Source: Pyrinomonadaceae bacterium | GTDB lineage: Bacteria > Acidobacteriota > Blastocatellia > Pyrinomonadales > Pyrinomonadaceae | Direction of reading: 5' to 3' | Assembly: GCA_035263325.1 (NCBI GenBank) | Contig: DATFRK010000966.1 | Span: forward strand, 1 to 39,089 | Length of the DNA stretch: 39,089 nt | Shown: one piece after another, positions 1-39,089 of the stretch | How the letters are laid out: every line of letters starts with the position of its first letter | How positions within the stretch are numbered: position 1 is the first letter of the stretch | Notes under the pieces: generated by a model | Seen by the model: the letters and a program-made list of their open reading frames with translations, nothing else | Databases searched by the model: none | What the model was told of the DNA's origin: nothing | Program-made: the position numbers and the translations under genes

Positions 1-203
1 CCTTTCACCAGGAAAAATCGTTTCCGCGAGAGGCCTTTGGTTGATTCACCAATTCTCCCGCGGGCTCGCAGCCGCAGCACTCCTGTCTTAGGCGCTGTGC
101 TTTGCGTCTGGGTTGCGGCGGGGATCGACAGAAAGAGAAAGACGAGCGCTATCACCATAACTAGCGCCATTCTCGAGGCTGCTTTCTCCGGGTTGCTTCT
201 CAT
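1..203 (-). CDS. Hypothetical secreted protein, N-terminal fragment (gene continues beyond left edge)
   Basis: Absent from the ORF track because no stop lies in the window. Minus-strand ATG at 203 (alternative ATG at 170). 67 codons are open to the window edge: MRSNPEKAASRMALVMVIALVFLFLSIPAATQTQSTAPKTGVLRLRARGRIGESTKGLSRKRFFLVK. It has a hydrophobic signal-peptide-like core. It starts 7 nt after the stop of the 211..2331 gene on the same strand. Confidence 0.45.
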   Translation of the reverse strand, partial: MRSNPEKAASRMALVMVIALVFLFLSIPAATQTQSTAPKTGVLRLRARGRIGESTKGLSRKRFFLVK

Positions 204-210
204 TCGTAGC

Positions 211-2331
211 TCACAGGTTCGGGCTTCGCGGAAACTTCAAAAACGGGAGCCGCACGCCACGCACAAAAACTTGATCGGAGCGTATTGCCGGAGCAGGAGA
301 AAAACCATTTCCACCGGCTGCGGCGATCAGATCATCCTGGTCCACGCCGTCGCCACTGATGCCAATCGCTCCCACCAGCACTCCGTTCTTGTAAAGCGGA
401 ACACTGCCGGGAAAAATCTGCAGACCATTTGGCAAGTTCGGAATGGAAGTACAGGGCATCGGAGTCCCGCCTAGAGTGGCCAGCAGGTTTGCCTTGGTCA
501 CATCAAGTTGCAGGCCAACGTTGAAGACACTCCATTCGCTCAGTGGGGTACTGAATGGCCCAGCCTGGGTATTGTCGATGCCATCAGGGAAGAATGGCCG
601 GTGCAAAAAGCCGCCCGCCCGATCAGTGAAGGCCACTGAACCATTGAGTTGCAAACCATCAGCAGCAGCGCGGTCGACATAGGAACCAAAACCGGCGCCG
701 CGCAATAGAGTCGCAGCATTAGCATTTGAGTAAAAAGCTGCCGTTCGCGCCTTCTGCACTGCCACATCGAAACCAAACACTGGCGCGTCTTGCTGGCGAA
801 ACACACCAAGCACTTTGCCCTCAGCATCAACCACGGCGATCGTAACTCGTGCATTACTGCCTAGGGGTTGCCGGATCGCGGCTCGAGTGATGTTTGCTTG
901 TTGGGCGGCGTGCGCGATGATGGTCTGCACGTCAGTTGCACTCAACGCGTTTGCTGTGGCCGGAGAGCTGCCGGCGACAAAAGGAAAGAAGCGTGTATCG
1001 ACTTCCCCGGCGATGCCACCAACTGTCGCAGGTATAAAAGCGGACGTTGGTGGAGTAACAAAAGTTATCGAACCAACGCCGGGCAAGCTGCCGAATGGAA
1101 TCGTGGCGGGCGCCGGTGGATTGGCGACGTTGGAATACGCCAGACGTATACCATCGACTAGTATGTTGTCTCCCTTGATCAAAGCAGGCGCCTCAAAGCC
1201 TCGTACGCCTGAGGCGGCGATCAACTCCTCAAACGGTTGATCGAAGTCGGCCGGATCGCGATCTACCGTGTAGAGTCCGTCACCTTCGACGCCTATGCCT
1301 CCGGCAGCCACTCCGTTGCGATAGATGGGCAAACCACCAGGATCGGCGGAGAGGCCGACAGGTAGCGCTGGCTTCTTGATGTCGCTGCAGGGAAGAGAAG
1401 AGAACTGCACGCCATAAAGCGGGCCACTGGAGCGAAAACTGATGCCTGGCGGGAAGTGTTCCTGAACGATAAAACCGGCAGTGCGAGTCGTAAAAGCGTT
1501 GCCGCCAGTGCTGAAAAAAGCCGCCGTCCCGGCCTTTGAGGTAGCGGCTAGTAACGAAGGCACCACCTGTCCTTCGAGGCCGCGTCCCACTGTGCCGACG
1601 CTACGAATAGATGTCGTGGTTGGTGCACCCGTCATAGTGAACGTTCCCAGCACGTTGCCCTCTTTGTCAGTAACAACAACGGTAACGTTACGTCCCATTT
1701 GTGCTGCGGCAGAAACTGCCTGGGCAATGATCGTCTGAACATCACTGGGAGTCAGTGTGGTCGTGGGAATAGTTGGTCCAGGCGCCGGTTGCAAACCAGG
1801 GTTACCCGGCGTGGGCAACGCATCGACGGCATCGGGTGGTCCACCGCCGACGTGGCCAATGCCGACACGTACCCGATTGCTGGCGACGTTGTGATACTTG
1901 ATTCCCACCAGCACATCGCCGAGATCTGCCATCTCATCGTTAAGACGCAGGACAATTGAAGAAGCCCAGGGTTGATCTGGCACGTCGCCGACATACTCAA
2001 CCGTCAGTGGATGAACAGTGTGTTCAGCATCTTCGGCATCCGCGGTAACGAGAGCTGAAGTCTCGCCAGGCTGTAACTTCAGATTCATCGCAAACAGCAT
2101 GATGCGTGTGGAATGATCGATGCCGAAGGTCAGTTCGGAATTTGCGGCGAAGGGTTCGCGAGTGTGCGTGACTGACTCGAAAGCGATAGCTCGAGTCGAG
2201 TCTGAGTGACTGATGAGGACAGGAGCCGGTGCCTGGGCCGTAGCTTTCTGAAAACGATAGAGCGCGGCCAGAAGGAAACTCGCGCAGATAAACAACCAGA
2301 CTAGAAAGCGAATGCCTGAATTTGCGGTCAC
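211..2331 (-). CDS. Secreted or membrane-anchored protein with two tandem GlcG/HbpS-like (DUF336, haem-binding/degrading fold) domains
   Basis: 706-aa ORF with an N-terminal hydrophobic segment (IRFLVWLFICASFLLAAL). Two internally homologous modules are present: TPSDVQTIIAQAVSAAAQMGRNVTVVVTDKEGNVLGTF ... LPIYRNGVAAGGIGVEGDG, and SATDVQTIIAHAAQQAN...VTIAVVDAEGKVLGVF ... VPLYKNGVLVGAIGISGDGVDQDDLIAAAG. The second ends with the classic GlcG/DUF336 G-x-IG-[VI]-SG-x-x-x-x-D motif. Confidence 0.7.
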   Translation of the reverse strand: MTANSGIRFLVWLFICASFLLAALYRFQKATAQAPAPVLISHSDSTRAIAFESVTHTREPFAANSELTFGIDHSTRIMLFAMNLKLQPGETSALVTADAEDAEHTVHPLTVEYVGDVPDQPWASSIVLRLNDEMADLGDVLVGIKYHNVASNRVRVGIGHVGGGPPDAVDALPTPGNPGLQPAPGPTIPTTTLTPSDVQTIIAQAVSAAAQMGRNVTVVVTDKEGNVLGTFTMTGAPTTTSIRSVGTVGRGLEGQVVPSLLAATSKAGTAAFFSTGGNAFTTRTAGFIVQEHFPPGISFRSSGPLYGVQFSSLPCSDIKKPALPVGLSADPGGLPIYRNGVAAGGIGVEGDGLYTVDRDPADFDQPFEELIAASGVRGFEAPALIKGDNILVDGIRLAYSNVANPPAPATIPFGSLPGVGSITFVTPPTSAFIPATVGGIAGEVDTRFFPFVAGSSPATANALSATDVQTIIAHAAQQANITRAAIRQPLGSNARVTIAVVDAEGKVLGVFRQQDAPVFGFDVAVQKARTAAFYSNANAATLLRGAGFGSYVDRAAADGLQLNGSVAFTDRAGGFLHRPFFPDGIDNTQAGPFSTPLSEWSVFNVGLQLDVTKANLLATLGGTPMPCTSIPNLPNGLQIFPGSVPLYKNGVLVGAIGISGDGVDQDDLIAAAGGNGFSPAPAIRSDQVFVRGVRLPFLKFPRSPNL

Positions 2332-2515
2332 GGCAATTGCGGAGAGAAGTTGCGAAACGAACCCTTCAAGTCATTCCCAATGTATCACAAAGGATGCGGG
2401 ACAAAATAGATAGTTGTTTCCCAGAATTCCGTTGCCTCCCTACCACTCGTATGTTACAAGGCAAGGAAGTCGCGAATTTCGATCCTGTCTGTATCGCGAC
2501 TGATCAAGAAACAGC

Positions 2516-4573
2516 GTGAAGAGTTATCCCTTCAAAATCATAACTGTTGTTTTGTGGGTTATCTCGAGCTTTGCCTCCGCCGTGGCCCAAAGTGACGGGC
2601 ACCTCAAGGGCACGGTGAGGAATTCGAGTGGTGGCCAAGTGGCCGGAGTGGTGGTGGTTGCGACCAACCAGGTTACCAGCCAGGCCAAAGAAACGCGCAC
2701 CGCTAGTGACGGTTCTTATTCACTAAAACTTTCTCCGGGTGCGTATCGACTCACCGTTGCTCCACCAAACGTTGCTCAGTTCGATAAGGACAAGAACTAC
2801 GGCGACTTCATCATTGTTCGGGGTGACAGACTTGAGAATGTCATTGTCGATGCGGGTAAAGACATCGCAATCGATATCGTGCTGGCAAAACCCGAAGAGG
2901 TACAGATCCCGGCGACGCCTCAGCGCCGCGAGACGCCGGACCGCTGGCGCATCGAGTTTCCCGAGTACGATCGCTACGGAGATCGTGGTGCACGAGGTCG
3001 AGACATTCCCTTCAAACGCGGTCGTTGGTGGAATCCCTACAATCAAAGCGTTCTCAAAGGAGACTATCCAATCAAGGGCGACAAGCTCTTCATGATCTTG
3101 TCTGCCGTTAGCACGACGCCGGTCGAACAAAGACGCGCGCCAACGCCATCGGATGTTAGCAGTGTGGATCCATTGAGTGCGGAATTCTTTGGCCGGCCCG
3201 AACAATTCGCGACCAGCGAAACTTTGCAGGTTAGTTTTGAACTGTTTCATGGTGACACCACCTTCAAGCCGCGCGACTGGGCCATCAAGGTTTCCCCAAC
3301 TTTCAGCATTCCTAACTATCTGAACGCGCGGGAAAACGGGGTGGTGAATATCGATGTCCGACGCGGGACGAATCGCACTGACTGGCATGCCTCATTGGAA
3401 GAGGCGTTTGCTGAAGTAAAACTCGCGGACATTAATGCGAACTATGACTTCGTCTCTGTTAGAGCCGGCATTCAACCTTTTGTGTCTGACTTTCGCGGTT
3501 TCATCTTCTCCGACAACAACCTGGGAGCGCGCGTCTTCGGAGCAGGTGACAACAATCGCATTCAGTTCAACGCGGCGTATTTCTCAATGCTCGAGAAGGA
3601 CACCAATAGTGGTTTGAACCGCTTCGACACGCGTCACCAGAATGTCTATATCGGGAATATCTTTCGCCAGGATTTTATTCGTAAAGGCTATACCATCCAG
3701 GGAAGTTTTCATTACAACGACGATCGACCGAGCATCGAGTTTGATCGTAACGGATTTCTGGTGCGTCCGGCGCTTATCGGTGATGTTCGTCCGCACGCGG
3801 TTAAGGTTGGCTACCTCGGTTTTAGCGGTGACGGTCATCTTGGGCGATTGAATCTCTCGCACTCGTACTACTACGCCTTTGGGCACGATGAGCGTAATCC
3901 GATCGCTGGTCGCCGGATCGATGTCCGGTCAAACATGGCAGCAGCCGAAGCGTCAGTGGACCGGGATTATCTTCGCTTTAAGGGCTCTTTCTTTTGGGCC
4001 CAGGGCGACAGCAATCCCACGGACGACAAGGGGACCGGTTTTGATGCGATCTTCGACGATCCTAATTTTGCCGGCGGGCAGTTTTCTTTCTGGGTGCGCA
4101 ACGGCATTCGTTTGACTCAAACTGGAGTTGGGCTGGTCCAGCCGAACAGTTTGTTGCCAAGTTTGCGCAGCAGCAAGACTCAGGGCCAGGCGAACTTTGT
4201 GAATCCGGGGTTATTTCTCTACAACGCCGGCGTGGATATCGAACTAACGCAGCGTATCAAGGCCGTCGTCAATGTAAACTACCTGAGGTTTCATCGAACG
4301 GAGCCGTTGGAGTACATCCTCTTTCAAAATGCTATTCGCCACGAGATTGGCTGGGACTACAGTTTAGGAGTGGCTTATCGTCCATTTCTCATTAACAACG
4401 TGACCCTGACGTTTGGTGCGGCGAGTTTGCAGACGGGCCGAGGCTTTCGTGACATCTTTACCGACAAGTCGCGAAACTGCCCGCCGAACGTCGGAGATTT
4501 TTGCGAGCCGGCGGTAATTGGTCCAAACAAGATGTTGTATTCGTTGTTTGGCCAATTGAAGTTGGTGTTCTAG
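2516..4573 (+). CDS. Outer-membrane beta-barrel protein with N-terminal carboxypeptidase-regulatory-like (CarboxypepD_reg) domain
   Basis: GTG start. Signal peptide MKSYPFKIITVVLWVISSFASAVAQ. Residues ~27-125 fit the CarboxypepD_reg pattern (GTVRNSSGGQVAGVVVVATN...TASDGSYSLKLSPGAYRLTV). The remaining ~550 aa have a beta-strand-like alternating aromatic/hydrophobic pattern with G/N/D turns and a C-terminal ...GQLKLVF ending in Phe, as in BAM substrates. I recognise no TonB box or plug. Barrel subfamily is uncertain (alginate-export/porin-like). Confidence 0.7.
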   Translation: MKSYPFKIITVVLWVISSFASAVAQSDGHLKGTVRNSSGGQVAGVVVVATNQVTSQAKETRTASDGSYSLKLSPGAYRLTVAPPNVAQFDKDKNYGDFIIVRGDRLENVIVDAGKDIAIDIVLAKPEEVQIPATPQRRETPDRWRIEFPEYDRYGDRGARGRDIPFKRGRWWNPYNQSVLKGDYPIKGDKLFMILSAVSTTPVEQRRAPTPSDVSSVDPLSAEFFGRPEQFATSETLQVSFELFHGDTTFKPRDWAIKVSPTFSIPNYLNARENGVVNIDVRRGTNRTDWHASLEEAFAEVKLADINANYDFVSVRAGIQPFVSDFRGFIFSDNNLGARVFGAGDNNRIQFNAAYFSMLEKDTNSGLNRFDTRHQNVYIGNIFRQDFIRKGYTIQGSFHYNDDRPSIEFDRNGFLVRPALIGDVRPHAVKVGYLGFSGDGHLGRLNLSHSYYYAFGHDERNPIAGRRIDVRSNMAAAEASVDRDYLRFKGSFFWAQGDSNPTDDKGTGFDAIFDDPNFAGGQFSFWVRNGIRLTQTGVGLVQPNSLLPSLRSSKTQGQANFVNPGLFLYNAGVDIELTQRIKAVVNVNYLRFHRTEPLEYILFQNAIRHEIGWDYSLGVAYRPFLINNVTLTFGAASLQTGRGFRDIFTDKSRNCPPNVGDFCEPAVIGPNKMLYSLFGQLKLVF

Positions 4574-4593
4574 TTGTAAGACGTCGTCAAATC

Positions 4594-5103
4594 TTCACCA
4601 CGGAGACACAAAGAACACGGAGGGGGCACAGAGAAACAAACAAGAAATCAATAGTCAGAAAAGGAGAAGCTTATGGATCCTCACCTAAATGAGCTGACAC
4701 ATGAAATCATTGGCAGCGCAATTGAAGTTCACCGACATCTGGGACCAGGACTACTCGAGTCCGCTTATCGACTGTGTCTTTGTCGAGAATTATCTCTTCG
4801 AGGATTCAGTTTCAATCACGAGCACTGGCTTCCGGTTGACTACAAAGGTCTAGAGTTGCCATGCACGTACAAGGTGGACATCGTGGTTGAGAAACTGGTG
4901 GTGGTTGAGTGCGAAGCGGTTGAAGCGTTGCAGCCGATTCACGACGCCCAACTCTTAACCTATCTTCGGATCGGCGGCTGGAGACTGGGACTACTAATCA
5001 ATTTCAACGTGGTAGTTCTAAAGAATGGTATCCGCCGCAAGATAATGGGGTACGACAACTAATCTCTGTGTAACCTCCGTGCTCTTTGTGTCTCTGTGGT
5101 GAA
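4594..5103. mobile_element. Inverted-repeat-bounded GxxExxY gene cassette (candidate miniature insertion, no transposase)
   Basis: The left arm 4594..4633 (ttcaccacggagacacaaagaacacggagggggcacagag) and the reverse complement of 5064..5103 (ttcaccacagagacacaaagagcacggaggttacacagag) are identical at 35 of 40 positions. They bracket a single 129-aa gene and fill almost the whole spacer between the barrel gene stop (4573) and the cytochrome start (5128). Confidence 0.6.
4673..5062 (+). CDS. GxxExxY family protein (PD-(D/E)XK nuclease-like superfamily)
   Basis: 129 aa. The N-terminus LTHEIIGSAIEVHRHLGPGLLESAYRLCLCRELSLRG contains the eponymous G-x-x-E-x-x-Y (GLLESAY). It is followed by VDIVVEKLVVVECEAV and QLLTYLRIGGWRLGLLINF, typical of this family. 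GGAG lies 7 nt upstream of the ATG. Confidence 0.85.
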   Translation: MDPHLNELTHEIIGSAIEVHRHLGPGLLESAYRLCLCRELSLRGFSFNHEHWLPVDYKGLELPCTYKVDIVVEKLVVVECEAVEALQPIHDAQLLTYLRIGGWRLGLLINFNVVVLKNGIRRKIMGYDN

Positions 5104-5127
5104 AATTTTAGTTGCCCTAAAGTCATC

Positions 5128-8100
5128 ATGATGATGCGAGCGATCAAATTTGTTCTGGCGGTATTAACTAGTGCGACTGTAATTGGCGCCATATCAGCGT
5201 CATCACCGCCTTCAAACACGGTCACCGAAGAATCAACACTCTTCAGAAATCAGACACCGGCGCCCGCCAAGCTCGAAGGGTGTGTCTCCTGTCACGGGCT
5301 GATCGAGCCGATGCATAAGTACGGCACCACCGACACCCTCGACAAGCTCAAAGACGGCAAAGATGCCGTGGGCTTAAGTTGCACCGCCTGCCACGGCGGC
5401 AACCCATTACCCAGTAAAACCAGTGAAGACCCGAAAGAAATCGAACGCGTCAAGCGCGAGGCGCACGTCAAGGCGCGCTTTCCCAATGAATGGCTGCGGA
5501 ACGGGCGCGCCACCGGAGCCAATCCCGAACGAACGAATACACTTCTTGCTCGTGAAAGTTGGGAGTACGTCCGCTTCATCAATCCTGGTGACTTGCGTGT
5601 CGCCGCTAAAACTTGCGGCGGCGGCGCCTGTCACGACCTCGAATCCAAGAATGTTGCTCGCAGCATGATGACCCACGGCGCCATGCTCTGGGGTGCGGCA
5701 CTCTACAACAACGGCAGTTTCCATCTTAAAGATCCACGCTTCGGAGAAAGTTACAACGAAGCGGGCGCGCCGCAGACCCTGCTGCAAGCTACGACCGAAG
5801 AACAACGGCGCGCCAAGGGCATGTTGAGCCTCCTCGACCCGATTCCACGCTGGGAGATTTCGCAGCCTGGTAACGTGCTCCGTGTGTTCGAACGAGGTGG
5901 CAAACGTCGACTCGAAGTAGGTCTGCCTGATAAGGAAGAAGACCCGGGTAAGCCCGACAAGGGCCTGAGCGCCCGCGGCTTCGGCAGCGCGCAACGCACC
6001 GATCCGGTCTTCCTGGGATTGCAGAAGACGCGTTTGTTAGATCCAACCCTCAATTTCCTGGGTACCAATGATCACCCAGGCGATTATCGTTCGTCGGGTT
6101 GTGCCGCCTGTCACGTGATCTATGCCAACGATCACGATCCTGCGCACTCAGCATCCTATGCGCAGGCCGGAAATCTCGGTCGTTCGCAAACAGCCGATGT
6201 AAACATTCCTAAAGATGAGTCGGGCCATCCAATCAAACATCAATTCACCAGTCAGATCCCTTCGTCGCAGTGCATGGTCTGTCACATGCACCCGGGCACA
6301 AACATGGTCGCGAGTTATCTTGGTCTAACCTGGTGGGACAATGAATCAGACGGCAGCAAACTCTATCCCACGAAGCAACACAACCCCAGCCAGGACGAGG
6401 AACAGGAGAAACTGGATCGCAATCCGGAAGCGTCCAGCCTGCGCGGCCTGTGGTCAGACTTTGATTTTCTTGCCAAGACCGGAACACCAGATTTCAACGC
6501 CCTGCTGCGCAACACGCAATTTGCCGATTCGCACGGGCACGGTTGGCTCTTTCGCAAAGTTTTCAAACGCGATCGTAAGGGCAACCTCCTCGACGCCCAG
6601 GGAAATATAGTTTCCGCCGACGATCCCAACAAATTTAGCAAGGCAGTGCACCTAGACGACATCCATCTCGAAAAAGGGATGCACTGCGTCGATTGTCACT
6701 TCCGCCAGGACTCGCACGGCGATGGCAATCTCTACAATGAACCGCGCGCGGCGATCGAGGTCTCCTGTGAAGACTGTCACGGTTCAATTCGCCAGAAGGC
6801 GACGCTGTTTACTTCGGGCCCCGCTGCTGCATTGACGACGGGCAGTGCGGCTGAACGACGGAAGACGCAAAAACAACCTCTCCTCGGCCAGGATATGACC
6901 CGGATTCGCGTCCGGGATGAAACGGGCTCGGCGATCCCGCTCTTTCAAAGAATCACTCGCGACCGCAAACGCAAAGATGAAAAAGGGGCCGACATCGATC
7001 TTAAAGTCGGCGACGTTGTCCAGAACTCGATGGTTGTGCCTGGCCGTTGGTGGCGCGTGGTGCAAACTCTCGACACGATCACACCCAACAGTCGCGACTT
7101 CAGTGAGAAGTCGCGCTACGCGAAAACAATCCGCAAAGACAACGCTACCTTCGGCGATGTTCCGGCCGACAACAACCTGTTGGCCCATAGGGACTCGGAC
7201 ATGACCTGTGTCTCATGTCATTCGTCCTGGATGACCAGTTGCTTTGGTTGTCACTTGTCGATGCAGGCGAACCGGAAGATGCCCAACAGGCACAACGAAG
7301 GCGGCAACTCACGCAACTTCACCCAGTACAACTTCCAGGTCTTGCGTGATGACGTGTTCATGTTGGGACGTGACGGTACCGTGACCGGCAATCGAGTGGC
7401 GCCGGTGCGCTCTTCGTCCGCCATTTTGGTTAGCTCGCAGAATCAGAATCGCGAGTGGATCTATTCACAACAGCAGACAACTTCTGCCGAGGGTTTTGCC
7501 GGCCAAACATTCAACACCCATGTGCCACATACGGTAAGGGCGAAGGAAACAAAAGCTTGTAGCGACTGTCACGTGTCGGAGAAGAACGACAACAATGCCT
7601 GGCTGGCCCAGTTGCTGTTGCAGGGCACAAACTTCGTTAACTTCATGGGTCGTTATGTTTATGTTGCAGCCGCCGATGCCCTGGAAGTTGTAGTTGCAAC
7701 GGAGCCGACCGAGCCGCAAGCAGTTTTTGGCAGCACCCTGCAGAAGATTGCCTACCCAACGAACTATGAGGAGTTTGTCCGTGGTGGCAGCGAACTGAAG
7801 ACTGCTTACGAGCACAGCGGCAATCCACGCGTGCTCCAGGTGCAGTTGCGCGGCGAGTACGCGTACGTGGCCGCAGGCGAAGGCGGGTTGCGTGTTTACG
7901 ATGTCGCGCAGATCGATCAGAAAGGCTTTTCTGAAAGAATAACCACGGCTCCCGTGTCGCGCTTTGGTCAGAAGTTTTGGGTGAAGACTAAGTATGCGAC
8001 TGCTGTGGCGGCGCCAACCACCCTGGCGGTGGATCCGGCCCGTTGGCGCGTAAAGGCTGATGGGACAATGATTGATCCGGTCAGTGCAGCACGTCTAAAC

Positions 8101-9063
8101 GGGGCAGCGCGGCGGCAGTTAGTGAATGAAGAGCAACCAATTCACCCGCTTTACGCCTATCTCTATGTTGTCGACAAGTATGAAGGATTGATCGTCGTCA
8201 ATGCGGCGACTCTACTCGATGGCGATCCACTCAACAACTATCTGAAACGCGCGCTGGACGGACAAAGGTATGCGCGCGGTGCGTTCAATCCAGCTGGGGC
8301 GCTCAATGATGCAAATAACATCACCATCGCAGGCACTCACGCGTACATCACCACCGCGAGTGCGCTGGTAGTAGTCGATATTAATGATCCGTTGAATCCG
8401 CGCATCGTAAGCAAGGTTGAGTTGAAGCATCCCCGTTCGCTGGCCATCCAGTTTCGTTACGGTTTCGTGGTAGATGACGAAGGGCTCAAGGTACTCGATT
8501 TAACAATGCCCGAACGTGCGCAATTGGTGAATGGCGCTGGCGTCGCACTGGCAGATGCGCACGACGTCTATGTCGCTCGCACTTATGCGTATGTGGCCAA
8601 TGGCAAAGAGGGGATTGCGATTATCGATGTGGAGCAACCCGAGCATCCGCGGTTGGACCAGAGCTACAACGCCGAGGGAAAACTGAGCGATGTGCATCAA
8701 GTGAAGGTGGCGATGACGAATGCGAGTTTGTTCGCGTACGTCGCGGACGGAAAGAATGGGTTGCGCGTCTTGCAGCTGACGTCGCCGGAAACGACGCCGG
8801 AGTACGCGGGCTTCAGCCCTCGGCCCCGGCCCGTTCTGATCGCGACTTATAAAACTAAGGGAGAGGCGCTTGCGATTTCCAAGCCGCTGGATCGTGATCG
8901 GGCGGTTGATGAGAGTGGTAACCAGGTTTCGGTGTTTGGCCGCCGTGGCGCTCGCCCATTCACGCTGGAAGAGATGATGCGGATGCTGCGTACCAATGAT
9001 GGTACTGGCTCCTGGTTCCGGGTGAGCGACGAACCGTCACGGACGACTTCAAGCTTGCGCTGA
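5128..9063 (+). CDS. Secreted multihaem (about 10 haem) c-type cytochrome with C-terminal LVIVD-repeat beta-propeller
   Basis: The ORF track starts at 5086, inside the right inverted repeat. I prefer ATG 5128 ([24 protein letters not shown], signal peptide). There are nine in-frame CXXCH motifs at 5281, 5380, 6100, 6271, 6685, 6766, 7207, 7240 and 7558, plus a CX4CH (CGGGACH) at 5614..5634. The C-terminal region 7855..8790 carries six repeats of the type YAYVAxGxxGLxVxD. Confidence 0.85.
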
Positions 9064-9064
9064 A

Positions 9065-9153
9065 ATCCACAGATTACGCAGACCGCACTGAAATAAAGAG
9101 AGGTAAACAACAGCAGTACATAGGCTAAGAAGAAATCTGCGTAATCCGCGGAT
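9065..9153. repeat. Intergenic hairpin element, ATCCRCRGATTACGCAGA family
   Basis: 9065..9083 (atccacagattacgcagac) and the reverse complement of 9135..9153 (atccgcggattacgcagat) match at 16 of 19 positions, with a 51-nt loop. The element lies between the cytochrome stop and the amidohydrolase start, and the right arm overlaps ATG 9152. Confidence 0.6.
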
Positions 9154-10426
9154 GGTTTCGTCTAAAACTATGCGTCAAAGTACTTACTATAAAGCGATCA
9201 TTCTAATCGCCCTGATAGACATCAGCATTTTCATAACGAGTAACGCGCAGCAGCGAAACACACCCAAAGCAAAACGCGTCGTGATTGCCGCCAGTACCGT
9301 ACTGGATGGCAAAGGTAACGTGCTCCGAAACACCCGCATCGTGATTGAGGGAGCGAAGATCGTCGCCATTGATCCAAAGGCTGGGCCAGTGGACTACGAC
9401 CTGCGTGGTCTAACTGTCATGCCAGGGTGGATCGACGCTCACGCGCACATTACCTGGAGCTTTGGCAAAGATGGCAAGAATGCGGGCCCCGGAGAGACCA
9501 CCCAGGACGCAGCCTATAGCGCGGCGGCGAATGCCTGGGCCACGTTGTTGGCCGGCTTCACTACGATACAAAGCCCGGGTTCACCAACCGACATTCCCTT
9601 GCGCGAGTCAATCGCGAAGGGCCTGTTACCAGGCCCACGGATCTTGACCTCGGCGCAACCCCTGCAGGGACGGGGTGAGCAGACCGGTACGCCTGATGAG
9701 ATTCGTGCCTTTATCAGAAAGCAAAAGGAAGCAGGCGCGAATTTAATTAAGATCTTTGCCTCGCAAAGCATCCGGCAGGGTGGCGGCATGACTCTCTCGC
9801 AAGAACAATTGAATGCTGCCTGCGATGAGGCGAAAAAATTGCGACTGCGCACATTGGTACATGCTTACAAGAATGCGGTGCGTGCGGCGACCATTGCCGG
9901 CTGCACGCAGGTTGAGCATGGCACCCTCGCGACAGACGACGATTTGAAACTCATGGCCCAGAAGGGAACTTATCTCGATCCGCAGGCGGGGCTGGTTATC
10001 GAAAACTACCTGCTGAACAAGGACAAGTATCTCGGTACTCCTGGATACACGGAAGAAGGCTTCGCCGCGATGGAGAAAATCTTGCCGCTGAACCATGAAC
10101 TGGTGCAGCGGGCGTCAAAAATTCCCGGACTGAAAATCGTCTTTGGTACAGACGCAGTTGCAGGATCGCACGGTCGCAATGCAGAGGAGTTTATCGATCG
10201 CGTGAAAGACGGAGGCGTAGCTCCGCTGACGGCGATGATCTCCGCCAATTCGCTGGCGGCCGAGGCGATGGGCCTGTCGGATCAGATTGGCTCTATCGCT
10301 CGTGGTCTTCAGGCCGACATCATCGCCCTCGACGGTGATCCTTTGAAAGACATCACCGCCGTCCGTCGCGTCACCTTTGTGATGAAGGGTGGTGTGGTCT
10401 ACAAGGACGCCCGGCCCTCGCGCTAA
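9152..10426 (+). CDS. Secreted metal-dependent amidohydrolase family protein
   Basis: 424 aa with a hydrophobic N-terminus (YYKAIILIALIDISIFITSNAQQ). Contains the GWIDAHAH metal-binding HxH motif, later HAY...VEHG and FGTDA motifs, and the C-terminal ADIIALDGDPL pattern typical of the amidohydrolase fold. The start could instead be ATG 9170. Confidence 0.8.
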   Translation: MVSSKTMRQSTYYKAIILIALIDISIFITSNAQQRNTPKAKRVVIAASTVLDGKGNVLRNTRIVIEGAKIVAIDPKAGPVDYDLRGLTVMPGWIDAHAHITWSFGKDGKNAGPGETTQDAAYSAAANAWATLLAGFTTIQSPGSPTDIPLRESIAKGLLPGPRILTSAQPLQGRGEQTGTPDEIRAFIRKQKEAGANLIKIFASQSIRQGGGMTLSQEQLNAACDEAKKLRLRTLVHAYKNAVRAATIAGCTQVEHGTLATDDDLKLMAQKGTYLDPQAGLVIENYLLNKDKYLGTPGYTEEGFAAMEKILPLNHELVQRASKIPGLKIVFGTDAVAGSHGRNAEEFIDRVKDGGVAPLTAMISANSLAAEAMGLSDQIGSIARGLQADIIALDGDPLKDITAVRRVTFVMKGGVVYKDARPSR

Positions 10427-10456
10427 CCCAAGGGTAGAAAAACAAAGCCTTCAAAC

Positions 10457-10490
10457 AAAATACCCCCAACTGCCGTTGGGGGTATTTTTC
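10457..10490 (+). terminator. Rho-independent terminator
   Basis: Perfect 10-bp stem atacccccaa (10460..10469) / ttgggggtat (10476..10485) with a 6-nt loop, followed by tttt. It lies 31 nt after the amidohydrolase stop. Confidence 0.75.
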
Positions 10491-10551
10491 TTGACCCGCG
10501 GTCAATTATTGCGGTAAATTACTTGGCATCGCAAAGTACTAGACGCTAAAC

Positions 10552-11289
10552 ATGAATATCTTCAAGCATTTGTCTTCGGCCCCTCTTCCCTCTCTGGGTT
10601 TCATCTTACTAATCGGTCTGGCTGGTCTCGCCTGGTCGTACTTCTGCCTGCGTTTCGCCGGCTATCTCAGGTGCCACCGTAATCTTCGCAGCGGCTATAC
10701 CCGGAAGACGTTTCACCTCCTCATTTTCATTACCGTCGCAGTGCTGCAACTCCGCTGGGGTCTCTTTGCCGTTTGTGTGTTCGGCGCCATGACCACGTTT
10801 GTCATCGCTTACGCACTGCTACGCGGGGTGGGCCATCCGCTTTACGAAGCCATCGCCCGTGAATCCGATCGACCGCATCGCACCTATTACATAGTAATTC
10901 CTTATCTCGCGACCCTTATCGGCGGCATCGCCAGCAATCTTTTCTTCGGACCTTTAGCACTGGTTGGCTATTTAGTTGGTGGGATTGGCGACGCCGCGGG
11001 CGAGCCGGTGGGAACAAGATGGGGCAAGCATCAGTATAAGGTTTTATGGTTGGGACGAAAGGCGGGCACCAAGAGCCTCGAAGGCTCAGCCGCGATCCTG
11101 TTTGCTTCGTTGCTGGGGCTGCTTCTCGCCCTGGCAATTCATCGACAGTTGAACTGGCAATCACTCATTCCGATTGTTTTGATTGCCTGCATCTGTACGG
11201 TGATTGAGGCCGCGTCGCCGCGGGGCTGGGACAACACGCCGATGCAGTTTGTCCCTACGTTCCTGGCGTTCTTGTTACTGCCGCGTTGA
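10552..11289 (+). CDS. Integral membrane protein, cytidylyltransferase / polyprenol (dolichol, phytol) kinase-like superfamily
   Basis: 245 aa with multiple hydrophobic helices. The C-terminal region GGIGDAAGEPVGTRWGKH...GTKSLEGSAA resembles the conserved nucleotide-binding loop of the CdsA/dolichol kinase/phytol kinase superfamily. The exact activity cannot be assigned. Confidence 0.5.
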   Translation: MNIFKHLSSAPLPSLGFILLIGLAGLAWSYFCLRFAGYLRCHRNLRSGYTRKTFHLLIFITVAVLQLRWGLFAVCVFGAMTTFVIAYALLRGVGHPLYEAIARESDRPHRTYYIVIPYLATLIGGIASNLFFGPLALVGYLVGGIGDAAGEPVGTRWGKHQYKVLWLGRKAGTKSLEGSAAILFASLLGLLLALAIHRQLNWQSLIPIVLIACICTVIEAASPRGWDNTPMQFVPTFLAFLLLPR

Positions 11290-11317
11290 AGAACTTCAAG
11301 TTGAAGAGGTCACTGTG

Positions 11318-11992
11318 ATGCTCAGATCTTTGCTGCGATCGACGGACGTCAAGAGAGTCGTGATAATCAGCGCGCTTGTACTTTGGTGCTGCTGCATGAT
11401 CGCTGTCCGAGTTCATCGCTCTGGTTCAAGCTATTACCTGTTCCTGGTTTGGAACCTGTTTCTGGCGGGTATCCCCTTGGTCCTCAGCACGGTGTTACGC
11501 GCCCTGGTTCATCTGCGCGCACGCCTGGTCTGGCAGCTTAGTTGTCTTGTTTTGTGGCTGCTGTTTCTGCCAAATGCGCCTTACATTCTCACCGACCTGC
11601 AACATCTCAAGTATTCAACTACTACTGTGCCAGCCTGGTATGACGTAGCGCTGCTCATCTCCTGCGCCGGCACGGGTTTACTGTTGGGCTATTTGTCGTT
11701 AGTCGATGTGCAGGAACTTGTGGCCCGGAAGTTCGGTTCTGTATCCGGTTGGTTGTTTGCACTTACGTCGTTGGTGTTGGCTGGCTTTGCTCTCTACCTC
11801 GGACGCTTCCTTCGCTGGAACAGTTGGGATCTGCTCATCAGGCCGGGCAGGTTTCTTGATATAGGAGGCGCACTGTTGCACCCCTTTCACCTCACCCAGC
11901 CTTTATCCGTTACTTTCATCTTCGGCACCATCCTGGCACTTGGATATATCGCCATTCGTGTTTTGCTGGTGAAGCGAGTGGAGTCAACATAG
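11318..11992 (+). CDS. DUF1361-like integral membrane protein
   Basis: The ORF-track start 11204 overlaps the previous gene by 86 nt. ATG 11318 (MLRSLLRSTDVKRVVIISALVLW) is more plausible. Motifs WNLFLAGIP, LPNAPYILTDLQHL and RWNSWD match my recollection of DUF1361. Confidence 0.6.
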   Translation: MLRSLLRSTDVKRVVIISALVLWCCCMIAVRVHRSGSSYYLFLVWNLFLAGIPLVLSTVLRALVHLRARLVWQLSCLVLWLLFLPNAPYILTDLQHLKYSTTTVPAWYDVALLISCAGTGLLLGYLSLVDVQELVARKFGSVSGWLFALTSLVLAGFALYLGRFLRWNSWDLLIRPGRFLDIGGALLHPFHLTQPLSVTFIFGTILALGYIAIRVLLVKRVEST

Positions 11993-12097
11993 AGAGCCGC
12001 GAGTGGTAGCGAGCGGATGCTTCGGTCAACTTTAAAGAGCAGTGACTAGCTTCAAGTTGGCCGTGGCCGCCGGTCGCTACCCCTCACGGTTCTCTAT
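11989..12097. repeat. REP-like palindromic element, ATAGAGA...GGTAGCGA...GGATG family (copy 1)
   Basis: The arm 11992..12016 (gagagccgcgagtggtagcgagcgg) pairs with 12070..12094, whose reverse complement is gagaaccgtgaggggtagcgaccgg. The outer ends are atagaga/tctctat. The stop codon of the DUF1361 gene (11990..11992) lies inside the element end. Confidence 0.65.
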
Positions 12098-12112
12098 TGC
12101 TTATCCTAAGGC

Positions 12113-12574
12113 GTGGCTGAAACTCTGATCGGAATCATCTCTGACACGCATGGGCTGGTGCGGCCGGAAGCCATTGCTGCCCTCCAGGGTGTGGATCTGA
12201 TCCTGCACGCCGGTGACATTGGCAACCAGGACGTCCTCGATACTCTCCGGCAGATTGCCCCAGTCGTCGCCGTTCGCGGCAACAACGACAAAGGCGAATG
12301 GGCCAATGATCTGCCTGATTGGGAAGTTACGGAAGTTGGCCCAGTCTCCATTTACATGTTGCATAACCTGAATGAGATGGATGTTCGCCCCAGTGGCATT
12401 TTTCAGGTGGTGGTCAGCGGCCACTCTCATCAACCGTCAGTGGAAGAACGCAAAGGTGTTCTATACGTGAATCCCGGCAGCGCCGGCCCCAGAAGATTCA
12501 CCCTGCCGGTGACGGTCGCACATCTGAAGGTAGAAGGTGAAAATGTCGCCGCGCATCTAATCGAGCTTCTCTGA
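12113..12574 (+). CDS. YfcE/MJ0936-type metallophosphoesterase
   Basis: GTG start, 153 aa. Carries the canonical calcineurin-like motifs in order: GIISDTHG, HAGDIG, RGNND, SGHSHQP, NPGSAG. Confidence 0.8.
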   Translation: MAETLIGIISDTHGLVRPEAIAALQGVDLILHAGDIGNQDVLDTLRQIAPVVAVRGNNDKGEWANDLPDWEVTEVGPVSIYMLHNLNEMDVRPSGIFQVVVSGHSHQPSVEERKGVLYVNPGSAGPRRFTLPVTVAHLKVEGENVAAHLIELL

Positions 12575-12783
12575 ACGACGCAGGACAGCGAGCGGTAGCA
12601 ATCTGTTCCTCAGTCCCCAACTGGCAGGTAGCTTGCGACCGCTTCGCGGGCAGCAATTTGCTTCCTCAGGCAACACTGTTAGTCCACTCGTTTGTTACAC
12701 ATAAACCGAATCAAAAGGAAACTTGTCCTGCTCTGTTTTGTGTTAGATGGGTTTCTCGCTGCTCGGTTCGGAAATCCGCGTAA

Positions 12784-12801
12784 TCTGTGTAATCGGTGGA
12801 T
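12784..12801. repeat. Solo copy of the ATCCRCRGATTACGCAGA-family repeat (reverse orientation)
   Basis: tctgtgtaatcggtggat matches the consensus of the right arm at 9137..9153 (tctgYgtaatcYgYggat). It is preceded by a partial atccgcgtaatc and lies directly 3' of the BlaR1-like gene stop. Confidence 0.45.
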
Positions 12802-12804
12802 GGC

Positions 12805-14748
12805 TCACTGCATTCGCTCAATCGAGGTAATCTTCATTTGGCCGTTGCTCCTGGTGCCGTGGACTTTGTAATGGACCTCTGACTCGTGCTCGGAGCCGTC
12901 GATCAGCGCATGAATGGTTCCGGCAACACTGGCAATGAATCTGCCGTTGTCTTCTGAGACGTCAAACTCGTCAAACTCGACCTTTGTAATTTGCCGGTCC
13001 TTTCGCATCGCTTCCGCAATCTCCTCCGCCTTATTACGCATTGTTCCATCAGCCATCACGCCCTGGTAATCATCGTCCAGCACGCGCTCGAAGAATGATG
13101 CGTCGTGACGCATCGAGGCGTAAGCCAGCTCGCGCAACAAGGTAAACACCGATTCGCCGCCCTTGTGACTGGTGAGCGATTTATCCTCGACCGCCATATC
13201 CAGTGGCGATGGCGGGGGAGGTGGTGGCGGGGCTTCAGCAGTGACCTGACGAAGTTGCTCAGAAAGGGACGAGAGATCCCAGTTGGGATGCTCCGAACGG
13301 TAGATGTTATACCTGACTGCCCCCGCGAAGAGTTTCTTACCGTCAGTACCTTCACTTTCCTCAGTCGCCAGAGCCTTGATGCGCCGCAGCGCCCGCAGTC
13401 GATACTCCGCATTGGTGTCGGCTGAGGCAATCTGGATGAGCGGCTCCATCTCACTGTTACTGGCAAACTTGTCAATCAGCATTATCTTTACTTCAGGGTC
13501 GTTGGTTTGCTGGTAGAGCTCGACCATGGCGGGACTACTGCCGTCGCCTTCTAACTCAGTGAGTCGCACAGCCGCCAGCCGGCGCAACTCAGCGTCTGGA
13601 TTCTTCAAGGCCATGTCGATCAATTCGGCGAAGGCTTTGTTGTCACCCAATGCTCCTACCAGGCGTAGTTCCAGGCGTAGTTTGTCAGTGGGTCGATCAA
13701 TGAGTTGAGCCTGGCCGGACTTCAGGCCGCCGATGGGAATCAACAGCCAGGCGACCACGGCAATCAAGCCGGCAAACAGACTCACCATTTTCCAATGACG
13801 CGCACCAGCGCGGACGCGATCGAAATTCAGAATCATTTCAATTCTCCTTTCCAACGAGCGTTTGGAGGTAAAAAAGGCGAGCTGATGATCGGCTTGGAGC
13901 AGCAAACGCCGCTCAGCCACCTTTAGGAGACCATCAGCATAATTTTCCGGGAGCGCACCCCGCCCGACAACGCGTTCATCACACGCCAGTTCACGTTCAA
14001 GACTTAACTGGCGACAGGCATAGCGGACCAGGGGATGAAAAAAGAAGACGATTTGTAGCGCGGTTTGAAAGTAGTTGACGACCGTATCGAGTCGCTCGAG
14101 ATGAGCGAGCTCGTGCTGAATCATGGCCCTGCGTTCGTCGACGGTGGTCCATTCGGCAATGTCGTGCGGTAGCAGAATTACCGGACGAATGAGGCCGTGG
14201 AGCAAGGGACAATGGACTTGCTTTGTCAGTCGCAGATCAATCTGACAACTCTCTGCTTCGAGATTCAACTGAGCGAGTGTGACCCTTTGGGCGCGGCGCT
14301 TGATTCTTCCGAACCTGATTTGAATCATTGCTACTCGCAGCGACGCAAACGCGGCCCCTACCAACCAGACAACAAATAGGACTGGCAAGGCAACAGGAAG
14401 AACGCTTGCGGGCTCAGAAAGCCGGTTGTTTGCTGGTGTTTTCTGTTTGTTTTTAACTGGCGTGGTAACAGTGGGTGCTAGCTCGATCACCGCCCGGGGC
14501 GCTTCAATTACGTAGTTCAAGGTCCTATTCGTTGGGCGGGCAAGGGATAGGTTTTGTACCAGGGGAGTTAAGAGTGGGAGAAGAGCAATCGCAATAAGAC
14601 AGAACAGCCAGGTTTGGTGTCGCACTACCGGCGCCCATATCCTCACGATCCTGAGACTGCACCAGGCAATGATTACCAGCACCAGCGCCTGCCAACTCAA
14701 AACGAGTAGTTCGATAACAAACCGATCGGCGAATGCAATTGGATTCAT
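12805..14748 (-). CDS. BlaR1/MecR1-type M56 peptidase signal transducer with non-canonical C-terminal sensor region
   Basis: 647 aa. N-terminal TM helices are followed by the zinc-metalloprotease motif HELAHLERLD (HELAH at 14101..14115). A further TM segment is followed by a helical-repeat region, a PPPPPPPSP linker (about 13208..13234) and a ~120-aa C-terminal domain. The start overlaps the BlaI-like gene stop by 4 nt (ATGA). Confidence 0.8.
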   Translation of the reverse strand: MNPIAFADRFVIELLVLSWQALVLVIIAWCSLRIVRIWAPVVRHQTWLFCLIAIALLPLLTPLVQNLSLARPTNRTLNYVIEAPRAVIELAPTVTTPVKNKQKTPANNRLSEPASVLPVALPVLFVVWLVGAAFASLRVAMIQIRFGRIKRRAQRVTLAQLNLEAESCQIDLRLTKQVHCPLLHGLIRPVILLPHDIAEWTTVDERRAMIQHELAHLERLDTVVNYFQTALQIVFFFHPLVRYACRQLSLERELACDERVVGRGALPENYADGLLKVAERRLLLQADHQLAFFTSKRSLERRIEMILNFDRVRAGARHWKMVSLFAGLIAVVAWLLIPIGGLKSGQAQLIDRPTDKLRLELRLVGALGDNKAFAELIDMALKNPDAELRRLAAVRLTELEGDGSSPAMVELYQQTNDPEVKIMLIDKFASNSEMEPLIQIASADTNAEYRLRALRRIKALATEESEGTDGKKLFAGAVRYNIYRSEHPNWDLSSLSEQLRQVTAEAPPPPPPPSPLDMAVEDKSLTSHKGGESVFTLLRELAYASMRHDASFFERVLDDDYQGVMADGTMRNKAEEIAEAMRKDRQITKVEFDEFDVSEDNGRFIASVAGTIHALIDGSEHESEVHYKVHGTRSNGQMKITSIERMQ

Positions 14749-15143
14749 CTCTTTTCTCCGGCGCCGGATTTCGCTTTACGCTGAGCGAGTCTCTGCCTGA
14801 TCTCACGCAAATCGTCTTCGGTGAGGTCGCCTGTTTCGACGAGGTGCAGTACGAGTGAGGCTGCGGAGCCACCGAACACCTGTTTGATCACGTGGCCGAC
14901 GACGTGGCCGCGCGATTTTGCCGGCTGCTGGCGCGCGCGGTAGATGTACGACTTGCCCTCGCTGCGGTGTGTTAGATGGCCTTTTCTCTCGAGTACCCGG
15001 ATGATAGTTAGGACGCTGTTATAGTGTCGTTCACCTGGAAGTTTGGCCTGGATCTCGCGGGCTGAGGCTTCACCCAATTCCCAGACCACGCGCATGATTT
15101 CCAGTTCTTTGTCAGTAAAGGTTTTTGAGGGTTTTCGTGGCAT
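14745..15143 (-). CDS. BlaI/MecI/CopY family winged-helix transcriptional repressor
   Basis: 132 aa. LEIMRVVWELGEASAREIQAKL...YNSVLTIIRVLERKGHLTHRSEGKSYIYRA is the typical Penicillinase_R domain. It is translationally coupled to the downstream M56 gene. Confidence 0.85.
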   Translation of the reverse strand: MPRKPSKTFTDKELEIMRVVWELGEASAREIQAKLPGERHYNSVLTIIRVLERKGHLTHRSEGKSYIYRARQQPAKSRGHVVGHVIKQVFGGSAASLVLHLVETGDLTEDDLREIRQRLAQRKAKSGAGEKR

Positions 15144-15159
15144 TTGTTTCTTTCGGTAA

Positions 15160-15179
15160 TCAACGGATAAATACGTTGA
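15160..15179 (-). promoter_or_regulatory. Candidate BlaI-family operator, proximal (TCAACG-N8-CGTTGA)
   Basis: Perfect 6+6 palindrome tcaacg gataaata cgttga, 17 nt upstream of the repressor start codon (15143). Confidence 0.55.
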
Positions 15180-15210
15180 TGCGCAGGATAATGTGTTTCC
15201 AGCGGAGTTG

Positions 15211-15230
15211 TCAACGTATTTTTACGTTGA
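15211..15230 (-). promoter_or_regulatory. Candidate BlaI-family operator, distal (TCAACG-N8-CGTTGA), overlapping a TTGACA -35-like hexamer
   Basis: Perfect palindrome tcaacg tattttta cgttga. Its centre is 51 bp from the proximal site. On the minus strand it overlaps TTGACA (15214..15209), with a weak -10-like CATTAT at 15193..15188 (15-nt spacing, so the promoter call is weak). Confidence 0.5.
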
Positions 15231-15257
15231 CGAGGTTTTTCTCGGTGGAGAGTATCC

Positions 15258-16262
15258 TCAGCTTGACCTTAACTCGTTAGGCGTCTTGCCGGTCCAGCGT
15301 TTGAATGCTCGATGGAAGGAACTCGATTCAGAGAACCCCAGCAAATAAGCTACTTCGCAAATTGCCATTCCGGGTTCCTGCAAGTACCGCAAGGCGAGCT
15401 CGTGGCGCATCTGGTCCAGGAGATCATTATGCGAGGTGCCAAACTCATGCAGCTTTCTTTGCAGGGTTCGGGCACTCAAGCCCAACTGGATGGCGATGCG
15501 TTCAAGTGAGGGATCGCCGCCATTTAGTTCGCGACTGATTATGTGCCTTACTTGATCAAGCAACGAGTCACGCGGCGGGAACTTTGCCAAAAGTTCTTCG
15601 GCGTGCCGATCCAGGACGGCGAAAAGTCCGGGGTCTGCTTTGGCAATCGGCAAACTCAAACTGTTCGCGGCGAACGACAACTTGTTGGCCCGCTGGCTAA
15701 ACTCTACGGGACAACGAAACATCCGTAGGTGTTCTGCCGTGTCCTGTGGTCGTTCGTGCTGAAACTGAACTGTAATTGGAGTCCAATGCTGATCGACGAG
15801 GTTGCGGCAGAGCGTGGCGACTGTAGCAAACGTCATTTCACTGTCGTGCCGGTGAGTTTCGATCGCCTGATCTACGTACTTATAAGTTAGAGAAGCGACA
15901 GGTGCTGCGAAGTCAAAGGTAAAGGAGGCGCCGTCCGTCCAGATGGAATGATAACGGGCCACTCGAGAGAAGGCCTCTGCCAGGGTGGGGCTGTTGAGCG
16001 CAATATAGCCAACCAGATCGAAAGCTTTTGGATTTACCGTTTCGCCGAGATGAAGACCAAAGTAGCCATCGCGACTGAGTTGCGAAGCCTTTTCGTAAAG
16101 GTCGACGAGTTGAGAGAAGGGAATACGGCTATCAGGATCATGCAACAGCGACGGGTTCAGACCCACAGCCTGGTACAAACTGTCGGCGCTAACCCCATAA
16201 CCTTCCGCAAACTTGATTATCTTCTCAGCTGACCGGGCCTGGATGGTGAACGTGGCGCTCAT
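15258..16262 (-). CDS. AraC family transcriptional regulator with N-terminal AraC-type ligand-binding-like domain
   Basis: 334 aa. The C-terminal dual HTH has IAIQLGLSARTLQRKLHEFGTSHNDLLDQMRHELALRYL and EVAYLLGFSESSSFHRAFKRWTGKTPNELR. It is transcribed divergently from the CocE/NonD hydrolase gene. Confidence 0.8.
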   Translation of the reverse strand: MSATFTIQARSAEKIIKFAEGYGVSADSLYQAVGLNPSLLHDPDSRIPFSQLVDLYEKASQLSRDGYFGLHLGETVNPKAFDLVGYIALNSPTLAEAFSRVARYHSIWTDGASFTFDFAAPVASLTYKYVDQAIETHRHDSEMTFATVATLCRNLVDQHWTPITVQFQHERPQDTAEHLRMFRCPVEFSQRANKLSFAANSLSLPIAKADPGLFAVLDRHAEELLAKFPPRDSLLDQVRHIISRELNGGDPSLERIAIQLGLSARTLQRKLHEFGTSHNDLLDQMRHELALRYLQEPGMAICEVAYLLGFSESSSFHRAFKRWTGKTPNELRSS

Positions 16263-16404
16263 CGTTATCAGTTAACATCTGCATGGCATAAGCCGTCAAT
16301 TTCTTGTCGCCCACGGTCAACTCAAGACTGAATAGAATGGCGTACTCGCGGTGTCTAGCAATTGTCCAAGGGTTTTGAGCTTCTATTATTGAAGGAGTGA
16401 ACCC

Positions 16405-18222
16405 ATGAAGATCAAAAAAGCCCCTGCCGCAATCCTGGTGGTCTTATGCCTCTCGTGGGTCTGCATTTTCGCGCAAACAAATCACAATCCTCAGCCCAAC
16501 ATCCTGCTCTCTACCATGCCCGCAGGGAAGGACCCGCAAAGATACAAAGGGTATATCGAACCGCGCTTTAAGGGGCTGACGGATCATTCCTACTATGTGC
16601 CGATGCGTGATGGCGTGAAGATCGCGGTCCAGGTTGTGCTACCCAGGGATCTTCCAGCGGGCGAAAAGATACCTGCGATTTTGAACATGACGCGCTACTG
16701 GCGGGCCCACCAGGGTGACGATCCGAATCCCTTCTTTCCCTCACATGGTTATGCCTGCGTGTTTGTTGACGCGCGCGGCACTGGAGCTTCCTTCGGGGTG
16801 TGGAAGGCGCCTTTCTCTCAGGATGAGATTAAGGATTACAACGAAGTGGTCAACTGGGTCGTCGCGCAGCCATGGTGCAATGGTAAGGTCGGCGCGCTGG
16901 GAAACTCTTACGAAGGCAACACGGCACTTTGGTTGGCGGCGACGATGAATCCAGCAGTCAAGGCTGTTATCCCTAGGCACTACGAATTCGATCTCTTTGA
17001 CGAAACACCCTACCCTGGCGGGCTGCTCACGGACTGGATGATCAAAGCCTGGAACGAAGGGAATCGCCAACTGGACACTAATCCTGGCGTGAAGCTGGTA
17101 GATGAGGACACCGAGCAAAAGCTTTACCGCCAGGCAACAGCGCACCGCGCGGAGAACCTTGATGTCTACGGGGCCGCCCTGAAATCATCATTCCGAGACG
17201 ACAGCTACTTTGGTTTCAGCCTGGACCAGTTGAGCCTGCACAGCTATTCGGCTGAAATCGAGAAATCAGGGGCAGCGATCAACAACTGGGGTGGGTGGTT
17301 CGATGCCGCTACTCCTGATGCCATGATCAAGACCTTTCTGACTTTGAAAAACTACCAGCGAGCGGTGGTTGGGCCATGGAATCATGGTGGCGGACAAAAT
17401 GCGAGTCCGTATCAAACCCCTGCCTCGCAACGAGTGATGCAGGGTTATGAATGGCTTCGTTTCTTTGATCACTATCTCAAAGGAATTGATACCGGCCTGG
17501 ATGCTGAGAAGCTCTTCTACTATTTCACCATCGGTGAGGAGAAATGGAAGGTCACCAACACCTGGCCGGTCGCCGGAACGGAGATGCAACGCTGGTACTG
17601 CAATGAAAATAACTCTCTGACCTCAACGCCACCCTCGTCGAGTTCAGGTGAAGACCAATACAAAGTCGACTTCGAGGCTACCACTGGAGACAAGAATCGC
17701 TGGCATACCCAGGTAGGCGGACAAGTCGTTTATCCGGACCGGGCCGCCGAAGACAAGAAACTTCTTACCTACACGACCGGTCCACTCGACGCCGACGTGG
17801 AGATCACGGGTTATCCGATAGTCGATCTTTTCGTGACCTCCAGCCACGCGGACGGCGCTTTCTTTGTTTACCTGGAGGAGATTGATGAAGGTGGGAAGGT
17901 CACATATCTCACCGAAGGTGAACTACGAGCATTGCAACGAAAGATTTCCAGCGACGAGTCGCCGGTGAAGATCCTGGTCCCGTACCACTCGTTCAAGAAG
18001 AAAGATGCAATGCCGCTGGTGCCCGGACAGGTTGCCGAACTCAAGTTCGGGCTACAGCCGATTTCGGTTTTAGTTAAGAAAGGTCATCGACTGCGAGTGG
18101 CGATTGCCGGTCATGACAAGGGAACATTTATTCGCCTTCCCGCGGAAGGAACGCCGACAATTGCAGTGCAGTGGAATAAGCAGACTGTTTCTTCGATCGA
18201 GCTTCCAGTAGTAAAGCGGTGA
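16405..18222 (+). CDS. Secreted CocE/NonD family hydrolase (S15 X-Pro dipeptidyl-peptidase-like alpha/beta hydrolase)
   Basis: 605 aa. Signal peptide MKIKKAPAAILVVLCLSWVCIFAQ. Contains YVPMRDGVKIAVQVVLP, VDARGTGASFG and the nucleophile elbow GNSYEG. The C-terminal beta-sandwich region is typical of the family. GGAG lies 8 nt upstream of the ATG. Confidence 0.75.
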   Translation: MKIKKAPAAILVVLCLSWVCIFAQTNHNPQPNILLSTMPAGKDPQRYKGYIEPRFKGLTDHSYYVPMRDGVKIAVQVVLPRDLPAGEKIPAILNMTRYWRAHQGDDPNPFFPSHGYACVFVDARGTGASFGVWKAPFSQDEIKDYNEVVNWVVAQPWCNGKVGALGNSYEGNTALWLAATMNPAVKAVIPRHYEFDLFDETPYPGGLLTDWMIKAWNEGNRQLDTNPGVKLVDEDTEQKLYRQATAHRAENLDVYGAALKSSFRDDSYFGFSLDQLSLHSYSAEIEKSGAAINNWGGWFDAATPDAMIKTFLTLKNYQRAVVGPWNHGGGQNASPYQTPASQRVMQGYEWLRFFDHYLKGIDTGLDAEKLFYYFTIGEEKWKVTNTWPVAGTEMQRWYCNENNSLTSTPPSSSSGEDQYKVDFEATTGDKNRWHTQVGGQVVYPDRAAEDKKLLTYTTGPLDADVEITGYPIVDLFVTSSHADGAFFVYLEEIDEGGKVTYLTEGELRALQRKISSDESPVKILVPYHSFKKKDAMPLVPGQVAELKFGLQPISVLVKKGHRLRVAIAGHDKGTFIRLPAEGTPTIAVQWNKQTVSSIELPVVKR

Positions 18223-18312
18223 GCGAAGCCGTGTGCATTCGTGCAGGAACTGTGAAAGTGAACCGCCGTTTCAAACTAATGAATATTAGCGGATGGCCCC
18301 TCGTTCTTGTTC

Positions 18313-18409
18313 AACTCTCCGCGCTGTCTCCGCGAGTCTGGGGTGGCGTTGAAGCGAAAAATGGACTCTACCGCAGAGGCGCGAGGACGCAGAGGTTGCG
18401 CGGAGAGTT
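18313..18409. repeat. Long imperfect hairpin in convergent intergenic region, related to the GxxExxY cassette arms
   Basis: Perfect 12-bp outer stem aactctccgcgc (18313..18324) / gcgcggagagtt (18398..18409), with further imperfect pairing inside. The right half ctaccgcagaggcgcgaggacgcagaggttgcgcggagag follows the same accRcRgagRcRcRaRgaRcRcRgagg pattern as 4594..4633. Confidence 0.5.
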
Positions 18410-18460
18410 TCTAAGTAAGTCGCCGAGACGTTGAGTTGGGCGCTAGGTGTCGACCTTAAG

Positions 18461-19264
18461 TTAAGATTGTTTGATGTTCGGTCGATAGGAGGTCCAGAAA
18501 CTGAGCCAGGGCGGCGCGATTGATACAAAATGATCCCAGGTTCCGGGTTCAGCTTTGGGATCAGGGTAGAAGTCTGAGTAGTCTGATATGTGTAGGACCA
18601 CAAATCCCAGCTCCACGAGACTGCTGAACAAGGTGCTCAGTGTGTGGCGGTATTCGCGCGGGGGCGGAATCTTGGCGTCTATTTTGCTGCGATCATAAAC
18701 CCAGTCTTGATCTTCGTAGGTCACCTCCGCTCCATCAACATACGCGTGTTTGAGCGAGTAACCCTCACCATTCCACGCTCTTTCAGTCAGTCCAACGACG
18801 AACGGATTGGCACACTTGAAATGGTAAAGACCGCCGCTGCGTGTAACTCGGGCAACCTGGCGAAATACGGCGCGGGCGTCTGGCACGAAGCCTAAAGAAT
18901 ACGCGTGATAGACGATGTCAAAGGATGATTCCTCAAAGCTGGAAAGATCGCGCATATCACCCTGTCGGGTTTGAATTTCAACGCCATAGTGTGCAGCGGC
19001 TTCTTGATCTCGCTGCAGCTGATCTGGAGACAGATCAAACACTGTCACGTTTGCGCCCTGCAGAGCAAAAGCGGCCGACTGCTGCCCGCCGCCGCAGGCC
19101 AGACACAGGACGTCTTTACCCGCAACGTCTCCCAGTCTTGACTCGGGATCGAGTTTCTCGCGCGCCGAAGCAGGGTCGAGACTCAAAGCAGGGCGAGTGA
19201 ATAAGGCATTGGAATCAACCAGCGCTTTCCACCGCTTCAGGTTGTATCTTGTGCTTTCGTCCAC
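18461..19264 (-). CDS. Class I SAM-dependent methyltransferase
   Basis: 267 aa. Motif I VLCLACGGGQQS is followed by an acidic residue after beta-2 (VTVFDLS) and SFDIVYHAYSL (motif III-like). Confidence 0.7.
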   Translation of the reverse strand: MDESTRYNLKRWKALVDSNALFTRPALSLDPASAREKLDPESRLGDVAGKDVLCLACGGGQQSAAFALQGANVTVFDLSPDQLQRDQEAAAHYGVEIQTRQGDMRDLSSFEESSFDIVYHAYSLGFVPDARAVFRQVARVTRSGGLYHFKCANPFVVGLTERAWNGEGYSLKHAYVDGAEVTYEDQDWVYDRSKIDAKIPPPREYRHTLSTLFSSLVELGFVVLHISDYSDFYPDPKAEPGTWDHFVSIAPPWLSFWTSYRPNIKQS

Positions 19265-19363
19265 TTTAATAGTTTACCGCGAGGCAGCCCAATACCTTGA
19301 CGGTGAAAACTCAGCGAGTTGATTTCAGCTAATTGTTTTCGCCGTCTGTTAAAAGGGTATTTG

Positions 19364-22219
19364 TCACAGCGACCGCTCGCGCAACTTCTTTAAGAGCGCC
19401 TTTGCTTCGTCAGGAGAGAGTTTGTCGGGATCAGTCGAGCGCAGTTCCGACACGACGCGCTCGTTTGCGAGATCAAAGAGTGACGACTGCGCCGCAGCTC
19501 TCTTCCGGCCGGCACGCCGAGCAGCTACAGCCAGCACATCATCGTTTGCTGGAGAAGTTGTGGATTCCGGTGTCGACTCGCTGATGCCGGCAGCGAGTGC
19601 AGCGGCTTTGGGTTCAGTGGTCCCAAGCGCCTCATCCTCTTCGGCAAACACGTCCAGCTCATAACGTTCCAATCGCGCCAGGACTTCACGGGCGTTCGCC
19701 AGAACGGGCGGAGGCAGTCCGGCAAGACGCGCCACTTCAATACCGTAAGACTTCGAGGCGCGGCCGCGTTCGAGTCGATGAAGGAAAACAACCTCGCCTT
19801 CTCTCTCAGTGGCAGTTATCTGATAGTTCTGTGCCCCAGGTAGTCGCTCAGCCAACTCAGTTAGTTCATGATAGTGCGTGGCGAACAAAGTCTTTGCCGC
19901 GTGATCGGCTGAGTCGTGAAGATATTCCGCAACGGCCCAGGCGATCGATAGACCATCGAAGGTCGCGGTACCGCGACCAATTTCATCAAGCAAGACCAAT
20001 GATCGAGGTGTGGCGCTGTGCAGAATCGCCGCAGTCTCAGTCATCTCCACCATAAAAGTGGAGCGGCCCCGCGCGAGATCGTCTGAGGCTCCCACTCTTG
20101 TCCAAACGCGATCCAATAGTGGTAACCGGGCTCGTTCTGCCGGCACAAAACAACCCATTTGCGCGAGGATGCAGATGATCGCAGTTTGCCGCAGCACTGT
20201 ACTCTTACCGCCCATGTTTGGTCCGGTAATTATCAAGAGGCGATCAGTTGAGTTGTTCAGGTAGACGCTGTTGGGAACAAAACGCTGCTCACTAAAGGCT
20301 TCAATTACCGGATGGCGGCCCTGAACGATCTCGAGTTCGTCACTGTCGTGCATCAACGGACGGGCGTAACGTTGGCGGGCAGAAGTTTCCGCCGCAGATG
20401 ACAATGCATCCAGGGCCGCTAAAGCCCGAGCCGTGGTTTGGATTCGTTTTGTTTCCGCCGCCACTTGCCGGCAAACTGCAGTAAATAGCTCCGTCTCGAG
20501 TTGAATGATCCGCTCTTCCGCACCTAGAACCTTCTTCTCCCAGTCACGTAGTTCGGCTGTGGTAAAGCGTTCGGCATTGGCGAGCGTTTGACGGCGTTCA
20601 TACTCAGCCGGTACGCGAGCTGAGTTTGCTTTCGACACCTCGATGTAATAACCAAATACGCCGTTGAAACGAATCCGAAGATTGCTAATGCCACTGCGAG
20701 TGCGCTCAGTCGCTTCAAGCGTGGCAATGATCTGTTTAGCGTTTCGACTAACCGACCGCAGTTCATCCAATTCGACGGAATAGCCTTCCCGGATCACGTC
20801 GCCATCACTCAACTTAAGTGGCGGATCGTCACTGATAGCCCTGGCGACGAGAGCTCGTATGTCCGGCAACTCGTCAGTGTTTTCGACGAGTACTTGCAGC
20901 AGCGTCGACGGTAGTGGGGCCAGTAACTCACGAATTGCAGGCACCTGATCGAGTGAACGCGAGAGCGCCACGAGGTCGCGTGGTGTAGCCGAGCCGAGAC
21001 TTATGCGACCGGCAAGCCGTTCCAGGTCTGAAACCCCCTTAAGTAATGTGCGGAGCTTATCGCGGGTGAGTTGAGTAGCGACCAGATCACCTACAGCAGC
21101 AAGGCGGGCTTCAACTTCGCCTCGCCTAATGCAAGGTCGCAGGAGCCAGGCCCGCAACAGTCGACCTCCCATGCCGGTCACTGTTTGATCGATCACTTGC
21201 AGTAAGGAGCGACCAGAACCGCCAGCCAGCGATTCAACCAGTTCCAGATTTCTGACCGTGACACTGTCGAGTATCAGATGGTCCTGCGGTTCGAAGTAGA
21301 CCAGATCGGTCACATGGGCAGCGGCTGCGCGTTGAGTTTCCTGGGCATATTTCAAGCATGCGCCGGCTGCTCGTATCGCTTCATCCTTGCGCACGAGGCC
21401 ATAACCTTCAAGTGAGCGAACCTTGAATTGTTCCAAAAGGAGACCCTGGCAGTCCTCTTTCTGCCATTTCCAATCTTCCAGAGGAGTCAAGGTGGCCCCC
21501 AGGCCAAGGTCATTTGAGGAACCCGGAGGTAATTGCGACTCTATAACTGGCAGCGCAGGCGGTTCGCCTGCGGTTGGTGCTTGATTTTGGTCGAGAGAAG
21601 CAGGCGGCCCGCCTGCGCTCCCAAAAAGTGCTGTTTGAATCTTTCCTGAGAGTCCAGTTTTTACTAACGGAGCGAGTGAAACAGGGAACAGCAACTCCTT
21701 CGGCGCATACGACTCAAGGTCGGCGCGAATTCGAGCCCACGCATCACGTCCCGTTTCCTGGGTTGCGCGAAACTCGCCCGTGGAGATGTCGAGAAAAGCA
21801 GCGCCGATTGTTTCACCGGAACTGCAGACGGCAGCCAGGTACACTGACTCGCGTGACTCGAGCAGTTGGGGATCGATAGGAGTCCCCGGCGTCACAATGC
21901 GTACCACTTCGCGCCGTACAAGTTTCTTGGTTTTTCCTGCTTCTTCGGTCTGCTCACAAATGGCCACCCGGTAACCCTTGCGTACTAGGCGCGCGATGTA
22001 GTTCGCGGCCGAGTGGTGCGGCACACCGCACATTGGCACTGGATCGCGCTCTTTGTGACGGGCAGTCAGCGTGATTTGCAGCTCGCGCGAGCCAATGACC
22101 GCGTCGTCGAAGAACAGTTCGTAAAAGTCGCCGAGACGAAAGAAAAGTAGAGTTCCGGGATGTTGCTGCTTGAGCTCCTGGTACTGGCGCAGCATTGGAG
22201 TTGGATTTGAAAGGTTCAT
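19364..22219 (-). CDS. mutS: DNA mismatch repair protein MutS
   Basis: N-terminus TPMLRQYQELKQQHPGTLLFFRLGDFYELFFDDA. Walker A TGPNMGGKST. Also STFMVEMTETA and DEIGRGTATFDGLSIA. The ORF track starts at 22267. I prefer ATG 22219 (MNLSNPTPMLRQY) by comparison with the canonical MutS N-terminus. Confidence 0.95.
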   Translation of the reverse strand: MNLSNPTPMLRQYQELKQQHPGTLLFFRLGDFYELFFDDAVIGSRELQITLTARHKERDPVPMCGVPHHSAANYIARLVRKGYRVAICEQTEEAGKTKKLVRREVVRIVTPGTPIDPQLLESRESVYLAAVCSSGETIGAAFLDISTGEFRATQETGRDAWARIRADLESYAPKELLFPVSLAPLVKTGLSGKIQTALFGSAGGPPASLDQNQAPTAGEPPALPVIESQLPPGSSNDLGLGATLTPLEDWKWQKEDCQGLLLEQFKVRSLEGYGLVRKDEAIRAAGACLKYAQETQRAAAAHVTDLVYFEPQDHLILDSVTVRNLELVESLAGGSGRSLLQVIDQTVTGMGGRLLRAWLLRPCIRRGEVEARLAAVGDLVATQLTRDKLRTLLKGVSDLERLAGRISLGSATPRDLVALSRSLDQVPAIRELLAPLPSTLLQVLVENTDELPDIRALVARAISDDPPLKLSDGDVIREGYSVELDELRSVSRNAKQIIATLEATERTRSGISNLRIRFNGVFGYYIEVSKANSARVPAEYERRQTLANAERFTTAELRDWEKKVLGAEERIIQLETELFTAVCRQVAAETKRIQTTARALAALDALSSAAETSARQRYARPLMHDSDELEIVQGRHPVIEAFSEQRFVPNSVYLNNSTDRLLIITGPNMGGKSTVLRQTAIICILAQMGCFVPAERARLPLLDRVWTRVGASDDLARGRSTFMVEMTETAAILHSATPRSLVLLDEIGRGTATFDGLSIAWAVAEYLHDSADHAAKTLFATHYHELTELAERLPGAQNYQITATEREGEVVFLHRLERGRASKSYGIEVARLAGLPPPVLANAREVLARLERYELDVFAEEDEALGTTEPKAAALAAGISESTPESTTSPANDDVLAVAARRAGRKRAAAQSSLFDLANERVVSELRSTDPDKLSPDEAKALLKKLRERSL

Positions 22220-22269
22220 CGTGAGTAATTGGCGGTGAATAATAAACGGTCGGAGTGGCGTCGCCAAGT

Positions 22270-22407
22270 GGCCTTTGGCTTTTGGCCTCCGGTCTTTGGC
22301 CTCCGAGATCTCAAATATCCGATCTCAGATCTCAACGCTGGTGCAAGTCAAAGGGCAAAAAAGCAAAAGACTCAAGGCCAAAGACCGAAGGCCAAAAGCC
22401 AAAAGCC
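22270..22407. repeat. Long inverted repeat (33-bp arms) in the mutS/gmhA divergent intergenic region
   Basis: 22270..22302 is ggcctttggcttttggcctccggtctttggcct. The reverse complement of 22375..22407 is ggcttttggcttttggccttcggtctttggcct. The arms are near-identical. The 72-nt loop contains gagatctca / gatctca / gatctcaa repeats. Confidence 0.65.
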
Positions 22408-22550
22408 AGCCGCATTTACCAATCGAGGAGAACTTATGGTAATTTCCACACCTAACTTCGCCAGCAAGAGCGCTGGAACTTTGACGCCAACTATGATCCG
22501 CGGCGCTTTTCTGGTTTGGAGCAGCTACCTACAACTGGGAAAGCTGGGCG

Positions 22551-23198
22551 GTGCCGAAATCAAAGAGCTGGGAAACACAACTGCCGCCGAGATCAAAGAA
22601 CTTGGACAAGAAGAAAACAGAAACGGCGACAGCCACTCTACTCCTGAGCAACTCACTCCAGGAGCATCTGACGACGCTCGAATCCCTCTTAGAAAATTCA
22701 CTCGCAGAAATCTCGCAAGCTGGGGAGATGATTTGCGCGGCACTCTTGGCTGGGAAGAAGATTCTTCTCTGCGGTAACGGCGGTAGCGCCGCTGACGCGC
22801 AACACATCGCCGCGGAACTGGTAGGTACCTACGAAAAGCAGCGTCGCTCCTGGCCAGCCATTGCGCTTACCACTGACACTTCAGCCTTAACCGCCCTGAG
22901 CAACGACTTCGGCTACGAGCATGTATTTGCCCGTCAAGTGGCTGGTCTCGCTCAAGCAGGCGACGTACTCATTGCTATTAGCACCAGTGGCAAATCTCCC
23001 AACGTGCTCAGAGCGGCAGAAAAAGCACGCGAGATCGGCTGCCAAACGATTGCCCTTACAGGGGGAAATGCCGAGCCTCTAGCCTCACTTTGCGACCTGG
23101 CGATTGTCGTCCCCACCATGAGAACCTCGCGCGTCCAGGAAGCCCACATCACGATTGGCCACCTCTGGTGTGAGATGGTCGATTTGGTCCAGTCCTGA
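22551..23198 (+). CDS. gmhA: Phosphoheptose isomerase (SIS domain)
   Basis: Motifs CGNGGSAADAQHIAAELVG, FARQV, GDVLIAISTSGKSPNVL and IALTGGN are typical of GmhA. The GTG start at 22551 gives a ~30-aa N-terminal extension encoded by a direct-repeat region, so the true start may be further downstream. Confidence 0.8.
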   Translation: MPKSKSWETQLPPRSKNLDKKKTETATATLLLSNSLQEHLTTLESLLENSLAEISQAGEMICAALLAGKKILLCGNGGSAADAQHIAAELVGTYEKQRRSWPAIALTTDTSALTALSNDFGYEHVFARQVAGLAQAGDVLIAISTSGKSPNVLRAAEKAREIGCQTIALTGGNAEPLASLCDLAIVVPTMRTSRVQEAHITIGHLWCEMVDLVQS

Positions 23199-23486
23199 TC
23201 AACAAGGACCAACTCTCAAGTGAAATCTTAACTTGACAGGGCCAAACTAATGCATTTAGGCTGTGGTTAGCACTTCTGCGGGTCGGCGGTGCGGACGCCC
23301 AGAGCTTCAATCAGGATCCCCGCCCAAAGGCATTACCGACCCAGGTTCCCAAAGTCAGTTCCAACTAAGTTCAGTTACGAGGGTTTGTTTGTGCGGATTC
23401 AAATCTAGTGGTCCAACAGTCCCCCTTTGTCTGCCATGGACCAACAAAGTAGCTGGCCTACCCGCCGCCTTATCTCTTAACGACAA

Positions 23487-24137
23487 TTGATGCTTCCTGA
23501 AGAAAAACACCCGATTACAGCCCCAATAGGTTCAAAAACCTATCCTTTAGGCGAGAAGAGCGAACACGCCGAGCACAGCCGAAGCCTGGCTCTCGTCGCA
23601 CTCAGTCATACACCAGTCGAACAGCGAATTTACCTGGCCATGCTCGCAGCCTTAAGTGAAAACGGCAAACTCGAAGTCTTTACTGCTCGCCGCGTAATGG
23701 TGCTGAGCGGCATTCGCAGTTTGAGTACAGTCCGGCGTGGACTCGATGGTCTGATGGTTAAGTTGAGTATTGAACGACGCGCTAGAAAGAATGGCGACGG
23801 TGGTCCACGTGCGCAGGCCAGTTCCTATCGGGTGTTTCAGCCCGAAGAGGTAATCGCGCGTCGCAGGCATTTAGGCGCAGTGGTTGTTGGTCTACCGGAA
23901 AATGGACCAAGCCGGCCACACCTGTTTGACCGGGCCATCAAGCGCGTGGCCGAGAACACAAGATTAAGTCGTCGTGAGGCCCAGGTGGCTTTGTGCTGTG
24001 TCGAAGGGCTGACCAATGCCGAGATCGGCAAACGACTTGAGGTGAGTGAACAGACCGTGAAGTTTCACCTCCGTCATGTCTTCATCAAGTTTTCGGTGAA
24101 GCGACGGGCGGAGTTGATCTCGCGACTCCTGGCCTGA
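23487..24137 (+). CDS. LuxR/GerE-family transcriptional regulator without receiver domain
   Basis: 216 aa. The C-terminal HTH is LSRREAQVALCCVEGLTNAEIGKRLEVSEQTVKFHLRHVFIKFSVKRRAEL. The N-terminal half has a second wHTH-like stretch (FTARRVMVLSGIRSLSTVRRGLDGLM). It lies upstream of the polysaccharide operon on the same strand. Confidence 0.7.
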   Translation: MMLPEEKHPITAPIGSKTYPLGEKSEHAEHSRSLALVALSHTPVEQRIYLAMLAALSENGKLEVFTARRVMVLSGIRSLSTVRRGLDGLMVKLSIERRARKNGDGGPRAQASSYRVFQPEEVIARRRHLGAVVVGLPENGPSRPHLFDRAIKRVAENTRLSRREAQVALCCVEGLTNAEIGKRLEVSEQTVKFHLRHVFIKFSVKRRAELISRLLA

Positions 24138-24315
24138 GCCAGTCGGCGCTCAGATGTCCGCTCAAGAAGTTGAGAGGGCAATGAAGTGAAAGCCCGACTT
24201 TGAAAACTTGATGCCGCCTCGCAACAGAGGCTTCCCCCACGGGTTCAATGTGTGACTGCTTCCAAATGAGCGTTCAGGAAGGACACGCAAAGCTAGAGGT
24301 GTCTGCTAACAAAGA

Positions 24316-24630
24316 GTGAAGGATATGATCACAGTAAACGCCAACAAAACTTCGACTGATAAAAGCGCCAAGAAGAAAAAGCGAAAGAAGAAGACAGCGC
24401 TGGTCATTTGTCGCGACCGGAAGCAGTTCTGGACCACCCAAACTCAGTTTTGGCAGTGGGTGAGGGAAGGCATCGTAGTCAAGACTGGAGAACAACCCTT
24501 AACCGGCATCTTCTCCCGAGAACATCAGGAATTGTTAGTGGTACTAAGCAACACCGTTTTAAATCTTGCCCACCCGAACCACATGCGTGAAGCGCTGTTG
24601 TCGCGCCGTTCAGGCGTTTCGGGAAGATAA
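24316..24630 (+). CDS. Hypothetical small basic protein (lysine-rich N-terminus)
   Basis: 104-aa ORF (GTG 24316, or ATG 24325) ending 14 nt before the wza start on the same strand. Contains the KSAKKKKRKKK tract followed by FWTTQTQFWQWVREGIV. No family recognised. Coding status is uncertain. Confidence 0.35.
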   Translation: MKDMITVNANKTSTDKSAKKKKRKKKTALVICRDRKQFWTTQTQFWQWVREGIVVKTGEQPLTGIFSREHQELLVVLSNTVLNLAHPNHMREALLSRRSGVSGR

Positions 24631-24644
24631 GGACAGAGTTAGCA

Positions 24645-25655
24645 ATGCGCAATTTAACGCCCCGAATGCCAAACATTTTGGCAATGGTGATGTTGGCACT
24701 CCTGTTTACTGTGAGATTACCGTCGTACGGGCAACAGTCATCAGCTGTCACCAGTGGCTTGCCGGTGAATCCGAACAAGACCAACAGTGATGACGATCGT
24801 TATCGGATCGGCCCAGGCGACGTTATCGATATACGCGTTTACAACCGGCCAAACCTTTCCCGTGATGCGGTGCGAGTTGAAGGGAATGGAATGATCCGCA
24901 TGCCGCTGATCGACAGCGAAATACAGGCAGCTTGCCGGACGGAGGGTGAATTGGCCAAAGAGATTTCGACGCGTTATCTCCGGTTCTACAAGAATCTGCA
25001 AGTCGATGTCTTCATCAAGGAGTACCACGCCAGGCAAGTGGCCATAATTGGCGCGGTAAACGATCAGAGTCGCTTTGAACTGCAACGACGCGTGCGTTTG
25101 CTCGAGTTGCTCACCTATGCGAAGGGACCGTCACCCAAAGCCGGCCAGACAATCAACGTCGTGCATTCCAGTACACCATCTTTTTGCGATGCGGCGGGGA
25201 CAGAGCCGCCCAGTGACGAGGCTGCGTTTTCCAGTTACAAACTGAGCGAAACGCTGCAGGGTAATCCAAATGCCAACCCGTACGTCCAGCCGGGCGACAT
25301 CGTCACGATTCCAGAAGCAGACCAAGTCTATATAGTTGGCAATGTTAACTTTCCCATCACGATTCCGCTAAAGGAACCGATCACGCTTTCCCAGGCCATT
25401 GCCATGGCTGGCGGCGTCAAGCAGGACACTAAGAAAGACAAGATTCGCATCGTCAGGCAGGAGACAGGCTCCGCCACGAAGCAGGAGTTGATTGTCGATC
25501 TGACGGCGATCGAGAAGAAACGAGCACAGGATCTCGCGTTACTACCGAACGACATCATCGACGTGCCAACGTCAGCGGGCAAAAGTTTTCTGCGCAGCCT
25601 GCTGGGTGGGGTTGTTCCTGGCGTGGCCCAGTTGCCGGTCCGCGTCATTCCCTGA
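24645..25655 (+). CDS. wza: Outer-membrane polysaccharide export protein (OPX, Wza-like; Poly_export + SLBB domains)
   Basis: 336 aa with a signal peptide. The Poly_export signature is YRIGPGDVIDIRVYNRPNLSRDAVRVEGNGMIRMPLI. SLBB-like segments are QVAIIGAVN... and YVQPGDIVTIPE..VYIVGNVNFP...TLSQAIAMAGG. Confidence 0.85.
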   Translation: MRNLTPRMPNILAMVMLALLFTVRLPSYGQQSSAVTSGLPVNPNKTNSDDDRYRIGPGDVIDIRVYNRPNLSRDAVRVEGNGMIRMPLIDSEIQAACRTEGELAKEISTRYLRFYKNLQVDVFIKEYHARQVAIIGAVNDQSRFELQRRVRLLELLTYAKGPSPKAGQTINVVHSSTPSFCDAAGTEPPSDEAAFSSYKLSETLQGNPNANPYVQPGDIVTIPEADQVYIVGNVNFPITIPLKEPITLSQAIAMAGGVKQDTKKDKIRIVRQETGSATKQELIVDLTAIEKKRAQDLALLPNDIIDVPTSAGKSFLRSLLGGVVPGVAQLPVRVIP

Positions 25656-25697
25656 TGCCAGGGGCCTGGCCAATCGCAGTGTGAGATTGAAGGATTT

Positions 25698-28115
25698 ATG
25701 AAACCCACTAACGAACTTGTCAAACGAGAGCTCGAGTCGTCACCGCTCGAAAGGCCTATCGACGTCACGCCACCTTCTTATAATTATGGCGTCGATCCCA
25801 ACGCCGACAATGACGTTCATCTGCTGGACTACTGGCGAGCGCTCAGAAAGCGGGTGTGGCTCATCGTTGGCATCATCGCATTGGTGACCTCGCTTTCGAT
25901 TGTTTACGTGGCCCGAAAGCCAGACGTGTTCGAAGCGCAAGCGCGGGTACAGGTCAATCTCGAGAACAACAATCCAGCGTTACCCGACAAAGCTTCTTAC
26001 TACTACGGTTCATCCGACGACCCCGTCTATTTCAATACTCAGCTGCAGATCCTGGTTAGTCCAGGCCTCATCCGCCGAGTAGTCAGGACACTGGATCTCG
26101 AACACAACCCGGATTTTCTGAAAGGGAATCCAGCTCAAAGAAGATCCGCCTGGCAAACCGTGTTGCAGATGGTGGGGCTTCGTCATGCAGAGCCACCCGC
26201 CGGAAATAAGCCAGCGGACACGTTGCCACTGACAACGTCGGTGGCCGAAGCCTCTTCTCGCGAAGACCTGAACGAGGCGAAGCGTTTGGCGCCGTACGTC
26301 TCCTCGATTCTCGGATCTTTGAATGTTGAACCGGTGAAAGAGAATCGCGGCTTCTACAAGGAGACCCGCCTAATCGATATCACCTTTCAGCACATCGATC
26401 CGCAAGTGGCTGCGAAAGTAGTTAACGCTGTCGCCGAGACCTACATCTTTGCCAACCTCGAGAAGAACACCGAGACAAATAGTAGTACCGGCGACTTCCT
26501 CCAAAAACGGATCGCCGAACTGCAGCAACAGATTCGCGCTGATGAGGAACGCTTGGTTAATTACGCCAAGAACAACCAGATCATTTCGTTGGACGCCAGT
26601 CAAAACACGGTGGTTGAACGACTGGCAGGACTCAATCGCCAACTGCTCGAAGCGGAGAACGAACGGAAAACAGCGGAAGCGGCTTTCAACGCCGCCAAGG
26701 CTCCCGGAGCAGCCAACGCGTTAGCGGACGCCGATGCGAAACAGGCAAGCGATCTGGAGGCAAAGATAACTGACCTGCGCCAGAAACGCGCCCAACTCCT
26801 GGTTGATGCAACTGAGGAGGCGCCGGAAGTTAAGGAAGTTGACCAACAGATCGCCGTCCTGGATGGACAGCTCAAGGAGCTGCGTGTTCGCAAGACCACC
26901 ACGCTATTGACGAATCTGGACACCACCTATCGCCAAACCCTCGAGCGTGAACAGGCCCTGCGTAAGTCATTTGATCAACAACGGGCGGAGACGCTCACGC
27001 AAAACGAAGCGGCGATCAATTACCGCATCATTCAACAGGAGATCGAAACCAATAAGACGCTGCTGACCAACCTGCTGCAACGTTCGAAAGAGAACGATGT
27101 AGTGCTCGCCGGCAAGTCAAATAACATTTCCATTGTTGACTATGCACTCGCGCCGGATACCGCAGTGGGACCCAACCGCACTCGTGGCGTTTTTATAGCT
27201 TTCTTTTTGTCGATTGGCCTGGGAGTCGGACTGGCGTTGTTTCTCGAATACCTGGACGACAGCGTGCGTTCAACCGAGGACGTGGAACGACTACTGCATT
27301 TGCCGGCCCTGGCAGTGATTCCGTCGATGGGTGGCGTTGCGCGCCGGCGAGTTTTGCCGGGCGGGACGGCGTTGCAGAAGCGCGCTACTAACGGGAATGG
27401 TCGAGAAAATCCGGAACTGCTGATGAACGTTGATGGCCGGTCGCCGCTGGCGGAATCCTATCGCCACTTGCGCACCTCTGTTTTGCTATCGACCGCCGGC
27501 CGCGCGCCCAAGTCGTTGTTGGTTACCTCGAGTTTGCCGGGCGAGGGCAAGACGACGACCGCAGTAAACACAGCCATCAGTTTGGTCCAAACAGGATCGG
27601 AAGTCGTGATTATTGACGCCGACATGCGCCGTCCACGCTTACAGTCCATTTTTGGCATGCGTGGCCAGTTGGGACTGAGTTCGATTCTTTCCAGTGACGT
27701 CACGGAAGAGGAGATGGTCGCAATGGTCGGTCGAGACAACGCGACCGGACTAAACGTGTTGACGTCCGGGCCTATTCCACCAAACCCCGCCGAACTCCTG
27801 GGATCCGACCAAATGCGCAAACTGTTGCTGGCGTTGCAGGGAAAGTTTACCCACGTCGTGGTCGATTCTCCGCCTGTCAGCTCATTCACCGATGGTGTGT
27901 TGATTTCAACCATGGTCGACGGCGTCTTGCTGGTGGTGCACGGCGGCAAGAGTTCTCGTCACATTGTGCGGCGCTCGCGTCAATTGCTGCAGGATGTTGG
28001 CGCCAAGGTCTTTGGGGTGGTGCTCAATAACACCGCGATCGAATCACACGATTACTACTACCAGCGCTACTACAGTCAAAAGCACTACGATCAGGAAGAA
28101 GCATCAGAGGCGTAG
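25698..28115 (+). CDS. wzc: Polysaccharide co-polymerase / tyrosine autokinase (PCP-2a, Wzc/GumC-like)
   Basis: 805 aa. The N-terminal Wzz-like region has a TM helix (VWLIVGIIALVTSLSIVYV). A long coiled-coil periplasmic region and a second TM follow. The kinase has Walker A SSLPGEGKTTTAVNTA, A' VIIDADMRRP and B VVVDSPPV. The C-terminal Tyr cluster DYYYQRYYSQKHY (six Tyr) is at 28053..28088. Confidence 0.9.
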   Translation: MKPTNELVKRELESSPLERPIDVTPPSYNYGVDPNADNDVHLLDYWRALRKRVWLIVGIIALVTSLSIVYVARKPDVFEAQARVQVNLENNNPALPDKASYYYGSSDDPVYFNTQLQILVSPGLIRRVVRTLDLEHNPDFLKGNPAQRRSAWQTVLQMVGLRHAEPPAGNKPADTLPLTTSVAEASSREDLNEAKRLAPYVSSILGSLNVEPVKENRGFYKETRLIDITFQHIDPQVAAKVVNAVAETYIFANLEKNTETNSSTGDFLQKRIAELQQQIRADEERLVNYAKNNQIISLDASQNTVVERLAGLNRQLLEAENERKTAEAAFNAAKAPGAANALADADAKQASDLEAKITDLRQKRAQLLVDATEEAPEVKEVDQQIAVLDGQLKELRVRKTTTLLTNLDTTYRQTLEREQALRKSFDQQRAETLTQNEAAINYRIIQQEIETNKTLLTNLLQRSKENDVVLAGKSNNISIVDYALAPDTAVGPNRTRGVFIAFFLSIGLGVGLALFLEYLDDSVRSTEDVERLLHLPALAVIPSMGGVARRRVLPGGTALQKRATNGNGRENPELLMNVDGRSPLAESYRHLRTSVLLSTAGRAPKSLLVTSSLPGEGKTTTAVNTAISLVQTGSEVVIIDADMRRPRLQSIFGMRGQLGLSSILSSDVTEEEMVAMVGRDNATGLNVLTSGPIPPNPAELLGSDQMRKLLLALQGKFTHVVVDSPPVSSFTDGVLISTMVDGVLLVVHGGKSSRHIVRRSRQLLQDVGAKVFGVVLNNTAIESHDYYYQRYYSQKHYDQEEASEA

Positions 28116-28161
28116 TCGACTCTCTCCTATATATCAATCATCATTTCTGCTTCGTCGTTCT

Positions 28162-29013
28162 ATGTCGCAGTCTGTAAGTCCCACCGAGCACGCTTTTCCC
28201 ACGTTTCGCATTGACCCGCCGAGTCGTTGGACCGCAATCGGTTTTCGCGAACTGTGGGAGTATCGCGAGCTGCTGTACTTCCTGACCTGGCGCGATATCA
28301 AAGTTCGCTACAAACAGACGGTACTGGGCGCAGCCTGGGCCATCATTCAACCGCTTTTCATGATGCTCGTTTTTAGCCTGTTCTTTGGTCGCCTCGCCAA
28401 AGTGCCTTCCGATGGAATTCCTTATCCAGTCTTCAGTTTCTGCGCCCTGTTGCCGTGGCAGTTGTTTGCTCATGCCCTTTCCGAATCGAGTGACAGTTTG
28501 GTAGGTAATCAAAATCTGATTACCAAGGTCTACTTCCCGAGACTGGTGGTACCCATTTCCGCCGTTTTAGGAGGAGTGGTCGACTTTGCCATCGCTTTCG
28601 TCATCCTGCTACTGCTGATGTTGTATTTCGGCATCGTTCCCGGATGGGCCATCGTCACCTTGCCGGGTTTCATTCTGCTGGCGATCTTGACGGCGTTGAG
28701 TGTGGGGCTGTGGTTATCGGCACTCAACGTCAAGTATCGCGACGTGCGCTACACGATGAACTTTTTGATCCAGTTCTGGCTTTTCATAACACCCGTTGCT
28801 TACCCGAGTTCGATTGTGCCGGTGCAATGGCGCGCGCTCTATGGCCTAAATCCGATGGCTGGAGTGGTGGAAGGTTTCCGTTGGGCATTGCTCGGAAAGT
28901 CGCAACCGCCTGGAGCGATGCTTTGGGTCTCTATTGTCGTTGTGCTGCTGCTCTTTGTTGGTGGTCTTTCCTACTTCCGGCGCATGGAGCAGGAGTTTGC
29001 GGACATAGTCTGA
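28162..29013 (+). CDS. wzm: ABC-2 type polysaccharide export permease (Wzm/TagG-like)
   Basis: The ORF-track start 27964 overlaps wzc. ATG 28162 (MSQSVSPTEHAF...) is the first start after the wzc stop. Contains ELWEYRELLYFLTWRDIKVRYKQTVLGAAWAIIQPL, the hallmark ABC-2 N-terminal motif, followed by six hydrophobic helices. Confidence 0.85.
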   Translation: MSQSVSPTEHAFPTFRIDPPSRWTAIGFRELWEYRELLYFLTWRDIKVRYKQTVLGAAWAIIQPLFMMLVFSLFFGRLAKVPSDGIPYPVFSFCALLPWQLFAHALSESSDSLVGNQNLITKVYFPRLVVPISAVLGGVVDFAIAFVILLLLMLYFGIVPGWAIVTLPGFILLAILTALSVGLWLSALNVKYRDVRYTMNFLIQFWLFITPVAYPSSIVPVQWRALYGLNPMAGVVEGFRWALLGKSQPPGAMLWVSIVVVLLLFVGGLSYFRRMEQEFADIV

Positions 29014-29020
29014 ACAGCCC

Positions 29021-30352
29021 ATGTCGGACATTGCCATCGACTGTAACGGAATAAGCAAACAGTATCGCATCGGCGAACAGGAGACTTACCGTGTCTTGCG
29101 CGATGTCATAGTCGAAACGGCTAAGTCACCTTTCCGCCTGCTGCGAGGCGCCTTAACGAACTCCAACGGCAATGGCCACGCACCGGCAGGTTCCGGCGCG
29201 CCTTCACACATTTGGGCCCTCAACGATGTTTCCTTTCAAGTCCAGCGTGGAGAAGTGGTGGGAATCATTGGTCCAAACGGAGCAGGGAAGAGCACGCTCT
29301 TGAAGATCCTGTCACGCATTACCAAACCGACACGGGGCCACGCCGTTATCAATGGACGCGTTGGATCTCTACTCGAAGTGGGAACCGGCTTTCATCCTGA
29401 ATTATCGGGCCGGGAAAACATCTACCTGAATGGCGCAATCCTGGGAATGCGCAAGGCCGAAATCGATCGCAAGTTCGACGAAATCGTGGCCTTCGCCGAA
29501 GTCGAGAAATTTATCGATACGCCGGTCAAGCGCTACTCGAGTGGCATGTACGTACGCCTCGCCTTTGCGGTCGCCGCGCACATGGAAACGGAAGTATTGG
29601 TAGTCGACGAAGTCCTGGCAGTCGGCGATGCTGACTTTCAGAAAAAATGCCTGGGCAAAATGGGTGACGTGGCCCGGCATGGTCGAACAGTGCTGTTCGT
29701 GAGTCACAACATGCAATCTGTCGCGCGACTTTGCCAGCGCGCACTGCTGCTGCACCAGGGGACCATTAAGGCCTCGGGTAACACCGCCGAGGTGATGGCC
29801 CAGTACCTGAGTTGTGGCCTCGGCCTGACGACGGAAAGAGTGTGGGAGGATTTAAGAACAGCTCCTGGCAACGATGTGGTGCGGCTGGAGTCGGTTCGTA
29901 TCAAGAATGCTGGCGGCCAAACCCAGGGTGTTTTCGATAGTCGACATGAGGTAGCGATTGAGATCGGCTACAGCGTGCAGCAAGAAGTAAATGACCTGGC
30001 CGCAGAGTTTGTGATTTACGACGACAGTGGAAATCTCTTGTTTACCTCAGCCAATCAGTACGACGATGACGTTTTTACCCTGCATCGAGTTGGTTCGTAC
30101 GTCACGGAATGTTGGATTCCCGGGAATCTTTTAACTGAAGGCACCTTCATGATTCGCGTCAGCATTGTGCAGATTCAGGTGCCGGTGCAAACCCACGTTT
30201 TTGAAGAAAACATCCTGGTCTTCCAGGTGGTCGACAACATGGATGGCGATTCGGCTCGCGGTCGTATCGCTCACAACTATCCAGGGTTGATTCGACCGAA
30301 GCTTGAGTGGGCCACCACCTTTAACCCTGACCGAGATAGTGCTGCTAGTTAG
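29021..30352 (+). CDS. wzt: Polysaccharide ABC exporter ATP-binding protein with C-terminal carbohydrate-binding-like domain (Wzt-like)
   Basis: Walker A GPNGAGKST, signature YSSGM, Walker B LVVDEVLAVGD, H-loop SHN. An extra ~180-aa C-terminal region (about 29813..30349) is beta-strand rich, as in the Wzt C-terminal domain. Confidence 0.9.
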   Translation: MSDIAIDCNGISKQYRIGEQETYRVLRDVIVETAKSPFRLLRGALTNSNGNGHAPAGSGAPSHIWALNDVSFQVQRGEVVGIIGPNGAGKSTLLKILSRITKPTRGHAVINGRVGSLLEVGTGFHPELSGRENIYLNGAILGMRKAEIDRKFDEIVAFAEVEKFIDTPVKRYSSGMYVRLAFAVAAHMETEVLVVDEVLAVGDADFQKKCLGKMGDVARHGRTVLFVSHNMQSVARLCQRALLLHQGTIKASGNTAEVMAQYLSCGLGLTTERVWEDLRTAPGNDVVRLESVRIKNAGGQTQGVFDSRHEVAIEIGYSVQQEVNDLAAEFVIYDDSGNLLFTSANQYDDDVFTLHRVGSYVTECWIPGNLLTEGTFMIRVSIVQIQVPVQTHVFEENILVFQVVDNMDGDSARGRIAHNYPGLIRPKLEWATTFNPDRDSAAS

Positions 30353-30373
30353 TCCCTCGATAAGGAGCAACTT

Positions 30374-31564
30374 ATGTCTGTAGCAACTGAAGAGCTTTTG
30401 GATCGGATCGACTGCCAACCGAACGGCCACGACCAGGTCAAACACCTGCTGTCGGGCGGTGGCGATGCGATACCACTCTTTAAAGTGCACCTCAATGAGA
30501 GTCTTTTGGCGCCGCTGGCAAACACCTTGTTGAGTGGCTATATCGGTCAAGGTCCGCGCGTCGAAGAGTTCGAACAGGCGCTGGGTCCATGGTTTGGCAA
30601 TCAGAATGTGCTCAGCGTCAACTCGGGAACGTCCGCCCTGCAACTGGCATTGCGCCTCGCGAACGTCGCGCCAGGTGATGAAGTGATCACCAGCCCCATG
30701 ACTTGTACGGCGACAAACGTTCCCATCATGGCGGCCCACGCGAAGATTGTCTGGGCCGACATAGATCCCGCGACCGGAAACATCGACGCCCTCGATGTTG
30801 AGCGGAAGATTACGAAAAAGACGAAGGCGGTTGTCGCAGTGCACTGGGGCGGATACCCGGCGGACATTGAGTACCTCGATCGCATCGGCAAAGAATACAA
30901 CGTGAGCATAATCGAGGATGCGGCGCACGCCTTTGGCGCTTCTTACAAGGGACAACCAATTGGTAGTCACTCTGATTTTGTCTGCTTCTCCTTCCAGGCA
31001 ATTAAACATTTGACGACTGTGGATGGAGGCGCCTTGGTTTGTCGCGATACTGAATCCTACAAACGGGGCAAGTTGTTACGCTGGTATGGGATCGATCGCG
31101 AATCAGAGCGTAAGGATTTTCGCTGTGAAGAAGACGTCAAGGAGTGGGGCTACAAGTTCCACATGAACGACGTGGCCGCCACCATCGGCTTGAATCAACT
31201 CGGTTTTGTGCGCGAAATACTTGAGCGACATCGTGACAACGCAAACTATTACCGGGAACGTTTTGCGAATCTCCGGCGACTGAGGTTGTTGGACTACGCC
31301 CCTGACCGGCAAAGTTCTTACTGGCTGTTTACGGTACGCGTTAAGGATCGCCCGCATTTTATGGAAGCGATGAAAGACGCCGGTGTGGTTGTATCGCAAG
31401 TGCATGCGCGCAACGATGCCCACACGATGTTCAGTGAGTTTCAGCGAAACCTGCCAGGCGTCAATGAATTTACTGCCGAACAAGTTTCAATTCCCGTGGG
31501 TTGGTGGTTGAGTTCTGAACAGCGCGAGCACATTGCCGATTCAGTCGAACGTCTCACCCGATAA
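30374..31564 (+). CDS. DegT/DnrJ/EryC1/StrS family PLP-dependent sugar aminotransferase
   Basis: 396 aa. Contains GPRVEEFEQAL, NSGTSALQLALR, IIEDAAHAFGA and the catalytic-lysine context FSFQAIKHLTT. AAGGAG lies 7 nt upstream of the ATG. Confidence 0.85.
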   Translation: MSVATEELLDRIDCQPNGHDQVKHLLSGGGDAIPLFKVHLNESLLAPLANTLLSGYIGQGPRVEEFEQALGPWFGNQNVLSVNSGTSALQLALRLANVAPGDEVITSPMTCTATNVPIMAAHAKIVWADIDPATGNIDALDVERKITKKTKAVVAVHWGGYPADIEYLDRIGKEYNVSIIEDAAHAFGASYKGQPIGSHSDFVCFSFQAIKHLTTVDGGALVCRDTESYKRGKLLRWYGIDRESERKDFRCEEDVKEWGYKFHMNDVAATIGLNQLGFVREILERHRDNANYYRERFANLRRLRLLDYAPDRQSSYWLFTVRVKDRPHFMEAMKDAGVVVSQVHARNDAHTMFSEFQRNLPGVNEFTAEQVSIPVGWWLSSEQREHIADSVERLTR

Positions 31565-32068
31565 GTGGACTATTCCTTCCAACTAGTTGCCAGCCTGAAA
31601 GACGTGATGCGGGTTCGCTCAATAAGGAATTCGTGTCGGCAAAACTTGACCAATCACAGTGCTTACATCTCCAGGCTGCAGCAGTTCCGCTGGTACTTCC
31701 GCACCTATAGGGCAAAACAAAAGAGCGGTGAGTTCAGGTTGTATCTCTTGACCGACGAGAAAAATATGCCCCTCGCTTATGGAGCCTTAGCGCTGGACCA
31801 CGGCAAGCTTTTGGTTACGGAGTGTGTGGCCAGGGAACACAGAAACAAGGGAATTGGTACGCTGGTGCTCGATCGCCTGCTGCGGATCGCGGCCACTGAA
31901 AACCGGCCACTGCTGGCCGAAATCCTGGCAAGCAACGCAGCCTCAATCGCTCTGCATGAAAAAGCAGGTTTCCACCTCGAGTCAGTGTTTGAGAGTGATG
32001 GTCGACAGCTCAAACGTTACGTTAGAGGTCACGACACCGCGTTAAATCGGATCTTTCGTCTTGCCTAA
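31565..32068 (+). CDS. GNAT family N-acetyltransferase
   Basis: 167 aa with a GTG start immediately after the aminotransferase stop. The acetyl-CoA motif-A-like sequence is REHRNKGIGTLVLDRLL, followed by NAASIALHEKAGF. Confidence 0.65.
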   Translation: MDYSFQLVASLKDVMRVRSIRNSCRQNLTNHSAYISRLQQFRWYFRTYRAKQKSGEFRLYLLTDEKNMPLAYGALALDHGKLLVTECVAREHRNKGIGTLVLDRLLRIAATENRPLLAEILASNAASIALHEKAGFHLESVFESDGRQLKRYVRGHDTALNRIFRLA

Positions 32069-33056
32069 AGTCAGCGTCATCACTGCGGCCTATAACCACG
32101 TGCAGTTCATTCGGCAGTCCGTCGAAAGCGTACAGGCCCAAACCTATCGCGACTTCGAGCACATCGTCATTGACGACGGATCAAGTGATGGCACAGCAAC
32201 CATCCTGGAAAGCTTTGGCAATCAGATTAGTTATGTGCGCCAGGAAAATAGTGGTGCACATGCATCGATCAACCGGGGAATTCGCATGTCGTCGGGTGAG
32301 TACATCGCGGTGGTGGATTCAGACGATGCGTGGTTACCAAACAAGCTTGAGCTTCAGGTGGCGATGCTCGAGGCAGCGCCAGACGCTGGCATGGTCTATT
32401 CGTTGGCATATTTCATCGACAGTGATGGCAATCGTCATGATGAATCATGGTTGATGGGAACGCCGTTCGACGATGCGTCCCAAATCTTCGAAGAGCTGCT
32501 ACAGCGCAACCGGATACCGGTAGTTACCGCTTTGATGAGACGAAAGTGCCTGGACGACGTGGGCTTTTTTAGCGAGAAGTTCAAGGCGTTGTCAGATTGG
32601 GATCTTTGGTTGAGATTTTGTCTCAAGTATCCCGTGCTGTTCATTCCTGAGATGTTGGCTCTCTATCGAGTACACCAGACAAATTCCTGGCACGAACTTT
32701 CAGGTAATGGAAGAGTGGCGAAGGAAAGGTTGATGTTGTTGCGAAATGCGGGCGCCAATCTTCCGGGCAGTATGCTTGACGACCCTGTGCGGCGCAGAAA
32801 GATTCGGTTGGCGTTTGGCGATTGTGTTTTGTACGCAACTTACGACGACCTGCGCCACCATCGTTACAACAGGGCTCTGCAGTATCTGTTCTTCGCCGGC
32901 AAACTCCGGCCGACTTTTCTGGTGGATGTACTGCTTGCAGCCCGCAGCCATCCAACCTTGCTAAAAGAGCTAAAGGTACTGAGCGTTGGACCAAAGGCGG
33001 TGCTTGGAAACCGCGGCCTGGAAATGCTCCAAAGCGTACGCCGATTGCTTAACTAG
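32061..33056 (+). CDS. GT2 family glycosyltransferase
   Basis: TTG start overlapping the GNAT gene by 8 nt. Contains VSVITAAYNH, IVIDDGSSDGT and VDSDDAW (DxD). Confidence 0.85.
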   Translation: MPKVSVITAAYNHVQFIRQSVESVQAQTYRDFEHIVIDDGSSDGTATILESFGNQISYVRQENSGAHASINRGIRMSSGEYIAVVDSDDAWLPNKLELQVAMLEAAPDAGMVYSLAYFIDSDGNRHDESWLMGTPFDDASQIFEELLQRNRIPVVTALMRRKCLDDVGFFSEKFKALSDWDLWLRFCLKYPVLFIPEMLALYRVHQTNSWHELSGNGRVAKERLMLLRNAGANLPGSMLDDPVRRRKIRLAFGDCVLYATYDDLRHHRYNRALQYLFFAGKLRPTFLVDVLLAARSHPTLLKELKVLSVGPKAVLGNRGLEMLQSVRRLLN

Positions 33057-33058
33057 TC

Positions 33059-33892
33059 ATGCCCTTGAGACAAGTAATGCGGAAACTTGGTGTTGGACCA
33101 GTAGTACTTAACTACGTGATCACACCTGCGCAGAAGTTAGCGAAAATGCGCTTGCCGGATCGAGATGTCACGGTCGAAAGCCTGGGTAATCAACTGCTGG
33201 TCTTCAGTCCGCGGAAGAACTTCATCGGTAGCGCGCTTTATCGCACTGGCGTTTGGGAGCCGGCCGTGACAGCTGCAATCGCCGAGCTGACCCGACCGGG
33301 CATGGTGGCGTTGGACGTAGGAGCTGATATTGGTTACTACACGCTGCAACTCAGCCGGCTGGTTGGTCCAACGGGGCAGGTGGTGGCTTTTGAACCGATA
33401 CCAAAGGCCCGCGAACGTCTGGAACACAATATCAGCACCAATGGGTGCCTGAACATCGTCGTCTCCGAACTCGCCCTGGGAAACCAGGACGGCACAGTCT
33501 ATCTCGAAGATCCATTCAAAAAGTCGCGTCTGAATCTGAACAAAACAACCGCCGGTGATGAGGACATCAAAGTTACGATTTGCCGTTTAGATGATCTCGC
33601 CGGCGACCTGAAGCTGACTTCAGTGGACCTTGTGAAAATTGATGTTGAAGGCGCAGAACACGAAGTCCTGCGGGGGATGGAGCAGACTCTGAGAAGATTT
33701 CGTCCGCTGCTGGTTATCGAAGTGCATCACCAGTTTTTGCCACAGTTTGGCAGCAGCGCAGAAGCGTTGCTCGAGTGGATCGCCGGGCTTGGCTACGAGA
33801 TCAACTCAGTGGAGCCTGAAGCAGTCACCGATAACGTCGTAACGTCAACTGTGTGCTGTAGAGCTGGCGTAGCCCAGGGAAATCAAGTCTAG
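33059..33892 (+). CDS. FkbM family methyltransferase
   Basis: 277 aa. Contains ALDVGADIGYYTL (SAM motif), VVAFEP and VDLVKIDVEGAEHEVLRGM, which are typical of FkbM. Confidence 0.8.
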   Translation: MPLRQVMRKLGVGPVVLNYVITPAQKLAKMRLPDRDVTVESLGNQLLVFSPRKNFIGSALYRTGVWEPAVTAAIAELTRPGMVALDVGADIGYYTLQLSRLVGPTGQVVAFEPIPKARERLEHNISTNGCLNIVVSELALGNQDGTVYLEDPFKKSRLNLNKTTAGDEDIKVTICRLDDLAGDLKLTSVDLVKIDVEGAEHEVLRGMEQTLRRFRPLLVIEVHHQFLPQFGSSAEALLEWIAGLGYEINSVEPEAVTDNVVTSTVCCRAGVAQGNQV

Positions 33893-35223
33893 TGCGCATC
33901 GTACTCGCTAGTTTCGCATCTTTGCCGACCTCTATTGGTGGCGGTGAAGTGCACCTCTGGCAGGTTGCCAAAGGTTTGCAAGCGAGCGGGAATGAGGTCT
34001 CCGTCTTAACTATTGAACAGGTGGGCGGAAACGAGGTGAGGGTACGCGAGTCTGACTTTGATGGCATAAGGGTCAACTACCTGCAGTTGCCGAAAGGTCC
34101 CTCGATTTATTCCCGGGACTTTCGTCTAACAAAGTGGGCTAGCGAATGGTTACGGGCGGAGAGCGTGGAAGTACTGCATCTCTTCTTGTTCAACCAGCTG
34201 CAGGGCCTAATACCGGCGGCAAATAAGCTTCATATTCCGGTCTGCCTGACCGCGTTGGAATTTAGCTATTTCTGTCGGCGCTACGATCTTATGTACGGAG
34301 GACGCGAGCGCTGCTCACTCGAAAGCCGCGGCGAAAAGTGTGAGCAGTGCATTCTTGAAAGTTACTCGCGGAATCAACGCCTCGTTGCCGGAGTCGCCCG
34401 CACCCTGCCGGCGCGTGCCGAAACTCAGTTGCGACAGACGGTGAAACAAGTATTTGGCGATCGTTTGCCGGCCCTGGGCCAACGAACGATCAGTCACCAG
34501 ATTGAAGCACAACGGCAAAACTTCAACGCGGAAATCGCCGCAGTCATTACGCCGTCGACCGTGATGCGTGAGTTTTACCTGGCGCAGGGAGTATCTGAAG
34601 CAAAGTTGCACTTCATACCCTATGGCAGTGATCTGAGAAGCGATGAAGTGGCCCATCGCAACGGCCACAAGGGACTACGAGTCGGTTACATCGGCCGCCT
34701 CGATCCAAAAAAGGGCGTAGATCTACTCTGCCAGGCGGTTGGAATGTTGCCACGTGAACTTCCGATCGAATTAAACATCTATGGTCCTGCTGAGAACGGT
34801 GACGCTTACGCTGAAGCAATCCGCCAACACGCACGAAATGACGATCGAATCAAGCTCTGCGGCAAACTCGAGCGCGCTGAAGTTGCCAGCACCTACAACG
34901 CGATCGACGTCCTGGCAGTTCCCTCAATCTGGTACGAGAACTCACCGATCACCATCAGCGAATCGTTGAGCATGGGTTGTCCCGTTGTATGCAGCGATAC
35001 TGCCGGCATGACAGACCTGGTGCGCAACGAAGTAAATGGTTTGACCTTTCCGGTCGGCAGCAACCGCGGCCTGGCGATTTGCCTGCGCCGTCTGGCAGAA
35101 GAGCCAGGACTGCTCGGTCGGCTACGAAAAGGTGTGCGTCCAGTGGAAACAACCGGACAAGTGATTGCGCAAATCTTGCAGGTCTACGAGTACGTCACAG
35201 GGCAGGCAGAAGGAACGAGATGA
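33892..35223 (+). CDS. GT4 family glycosyltransferase
   Basis: GTG start sharing 1 nt with the previous stop. The N-terminus MRIVLASFASLPTSIGGGEVHLW is GT4-like. The C-terminal E-x7-E motif is ENSPITISESLSMGCPVV. Confidence 0.85.
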   Translation: MRIVLASFASLPTSIGGGEVHLWQVAKGLQASGNEVSVLTIEQVGGNEVRVRESDFDGIRVNYLQLPKGPSIYSRDFRLTKWASEWLRAESVEVLHLFLFNQLQGLIPAANKLHIPVCLTALEFSYFCRRYDLMYGGRERCSLESRGEKCEQCILESYSRNQRLVAGVARTLPARAETQLRQTVKQVFGDRLPALGQRTISHQIEAQRQNFNAEIAAVITPSTVMREFYLAQGVSEAKLHFIPYGSDLRSDEVAHRNGHKGLRVGYIGRLDPKKGVDLLCQAVGMLPRELPIELNIYGPAENGDAYAEAIRQHARNDDRIKLCGKLERAEVASTYNAIDVLAVPSIWYENSPITISESLSMGCPVVCSDTAGMTDLVRNEVNGLTFPVGSNRGLAICLRRLAEEPGLLGRLRKGVRPVETTGQVIAQILQVYEYVTGQAEGTR

Positions 35224-35876
35224 TCGCCCAAAGTTGGAAAGATCTCTGGTACCTGGCGTGGGCCCCCGCGTTGCGTGGCAATCTCTATCGCCATCGTTTG
35301 TTCAGTGCTGATAACGGCGAGCGAAAACTAAACATCGGTTGTGGCACAAATCAGTTCTCAGGCTGGACAAACATAGACGGCAACTTTCTTCATCGTCCTG
35401 ACATGTGGCTGGATGTCAGGGGCGGACTCCCTTTTTCCGCCGAGAGTGTGAGCGTAATTTATTCATGCCATTTCTTCGAACACCTGCGACTCGAGGAAGT
35501 GAGGTCCTTGCTGCGTGAGTGCCGGCGTACGTTACGGACGAATGGCGGTCTGCGCATCGCCGTACCGAATTTGAAGTCGGCGATAGCGGCGTACCAGGCA
35601 GGAGACCGCGAGTGGTTCAACCCGTTTCCAGAAACGTTTCAAACTTTGGGTGGCCGCTTCTTCAACGACATGCTGTGCGGAGATCAGCATCGCTTGATGT
35701 TCGATTATGACTTCCTCGCAGAGTTACTCACGGAATCTGGCTTTAGTTCAATCCATGAGGCCCGGCGCGGCGAGAGTCGCCTACTGCCGCTTGACGATCC
35801 AGCCCTGAAACAGGAGTTGGCCAGCGACGGTGGTAAGACTCCTGATCCCTGGCTGCTTGCCGAAGCCCTTTCCTGA
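35220..35876 (+). CDS. Class I SAM-dependent methyltransferase (Methyltransf_11-like)
   Basis: The ORF-track start 34977 lies inside the GT4 gene. ATG 35220 forms an ATGA overlap with the GT4 stop. Contains KLNIGCGTNQFSGWTNID and VSVIYSCHFFEHL. Confidence 0.65.
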   Translation: MIAQSWKDLWYLAWAPALRGNLYRHRLFSADNGERKLNIGCGTNQFSGWTNIDGNFLHRPDMWLDVRGGLPFSAESVSVIYSCHFFEHLRLEEVRSLLRECRRTLRTNGGLRIAVPNLKSAIAAYQAGDREWFNPFPETFQTLGGRFFNDMLCGDQHRLMFDYDFLAELLTESGFSSIHEARRGESRLLPLDDPALKQELASDGGKTPDPWLLAEALS

Positions 35877-36727
35877 TGCAACCTTTGCCTTCCCAAGCAA
35901 TCAGCCCCTGTCCCGTCTGTGAGTCGGAAAAAACTGACCTTCGCTACCGGTTAGAGTGGGGCAACGTGGTCCAGTGTCGGCAATGCACTTGTGCGTTTAC
36001 TGAAGGCTGCGATGTCGAGGCTGCAAATCACCAGACGTTTCACAATGGTCAGAGTGACGGAGAGAGTGTGCTTCCGCGGCAATGGGCCCACGAACGCTTG
36101 AGTACGTTGCGGAAGTTTGTAACCGAGGGGACGCTGTTGGAGTTTGGTCCAGGGACTGGTGAGTTTCTGCGGGCGGCGGCAGAGGCTGGATTTCAGGTCA
36201 CCGGTGTGGATCGGTTTCCGCACGTGCGAACGGAAAACAAGCATCCCAGCGTTTCGCTGGTGGAATCGGATGCGCCGAGTTTTATCGCTGCAGAGCCGTT
36301 TAATGTGGTGGCAGCGGTTCATGTGCTCGAACACTTTCGCAATCCCTACGGCCTTCTCGCCGCGGTAAAGAGAAACTTGAAGGAATCAGGTTGGCTGTTA
36401 CTCGAAGTTCCTAACTACGCGTCGTTGAGCCGGGTGATCTCGGGCCGGCGCTGGAATTGCCTGGTTGATTATCACGCGCTTCAGTTTACTCCCGAAAGTT
36501 TGAATAGCTTGCTGCTACGGGCTGGATTCAAGGTCGTATCGTTGGAGTCTGTTGGTTGTAGCACGACGCAACTGGTAGGACTCGGCTTGCCTTCTCTCGG
36601 TCGTCGACTTGGTCTCCCGGTCTCCTACGGTTGGGAGCCGAATGGATCTATTCGACGATTGGCGATGATGGTGGAGAAGAAGTTTGACTGGGGTTGCAAC
36701 CTGCGCTTGGTGGCGCGAAAAGCATGA
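35876..36727 (+). CDS. Class I SAM-dependent methyltransferase with N-terminal Cys4 zinc-ribbon-like motif
   Basis: 283 aa. Has CPVC...CRQC at the N-terminus, motif I LLEFGPGTGEF, then FNVVAAVHVLEHF. The start overlaps the previous stop (TGATG). Confidence 0.7.
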   Translation: MQPLPSQAISPCPVCESEKTDLRYRLEWGNVVQCRQCTCAFTEGCDVEAANHQTFHNGQSDGESVLPRQWAHERLSTLRKFVTEGTLLEFGPGTGEFLRAAAEAGFQVTGVDRFPHVRTENKHPSVSLVESDAPSFIAAEPFNVVAAVHVLEHFRNPYGLLAAVKRNLKESGWLLLEVPNYASLSRVISGRRWNCLVDYHALQFTPESLNSLLLRAGFKVVSLESVGCSTTQLVGLGLPSLGRRLGLPVSYGWEPNGSIRRLAMMVEKKFDWGCNLRLVARKA

Positions 36728-37722
36728 TGACTGAGCGCGAAGCGCTGGATGTGTCGGTGGTGGTGGTCACCTACAATCGTGAGGAGAGTCTGTGCACCAC
36801 TCTGCGTTGCCTCGTTAGTCAGCAGCCGGCCCCGCGAGAAATCCTGGTAGTCGATCAGAGTCAGCAGCATGAGACGACCACGGAACGGTTTTTGGATCAG
36901 TTAATCGACAGTGGACAAATAAACTATTTGCAGCAGGCCGAACCCAATGCTCAGCGGGCCAGGAATACCGCGATACGGGAAGCGTCAGGCAGTGTTCTGC
37001 TTTTTGTTGATGATGATATTTCGGCCGGGCCCGACCTGGTGGGCAAGCACTGGCAGAATTATGTTGCGGATACCGAGCTGGCAGCCGTTTGCGGTTTCTA
37101 CACGGAGCCCGGCGAATCGCCGATTGACTTCTTTCCGTCTGAAAGCCAGGACCCCGTGGCCGGTTGGATCTACTTCCCACACTGTTACACGCGGCGAACC
37201 TCGTGTCACTCGCTGGCGACTTGCAACGGATCAATTCGCAGGGAAGTGGCGATTCGTATCGGAGGTTTTGACGAGAACTACACCTACACGCATCTGGACG
37301 ATACCGACTTTTCCGCGCGACTGAAACAGTTGGGTGCGAAAGCCATCCATGATCCGGAAGCACACCTGGTCCACTTAAAGGAGATGCGAGGCGGTAAGCG
37401 TCCGGGTAGGGTCAACGAGTATGTGATCGCCGACAGCAATCGCTGGTACACGTGGTGCTACTTCTTTTGGATGAACTTTCGTTGGCAGGGTCGCAGCGAG
37501 ATTTTGCGACGGCTGCGTCGTTGTGTGTTTCGTCGAGTCAATGTTGTACGACCATGGTATTTGCTGCTGGCGCTGGGCCATTTTATAGCTGGCGCCACGA
37601 GGGCAATGAAGGTAATTCGTGGCGGACGGAAGTTGGGGTTTCCTCTCGCGAGCAATAGAGAACCCGAAGCGGTAGCGACGGGATGGCCCGGTCAAATAAG
37701 GAATGAACGCGCGAAATTATAG
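36724..37722 (+). CDS. GT2 family glycosyltransferase (3' end runs into a REP-like element)
   Basis: ATG 36724 forms an ATGA overlap with the previous stop; the ORF-track start 36694 is over-extended. Contains VSVVVVTYNREESL and LLFVDDDI (DxD). The last ~22 codons (NREPEAVATGWPGQIRNERAKL) are encoded by the palindromic element 37655..37755. Confidence 0.8.
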   Translation: MMTEREALDVSVVVVTYNREESLCTTLRCLVSQQPAPREILVVDQSQQHETTTERFLDQLIDSGQINYLQQAEPNAQRARNTAIREASGSVLLFVDDDISAGPDLVGKHWQNYVADTELAAVCGFYTEPGESPIDFFPSESQDPVAGWIYFPHCYTRRTSCHSLATCNGSIRREVAIRIGGFDENYTYTHLDDTDFSARLKQLGAKAIHDPEAHLVHLKEMRGGKRPGRVNEYVIADSNRWYTWCYFFWMNFRWQGRSEILRRLRRCVFRRVNVVRPWYLLLALGHFIAGATRAMKVIRGGRKLGFPLASNREPEAVATGWPGQIRNERAKL

Positions 37723-37755
37723 AGCATCCCGTCGCTGCCGCTCCGGGTTCTCTAT
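37655..37755. repeat. REP-like palindromic element, ATAGAGA...GGTAGCGA...GGATG family (copy 2)
   Basis: 37655..37685 is atagagaacccgaagcggtagcgacgggatg. The reverse complement of 37725..37755 is atagagaacccggagcggcagcgacgggatg (29 of 31 identical). It shares the atagaga ends, the ggtagcga core, ggatg and a loop cggtcaa with copy 1 at 11989..12097. Confidence 0.7.
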
Positions 37756-37764
37756 CGCTAATAC

Positions 37765-39089
37765 ATGCACGTCCTGATGCTCACAATTGGTTATCCGCCC
37801 GAACAGGTGGGTGGGACCGAAGTTTACGTTGCCGGACTGGTCGAAGCACTGAAGCAACAGGGCCATTCCTGTGACGTTGCTTACGTTCAGGCGGTGGATA
37901 ATCCTGCGGCAGTAGACGTCCATCTAGTCACTCGCATGCATGAAGAGACGCCGGTCCACGTCATCGAGGTCAACGCGGTCACGCAGCAACTCGAGTTCCT
38001 GATCTTCGACCCAAAGTTAAGGAGCAAACTCATTGCTGAGTTCTGCAAGGTTGTTGAGGAAGTACAGCCTGACGTGATCCATGTTCATCCTCTTCAACTC
38101 GGGTTCGAGTCATACCTGATCGAAGAATTGAATCGCCGGGGACACAGAGTAGTGCTCACTTTTCACTCCAGCACTACTACCTGCGCCCGCGGCGACTTGA
38201 TCTACATGGGCAAGCAGGTATGCGACGGGTTGGTGCGCCAGGATCGTTGCACAAAGTGTCTTTACCACTGGAAATCAGTTCCTGCTCCGCTGGCCGCCGC
38301 ACTCAGCAAGACTCCGGTGAGTTGGTTTCGCCGGCTCCATTCGCTACTTGGGCCTGCGGGAGCCGGTAAAAAGCTGCGCTCTTTTCTGTCAGTGCCGCTC
38401 ATCATTCAAGAACGGCGCCGGGCCTGGCAGCGCACGATCAGCAGTAGCCACCGTGTGGTGGCGGTTTGCGAGTGGGTGCGAGACATAATCATCAAGAACG
38501 GTGGGCCACGCGAGAAGATCGACTTCTCCCGGCATGGATTGAGGTTCGGCGCCGAACAAACAAACGGGAACATGCACTCCGGTGTAGCCCGATTTGGTTA
38601 CCTGGGCCGGATCAGTCCGGAGAAGGGGATTGGACCACTCGTCAATGTACTGGCCCAAATGGACCGGCAACACCAGTTTGAATTTGAGTTCTGCAGCTCA
38701 ACCTTCAAGAGTCGGAACCGGCGACCCGAAGAAGAGATGTTGGTGAATTCCATCTATCGTTTGGCGGAAAAAGACTCGCGGGTCCGCGTACTAGACGGTG
38801 TAACTGACAGGCAACTGCGGGGAGTCCTGGGCAAGTGGGATGCTTTGGTGGTCCCATCGCTTTGGCTGGAGTCGGGACCACAGGTCGTTTACGAATCATT
38901 TGCAGCCCACACACCTGTGTTGGGAAGTCGCCTGGGTGGCATAGCTGAACTGGTGCGTGATGGAGAGACCGGGTTTCTTTGCGAACCCGACAGTGAGATG
39001 GAGTGGCTGAAGCTGTTGCGACGTTGCGTTGAACGTCCCGCAGATTTGCGCGAGCTCCGACGCAAAATTCCTCCAGTGCGTACTACGAA
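37765..39089 (+). CDS. GT4 family glycosyltransferase, C-terminally truncated by the window edge
   Basis: Absent from the ORF track (no stop in the window). ATG 37765, with 441 codons open to the end by my manual translation: MHVLMLTIGYPPEQVGGTEVYVAGLVEALKQQGH ... RFGYLGRISPEKG ... the E-x7-E motif ESGPQVVYESFAAHTPVL ... VRDGETGFL. Confidence 0.8.
   Translation, partial: MHVLMLTIGYPPEQVGGTEVYVAGLVEALKQQGHSCDVAYVQAVDNPAAVDVHLVTRMHEETPVHVIEVNAVTQQLEFLIFDPKLRSKLIAEFCKVVEEVQPDVIHVHPLQLGFESYLIEELNRRGHRVVLTFHSSTTTCARGDLIYMGKQVCDGLVRQDRCTKCLYHWKSVPAPLAAALSKTPVSWFRRLHSLLGPAGAGKKLRSFLSVPLIIQERRRAWQRTISSSHRVVAVCEWVRDIIIKNGGPREKIDFSRHGLRFGAEQTNGNMHSGVARFGYLGRISPEKGIGPLVNVLAQMDRQHQFEFEFCSSTFKSRNRRPEEEMLVNSIYRLAEKDSRVRVLDGVTDRQLRGVLGKWDALVVPSLWLESGPQVVYESFAAHTPVLGSRLGGIAELVRDGETGFLCEPDSEMEWLKLLRRCVERPADLRELRRKIPPVRTT

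Follow-up and report, generated by a model that had tools for sequence, protein, structure and literature searches.

At its left end, the window (the whole 39,089-nucleotide stretch of Pyrinomonadaceae DNA that was analyzed) carries two divergent units. One comprises the gene for a tandem GlcG/HbpS protein followed by the start of a gene for a second secreted protein, and the other comprises genes for an outer-membrane barrel protein and for a decahaem cytochrome fused to a beta-propeller. Sec-type N-terminal leaders can be read directly from the sequences of all three complete proteins. The features are as follows.

1..203, minus strand: 5' part (67 codons) of the gene for a secreted protein of ~260 aa, truncated by the window edge
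211..2331, minus strand: ORF of the GlcG/HbpS protein (706 aa)
214-939, minus strand: second GlcG/HbpS-like (DUF336) domain, ~residues 465-706
1012-1764, minus strand: first GlcG/HbpS-like (DUF336) domain, ~residues 190-440
1777-2229, minus strand: variable N-terminal domain of the GlcG protein, ~residues 35-185
2332..2515: divergent intergenic region of 184 bp, common to both units
2516..4573, plus strand: barrel ORF (685 aa)
2603-2884, plus strand: CarboxypepD_reg beta-sandwich (PF13620, 48.8 bits), residues 30-123
2939-3070, plus strand: conserved Arg/aromatic-rich linker, residues 142-185
4589..5108, plus strand: inserted cassette (GxxExxY/PD-(D/E)XK_3 gene and flanking repeats)
4589-4634 and 5063-5108: 46-nt inverted repeat flanking the gene at 4673..5062
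5086/5128..9063, plus strand: cytochrome-propeller ORF (1325 or 1311 aa by the start chosen)
5128..7644, plus strand: signal peptide and ten-haem domain of the 1311-aa cytochrome
5281, 5380, 5614, 6100, 6271, 6685, 6766, 7207, 7240, 7558, plus strand: starts of the ten haem motifs
7645..9063, plus strand: C-terminal LVIVD-repeat beta-propeller (boundary approximate)

A sequence-only reading had called these ORFs and the divergent region at the same positions, and Pfam and motif reading located the two GlcG/HbpS domains, the CarboxypepD_reg head, the ten haem motifs and the LVIVD propeller where it had placed them. No sigma-70-type consensus was found in 2332..2515; this consensus is uninformative for Acidobacteriota. 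The second secreted protein described after the GlcG gene does exist, with only 1..203 (minus strand) of its gene inside the window. The product of this fragment, encoded directly downstream of the GlcG gene, starts MRSNPEK and continues into a hydrophobic leader. Its homologue is a 259-aa gene in the same position at loci L001 and L002, with TGVLRLR...RKRFFL in common. Members of this ~260-aa family, which has no Pfam match, were found in 14 loci, in 13 of them at the position after the GlcG gene.

The interval 4573-5128 had been treated as an empty gap and is not one. It holds a gene (4673..5062, plus strand) for a 129-aa GxxExxY/PDDEXK_3 protein (133.5 bits), set within the 46-nt inverted repeat. 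A cassette occupies this site in 7 of the 82 loci compared (the window and six genome loci), all from Pyrinomonadaceae, and the contig of the closest relative has a shorter PDDEXK_3 ORF there. The cassette repeats recur in L003, L004, L008 and L037. Elsewhere the distance between barrel and cytochrome genes ranges from -6 to about 300 bp, and is often between -6 and about 60 bp. The cassette is probably not part of the system.

Conservation of the gene neighborhood had been proposed as a check, and the barrel-cytochrome pair held up very clearly. The barrel gene lay directly upstream of the cytochrome gene, on the same strand, in all 70 genome loci with enough upstream DNA. These loci (41-94% identity) represent Pyrinomonadaceae, Blastocatellia, Terriglobia, Bryobacterales and Acidoferrales. 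In the reverse search, a cytochrome gene followed the barrel gene in 63 of 67 metagenome loci, and in each of the four misses the DNA on the downstream side was shorter than 1 kb. Co-occurrence with the GlcG gene held in most loci: this gene adjoined divergently in 38 of 59 loci, lay elsewhere within 10 kb in 11, and was absent in 10. Barrel and cytochrome genes were never separate, whereas the GlcG gene is a frequent but dispensable accessory, because some loci lack it.

The N-terminus of the barrel protein is not the same in all relatives. A cytochrome c3-type domain with four CxxCH motifs replaces CarboxypepD_reg in 39 relatives (4 genome loci and 35 metagenome loci). Because the window barrel carries CarboxypepD_reg and not a haem domain (its translation contains no CxxCH), the argument from these fusions is indirect.

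The barrel protein starts with a signal peptide and ends in KLVF, and every homologue terminates in F or Y. A C-terminal aromatic residue is typical of outer-membrane barrels. The linker is invariant in close homologues, and about a third of its positions are kept in the diverse set. From a strand estimate, manual reading and an AF2 model, the barrel is predicted to have roughly 18-22 strands; the model has a pLDDT of 37, with the N-domain alone confident, so it does not fix the barrel fold or width. If the barrel is AlgE-like with 18 strands, it might not be wide enough to house a cytochrome, which would count against an electron conduit.

Neither Pfam nor PDB sequence searches gave a match for the barrel region itself. 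The possibility, raised in the sequence-only reading, that the barrel is a TonB-type receptor found no support: searching the barrel region at a threshold as loose as E ≤ 10 gave no Plug or TonB_dep_Rec match, and we rejected a TonB-dependent receptor, in which a plug and a 22-strand TonB_dep_Rec barrel follow the CarboxypepD_reg head, since PF13620 alone was found. CarboxypepD_reg-headed TonB receptors have roughly at least 1000 aa, for which 685 aa looks too short. Identity as an MtrB/PioB porin was also rejected, there being neither an MtrB_PioB Pfam match (none when the whole protein was searched at E ≤ 0.01 or the barrel region at E ≤ 10) nor sequence similarity to MtrB (PDB 6R2Q); PDB searches with two profiles (A1 and A3) returned no chain at E ≤ 10, MtrB included. 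Alginate_exp (PF13372) was matched by 6 of 57 diverse barrel homologues (best E 3.3e-9), one of which (L076) scored 34.9 bits against a gathering score of 25.2; the window barrel and 51 other homologues had no such match. On this evidence, the barrel appears to be distantly related to the AlgE-type barrels of the Alginate_exp family.

Nine of the haem motifs in the cytochrome are CxxCH and one is CGGGACH (Cx4CH). Among 16 relatives of 40-55% identity, nine of the ten motifs were invariant and the first nearly so (≥90%), and 11 further His outside the motifs were conserved. Together, the motifs and these His would be enough for ten bis-His haems, a pattern that would suit electron-transfer rather than catalytic haems. 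The propeller matched LVIVD (PF08309) in two stretches (63.4 bits against a gathering score of 20.2) and is kept full-length in relatives of 40-55% identity. It contains no conserved His or Cys. Cytochrome c3/c7 Pfam models also matched the large protein, and choice-of-anchor-B was a weak match. An AF2 model of the ten-haem domain (pLDDT 74, pTM 0.78) had no Foldseek match in the PDB, with nothing at E < 3. We rejected the MtrA/DmsE and OmcA/MtrC decahaem identities: NCBIfam gave only sub-threshold local matches, to ExtM and an octahaem family, and Foldseek gave none. Pfam and NCBIfam annotate the module by generic domains only.

The cytochrome has a low haem density (about 1 per 83 aa) and no lipobox; it could be periplasmic or enzymatic, which would speak against a conduit. 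It might be an oxidoreductase of the periplasm whose substrate, soluble or polymeric, enters or leaves through an AlgE-like barrel, with the other cytochromes feeding it electrons. Large non-haem inserts and a beta-rich subdomain at residues ~590-780 of the AF2 model would fit such an enzyme, as would the weak profile similarity of the ten-haem domain to the haem modules of NrfB and NrfA, a local 49-residue match to ExtM (selenite/tellurite-reduction operon), and the contact of the barrel family with Alginate_exp, whose members are polymer-export barrels. However, the NCBIfam matches are far under their cut-offs (65.6 against 800 bits for ExtM; 15.4 against 375 for an octahaem family), the conserved non-motif His would leave no obvious open catalytic haem, and the propeller offers no conserved His or Cys. 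The tetrahaem-barrel fusions are also hard to square with a simple substrate channel. An enzyme with a substrate channel seems unlikely to us.

The "single large cytochrome" of the sequence-only reading proved to be due to the place where the window ends. In orthologous loci, more multihaem cytochromes follow to the left: the divergent operon runs from the tandem-GlcG protein through the ~260-aa secreted protein and two 9-haem cytochromes to a 4-haem cytochrome, and beside it lie genes for an inner-membrane FHA-anchored (FHA-TM) 7-haem cytochrome and a cNMP-binding Fe-S membrane protein. Relatives also carry a NuoE/F-like protein and a 10-haem protein. A 9-haem neighbor in relatives matches the MtrC/MtrF domain II/IV model (49.9 bits), and the 4-haem protein that stands free in the Pyrinomonadaceae cluster shows weak homology to the domain fused to the barrel (phmmer E 1e-7). 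The closest relative (90% identity) shares the right flank of the locus and also has this left flank; by synteny, the same cluster probably lies just left of the window.

The locus had been suggested to encode an envelope redox or haem-handling module. The redox part of this proposal is favored, as an envelope conduit, because of the tetrahaem-barrel relatives and the surrounding multihaem and Fe-S genes. We propose, with a probability of about 0.6, that the products of 2516..4573 and 5128..9063 make up a two-part outer-membrane electron-transfer module, the outer end of an envelope-spanning redox cluster. Acidobacteriota keep the pair as an operon throughout the phylum. Given the gene content, domain content, conservation and fusions observed, we infer that a porin-cytochrome-like conduit distinct from Mtr, Pcc, Cyc2 and EET1/EET2 is the best reading; the two proteins would form a complex located at the outer membrane, and electrons would flow through it. 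Cytoplasmic or inner-membrane Fe-S and flavin proteins would release electrons, which the 9-haem cytochromes would carry over the periplasm to a small tetrahaem cytochrome docked to the barrel on its periplasmic, N-terminal side, the one that is fused to the barrel in many lineages. The decahaem cytochrome, held at or in the barrel, would take them from there, and the propeller would either anchor this cytochrome or make contact with a partner outside the cell, be it mineral Fe/Mn, humic matter or a second cell. Electrons could flow outward or inward along this path. Cultured Pyrinomonadaceae are described as aerobes, a point that would weigh against such a conduit.

The strict pairing, with the barrel gene first, is also what a translocator and its cargo might show. 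The barrel could serve to export and anchor the cytochrome-propeller on the cell surface, with electrons arriving by another route or a diffusible shuttle. MtrB of the Mtr system serves both roles, and export and anchoring overlap with the conduit that we favor. LVIVD repeats have been described as cell-surface repeats (preprint 10.1101/2022.05.06.490989), a P/A/T/Q-rich low-complexity tether follows the cytochrome leader in many lineages, and the N-terminal periplasmic domain of the barrel differs by lineage, all in keeping with export. Yet the barrel carries none of the signatures of secretion families, such as POTRA, usher or Slam, and fusion of a haem domain to the barrel implies that electrons are handled there directly. 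We regard a barrel devoted to export as quite improbable.

The conduit that we favor resembles Shewanella MtrCAB and Geobacter Pcc (OmbB-OmaB-OmcB) in that a barrel gene is clustered with multihaem cytochrome genes. Mtr and Pcc clusters have extra inner-membrane and periplasmic cytochromes alongside (Shi et al. 2014, PMC4245776), and the orthologous Acidobacteriota clusters likewise hold further cytochromes predicted to be inner-membrane and periplasmic. [quoted passage not shown] 2014, PMC4245776); here we found the barrel-cytochrome clustering and further secreted multihaem cytochromes, so the cluster may be of this kind. The components themselves differ. The two window proteins have no MtrB_PioB, DmsE/MtrA or OmcA/MtrC match and no PDB sequence match to MtrB or MtrA. 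The N-terminal domain of the barrel, already singled out as unlike Mtr/Pcc porins, is CarboxypepD_reg (or tetrahaem in relatives), in a family leaning to Alginate_exp, and the partner is one 1311-aa decahaem-propeller fusion without a lipobox. The likeness to AlgE itself is limited to the Alginate_exp matches of the few homologues, and the window barrel has no PDB sequence match to AlgE. The conserved core holds no genes for the synthesis of alginate or other polymers.

Cyc2 is the fused cytochrome-porin of iron oxidizers (Keffer et al. 2021, PMC8406198), with a c-type domain N-terminal to the barrel, the same design as in the 39 fusion relatives. In contrast to Cyc2, which has one haem, the fusions have four and a larger barrel; the decahaem-propeller gene always comes next, and the barrel is not detectably similar in sequence to any characterized family. 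For the window protein, with its CarboxypepD_reg head and no CxxCH, we rejected a Cyc2-type fusion.

Syntenic porin and multihaem cytochrome clusters, EET1 and EET2, have been described from peat Acidobacteriota (Fiorito et al., bioRxiv 2026, 10.64898/2026.05.27.727921). EET1, from the same phylum as the window module and also with a beta-propeller component, comprises a porin, a separate NHL/DUF5128 propeller and a 13-haem OmcE-like cytochrome; EET2 comprises MtrC-like and DmsE-like proteins, an MtrB-like porin and a TsdA-like 4-haem protein (Fiorito et al.). In the window, by contrast, the propeller is LVIVD-type and fused to a decahaem domain without OmcE, MtrC or MtrA resemblance, and there are a CarboxypepD_reg barrel and an associated tandem-GlcG gene. 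We rejected EET1/EET2 membership on gene content, as given in the published descriptions. Carboxypeptidase, LVIVD and GlcG are unmentioned in the main text of Fiorito et al., and HbpS in its text-form supplements. The barrel-cytochrome-GlcG set is conserved yet undescribed.

The GlcG/HbpS protein matched PF03928 (DUF336, HbpS-like) in three stretches at 86.6 bits against a cut-off of 25, so that, as for PF08309, the gathering score was exceeded. PDB sequence matches to EfgA, PduO-type and HbpS proteins fell in two regions (~residues 157-236 and 480-677), consistent with two GlcG/HbpS-like domains. Among 50 homologues, 88-95% had the GlcG domains and 64% had the N-terminal domain, and each GlcG domain had one conserved Cys (C315, C627). 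The DUF336 fold signature is common to HbpS of Streptomyces reticuli, EfgA and the PduO C-terminal domain; unlike HbpS, the window protein has two such domains, each with long inserts, in a 706-aa chain with an extra N-terminal domain.

HbpS is extracellular, binds and degrades haem, binds Fe(II), and has been tied to haem, iron and redox (PMC3754957). These properties and the domain assignment would fit haem or iron handling, with the GlcG/HbpS protein serving to bind or break down haem or to sequester iron and the barrel serving as the importer, for homeostasis or for stress sensing like that of HbpS-SenS-SenR. The likeness to HbpS, however, stands at the domain level and does not extend further. 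No SenS/SenR-type histidine kinase or response regulator is among the conserved neighbor families, the leader is Sec-type with no twin-arginine (Tat) motif, and neither GlcG domain contains a D/ExxE motif comparable to the internal ExxE iron site of the HbpS system, the sole one in the protein (EDAE, residue 100) being in the variable N-terminal domain. The 82 neighborhoods contain no SenS/SenR, TonB/plug, ABC importer or haem oxygenase, and no haem/iron uptake or ABC transport genes lie nearby; the genes conserved alongside encode multihaem and Fe-S proteins, and barrel and cytochrome are inseparable where the GlcG gene can be missing. Haem handling, the other half of the earlier proposal, is therefore very improbable. 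The ligand of the tandem-GlcG protein may be a cofactor, haem or metal, or the protein may have a protective role for the conduit.

Few groups of soil bacteria are as abundant as the Acidobacteriota, whose capacity for extracellular redox reactions is little explored. If the module is an electron conduit, the gene pair would be a marker for extracellular electron transfer in soils, the AlgE-like barrel, tetrahaem-porin fusions and cytochrome-propeller fusion would be a new structural solution, and secreted tandem GlcG/DUF336 proteins would gain a first functional context. A broader version, which we hold as tentative and somewhat doubtful, is a phylum-wide Acidobacteriota trans-envelope conduit of independent origin, built from an AlgE-related barrel and a decahaem-propeller with a fold absent from solved structures. 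In some lineages it would be fed by cytoplasmic NAD(P)H-linked flavin/Fe-S modules, via FHA-TM-multihaem-TM-Fer4-flavoprotein fusions and NuoE/F-like proteins. In that case, electrons would pass between minerals or organic matter and the abundant Acidobacteriota of soils, which are nominally aerobic, and the tandem-GlcG protein would be a new extracytoplasmic component. None of the RNA runs searched contained the window sequence. The cytochrome was matched by at least 7,672 protein clusters at 90% identity, by 528 clusters at 50% identity with E ≤ 1e-30, and at least 594 times among species-representative genomes.

The ORF list and family scans agreed with the gene map of the sequence-only reading, which had placed in the window a GlcG gene, a divergent region, an outer-membrane barrel headed by CarboxypepD_reg and a ten-haem propeller protein. 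That observation was confirmed with two corrections, one to the stretch between the barrel and cytochrome genes, which had been taken as empty and holds a further gene, and one to the number of cytochromes. The features are as follows.

From 203, minus strand, leaving the window: second secreted protein, seven bases downstream of the GlcG gene
211..2331, minus strand: tandem-GlcG protein, 706 aa, Sec-type leader, PF03928 (HbpS-like/DUF336) at 86.6 bits in three stretches
184 bp between the GlcG and barrel genes: divergent intergenic region
2516..4573, plus strand: barrel protein, 685 aa, signal peptide, CarboxypepD_reg at residues 30-123, C-terminus ...KLVF
4673..5062, between the barrel and cytochrome genes: GxxExxY/PD-(D/E)XK_3 gene, 129 aa
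5128..9063, plus strand: large cytochrome, 1311 aa, leader, nine CxxCH motifs and one CGGGACH, C-terminal LVIVD-repeat propeller

The best protein matches (80-90% identity) were from Pyrinomonadaceae, in the Acidobacteriota class Blastocatellia. Sequencing runs containing near-identical sequence were soil metagenome DNA, with no RNA runs among them. Scanning 2200-5300 for promoters and terminators, using a sigma-70-type consensus that is uninformative for this phylum, gave no promoter-like sites, and terminator-like sites occurred at chance level.

We found that the barrel and cytochrome genes are consistently paired. At E<=1e-30, 528 of the 50%-identity cluster representatives proved related to the haem domain of the cytochrome. 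Species-representative genomes, scanned with a diverse alignment, yielded at least 594 relatives, the best 80 of which were used for locus comparison. These 80 loci are from Pyrinomonadaceae, other Blastocatellia, Terriglobia, Bryobacterales, Acidoferrales and a few oddly labelled bins. Conservation of the neighborhood, which had been proposed as a check on the pair, held in both directions. In tblastn searches with the window proteins, each of the 70 loci with 2.3 kb or more of upstream DNA had a barrel homologue (identity as low as 41%) directly upstream of the cytochrome, on the same strand. In the reverse search, a metagenome scan starting from the barrel, 63 of the 67 loci with 600 bp or more of downstream DNA had the cytochrome downstream; in the other four, that DNA is shorter than 1 kb. 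The barrel and the large cytochrome therefore form an obligate two-gene unit, and chance adjacency of the two genes was rejected.

A complete module was also present in five loci (L076, L081, L059, L041 and L047) labelled as Phycisphaerales, 'delta proteobacterium', Dormiibacterota, Heliomicrobium and Heliobacteriaceae. These are either mis-binned or mis-named MAG contigs, or cases of transfer outside Acidobacteriota.

The gene between the two members of the pair looks like part of a small insertion cassette within the operon. A 46-nt inverted repeat (4589-4634 and 5063-5108; CACCACGGAGACACAAAGAACACGGAGG-type arms) brackets the GxxExxY gene, and the cassette (4589-5108) is inserted 20 bp 5' of the cytochrome start. 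Repeats of this kind also bracket the GxxExxY gene in four related loci (L003, L004, L008 and L037), and one orthologous contig (L001) has only a remnant of the insert. Most lineages are without it, and there the gap between barrel and cytochrome is often -6 to about 60 bp.

Past the GlcG gene, the minus-strand operon extends further in the orthologous contigs L001 and L002, and likewise in the closest relative (90% identity, with the same right-hand flank as the window). In these three, the tandem-GlcG gene is followed by genes for a secreted protein of ~260 aa, a 9-haem cytochrome of 350-360 aa that matches the MtrC/MtrF domain II/IV model (49.9 bits), a second 9-haem cytochrome (292-299 aa), and a cytochrome of 175-191 aa with four haems; an FHA-TM-7-haem protein and a cNMP-binding Fe-S protein come next. 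By synteny, these further genes most likely lie just to the left of window position 1. The 'single large cytochrome' of the sequence-only reading is therefore an artefact of the window edge.

The ten haem motifs of the large cytochrome are all conserved in relatives with 40-55% identity (nine are invariant and the first is nearly so), as are 11 further His residues. Together these would suffice for ten bis-His haems, and a purely electron-transfer role seems likely. Haem density is low, at about one per 83 residues. AF2 modelling of residues 1-860 from 96 diverse sequences gave a usable model (pLDDT 74, pTM 0.78), and a Foldseek search of the haem-domain model against PDB gave no match (best E 3.1). 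Against PDB, the single sequence also gave no match, and a profile gave weak matches, to NrfB at E 2e-4 and to the haem-bearing C-terminal part of NrfA at E 6e-3. Membership in ExtM was rejected (65.6 bits against a cut-off of 800, for a 49-residue di-haem motif). A consistent lipobox was found in no lineage, and in many lineages the leader is followed by a P/A/T/Q-rich tether.

Beyond the CarboxypepD_reg domain, the remaining ~555 residues of the barrel protein matched no Pfam or NCBIfam family, even with the threshold relaxed to E<=10, and neither the single sequence nor two profiles matched PDB. Family scans detected no plug, TonB-receptor, MtrB_PioB, POTRA or usher signature; lacking plug and receptor signatures, the barrel was rejected as a TonB-dependent receptor, a possibility that would have undermined the sequence-only reading. 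Six of 57 diverse homologues matched Alginate_exp in Pfam (best E 3.3e-9; one above the gathering score), and the other families matched were single chance matches, a pattern that makes the family look like a distant branch of AlgE-like barrels. Because the input (28 homologues, 78-94% identity) held little sequence diversity, AF2 folded only the N-domain (pLDDT 37). Mean-field DCA of 305 barrel sequences (Neff 36-88) gave noise and no hairpin pattern, so the strand count comes from an amphipathicity scan, manual reading and low-confidence DSSP, which suggest a barrel of an estimated 18-22 strands. Between N-domain and barrel is an Arg/aromatic-rich linker, DRWRIEFPEYDRYGDRGARGRDIPFKRGRWWNPYNQSVLKGDYPI (residues 142-185; window 2939-3070), that is almost invariant in close homologues. 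About one third of its positions are kept in the diverse set, tetrahaem-fused variants included, among them R143, W144, P149, R153, P174, K181-D183 and P185. The linker could be a plug, latch or docking segment.

The N-terminal periplasmic module of the barrel protein differs by lineage, being CarboxypepD_reg, a tetrahaem domain, or none recognizable. In four genome loci from different orders (L065, L067, L068 and L071), CarboxypepD_reg is replaced at the start of the barrel ORF by four CxxCH motifs, and in L071 the N-terminus matches class III cytochrome c (Pfam). A metagenome scan recovered a further 35 complete fused ORFs with 40-88% identity, and thus the fusion is not an assembly artefact. 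Lineages with the fusion have, in addition, a free paralogue of the tetrahaem domain encoded just after the large cytochrome, and the fused domain has a weak homologue (E 1e-7) in the free 4-haem protein of the Pyrinomonadaceae cluster. The repeated acquisition of a haem domain at the periplasmic end of the barrel is best explained by participation of the barrel in electron transfer. The fusions follow the same principle as the Cyc2 fused cytochrome-porins (PMC8406198).

The GlcG gene is a frequent accessory and not a core part of the module. Of 59 loci, 38 have it divergent and adjacent, 11 have it at another place within 10 kb, and 10 lack it. PDB sequence matches of its product were EfgA, PduO-type proteins and HbpS, in two regions of the chain. 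Both DUF336 domains were nearly always present in 50 homologues, and the N-terminal domain was present in 64%. Each DUF336 domain has one conserved Cys, C315 (window 1387-1389; kept in at least 95% of the 50) and C627 (451-453; at least 85%), in similar 'P-C-S/T' inserts; these cysteines could be linked in a disulfide between the domains, or could make up a site for a cofactor or metal. HbpS is an extracellular octamer that binds and degrades haem and binds Fe(II) (PMC3754957). The analogy with HbpS that had been drawn stands at the level of domains but goes no further: both GlcG domains lack a D/ExxE motif (the only one, EDAE at residue 100, is in the variable N-terminal domain), so there is no evident counterpart of the internal ExxE iron site of HbpS, and no SenS/SenR genes were found among the neighbors of the GlcG gene in the compared loci.

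Other lineages place the pair in a wider redox context. Besides the pair, Terriglobia-type loci (L058:13869-20447; also L051, L075 and L046) encode a 10-haem cytochrome (460-490 aa), a membrane subunit that has at least four TM helices, a NuoG-like Fe-S protein carrying three cNMP-binding domains, and a flavoprotein that is a NuoE/NuoF-like fusion. Two of the loci with tetrahaem fusions (L071:17304-20501 and L067:18286-21222) encode a single polypeptide in which a cytoplasmic FHA domain is followed by two TM helices with seven haem c motifs between them, and then by a 4Fe-4S ferredoxin domain and an FAD/NAD(P) oxidoreductase domain; the second helix was mapped in L071 only. This polypeptide would link cytoplasmic NAD(P)H to periplasmic haems within one protein, and Pyrinomonadaceae have just its FHA-TM-7-haem part. 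The FHA-anchored, NuoE/F-like, NuoG-like and multihaem proteins are parts that a route leading from a cytoplasmic reductant to the outer membrane would be expected to have. Of the two roles proposed in the sequence-only reading, that of an envelope redox module is well supported by the comparative evidence, and that of a haem-handling module is not supported. We infer the function of the module, and likewise the direction of electron flow, the stoichiometry and the localization.

Shewanella, Geobacter and several phyla are known to have porin-cytochrome clusters (PMC4245776), and such clusters have been proposed for marine Acidobacteriota (10.1101/2020.10.01.322446). A 2026 preprint describes two Acidobacteriota architectures from peat, EET1 and EET2 (10.64898/2026.05.27.727921), neither of which matches the window module in gene or domain content. 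Its main text makes no mention of carboxypeptidase, LVIVD or GlcG, nor does part of its supplements mention HbpS. Literature searches (LVIVD and cytochrome; alginate export and multihaem; Pyrinomonadaceae and extracellular electron transfer) found no description of the module. We therefore rate it as porin-cytochrome-like, a kind already known, in a form that differs from EET1 and EET2 and that we did not find described.

To the right, conservation ends at 9063. In L001 and L002, MutS directly follows the cytochrome; in the window genome, and also in its closest relative, the cytochrome and MutS (19364-22267) are separated by ~10 kb of unrelated genes (9152-19264). These encode an amidohydrolase, membrane proteins including DUF1361, a BlaR1-type M56 peptidase with its repressor, an AraC regulator, an S15 peptidase and a methyltransferase. 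Beyond MutS is a polysaccharide export and biosynthesis cluster (23487-37722; LuxR-type regulator, Wza-like Poly_export, Wzz/tyrosine-kinase-like protein, ABC-2 Wzm/Wzt, aminotransferase and glycosyltransferases) that is syntenic with the region downstream of MutS in L001 and L002.

Follow-up and report, generated by a model that had tools for sequence, protein, structure and literature searches.

The closest described system to the element reported here is the intervening sequence (IVS) with an open reading frame (ORF) that is found in 23S rRNA of Coxiella burnetii and Leptospira, the ORF product being S23p. The Coxiella IVS is 428 nt long; its terminal repeats form a 28-bp stem, its internal ORF is in the sense orientation, and RNase III excises the element (PMC4990558). 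Three to four tandem copies of GACAGAT lie between a weak Shine-Dalgarno sequence and the start of the ORF, the first of them being where RNase III makes its 5' cut (PMC4990558). A first-pass annotation of the DNA studied here, made from its letters alone, had mentioned that rRNA intervening sequences can host small cargo genes, and the Coxiella element bears this out (PMC4990558).

Short inverted repeats in bacterial genomes are also known from other settings. Correia elements are cut by RNase III and change the stability of mRNAs, and the attC site of an integron gene cassette has the structure R''-L''...L'-R'. Public records already annotate the GxxExxY protein family, to which the gene in our element belongs. 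Some genomes carry several GxxExxY genes; to our knowledge, no activity is known for any member. The searchable part of the literature yielded no description of the function of the family, its name appearing there in passing, and likewise no description of the arrangement of gene plus repeat arms, the operon co-orientation, the population of gene-less repeats or the parallel with intervening sequences. The curators of the TIGR04256 model may have noted a link between the family and intervening sequences.

Results

A small gene enclosed by tandem-unit inverted arms

The window, by which we mean the whole 39,089-nt stretch of Pyrinomonadaceae DNA analysed, contains two host genes on the forward strand that are separated by a cassette on the same strand. 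The upstream host gene (2516–4573), called the barrel gene in the first-pass annotation, is an ORF of 685 aa with a CarboxypepD_reg domain (Pfam PF13620), ends in a TAG stop codon at 4571–4573 and has orthologues at 77–94% identity that are named as Pyrinomonadaceae proteins. The downstream host gene (5128–9063) codes for a 1311-aa multihaem cytochrome with LVIVD repeats. The first-pass annotation had placed inverted repeats with 35 of 40 identical positions at 4594–4633 and 5064–5103; the sequence confirms these, and a repeat finder extended them to 46-nt arms at 4589–4634 and 5063–5108, which are 87% complementary and lie 428 nt apart. The left arm is purine-rich and contains, after a TTCACC, the four tandem units CACGGAG, CACAAAG, CACGGAG and CACAGAG (4599–4633), which start at 4599, 4607, 4616 and 4627; the CACRGAG periodicity reported earlier consists of four units per arm with periods of 8, 9 and 11 nt. 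The right arm is the reverse complement of the left one and ends in GGTGAA. The barrel stop lies 20 nt from the left arm, and the right arm lies 24 nt from the cytochrome ATG, so that the host genes would be about 44 nt apart without the cassette, in agreement with the roughly 45 nt given before.

As had been claimed, the arms enclose a single plausible gene, which has its own ribosome-binding site. Its leader (4635–4672, forward strand) belongs to the loop of the predicted stem, where it does not pair with the arms, and carries the Shine-Dalgarno sequence AAGGAG at 4661–4666, 6 nt 5' of the ATG. The ORF of the cargo gene (4673–5062, forward strand) and its profile matches define a 129-aa GxxExxY/PDDEXK_3 protein, and the right arm begins 1 nt past its stop codon.

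The long stem that the first-pass annotation had expected in a read-through transcript was recovered in predicted folds. When the arms were joined by an artificial loop, they formed a 42-bp interrupted stem of −69.5 kcal/mol (z = −13.5), with 21 uninterrupted base pairs at its base, and in the fold of the native 581-nt read-through transcript the arms paired with each other (z = −5.1). A 30-mer core of the arm had two sites in the window, both of them the arms, with none expected from 100 shuffles, and the flanks had an inverted-repeat score of 62 (z = 23), where shuffles averaged 15.9 and never exceeded 22. The uniqueness of the 30-mer, the inverted-repeat score and the folding energy together exclude a chance origin of the arms.

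A scan of 29 large ORFs of the window revealed no transposase or integrase domain, consistent with the earlier remark that the cassette lacks a transposase. Neither a permissive Rfam scan of 4300–5400 nor gathering-threshold scans of the whole window and of 20 related loci gave a match; the cassette hairpin therefore corresponds to no curated RNA family and lies outside rRNA genes, and none of the 21 cassettes scanned (the window and the 20 related loci) is located in one. No promoter, in a scan for sigma-70-type sites, and no intrinsic terminator were detected in 4300–5400. An integron gene cassette was rejected as an identity for the element, since the scanned window ORFs contain no integrase domain and the arms are tandem-unit repeats unlike attC. 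The two flanks (4571–4588 and 5109–5127) share TAGTTG and scattered further matches. TAGTTG makes an unconvincing target-site duplication, as relatives do not share it; a duplication could, given the age of the insertion, have decayed since, and no direct repeat was seen at the cassette flanks of three relatives (L007, L084 and L100). The rest of the window is ordinary chromosome, with genes for MutS, polysaccharide export and glycosyltransferases.

The cargo is an ordinary GxxExxY protein with an altered ExK motif

By profile search, as the first-pass annotation had suggested, the cargo matched TIGR04256 (GxxExxY protein) at 136.4 bits against a cutoff of 35, over profile positions 1–115 of 116, and PF13366 (PDDEXK_3) at 133.5 bits against a cutoff of 22. 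Judged from its sequence, it is clearly a full-length and ordinary member of this family. The family is large, with 19,315 clusters (50% identity) that match it at an E value no worse than 1e-3. The signature reads G26-L-L-E29-S-A-Y32, and G26, E29 and Y32 are invariant among 75 diverse members; the cargo also has D69 and E79, which, with E29, are invariant in the family. Position 81 is glutamate in the cargo and lysine, as part of the ExK motif, in at least 90% of family members; in the alignment the cargo therefore lacks the complete D...(D/E)-x-K active-site motif. The two closest relatives, P0121 (95% identical) and P0122 (88% identical), also carry glutamate at this position. The dN/dS ratio of the cargo was 0.11 against L174, a relative with the gene at the same junction, and 0.09–0.11 in lineages that keep the lysine; by this measure the E81 lineage is still constrained despite the loss of the ExK lysine.

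A shallow alignment gave an AlphaFold model of pLDDT 42, and a more diverse alignment was needed, which raised pLDDT to 96 with a pTM of 0.89. The order of secondary structure elements in the model is alpha-alpha-beta-beta-beta-alpha-beta, and a PD-(D/E)XK core fold is confidently predicted. The top Foldseek matches were Cas4, lambda exonuclease, RecE, alkaline exonuclease and tRNA-splicing endonuclease, all of them weak (TM about 0.5). A PDB sequence search and the defence and phage libraries PADLOC and PHROGs returned no match for the cargo. The modelled fold agrees with the earlier description of the cargo as nuclease-like, which needs to be qualified by the replacement of the near-invariant ExK lysine by glutamate.

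The arms belong to a dispersed and mostly gene-less repeat family

Searched with a 35-nt arm pattern, GTDB genome contigs gave at least 119 matching stretches. Among the matches listed, most belong to metagenome-assembled genomes (MAGs) of Pyrinomonadaceae or Blastocatellia, and the other carriers listed are Isosphaeraceae, Phycisphaerae, Gemmatimonadaceae, Anaerolineae and Methanotrichaceae. The first-pass annotation had proposed such a search together with a census of what lies between paired arms. We took this census over 850 kb of arm-containing genome loci from the matches listed and counted 250 arms. Back-to-back (−,+) pairs with a gap of up to 60 nt, most often 26–27 nt, numbered 52, and face-to-face (+,−) pairs with a loop of up to 200 nt numbered 38 (29 with a loop of at most 60 nt and nine with a loop of 61–200 nt). 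Only five pairs were gene-sized (351–700 nt), and a GxxExxY gene lay inside four of these (L051, L084, L100 and L136); the fifth (L062) encloses a 165-aa ORF without a family match. Arm copies are thus mostly gene-less palindromes, and most arm pairs sit between unrelated genes without cargo. Eleven of the 31 gene-less (+,−) hairpins with a scorable ORF on both sides lie between convergent genes. Neither pattern that the first-pass annotation had set against its own reading was found, namely arms unique to the locus and also present in relatives without the gene, or a gene that is always present and never bounded by repeats; the arms occur at many other loci.

Soil metagenomes gave a similar picture. 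Contig depth over 5052–5115 was 360–845, as opposed to about 5 on the flanks, the arm depth being 70–140 times the flank depth, and many soil contigs join a right arm to a left arm over 11–26 nt, which is the gene-less doublet form. The window itself contains a second, degenerate palindrome of this repeat class at 18313–18409, with the GC-rich units CGCAGAG and CGCGGAG; its arms face the opposite way, and it sits between convergent genes. Arms and the junction gene occur on one chromosome in OY970193.1 (L050 and L173), and in L030 and L032 gene-less doublets and gene-flanking arms of one unit type lie within a single contig.

The gene-plus-arms design recurs in several phyla

Relatives of the cargo at 47–100% identity are encoded in 40 metagenomic loci. 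In 24 of 31 non-redundant GxxExxY loci, a set that takes in the window and four plasmid loci, the flanking inverted repeats scored above all 100 shuffles. Their arms consist of three to four tandem units of 8–11 nt, with lineage-specific unit sequences (CACAGAG, CGCGGAG, CGCCAAG or CACAAAG), and abut the ORF ends within 0–45 nt. Across 25 loci, the downstream neighbour shared the orientation of the GxxExxY gene in 20 of 20 cases, and the upstream one did so in 20 of 23. Most spacers were short, the downstream gap being below 100 nt in 15 of 20. Cultured bacteria are among the carriers. Bacteroides finegoldii has the order radA–GxxExxY–FAD protein, with TTCACCACAGAGGACGCAGAGG arms, of TTCACCACAGAGG type; an annotated record of Bernardetia has ade–GxxExxY–manC; and in Gemmatirosa (G. 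kalamazoonensis) complete hairpins stand on both sides of the GxxExxY gene. In Sphingomonas parapaucimobilis the gene lies between fabD and fabG and has an upstream arm only, made of three CGCGAAG units. The gene-plus-arms design therefore recurs across several phyla.

An old gain and repeated losses at the barrel–cytochrome junction

The junction is filled in at least 12 other, diverged relatives (L007, L009–L014, L051, L084, L100, L173 and L174), including a closed 7.5-Mb chromosome (L173). Identity of their cargo to that of the window is 67–73% in most loci, with a maximum of 88% in L174; for the barrel the values lie between 75% and 97%. No near-identical cassette, that is, none above 88% identity, was found outside the barrel–cytochrome junction. 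Occupied junctions occur in two deep Pyrinomonadaceae clades between which dS is saturated. In an unbiased sample of eight barrel orthologues, the gene was present in two (one intact, one a 62-aa fragment), four had no gene and a spacer of 6–25 nt, one had an unrelated 93-nt spacer and one a 365-nt spacer. Gene-less junctions keep two or three degenerate units right before the cytochrome ATG, as in CCACAAAAGGCACAGAAGACACAAAATG of L004, and we therefore rejected the notion that they represent a pristine empty site. The insertion into a tight operon junction postulated by the first-pass annotation is thus in keeping with gene-less orthologous junctions that have short spacers, and with at least 12 filled relatives it is not a recent one.

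In the barrel tree, gene-less junctions are interspersed among filled ones, the empty L168 being sister to the filled L013. The cargo tree broadly follows the host tree, with two copies from other genomic contexts (L006 and L008) branching beside that of the window, and omega of the cargo is 0.03–0.11. Because empty junctions are interspersed among filled ones and retain degenerate arm units, an ancient gain followed by repeated loss is indicated; the simplest history suggested by these sequences would be that the gene arrived long ago, was passed on vertically under purifying selection, was lost several times and occasionally relocated.

The arrangement of the arms has changed over this history. 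The gene stands between two facing arms, [+]gene[−], in the window, L007, L012, L051, L084 and L100, and in L174 the same layout has a duplicated right arm; L010, L013 and L173 have gene[−][+], and L014 has [−][+]gene[−][+]. The description of a gene within an inverted-repeat cassette is therefore accurate for the window, and the enclosing layout is one of several at the junction. Since L010, L013 and L173 lack an upstream arm and L014 has two local hairpins, an enclosing stem is not needed for retention of the gene. Between the window and L174, 39 of 41 positions of the left arm and 35 of 38 of the leader are identical, identity being 87–95% across arms and leader, while dS of the flanking genes is 0.5–0.8. 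This difference implies that the non-coding parts of the cassette are constrained or homogenised. The arm changes between the two loci include no compensatory ones.

Filled cassettes show a sense-strand G.U bias

When the two arms of a filled cassette differ by a transition mismatch, the outcome on the sense strand of the gene is more often G.U, by 38 to 15 (p = 0.002). The count was 23 to 6 without the junction family and 15 to 9 in the junction family alone; the arms of the window gave 2 to 2, so that it is the class, and not the window copy, that carries the signal. Gene-less arm pairs between co-oriented genes had no such bias (36 to 41), which argues against a simple mutational strand asymmetry. 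A search among RNA runs gave none that contains the window or L025.

Discussion

We favour the view, to which we assign a probability of roughly 45%, that the element is an operon-riding passenger cassette, similar to a 23S rRNA IVS but residing within an mRNA. In its favour stand the family and predicted fold of the cargo, the stem in predicted folds, the lack of a detected sigma-70-type promoter or intrinsic terminator, the recurrence of the design and its co-orientation with neighbours, the sense-strand G.U bias of filled cassettes, the age and purifying selection of the gene at this junction, and the Coxiella precedent. Read-through from the host operon would transcribe the cassette, and the arms would pair in the transcript to form an interrupted stem of about 42 bp. 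This stem would loop out the cargo, leaving only about 44 nt between the barrel stop and the cytochrome start. Such a stem would be long enough to be a candidate RNase III substrate; cutting it would free a cargo mRNA and part the two host cistrons, which might, as the first-pass annotation proposed, uncouple the mRNA stability of barrel and cytochrome, and the released mRNA should be translatable because the Shine-Dalgarno sequence sits in the loop. The GxxExxY protein, for its part, probably acts on nucleic acid bearing the arm repeat. Besides the RNA search, which gave no run with the window or L025, several observations speak against the passenger cassette. The G.U count is even in the window (2 to 2) and only 15 to 9 in the junction family, four junction relatives (L010, L013, L173 and L014) keep the gene without an enclosing stem, and the arm changes between the window and L174 are not compensatory. 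Furthermore, none of the 21 cassettes scanned with Rfam lies in an rRNA gene, the IVS cargo belongs to a different family, and the promoter scan was limited to sigma-70-type sites.

Much of the evidence can also be read at the level of DNA. In a partnership like that of REPINs and RAYTs, a domesticated, vertically inherited GxxExxY nuclease would copy or maintain dispersed arm doublets; the arms beside the gene would be its own cis sites, the doublets non-autonomous palindromes and the RNA stem a by-product. This explanation, the main rival and on balance somewhat unlikely, accounts well for the proportions in the census (among 250 arms in 850 kb, 52 (−,+) and 38 (+,−) doublets as against five gene-sized pairs), for gene arms and empty doublets of one lineage-specific unit type in L030 and L032, and for an arm depth in soil metagenomes 70–140 times that of the flanks. 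It would also lead one to expect the shifting arm layouts of relatives, if doublets keep inserting and decaying, and a fixed locus, vertical inheritance and purifying selection are what is seen with single-copy RAYTs (PMC3337134; 10.1101/2022.05.22.493013). It is harder to square with a cargo whose predicted fold is PD-(D/E)XK and not that of an HUH/Y1 transposase, with a window lineage that has lost the ExK lysine and is nevertheless constrained, and with the sense-strand G.U bias of filled cassettes, which points to RNA; the multi-copy state of GxxExxY genes in some genomes also counts against it. The gene and the arms might, alternatively, have no functional link, the former being an ordinary host gene and the latter REP- or MITE-like hairpins that settle independently in any intergenic spacer and there, like REP, ERIC and Correia elements, could serve to stabilise mRNA or to end transcription. 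The many gene-less arm pairs between unrelated genes, the 11 of 31 (+,−) hairpins between convergent genes, the several arm layouts at a single junction and the lone upstream arm of Sphingomonas would all fit. We consider independent settling unlikely, because the association of gene and arms is too specific: of 31 GxxExxY loci, spread over several phyla, 24 have flanking arms; the arms abut the ORF ends within 0–45 nt; and of the five gene-sized arm pairs, four contain a member of this one family.

Presence of the gene varies between relatives as close as the filled L013 and the empty L168, the nearest cargo relatives (L006 and L008) reside in other genomic contexts, and the modelled fold is that of nucleases. 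These facts might suggest a recently active DNA element. Candidates would be a cargo-bearing transposon or MITE, an integron cassette, or a free-standing homing-endonuclease gene copied by repair into empty junctions that its product has cut. We regard such recent mobility as very improbable on account of the phylogeny, the cargo tree broadly following the host tree and dS being saturated between the occupied clades. The degenerate arm units at gene-less junctions indicate loss and not a virgin site; no target-site duplication is convincing, the flanks here sharing only TAGTTG and those of L007 and L084 showing none; and the scanned window ORFs offer neither an integrase nor a transposase, with arms unlike attC.

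The passenger cassette that we favour and the REPIN–RAYT-like partnership are not mutually exclusive. More broadly, and only as a doubtful joint proposal, GxxExxY proteins and arms with heptamer cores could constitute a prokaryote-wide partnership of protein and repeat, a PD-(D/E)XK counterpart of REPIN–RAYT, in which the protein would maintain or disperse the arm doublets, the ORF-bearing IVSs of 23S rRNA would be elements of the arm-cassette class that have landed in rRNA, and the RNA stem would let such elements sit harmlessly inside operons and rRNAs.

For the GxxExxY family, these observations supply a reproducible genomic grammar of operon co-orientation, tandem-unit inverted arms and many gene-less palindromes. 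They link three subjects so far treated separately, namely the ORF-bearing intervening sequences of rRNA, dispersed palindromes of REP type and small orphan genes of nuclease fold, and the links are testable in cultured bacteria, for example at the radA locus of Bacteroides finegoldii or in the fab operon of Sphingomonas. In annotation, the arms explain spurious ORF calls that read through them and are N-terminally extended or fused. The arm repeat family can also be flagged as one that fragments soil metagenome assemblies.

Among solved structures, the cargo model best resembles Cas4 SSO0001 (4ic1, TM 0.52), LHK-Exo, lambda exonuclease and RecE; these matches are weak (E of 2e-3 or worse, 10–20% identity), and the cargo is a minimal 129-aa domain without an Fe-S cluster module. 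As inverted repeats in operon spacers that would fold in mRNA, the arms are comparable to the Correia elements of Neisseria, to ERIC and to REP/BIME, which, however, contain no gene and are unrelated to the arms in sequence. With REPIN–RAYT systems the locus shares a gene flanked by inverted short palindromic repeats that are dispersed mostly as gene-less doublets, and a conserved gene inherited vertically at a fixed locus. It differs from them in that its arms comprise three to four tandem units of 8–11 nt instead of a single REP hairpin, and in that the cargo matches only PF13366 and TIGR04256, with a predicted PD-(D/E)XK fold, whereas RAYTs are HUH/Y1 (IS200/IS605-like) transposases. Compared with the ORF-bearing IVS, the cassette lies in an operon spacer of an mRNA and not in helix 9, 25 or 45 of 23S rRNA, and it codes for a GxxExxY protein of PD-(D/E)XK type in place of the four-helix bundle S23p. 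Its cargo has a strong Shine-Dalgarno sequence in the loop and is under purifying selection, whereas the Coxiella ORF is decaying and has its Shine-Dalgarno sequence cut away; RNase III excision is a feature of the Coxiella IVS and, for the cassette, a prediction. What the two have in common is a size of about 430–510 nt, terminal inverted repeats able to form a stem, tandem repeats with a 7-nt core, and a single small sense ORF in the loop with no mobility gene.

Host locus and cargo gene

The host locus of the 129-aa GxxExxY (PDDEXK_3) cargo gene (window 211–9063; related locus L173, 1–14244) resembles a gene cluster for extracellular electron transfer or one related to haem. The window part encodes a divergent HbpS-like protein (706 aa), a barrel-like CarboxypepD_reg protein, and a 1311-aa multihaem cytochrome that contains LVIVD repeats and weakly matches the ExtM/ExtN models; several further multihaem cytochromes are encoded upstream in L173. 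In the cargo gene, codon 81 (window 4913–4915) is GAA, placing Glu where the Lys of the ExK motif is near-invariant. Relatives of 95% and 88% identity share this Glu, and purifying selection still acts on the Glu81-bearing protein (omega 0.11). Among the best family representatives (P0241–P0258, from clusters at 50% identity), many carry two GxxExxY domains in 260–295 aa. These could be true tandem fusions or, because the arms lack a stop codon in one frame, adjacent cassettes merged into single ORFs.

Rearrangement and dispersal of the arm repeat

In L174, the closest distinct relative, the right arm is duplicated: two (-) copies, separated by ~66 nt, lie between the cargo and cytochrome genes (1632–1797). 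This duplication shows that the arms at the barrel–cytochrome junction are still undergoing rearrangement. Elsewhere in the window, at 18313–18409, this repeat class is represented by a further palindrome, a degenerate one of a GC-rich variant, bracketed by convergent S15 peptidase and methyltransferase genes. Its arms, each 22 nt long, show 82% complementarity across a gap of 53 nt, and its right half carries ACCGCAGAGGCGCGAGGACGCAGAGGTTGCGCGGAGAG.

At many arm loci, including L083 (4620–4800) and L116 (1840–2010), back-to-back (-,+) arm doublets, paired without a gene, are flanked on the outside by a further inverted repeat (GGCTTTGCNCNAAAAGTC... in some, GGTAGTGTCT..TTTGAA in others). Doublet and outer repeat together form a composite element of ~190 nt, both orientations of which recur in one genome (L083 and L116 belong to the same MAG). 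Four Isosphaeraceae arm pairs (L106 3009–3230 and 5284–5504, L119 6626–6851, and L120 5859–6090) have conserved loops of 156–162 nt, in which no convincing ORF was found; these pairs look like a MITE-like subfamily whose members share an internal sequence. Among the matches listed, the bacterial-type 35-nt arm pattern was also present in contigs binned as archaeal Methanotrichaceae MAGs (L090, L091, L101, and L125).

Arm hairpins also occur within a coding sequence: in L032 (26–2413), a helicase-like ORF runs in frame across two short arm hairpins (261–314 and 1422–1550), which add peptide inserts, such as PQRHEGHEEESLWSLCLCGSS, to its product. These inserts recall the in-frame palindromic elements found within genes of Rickettsia.

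Follow-up and report, generated by a model that had tools for sequence, protein, structure and literature searches.

The window analysed here is a stretch of 39,089 nucleotides from a Pyrinomonadaceae bacterium (Acidobacteriota), in which positions 5128-9063 of the forward strand hold a single intact gene for a protein of 1311 amino acids (Table 1). The product joins a ten-haem c-type cytochrome to an LVIVD-type beta-propeller. The open reading frame spans 5086..9063 (+), and its earliest ATG lies at 5128. A TTG start at 5086 was rejected; it would add a Cys-rich N-terminus without the character of a signal. We favour 5128 because the stretch added by the TTG start runs into the right arm of an inverted repeat belonging to an inserted upstream gene of the PDDEXK_3 type. 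The predicted Sec-type signal peptide has a core of 15 hydrophobic residues (mean Kyte-Doolittle 2.3) after basic residues, and its cleavage site was placed by eye, without a predictor. By hydropathy, no TM-like stretch follows it; the protein has no lipobox, and no Cys precedes haem motif 1.

Table 1. Features of the decahaem-propeller gene and its upstream neighbours in the window.
Feature	Coordinates	Strand	Evidence and remarks
Start of Ig-like secreted protein "cl3"	3..110	-	tblastn with L001 cl3, residues 40-80, 54% identity; gene cut by window edge
HbpS/GlcG-like tandem-domain protein, 706 aa, secreted	211..2331	-	Pfam PF03928 E=1.9e-24; divergently transcribed
Barrel partner, 685-aa secreted protein	2516..4573	+	CarboxypepD_reg (2603-2884, Pfam) and ~550-aa putative outer-membrane beta-barrel
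Decahaem cytochrome and LVIVD propeller gene	5128..9063	+	ORF, stop codon included
Sec-type signal peptide, residues 1-24	5128..5199	+	Basic N-region and hydrophobic core
Haem motif 1, CVSCH, residues 52-56	5281..5295	+	>=98% conserved, n=150
Haem motif 2, CTACH, residues 85-89	5380..5394	+	>=98% conserved, n=150
Haem motif 3, CGGGACH (CX4CH), residues 163-169	5614..5634	+	Cys, His 100% conserved, n=150
Haem motif 4, CAACH, residues 325-329	6100..6114	+	>=98% conserved, n=150
Haem motif 5, CMVCH, residues 382-386	6271..6285	+	>=98% conserved, n=150
Haem motif 6, CVDCH, residues 520-524	6685..6699	+	>=98% conserved; inside Pfam Cytochrom_c3_2 match 513-559
Haem motif 7, CEDCH, residues 547-551	6766..6780	+	>=98% conserved, n=150
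Haem motif 8, CVSCH, residues 694-698	7207..7221	+	>=98% conserved, n=150
Haem motif 9, CFGCH, residues 705-709	7240..7254	+	>=98% conserved; tight pair with motif 8
Haem motif 10, CSDCH, residues 811-815	7558..7572	+	>=98% conserved, n=150
Seven-bladed LVIVD-type beta-propeller, ~residues 838-1250	7639..8877	+	Pfam, AlphaFold2, Foldseek, repeats
Near-invariant C-terminal motif RDRxxDExGNQ...RxGxRP, residues 1256-1277	8893..8958	+	>=90% conserved, n=150

All 20 Cys of the protein lie in ten haem motifs, nine CXXCH and one CX4CH. The original prediction had read the gene, its signal peptide and these ten motifs directly from the letters; the stop-inclusive ends of the gene and every motif coordinate agree exactly with ours, and the basic N-region and hydrophobic core support the signal peptide. 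The nine CXXCH are not explained by chance, since 20,000 shuffles of the protein gave a mean of 0.009 and a maximum of 2; in the remaining five frames of this stretch there are 0-1 motifs, with 24-54 stops. Conservation in full-length homologues, proposed as a check along with the original prediction, was found at all ten sites (at least 98% across 150 homologues of 40-91% identity), and thus extends down to 40% identity. The column of motif 3 carries CX4CH in some relatives and CXXCH in others, the behaviour expected of a real haem site. Every motif ends in His, none being CXXCK, and thirteen His and three Met are conserved beyond the motifs (n=150). These distal His and Met appear to be enough for six-coordination of all ten haems, which are probably covalently bound and mostly bis-His.

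The haem-free C-terminal part, modelled with AlphaFold2 as the second of two overlapping parts of the protein, folds with high confidence into a beta-propeller (pLDDT 92.3, pTM 0.92). It matches Pfam LVIVD (PF08309) in three stretches, at 63.4 bits against a cut-off of 20.2 (E=1.2e-17), so that the LVIVD-type propeller recognised by the original prediction is upheld by both sequence and model. Two of its details needed revision. It listed six repeats, and all six quoted strings are present, but a seventh, at residues 841-859, had been missed; we count seven YAYVA...GLxVxD hairpins, starting at residues 843, 911, 1009, 1071, 1111, 1153 and 1202, and the number of seven blades is taken from secondary structure. 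It also put the haem-free part at ~400 residues, when the actual length is ~495. The propeller model gave 1054 Foldseek matches at E<=0.001, those ranked at the top being propellers, with solved propellers at E ~1e-8; the best match is an archaeal S-layer YVTN propeller. In residues 835-1311, no His, Cys or Met is conserved at >=90% (n=150), the best being H1006 at 72%. The binding or docking module first suggested is consistent with this lack, and we would likewise read the propeller as a docking or scaffolding module and not as a catalytic site.

The protein is not a one-off, as it belongs to a very large family, with well over 10,000 sequence clusters. One relative (P0001) shares 90% identity over 100% of the length, and 120 further full-length proteins are found at 79-90% identity. 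We found the family in at least 590 species genomes, mainly of Acidobacteriota, and also in KSB1, Planctomycetes and Wallbacteria. The fusion of cytochrome and LVIVD propeller is retained in all full-length relatives seen, and the source annotations call them "hypothetical protein", "multiheme c-type cytochrome" or "LVIVD repeat". In the literature searched on LVIVD or other propellers and multihaem cytochromes, Acidobacteria included, we did not find the fusion in one protein described. The original prediction knew of no characterised multihaem electron-transfer protein with such a propeller and saw in this gene its best candidate for an undescribed system. The family is indeed uncharacterised: the literature searched yielded no description, the protein falls far below every NCBIfam cut-off and it has no relative in the PDB.

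Two relatives carry informative domain fusions. P0434 and P0439 include a Pro-rich linker and, C-terminally, a peptidoglycan-binding domain of the OmpA type, and the barrel partner of these proteins (see below) carries an AMIN domain; both features suggest a location on the periplasmic face of the outer membrane. Lipoprotein signal peptides occur in a few distant relatives, whose localisation could therefore differ; most relatives lack a lipobox.

The gene directly upstream, co-oriented with the cytochrome gene, encodes a secreted protein that we predict to be an outer-membrane beta-barrel. Its sequence contains a signal peptide and ~24 amphipathic beta segments (z ~2.9) but lacks TM helices, and the Phe/Tyr at its C-terminus is conserved. 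Beyond its N-terminal domain, we found nothing for the barrel part in NCBIfam, in Pfam (E<=10) or in the PDB by sequence or profile. The same arrangement occurs in all related Acidobacteriota loci with enough upstream DNA, and the two genes are also neighbours in other lineages, KSB1 among them (hhalign E=2e-152, 1e-59, 5e-43). As in the porin-cytochrome class, a putative barrel gene stands beside multihaem cytochrome genes and the pairing is conserved across taxa. The partner in that class is an outer-membrane barrel of at least ~20 strands. The barrel protein of the window contains 0 CXXCH. In the relative L079, a MAG, a tetrahaem cytochrome c3 domain with 4 CXXCH takes the place of the barrel protein's N-terminal domain, so that haems sit on the barrel protein itself; this fusion was seen in 1 of 66 barrel genes, in that single MAG.

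The HbpS/GlcG-like gene adjoins the barrel gene in 53 of 80 loci, and is present in KSB1 as well. Next to it the window ends within cl3, which in relatives is followed by genes for two nonahaem, one tetrahaem and one heptahaem cytochrome, together with FeS and membrane proteins; Pyrinomonadaceae loci carry this set. Terriglobia loci contain a TM-anchored decahaem cytochrome, a ferric-reductase-like membrane protein, an FeS-cNMP protein and a NuoEF-like protein, and in KSB1 the same parts form one co-oriented array. Between 2200 and 9300 no promoter-like site was detected, and terminator-like sites were about as frequent as chance would give; the operon structure in the window is accordingly drawn from synteny. 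The unit of function is this conserved gene cluster, which the original prediction had overlooked.

For the cytochrome part, neither sequence nor profile nor fold comparison yields a relative in the PDB. A PDB sequence search with the protein returned no match, and a profile search returned local dihaem matches only (NrfB, E=3.7e-4; octahaem nitrite reductase, E=6e-4). The model of the cytochrome part gave nothing below E=2.4 in Foldseek, and no NrfA, HAO, OTR, MccA or other solved cytochrome, a null result that does not prove a new fold, Foldseek being weak on loop-rich haem folds. All NCBIfam matches (ExtM, ExtN/O, OTR, NrfB, HmcA) are far below cut-off, for instance 15.4 bits vs 375 for the OTR model and 20.1 vs 184 for the NrfB model; a match to the choice-of-anchor B family is also weak and below cut-off. 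The best-scoring named family is ExtM (NF040943), with 65.6 bits against a cut-off of 800 (E=2.7e-18) in three stretches that cover dihaem motifs only. ExtM, from the Geobacter extHIJKLMNOPQS cluster, has 12 haems, a mass of 68 kDa and no propeller, and as with the protein studied here, its cluster also encodes a porin-like protein as well as b-type and FeS proteins (PMC5877670). The MtrA/DmsE model TIGR03508 is absent among the NCBIfam matches at E<=1, and PF22113, which describes the pentahaem domains II/IV of MtrC/OmcA, does not match the window protein at E<=1. Some distant relatives have faint precomputed PF22113 matches.

Could the protein be an enzyme? With ten haems in ~800 residues, about one per 83 residues, and with beta-rich inserts in its model, the cytochrome part is more like multihaem enzymes than MtrA-type wires. 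The protein might then be a periplasmic oxidoreductase acting on a soluble substrate, such as an N, S, Se or metal oxyanion or chelate, with one active-site haem, a propeller that shapes the substrate pocket and a barrel that serves as substrate porin. The large non-haem regions would suit such an enzyme, as would the weak local profile matches to NrfB and octahaem nitrite reductase and the weak match to ExtM, whose operon is linked to selenite/tellurite. Enzymes that combine c-type haem and a propeller in one polypeptide also exist (cd1 nitrite reductase, hydrazine synthase alpha, quinohaemoprotein dehydrogenases), and cd1 is among the Foldseek matches of our propeller. However, these enzymes carry one or two c haems, and their catalytic cofactor is bound in the propeller, whereas here there are ten haems and no conserved propeller ligands, and the cd1 match (TM 0.4) is at the level of DDB1 and LRP6, which suggests generic propeller similarity. 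NrfA, the octahaem nitrite and tetrathionate reductases, HAO and MccA have a special active-site haem motif (CXXCK, distal Lys/Tyr/Cys, CX15CH) and are recognised by family or fold, neither of which holds for the window protein: its motifs are canonical, its conserved distal residues would serve all ten haems, and its PDB matches are limited to single dihaem motifs. A plain porin would moreover have no need of the tetrahaem domain gained by the L079 barrel. We therefore regard an enzymatic role as improbable.

Our preferred reading is that the Sec-exported decahaem-propeller protein and the product of the upstream barrel gene are subunits of an outer-membrane-associated electron conduit, in which the propeller acts as docking module. 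We give this reading about an even chance of being correct; the protein would best be seen as a new architectural variant of the barrel-cytochrome conduit, one that in soil Acidobacteria probably conducts electrons through the cell envelope. Against this reading stand the low haem density, beta-rich inserts and bulk of the cytochrome part, the sequence-based assignment of the barrel fold and the record of the c3-barrel fusion in one MAG. In the porin-cytochrome conduits of Shewanella (MtrCAB) and Geobacter (OmaB/OmbB/OmcB and the Ext clusters), too, the barrel gene adjoins a decahaem cytochrome gene, and periplasmic multihaem cytochromes and an inner-membrane input module are encoded in the same cluster. 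Unlike in those conduits, no component here is homologous to its counterpart, and in place of CymA, ImcH or CbcL we predict an input module made up of a ferric-reductase-like b-type protein and its NuoEF-like and FeS partners. MtrA/DmsE proteins are compact (~300 aa, ~30 residues per haem) when compared with the ten haems in ~800 residues of the window protein, whose cytochrome part and propeller are too large to fit inside a barrel. MtrC and OmcA combine PF22113 pentahaem and beta-barrel domains with a lipoprotein signal; the window protein has neither PF22113 nor a lipobox. The L079 barrel resembles the fused porin-cytochromes of the Cyc2 type in carrying an N-terminal c-type haem domain, although that domain is of the tetrahaem c3 type and not monohaem, the barrel has ~550 residues, and the barrel of the window has CarboxypepD_reg in place of a haem motif.

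Propellers have also been found near multihaem cytochromes as separate genes, which gives the conduit reading a precedent. The clusters of the OmcE nanowire (Geobacter-type) and the uet clusters of Tenderia bring together a barrel, a multihaem cytochrome and a propeller thought to be structural or adhesive; NHL propellers are known as UetH/UetI of Tenderia and, as cited there, from Desulfovibrio ferrophilus and G. metallireducens. These are separate lipoproteins of other repeat families, while here an LVIVD propeller is covalently fused to a decahaem cytochrome, the first case we could find of a multihaem wire permanently joined to such a propeller. Another candidate role is that of a cell-surface terminal reductase and adhesin, functionally analogous to MtrC/OmcA, which the barrel would export or anchor and whose propeller would bind minerals, polymers or cells. 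The definition of the LVIVD repeat comes from cell-surface proteins of archaea and bacteria (PMC2447325), the large barrel of OmcE clusters is thought to serve secretion or anchoring, and the S-layer and choice-of-anchor B matches and the lipoproteins among distant relatives lean the same way. Nevertheless, the OmpA and AMIN fusions indicate the periplasm, the window protein and most relatives have no lipobox, neither a fold match to MtrC/OmcA nor PF22113 was found for the window protein, and no secretion-system genes recur nearby. A surface role thus seems unlikely to us.

The working model of the preferred reading, the outer-membrane-associated conduit, is as follows. The ten haems would form an electron-transfer chain with a cofactor-free LVIVD propeller permanently attached, and the barrel would sit in the outer membrane with its N-terminal domain on the periplasmic side. 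The cytoplasmic or inner-membrane modules of the cluster, namely a NuoEF-like flavoprotein, a 2Fe-2S/4Fe-4S protein with cNMP-binding domains and a ferric-reductase-like b-type membrane protein, would feed the soluble and anchored multihaem cytochromes. Soluble cytochromes would hand electrons to the decahaem protein where it faces the periplasm at the outer membrane, and the barrel would let them through to an acceptor outside the cell, for example Fe(III), Mn(IV) or humic substances. In this scheme the propeller may be a dock or scaffold for the barrel, peptidoglycan or partner cytochromes. Conserved haem sites, propeller fold, synteny and domain fusions are computational results; direction of flow, substrate and the physical complex of barrel and cytochrome are, like the haem ligation and the localisation, inferred.

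The known isolates of Pyrinomonadaceae are aerobes, which makes anaerobic respiration a less than obvious role. Carriers of the family are mostly aerobic soil bacteria, and a secreted tandem HbpS/GlcG-like protein is a conserved neighbour. HbpS of Streptomyces has been linked to haem binding and redox-stress sensing. These points would agree with a non-respiratory function, in which the cytochrome, together with the HbpS-like protein, would buffer the redox state of the envelope, store haem or iron or act in oxidative stress. The cluster nonetheless has a full electron-input set (flavoprotein, FeS protein and b-type membrane protein) and at least 5 other multihaem cytochromes, far beyond the needs of a buffer or store, and we consider this function very improbable.

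A bolder version of the conduit, speculative and in our view doubtful, would make the barrel and the decahaem-propeller protein the outer-membrane end of an unrecognised electron-export machine, widespread in Acidobacteriota and present also in KSB1 and other phyla. Such a machine would be quinone-independent: cytoplasmic NAD(P)H would feed it via the NuoEF-like flavoprotein, a cyclic-nucleotide-gated FeS protein and the ferric-reductase-like dihaem-b membrane protein, and a periplasmic multihaem relay would carry the electrons out. If this is true, abundant "aerobic" soil bacteria could dump electrons on Fe(III), Mn(IV) or humic matter once oxygen is gone.

Acidobacteriota are among the most abundant soil bacteria, and their anaerobic life is poorly understood. 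According to surveys, large multihaem cytochromes whose substrates are unknown are encoded in all Acidobacteriota genomes (PMC8100337). The decahaem-propeller family is one of these, and is of structural interest as a ten-haem fold without a solved relative. Its conserved barrel-cytochrome cluster offers a testable candidate for extracellular electron exchange in the cycling of Fe, Mn and humic matter in soil.

Translation and a motif search reproduced exactly the coordinates of the nine CXXCH motifs and the single CGGGACH reported in the original prediction for the decahaem cytochrome with an LVIVD propeller (hereafter the window protein). Its ORF spans 5086..9063 (+), the first ATG (5128) gives 1311 residues, and all 20 of its Cys sit inside the ten haem motifs. 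The nine CXXCH compare with a mean of 0.009 and a maximum of 2 in 20,000 shuffles of the protein, and the remaining five frames of the same DNA held 0-1 motifs and 24-54 stops each. The N-terminus shows the charge and hydrophobicity pattern of a Sec signal peptide, as had been claimed; we found no lipobox there, nor any membrane-helix-like stretch downstream of the signal peptide.

The protein was modelled as two overlapping parts, residues 26-870 and 800-1311 (modelling limit, 1200 residues), each from a 150-sequence alignment spanning 40-91% identity. In the model of the cytochrome part (26-870; pLDDT 83.7, pTM 0.87), the haem motifs lie amid short helices, and a pair of beta-rich inserts occupies ~594-644 and ~708-797. 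Pfam gave only fragmentary c3/c7/c554 matches in this part (~residues 504-559). Since Foldseek returned no match below E=2.4 (fold searches being insensitive for loop-rich haem proteins), a PDB sequence search found no match, and a PDB profile search found only local dihaem matches (NrfB, E=3.7e-4; octahaem nitrite reductase, E=6e-4), the cytochrome part has no relative of solved structure within the reach of these searches. The haem motifs are conserved: all ten sites were kept in 15 of 15 representatives at 40-60% identity, and in the 150-sequence alignments conservation is 98% or higher for every haem Cys and every proximal His. At the third site, representatives have either CX4CH or CXXCH in the same alignment column, which supports its being a real haem site. 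Thirteen further conserved His (63, 113, 367, 371, 388, 469, 471, 508, 513, 530, 687, 722 and 801) and three conserved Met (62, 181 and 518) would be enough to supply sixth ligands for all ten predicted haems.

The C-terminal part was recognized by Pfam as LVIVD (PF08309; E=1.2e-17, 63.4 bits against a cut-off of 20.2), and its model (800-1311; pLDDT 92.3, pTM 0.92) is nearly all beta-strand, with the strands grouped in fours. All six repeats described originally are present, but that count was one short: with an additional repeat at residues 841-859, the YAYVA...GLxVxD hairpin recurs seven times (starts at 843, 911, 1009, 1071, 1111, 1153 and 1202). From the repeats and the strand pattern we read the predicted propeller as seven-bladed. 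Foldseek gave more than 1000 matches at E<=0.001, and almost all of those listed were propellers, among them an archaeal S-layer seven-bladed YVTN propeller, the cd1 nitrite reductase d1 domain, AztD, PorZ, DDB1 and LRP6; TM-scores of 0.3-0.55 indicate generic propeller similarity for the model. No His, Cys or Met is conserved at 90% or more in the propeller across the 150-sequence alignments, and the most conserved feature of this part is an acidic and basic motif right after the last blade (R1256-D-R-x-x-D-E-x-G-N-Q...R-x-G-x-R-P1277). These data bear on whether the window protein is a multihaem enzyme acting on a soluble substrate, as its sparse haems and its weak motif matches to NrfB and nitrite reductase might suggest; the canonical haem motifs, the ample distal ligands and the ligand-free propeller speak against this, and we consider it distinctly unlikely.

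The window protein belongs to a very large family. A search with it returned at least 7672 significant proteins among 8000 candidates; the best 120 are full-length proteins of 79-90% identity, all encoded in Pyrinomonadaceae MAGs. A Terriglobia homologue retrieved at least 8000 proteins, and a 41%-identical representative 4791, some of them from KSB1, Wallbacteria and Planctomycetes. Relatives are encoded in at least 590 stretches when one genome per species is counted. The cytochrome part alone gave 2386 matches at E<=0.001 and 509 at E<=1e-30 among 50%-identity representatives, and the propeller is present in all retrieved representatives of at least about 1100 residues, bar one frameshifted gene call. 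We found no sign of a routinely annotated, characterized family: source names are generic ("hypothetical protein", "multiheme c-type cytochrome", "LVIVD repeat", and "OmpA-like" for a fused variant), and the best NCBIfam model, ExtM, reached 65.6 bits where its cut-off demands 800. ExtM is a Geobacter cytochrome of 12 haems and 68 kDa without a propeller (PMC5877670). Searches of Pfam, NCBIfam, Foldseek and PDB profiles likewise did not reveal the defining features of MtrC/OmcA, of MtrA/DmsE or of a known multihaem enzyme.

Genomic context is the most informative evidence on the window protein (see table). Among 80 related loci, a homologue of the gene at 2516-4573 precedes the cytochrome gene on the same strand wherever the upstream DNA suffices. 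The ~550 residues of its product beyond the CarboxypepD_reg domain have no match in Pfam, NCBIfam or PDB; the protein has ~24 amphipathic beta segments (z ~2.9 against shuffles) and no membrane helix, and its C-terminal Phe/Tyr is kept in nearly all relatives. We infer from these features a putative outer-membrane barrel. Homologues directly upstream of the cytochrome gene were also found in KSB1 and other lineages (profile comparisons, E=2e-152, 1e-59 and 5e-43). The N-terminal domain varies, being CarboxypepD_reg in most lineages, absent in KSB1 and AMIN in locus L084. At L079:7426-9765, from a Blastocatellales MAG, CarboxypepD_reg is replaced by a tetrahaem cytochrome c3 domain (Cytochrom_CIII, E=3.5e-10), a fusion seen in one of 66 barrel genes. 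A PDDEXK_3 gene lies between the barrel and cytochrome genes of the window, flanked by an inverted repeat; its occurrence at this spot in only 10 of the 80 loci suggests that a small mobile or selfish element has inserted into the operon.

Features of the window.
Position	Strand	Feature	Description
1-110		Ig-like gene	start of the next cluster gene
211-2331	-	HbpS-like secreted protein, 706 aa	tandem HbpS/GlcG-like domains
2516-4573	+	putative barrel, 685 residues	signal peptide; CarboxypepD_reg at residues 30-123 (Pfam)
4589-4634 / 5063-5108		inverted repeat, 46 nt	87% complementary
4673-5062		PDDEXK_3 gene	GxxExxY-type nuclease fold
5128-9063	+	window protein	decahaem cytochrome and LVIVD propeller
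9152-19264		~10 kb before mutS	amidohydrolase, DUF1361, metallophosphoesterase, AraC regulator, S15 peptidase, methyltransferase
12805-15143		BlaR1/BlaI pair	within the ~10 kb between the cytochrome gene and mutS
19364-22267		mutS	
24645-37722		polysaccharide export/biosynthesis cluster	Wza-like Poly_export/SLBB, Wzz-GNVR tyrosine-kinase-like, ABC-2 permease, Wzt-type ATPase, DegT aminotransferase, GNAT

Signal peptides are plain in the window protein and in most of its relatives; lipoboxes occur in a minority of distant relatives. In two clusters of relatives (P0434 and P0439) the C-terminus continues into a proline-rich linker and a peptidoglycan-binding OmpA domain, and the barrel partner of this lineage carries the AMIN domain (L084:7599-14116, where a monohaem cytochrome c gene comes next). 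OmpA_C and AMIN domains act in the periplasm, so the most likely location of the window protein is the outer membrane's periplasmic face. The same fusions argue against a surface-exposed MtrC-like reductase or adhesin, which the cell-surface history of LVIVD repeats (PMC2447325) and the lipoprotein variants would favour, and which we judge fairly unlikely.

The functional unit is a gene cluster extending past the left edge of the window. The HbpS-like gene is a divergent neighbour in 53 of the 80 loci and co-oriented in KSB1. The N-terminal ~190 residues of its product match nothing, and the closest solved relatives of the protein are the formaldehyde sensor EfgA and the PduO C-terminal domain (E 1e-8 to 1e-5). 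There seems only a slight chance that the window protein acts with it in a non-respiratory redox or haem-handling role. In Pyrinomonadaceae relatives the genes after the Ig-like one comprise those for two nonahaem cytochromes, a tetrahaem and a heptahaem cytochrome, plus FeS/membrane genes. Terriglobia loci also encode a c554-like cytochrome, a membrane-anchored decahaem cytochrome, a 306-residue ferric-reductase-like (DUF4405-like) membrane protein, a NuoEF-like flavoprotein and a 2Fe-2S/4Fe-4S protein with cNMP-binding domains, and KSB1 combines the same parts in a single array. A recurrent Terriglobia operon adjoining the barrel-cytochrome module (L065:15380-21576, with equivalents in L073, L075-L077 and L080) comprises the TM-anchored decahaem cytochrome, the 306-aa protein, a NuoE-NuoF-like fusion and the FeS protein (723-809 aa, two or three cNMP-binding domains); it looks like a cyclic-nucleotide-gated electron path from NAD(P)H to the periplasm. 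In Terriglobia and the OmpA-fusion lineage, a glucose-6-phosphate dehydrogenase gene repeatedly adjoins the barrel-cytochrome pair (L065:6008-7543, L073, L075, L077, L005 and L084:15787-17352), a possible link to NADPH supply.

Genes 3' of the cytochrome gene are not conserved among related loci; the rest of the window consists of unrelated housekeeping genes, and no ORF in the window other than the cytochrome gene is rich in CXXCH. In the close relative L001 (14060-16891), the cytochrome gene is immediately followed by mutS, and the ~10 kb of extra genes here suggests an insertion or rearrangement. The polysaccharide cluster is unrelated to the cytochrome.

The simplest reading covering all the evidence (the observed sequence, conservation, synteny and domain fusions, and the predicted fold) is a barrel-cytochrome electron conduit of new architecture, a proposal we hold with about even confidence. 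The ten haems would form a relay, and the propeller, having no conserved cofactor ligand and being fixed to the relay in every relative, would serve for docking or scaffolding. The adjacent barrel would provide passage across the outer membrane, and in the L079 lineage would itself have gained four haems. Other cluster genes may supply periplasmic relays, and the input module could tap cytoplasmic NAD(P)H via FeS centres and a b-type membrane protein. The barrel-cytochrome complex, the direction of flow and an external partner we infer as parts of this conduit. Our results thus confirm the original observation and support its interpretation, with three corrections: seven blades, a very large family, and the gene cluster as functional unit.

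Such a conduit would functionally resemble the Mtr and Pcc conduits and, in L079 only, where the barrel has its own haem domain, the Cyc2-type fused porin-cytochromes; however, no protein of these systems is homologous to its counterpart in the window-type cluster. The theme of cytochromes, barrel and propeller is not new, because OmcE nanowire clusters contain propeller proteins alongside a large barrel and multihaem cytochromes (bioRxiv 10.1101/2025.10.22.684050), and Tenderia has NHL propellers and an LVIVD protein (bioRxiv 10.1101/2022.05.06.490989). In both, however, the propellers are separate proteins, whereas here the LVIVD propeller is covalently fused to a decahaem cytochrome. What seems new is this fusion, together with the barrel family and the predicted input module; we found no paper describing them in the literature searched, which was thin in subscription journals. 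The putative system deserves attention from the standpoint of both soil redox biology and multihaem protein structure.
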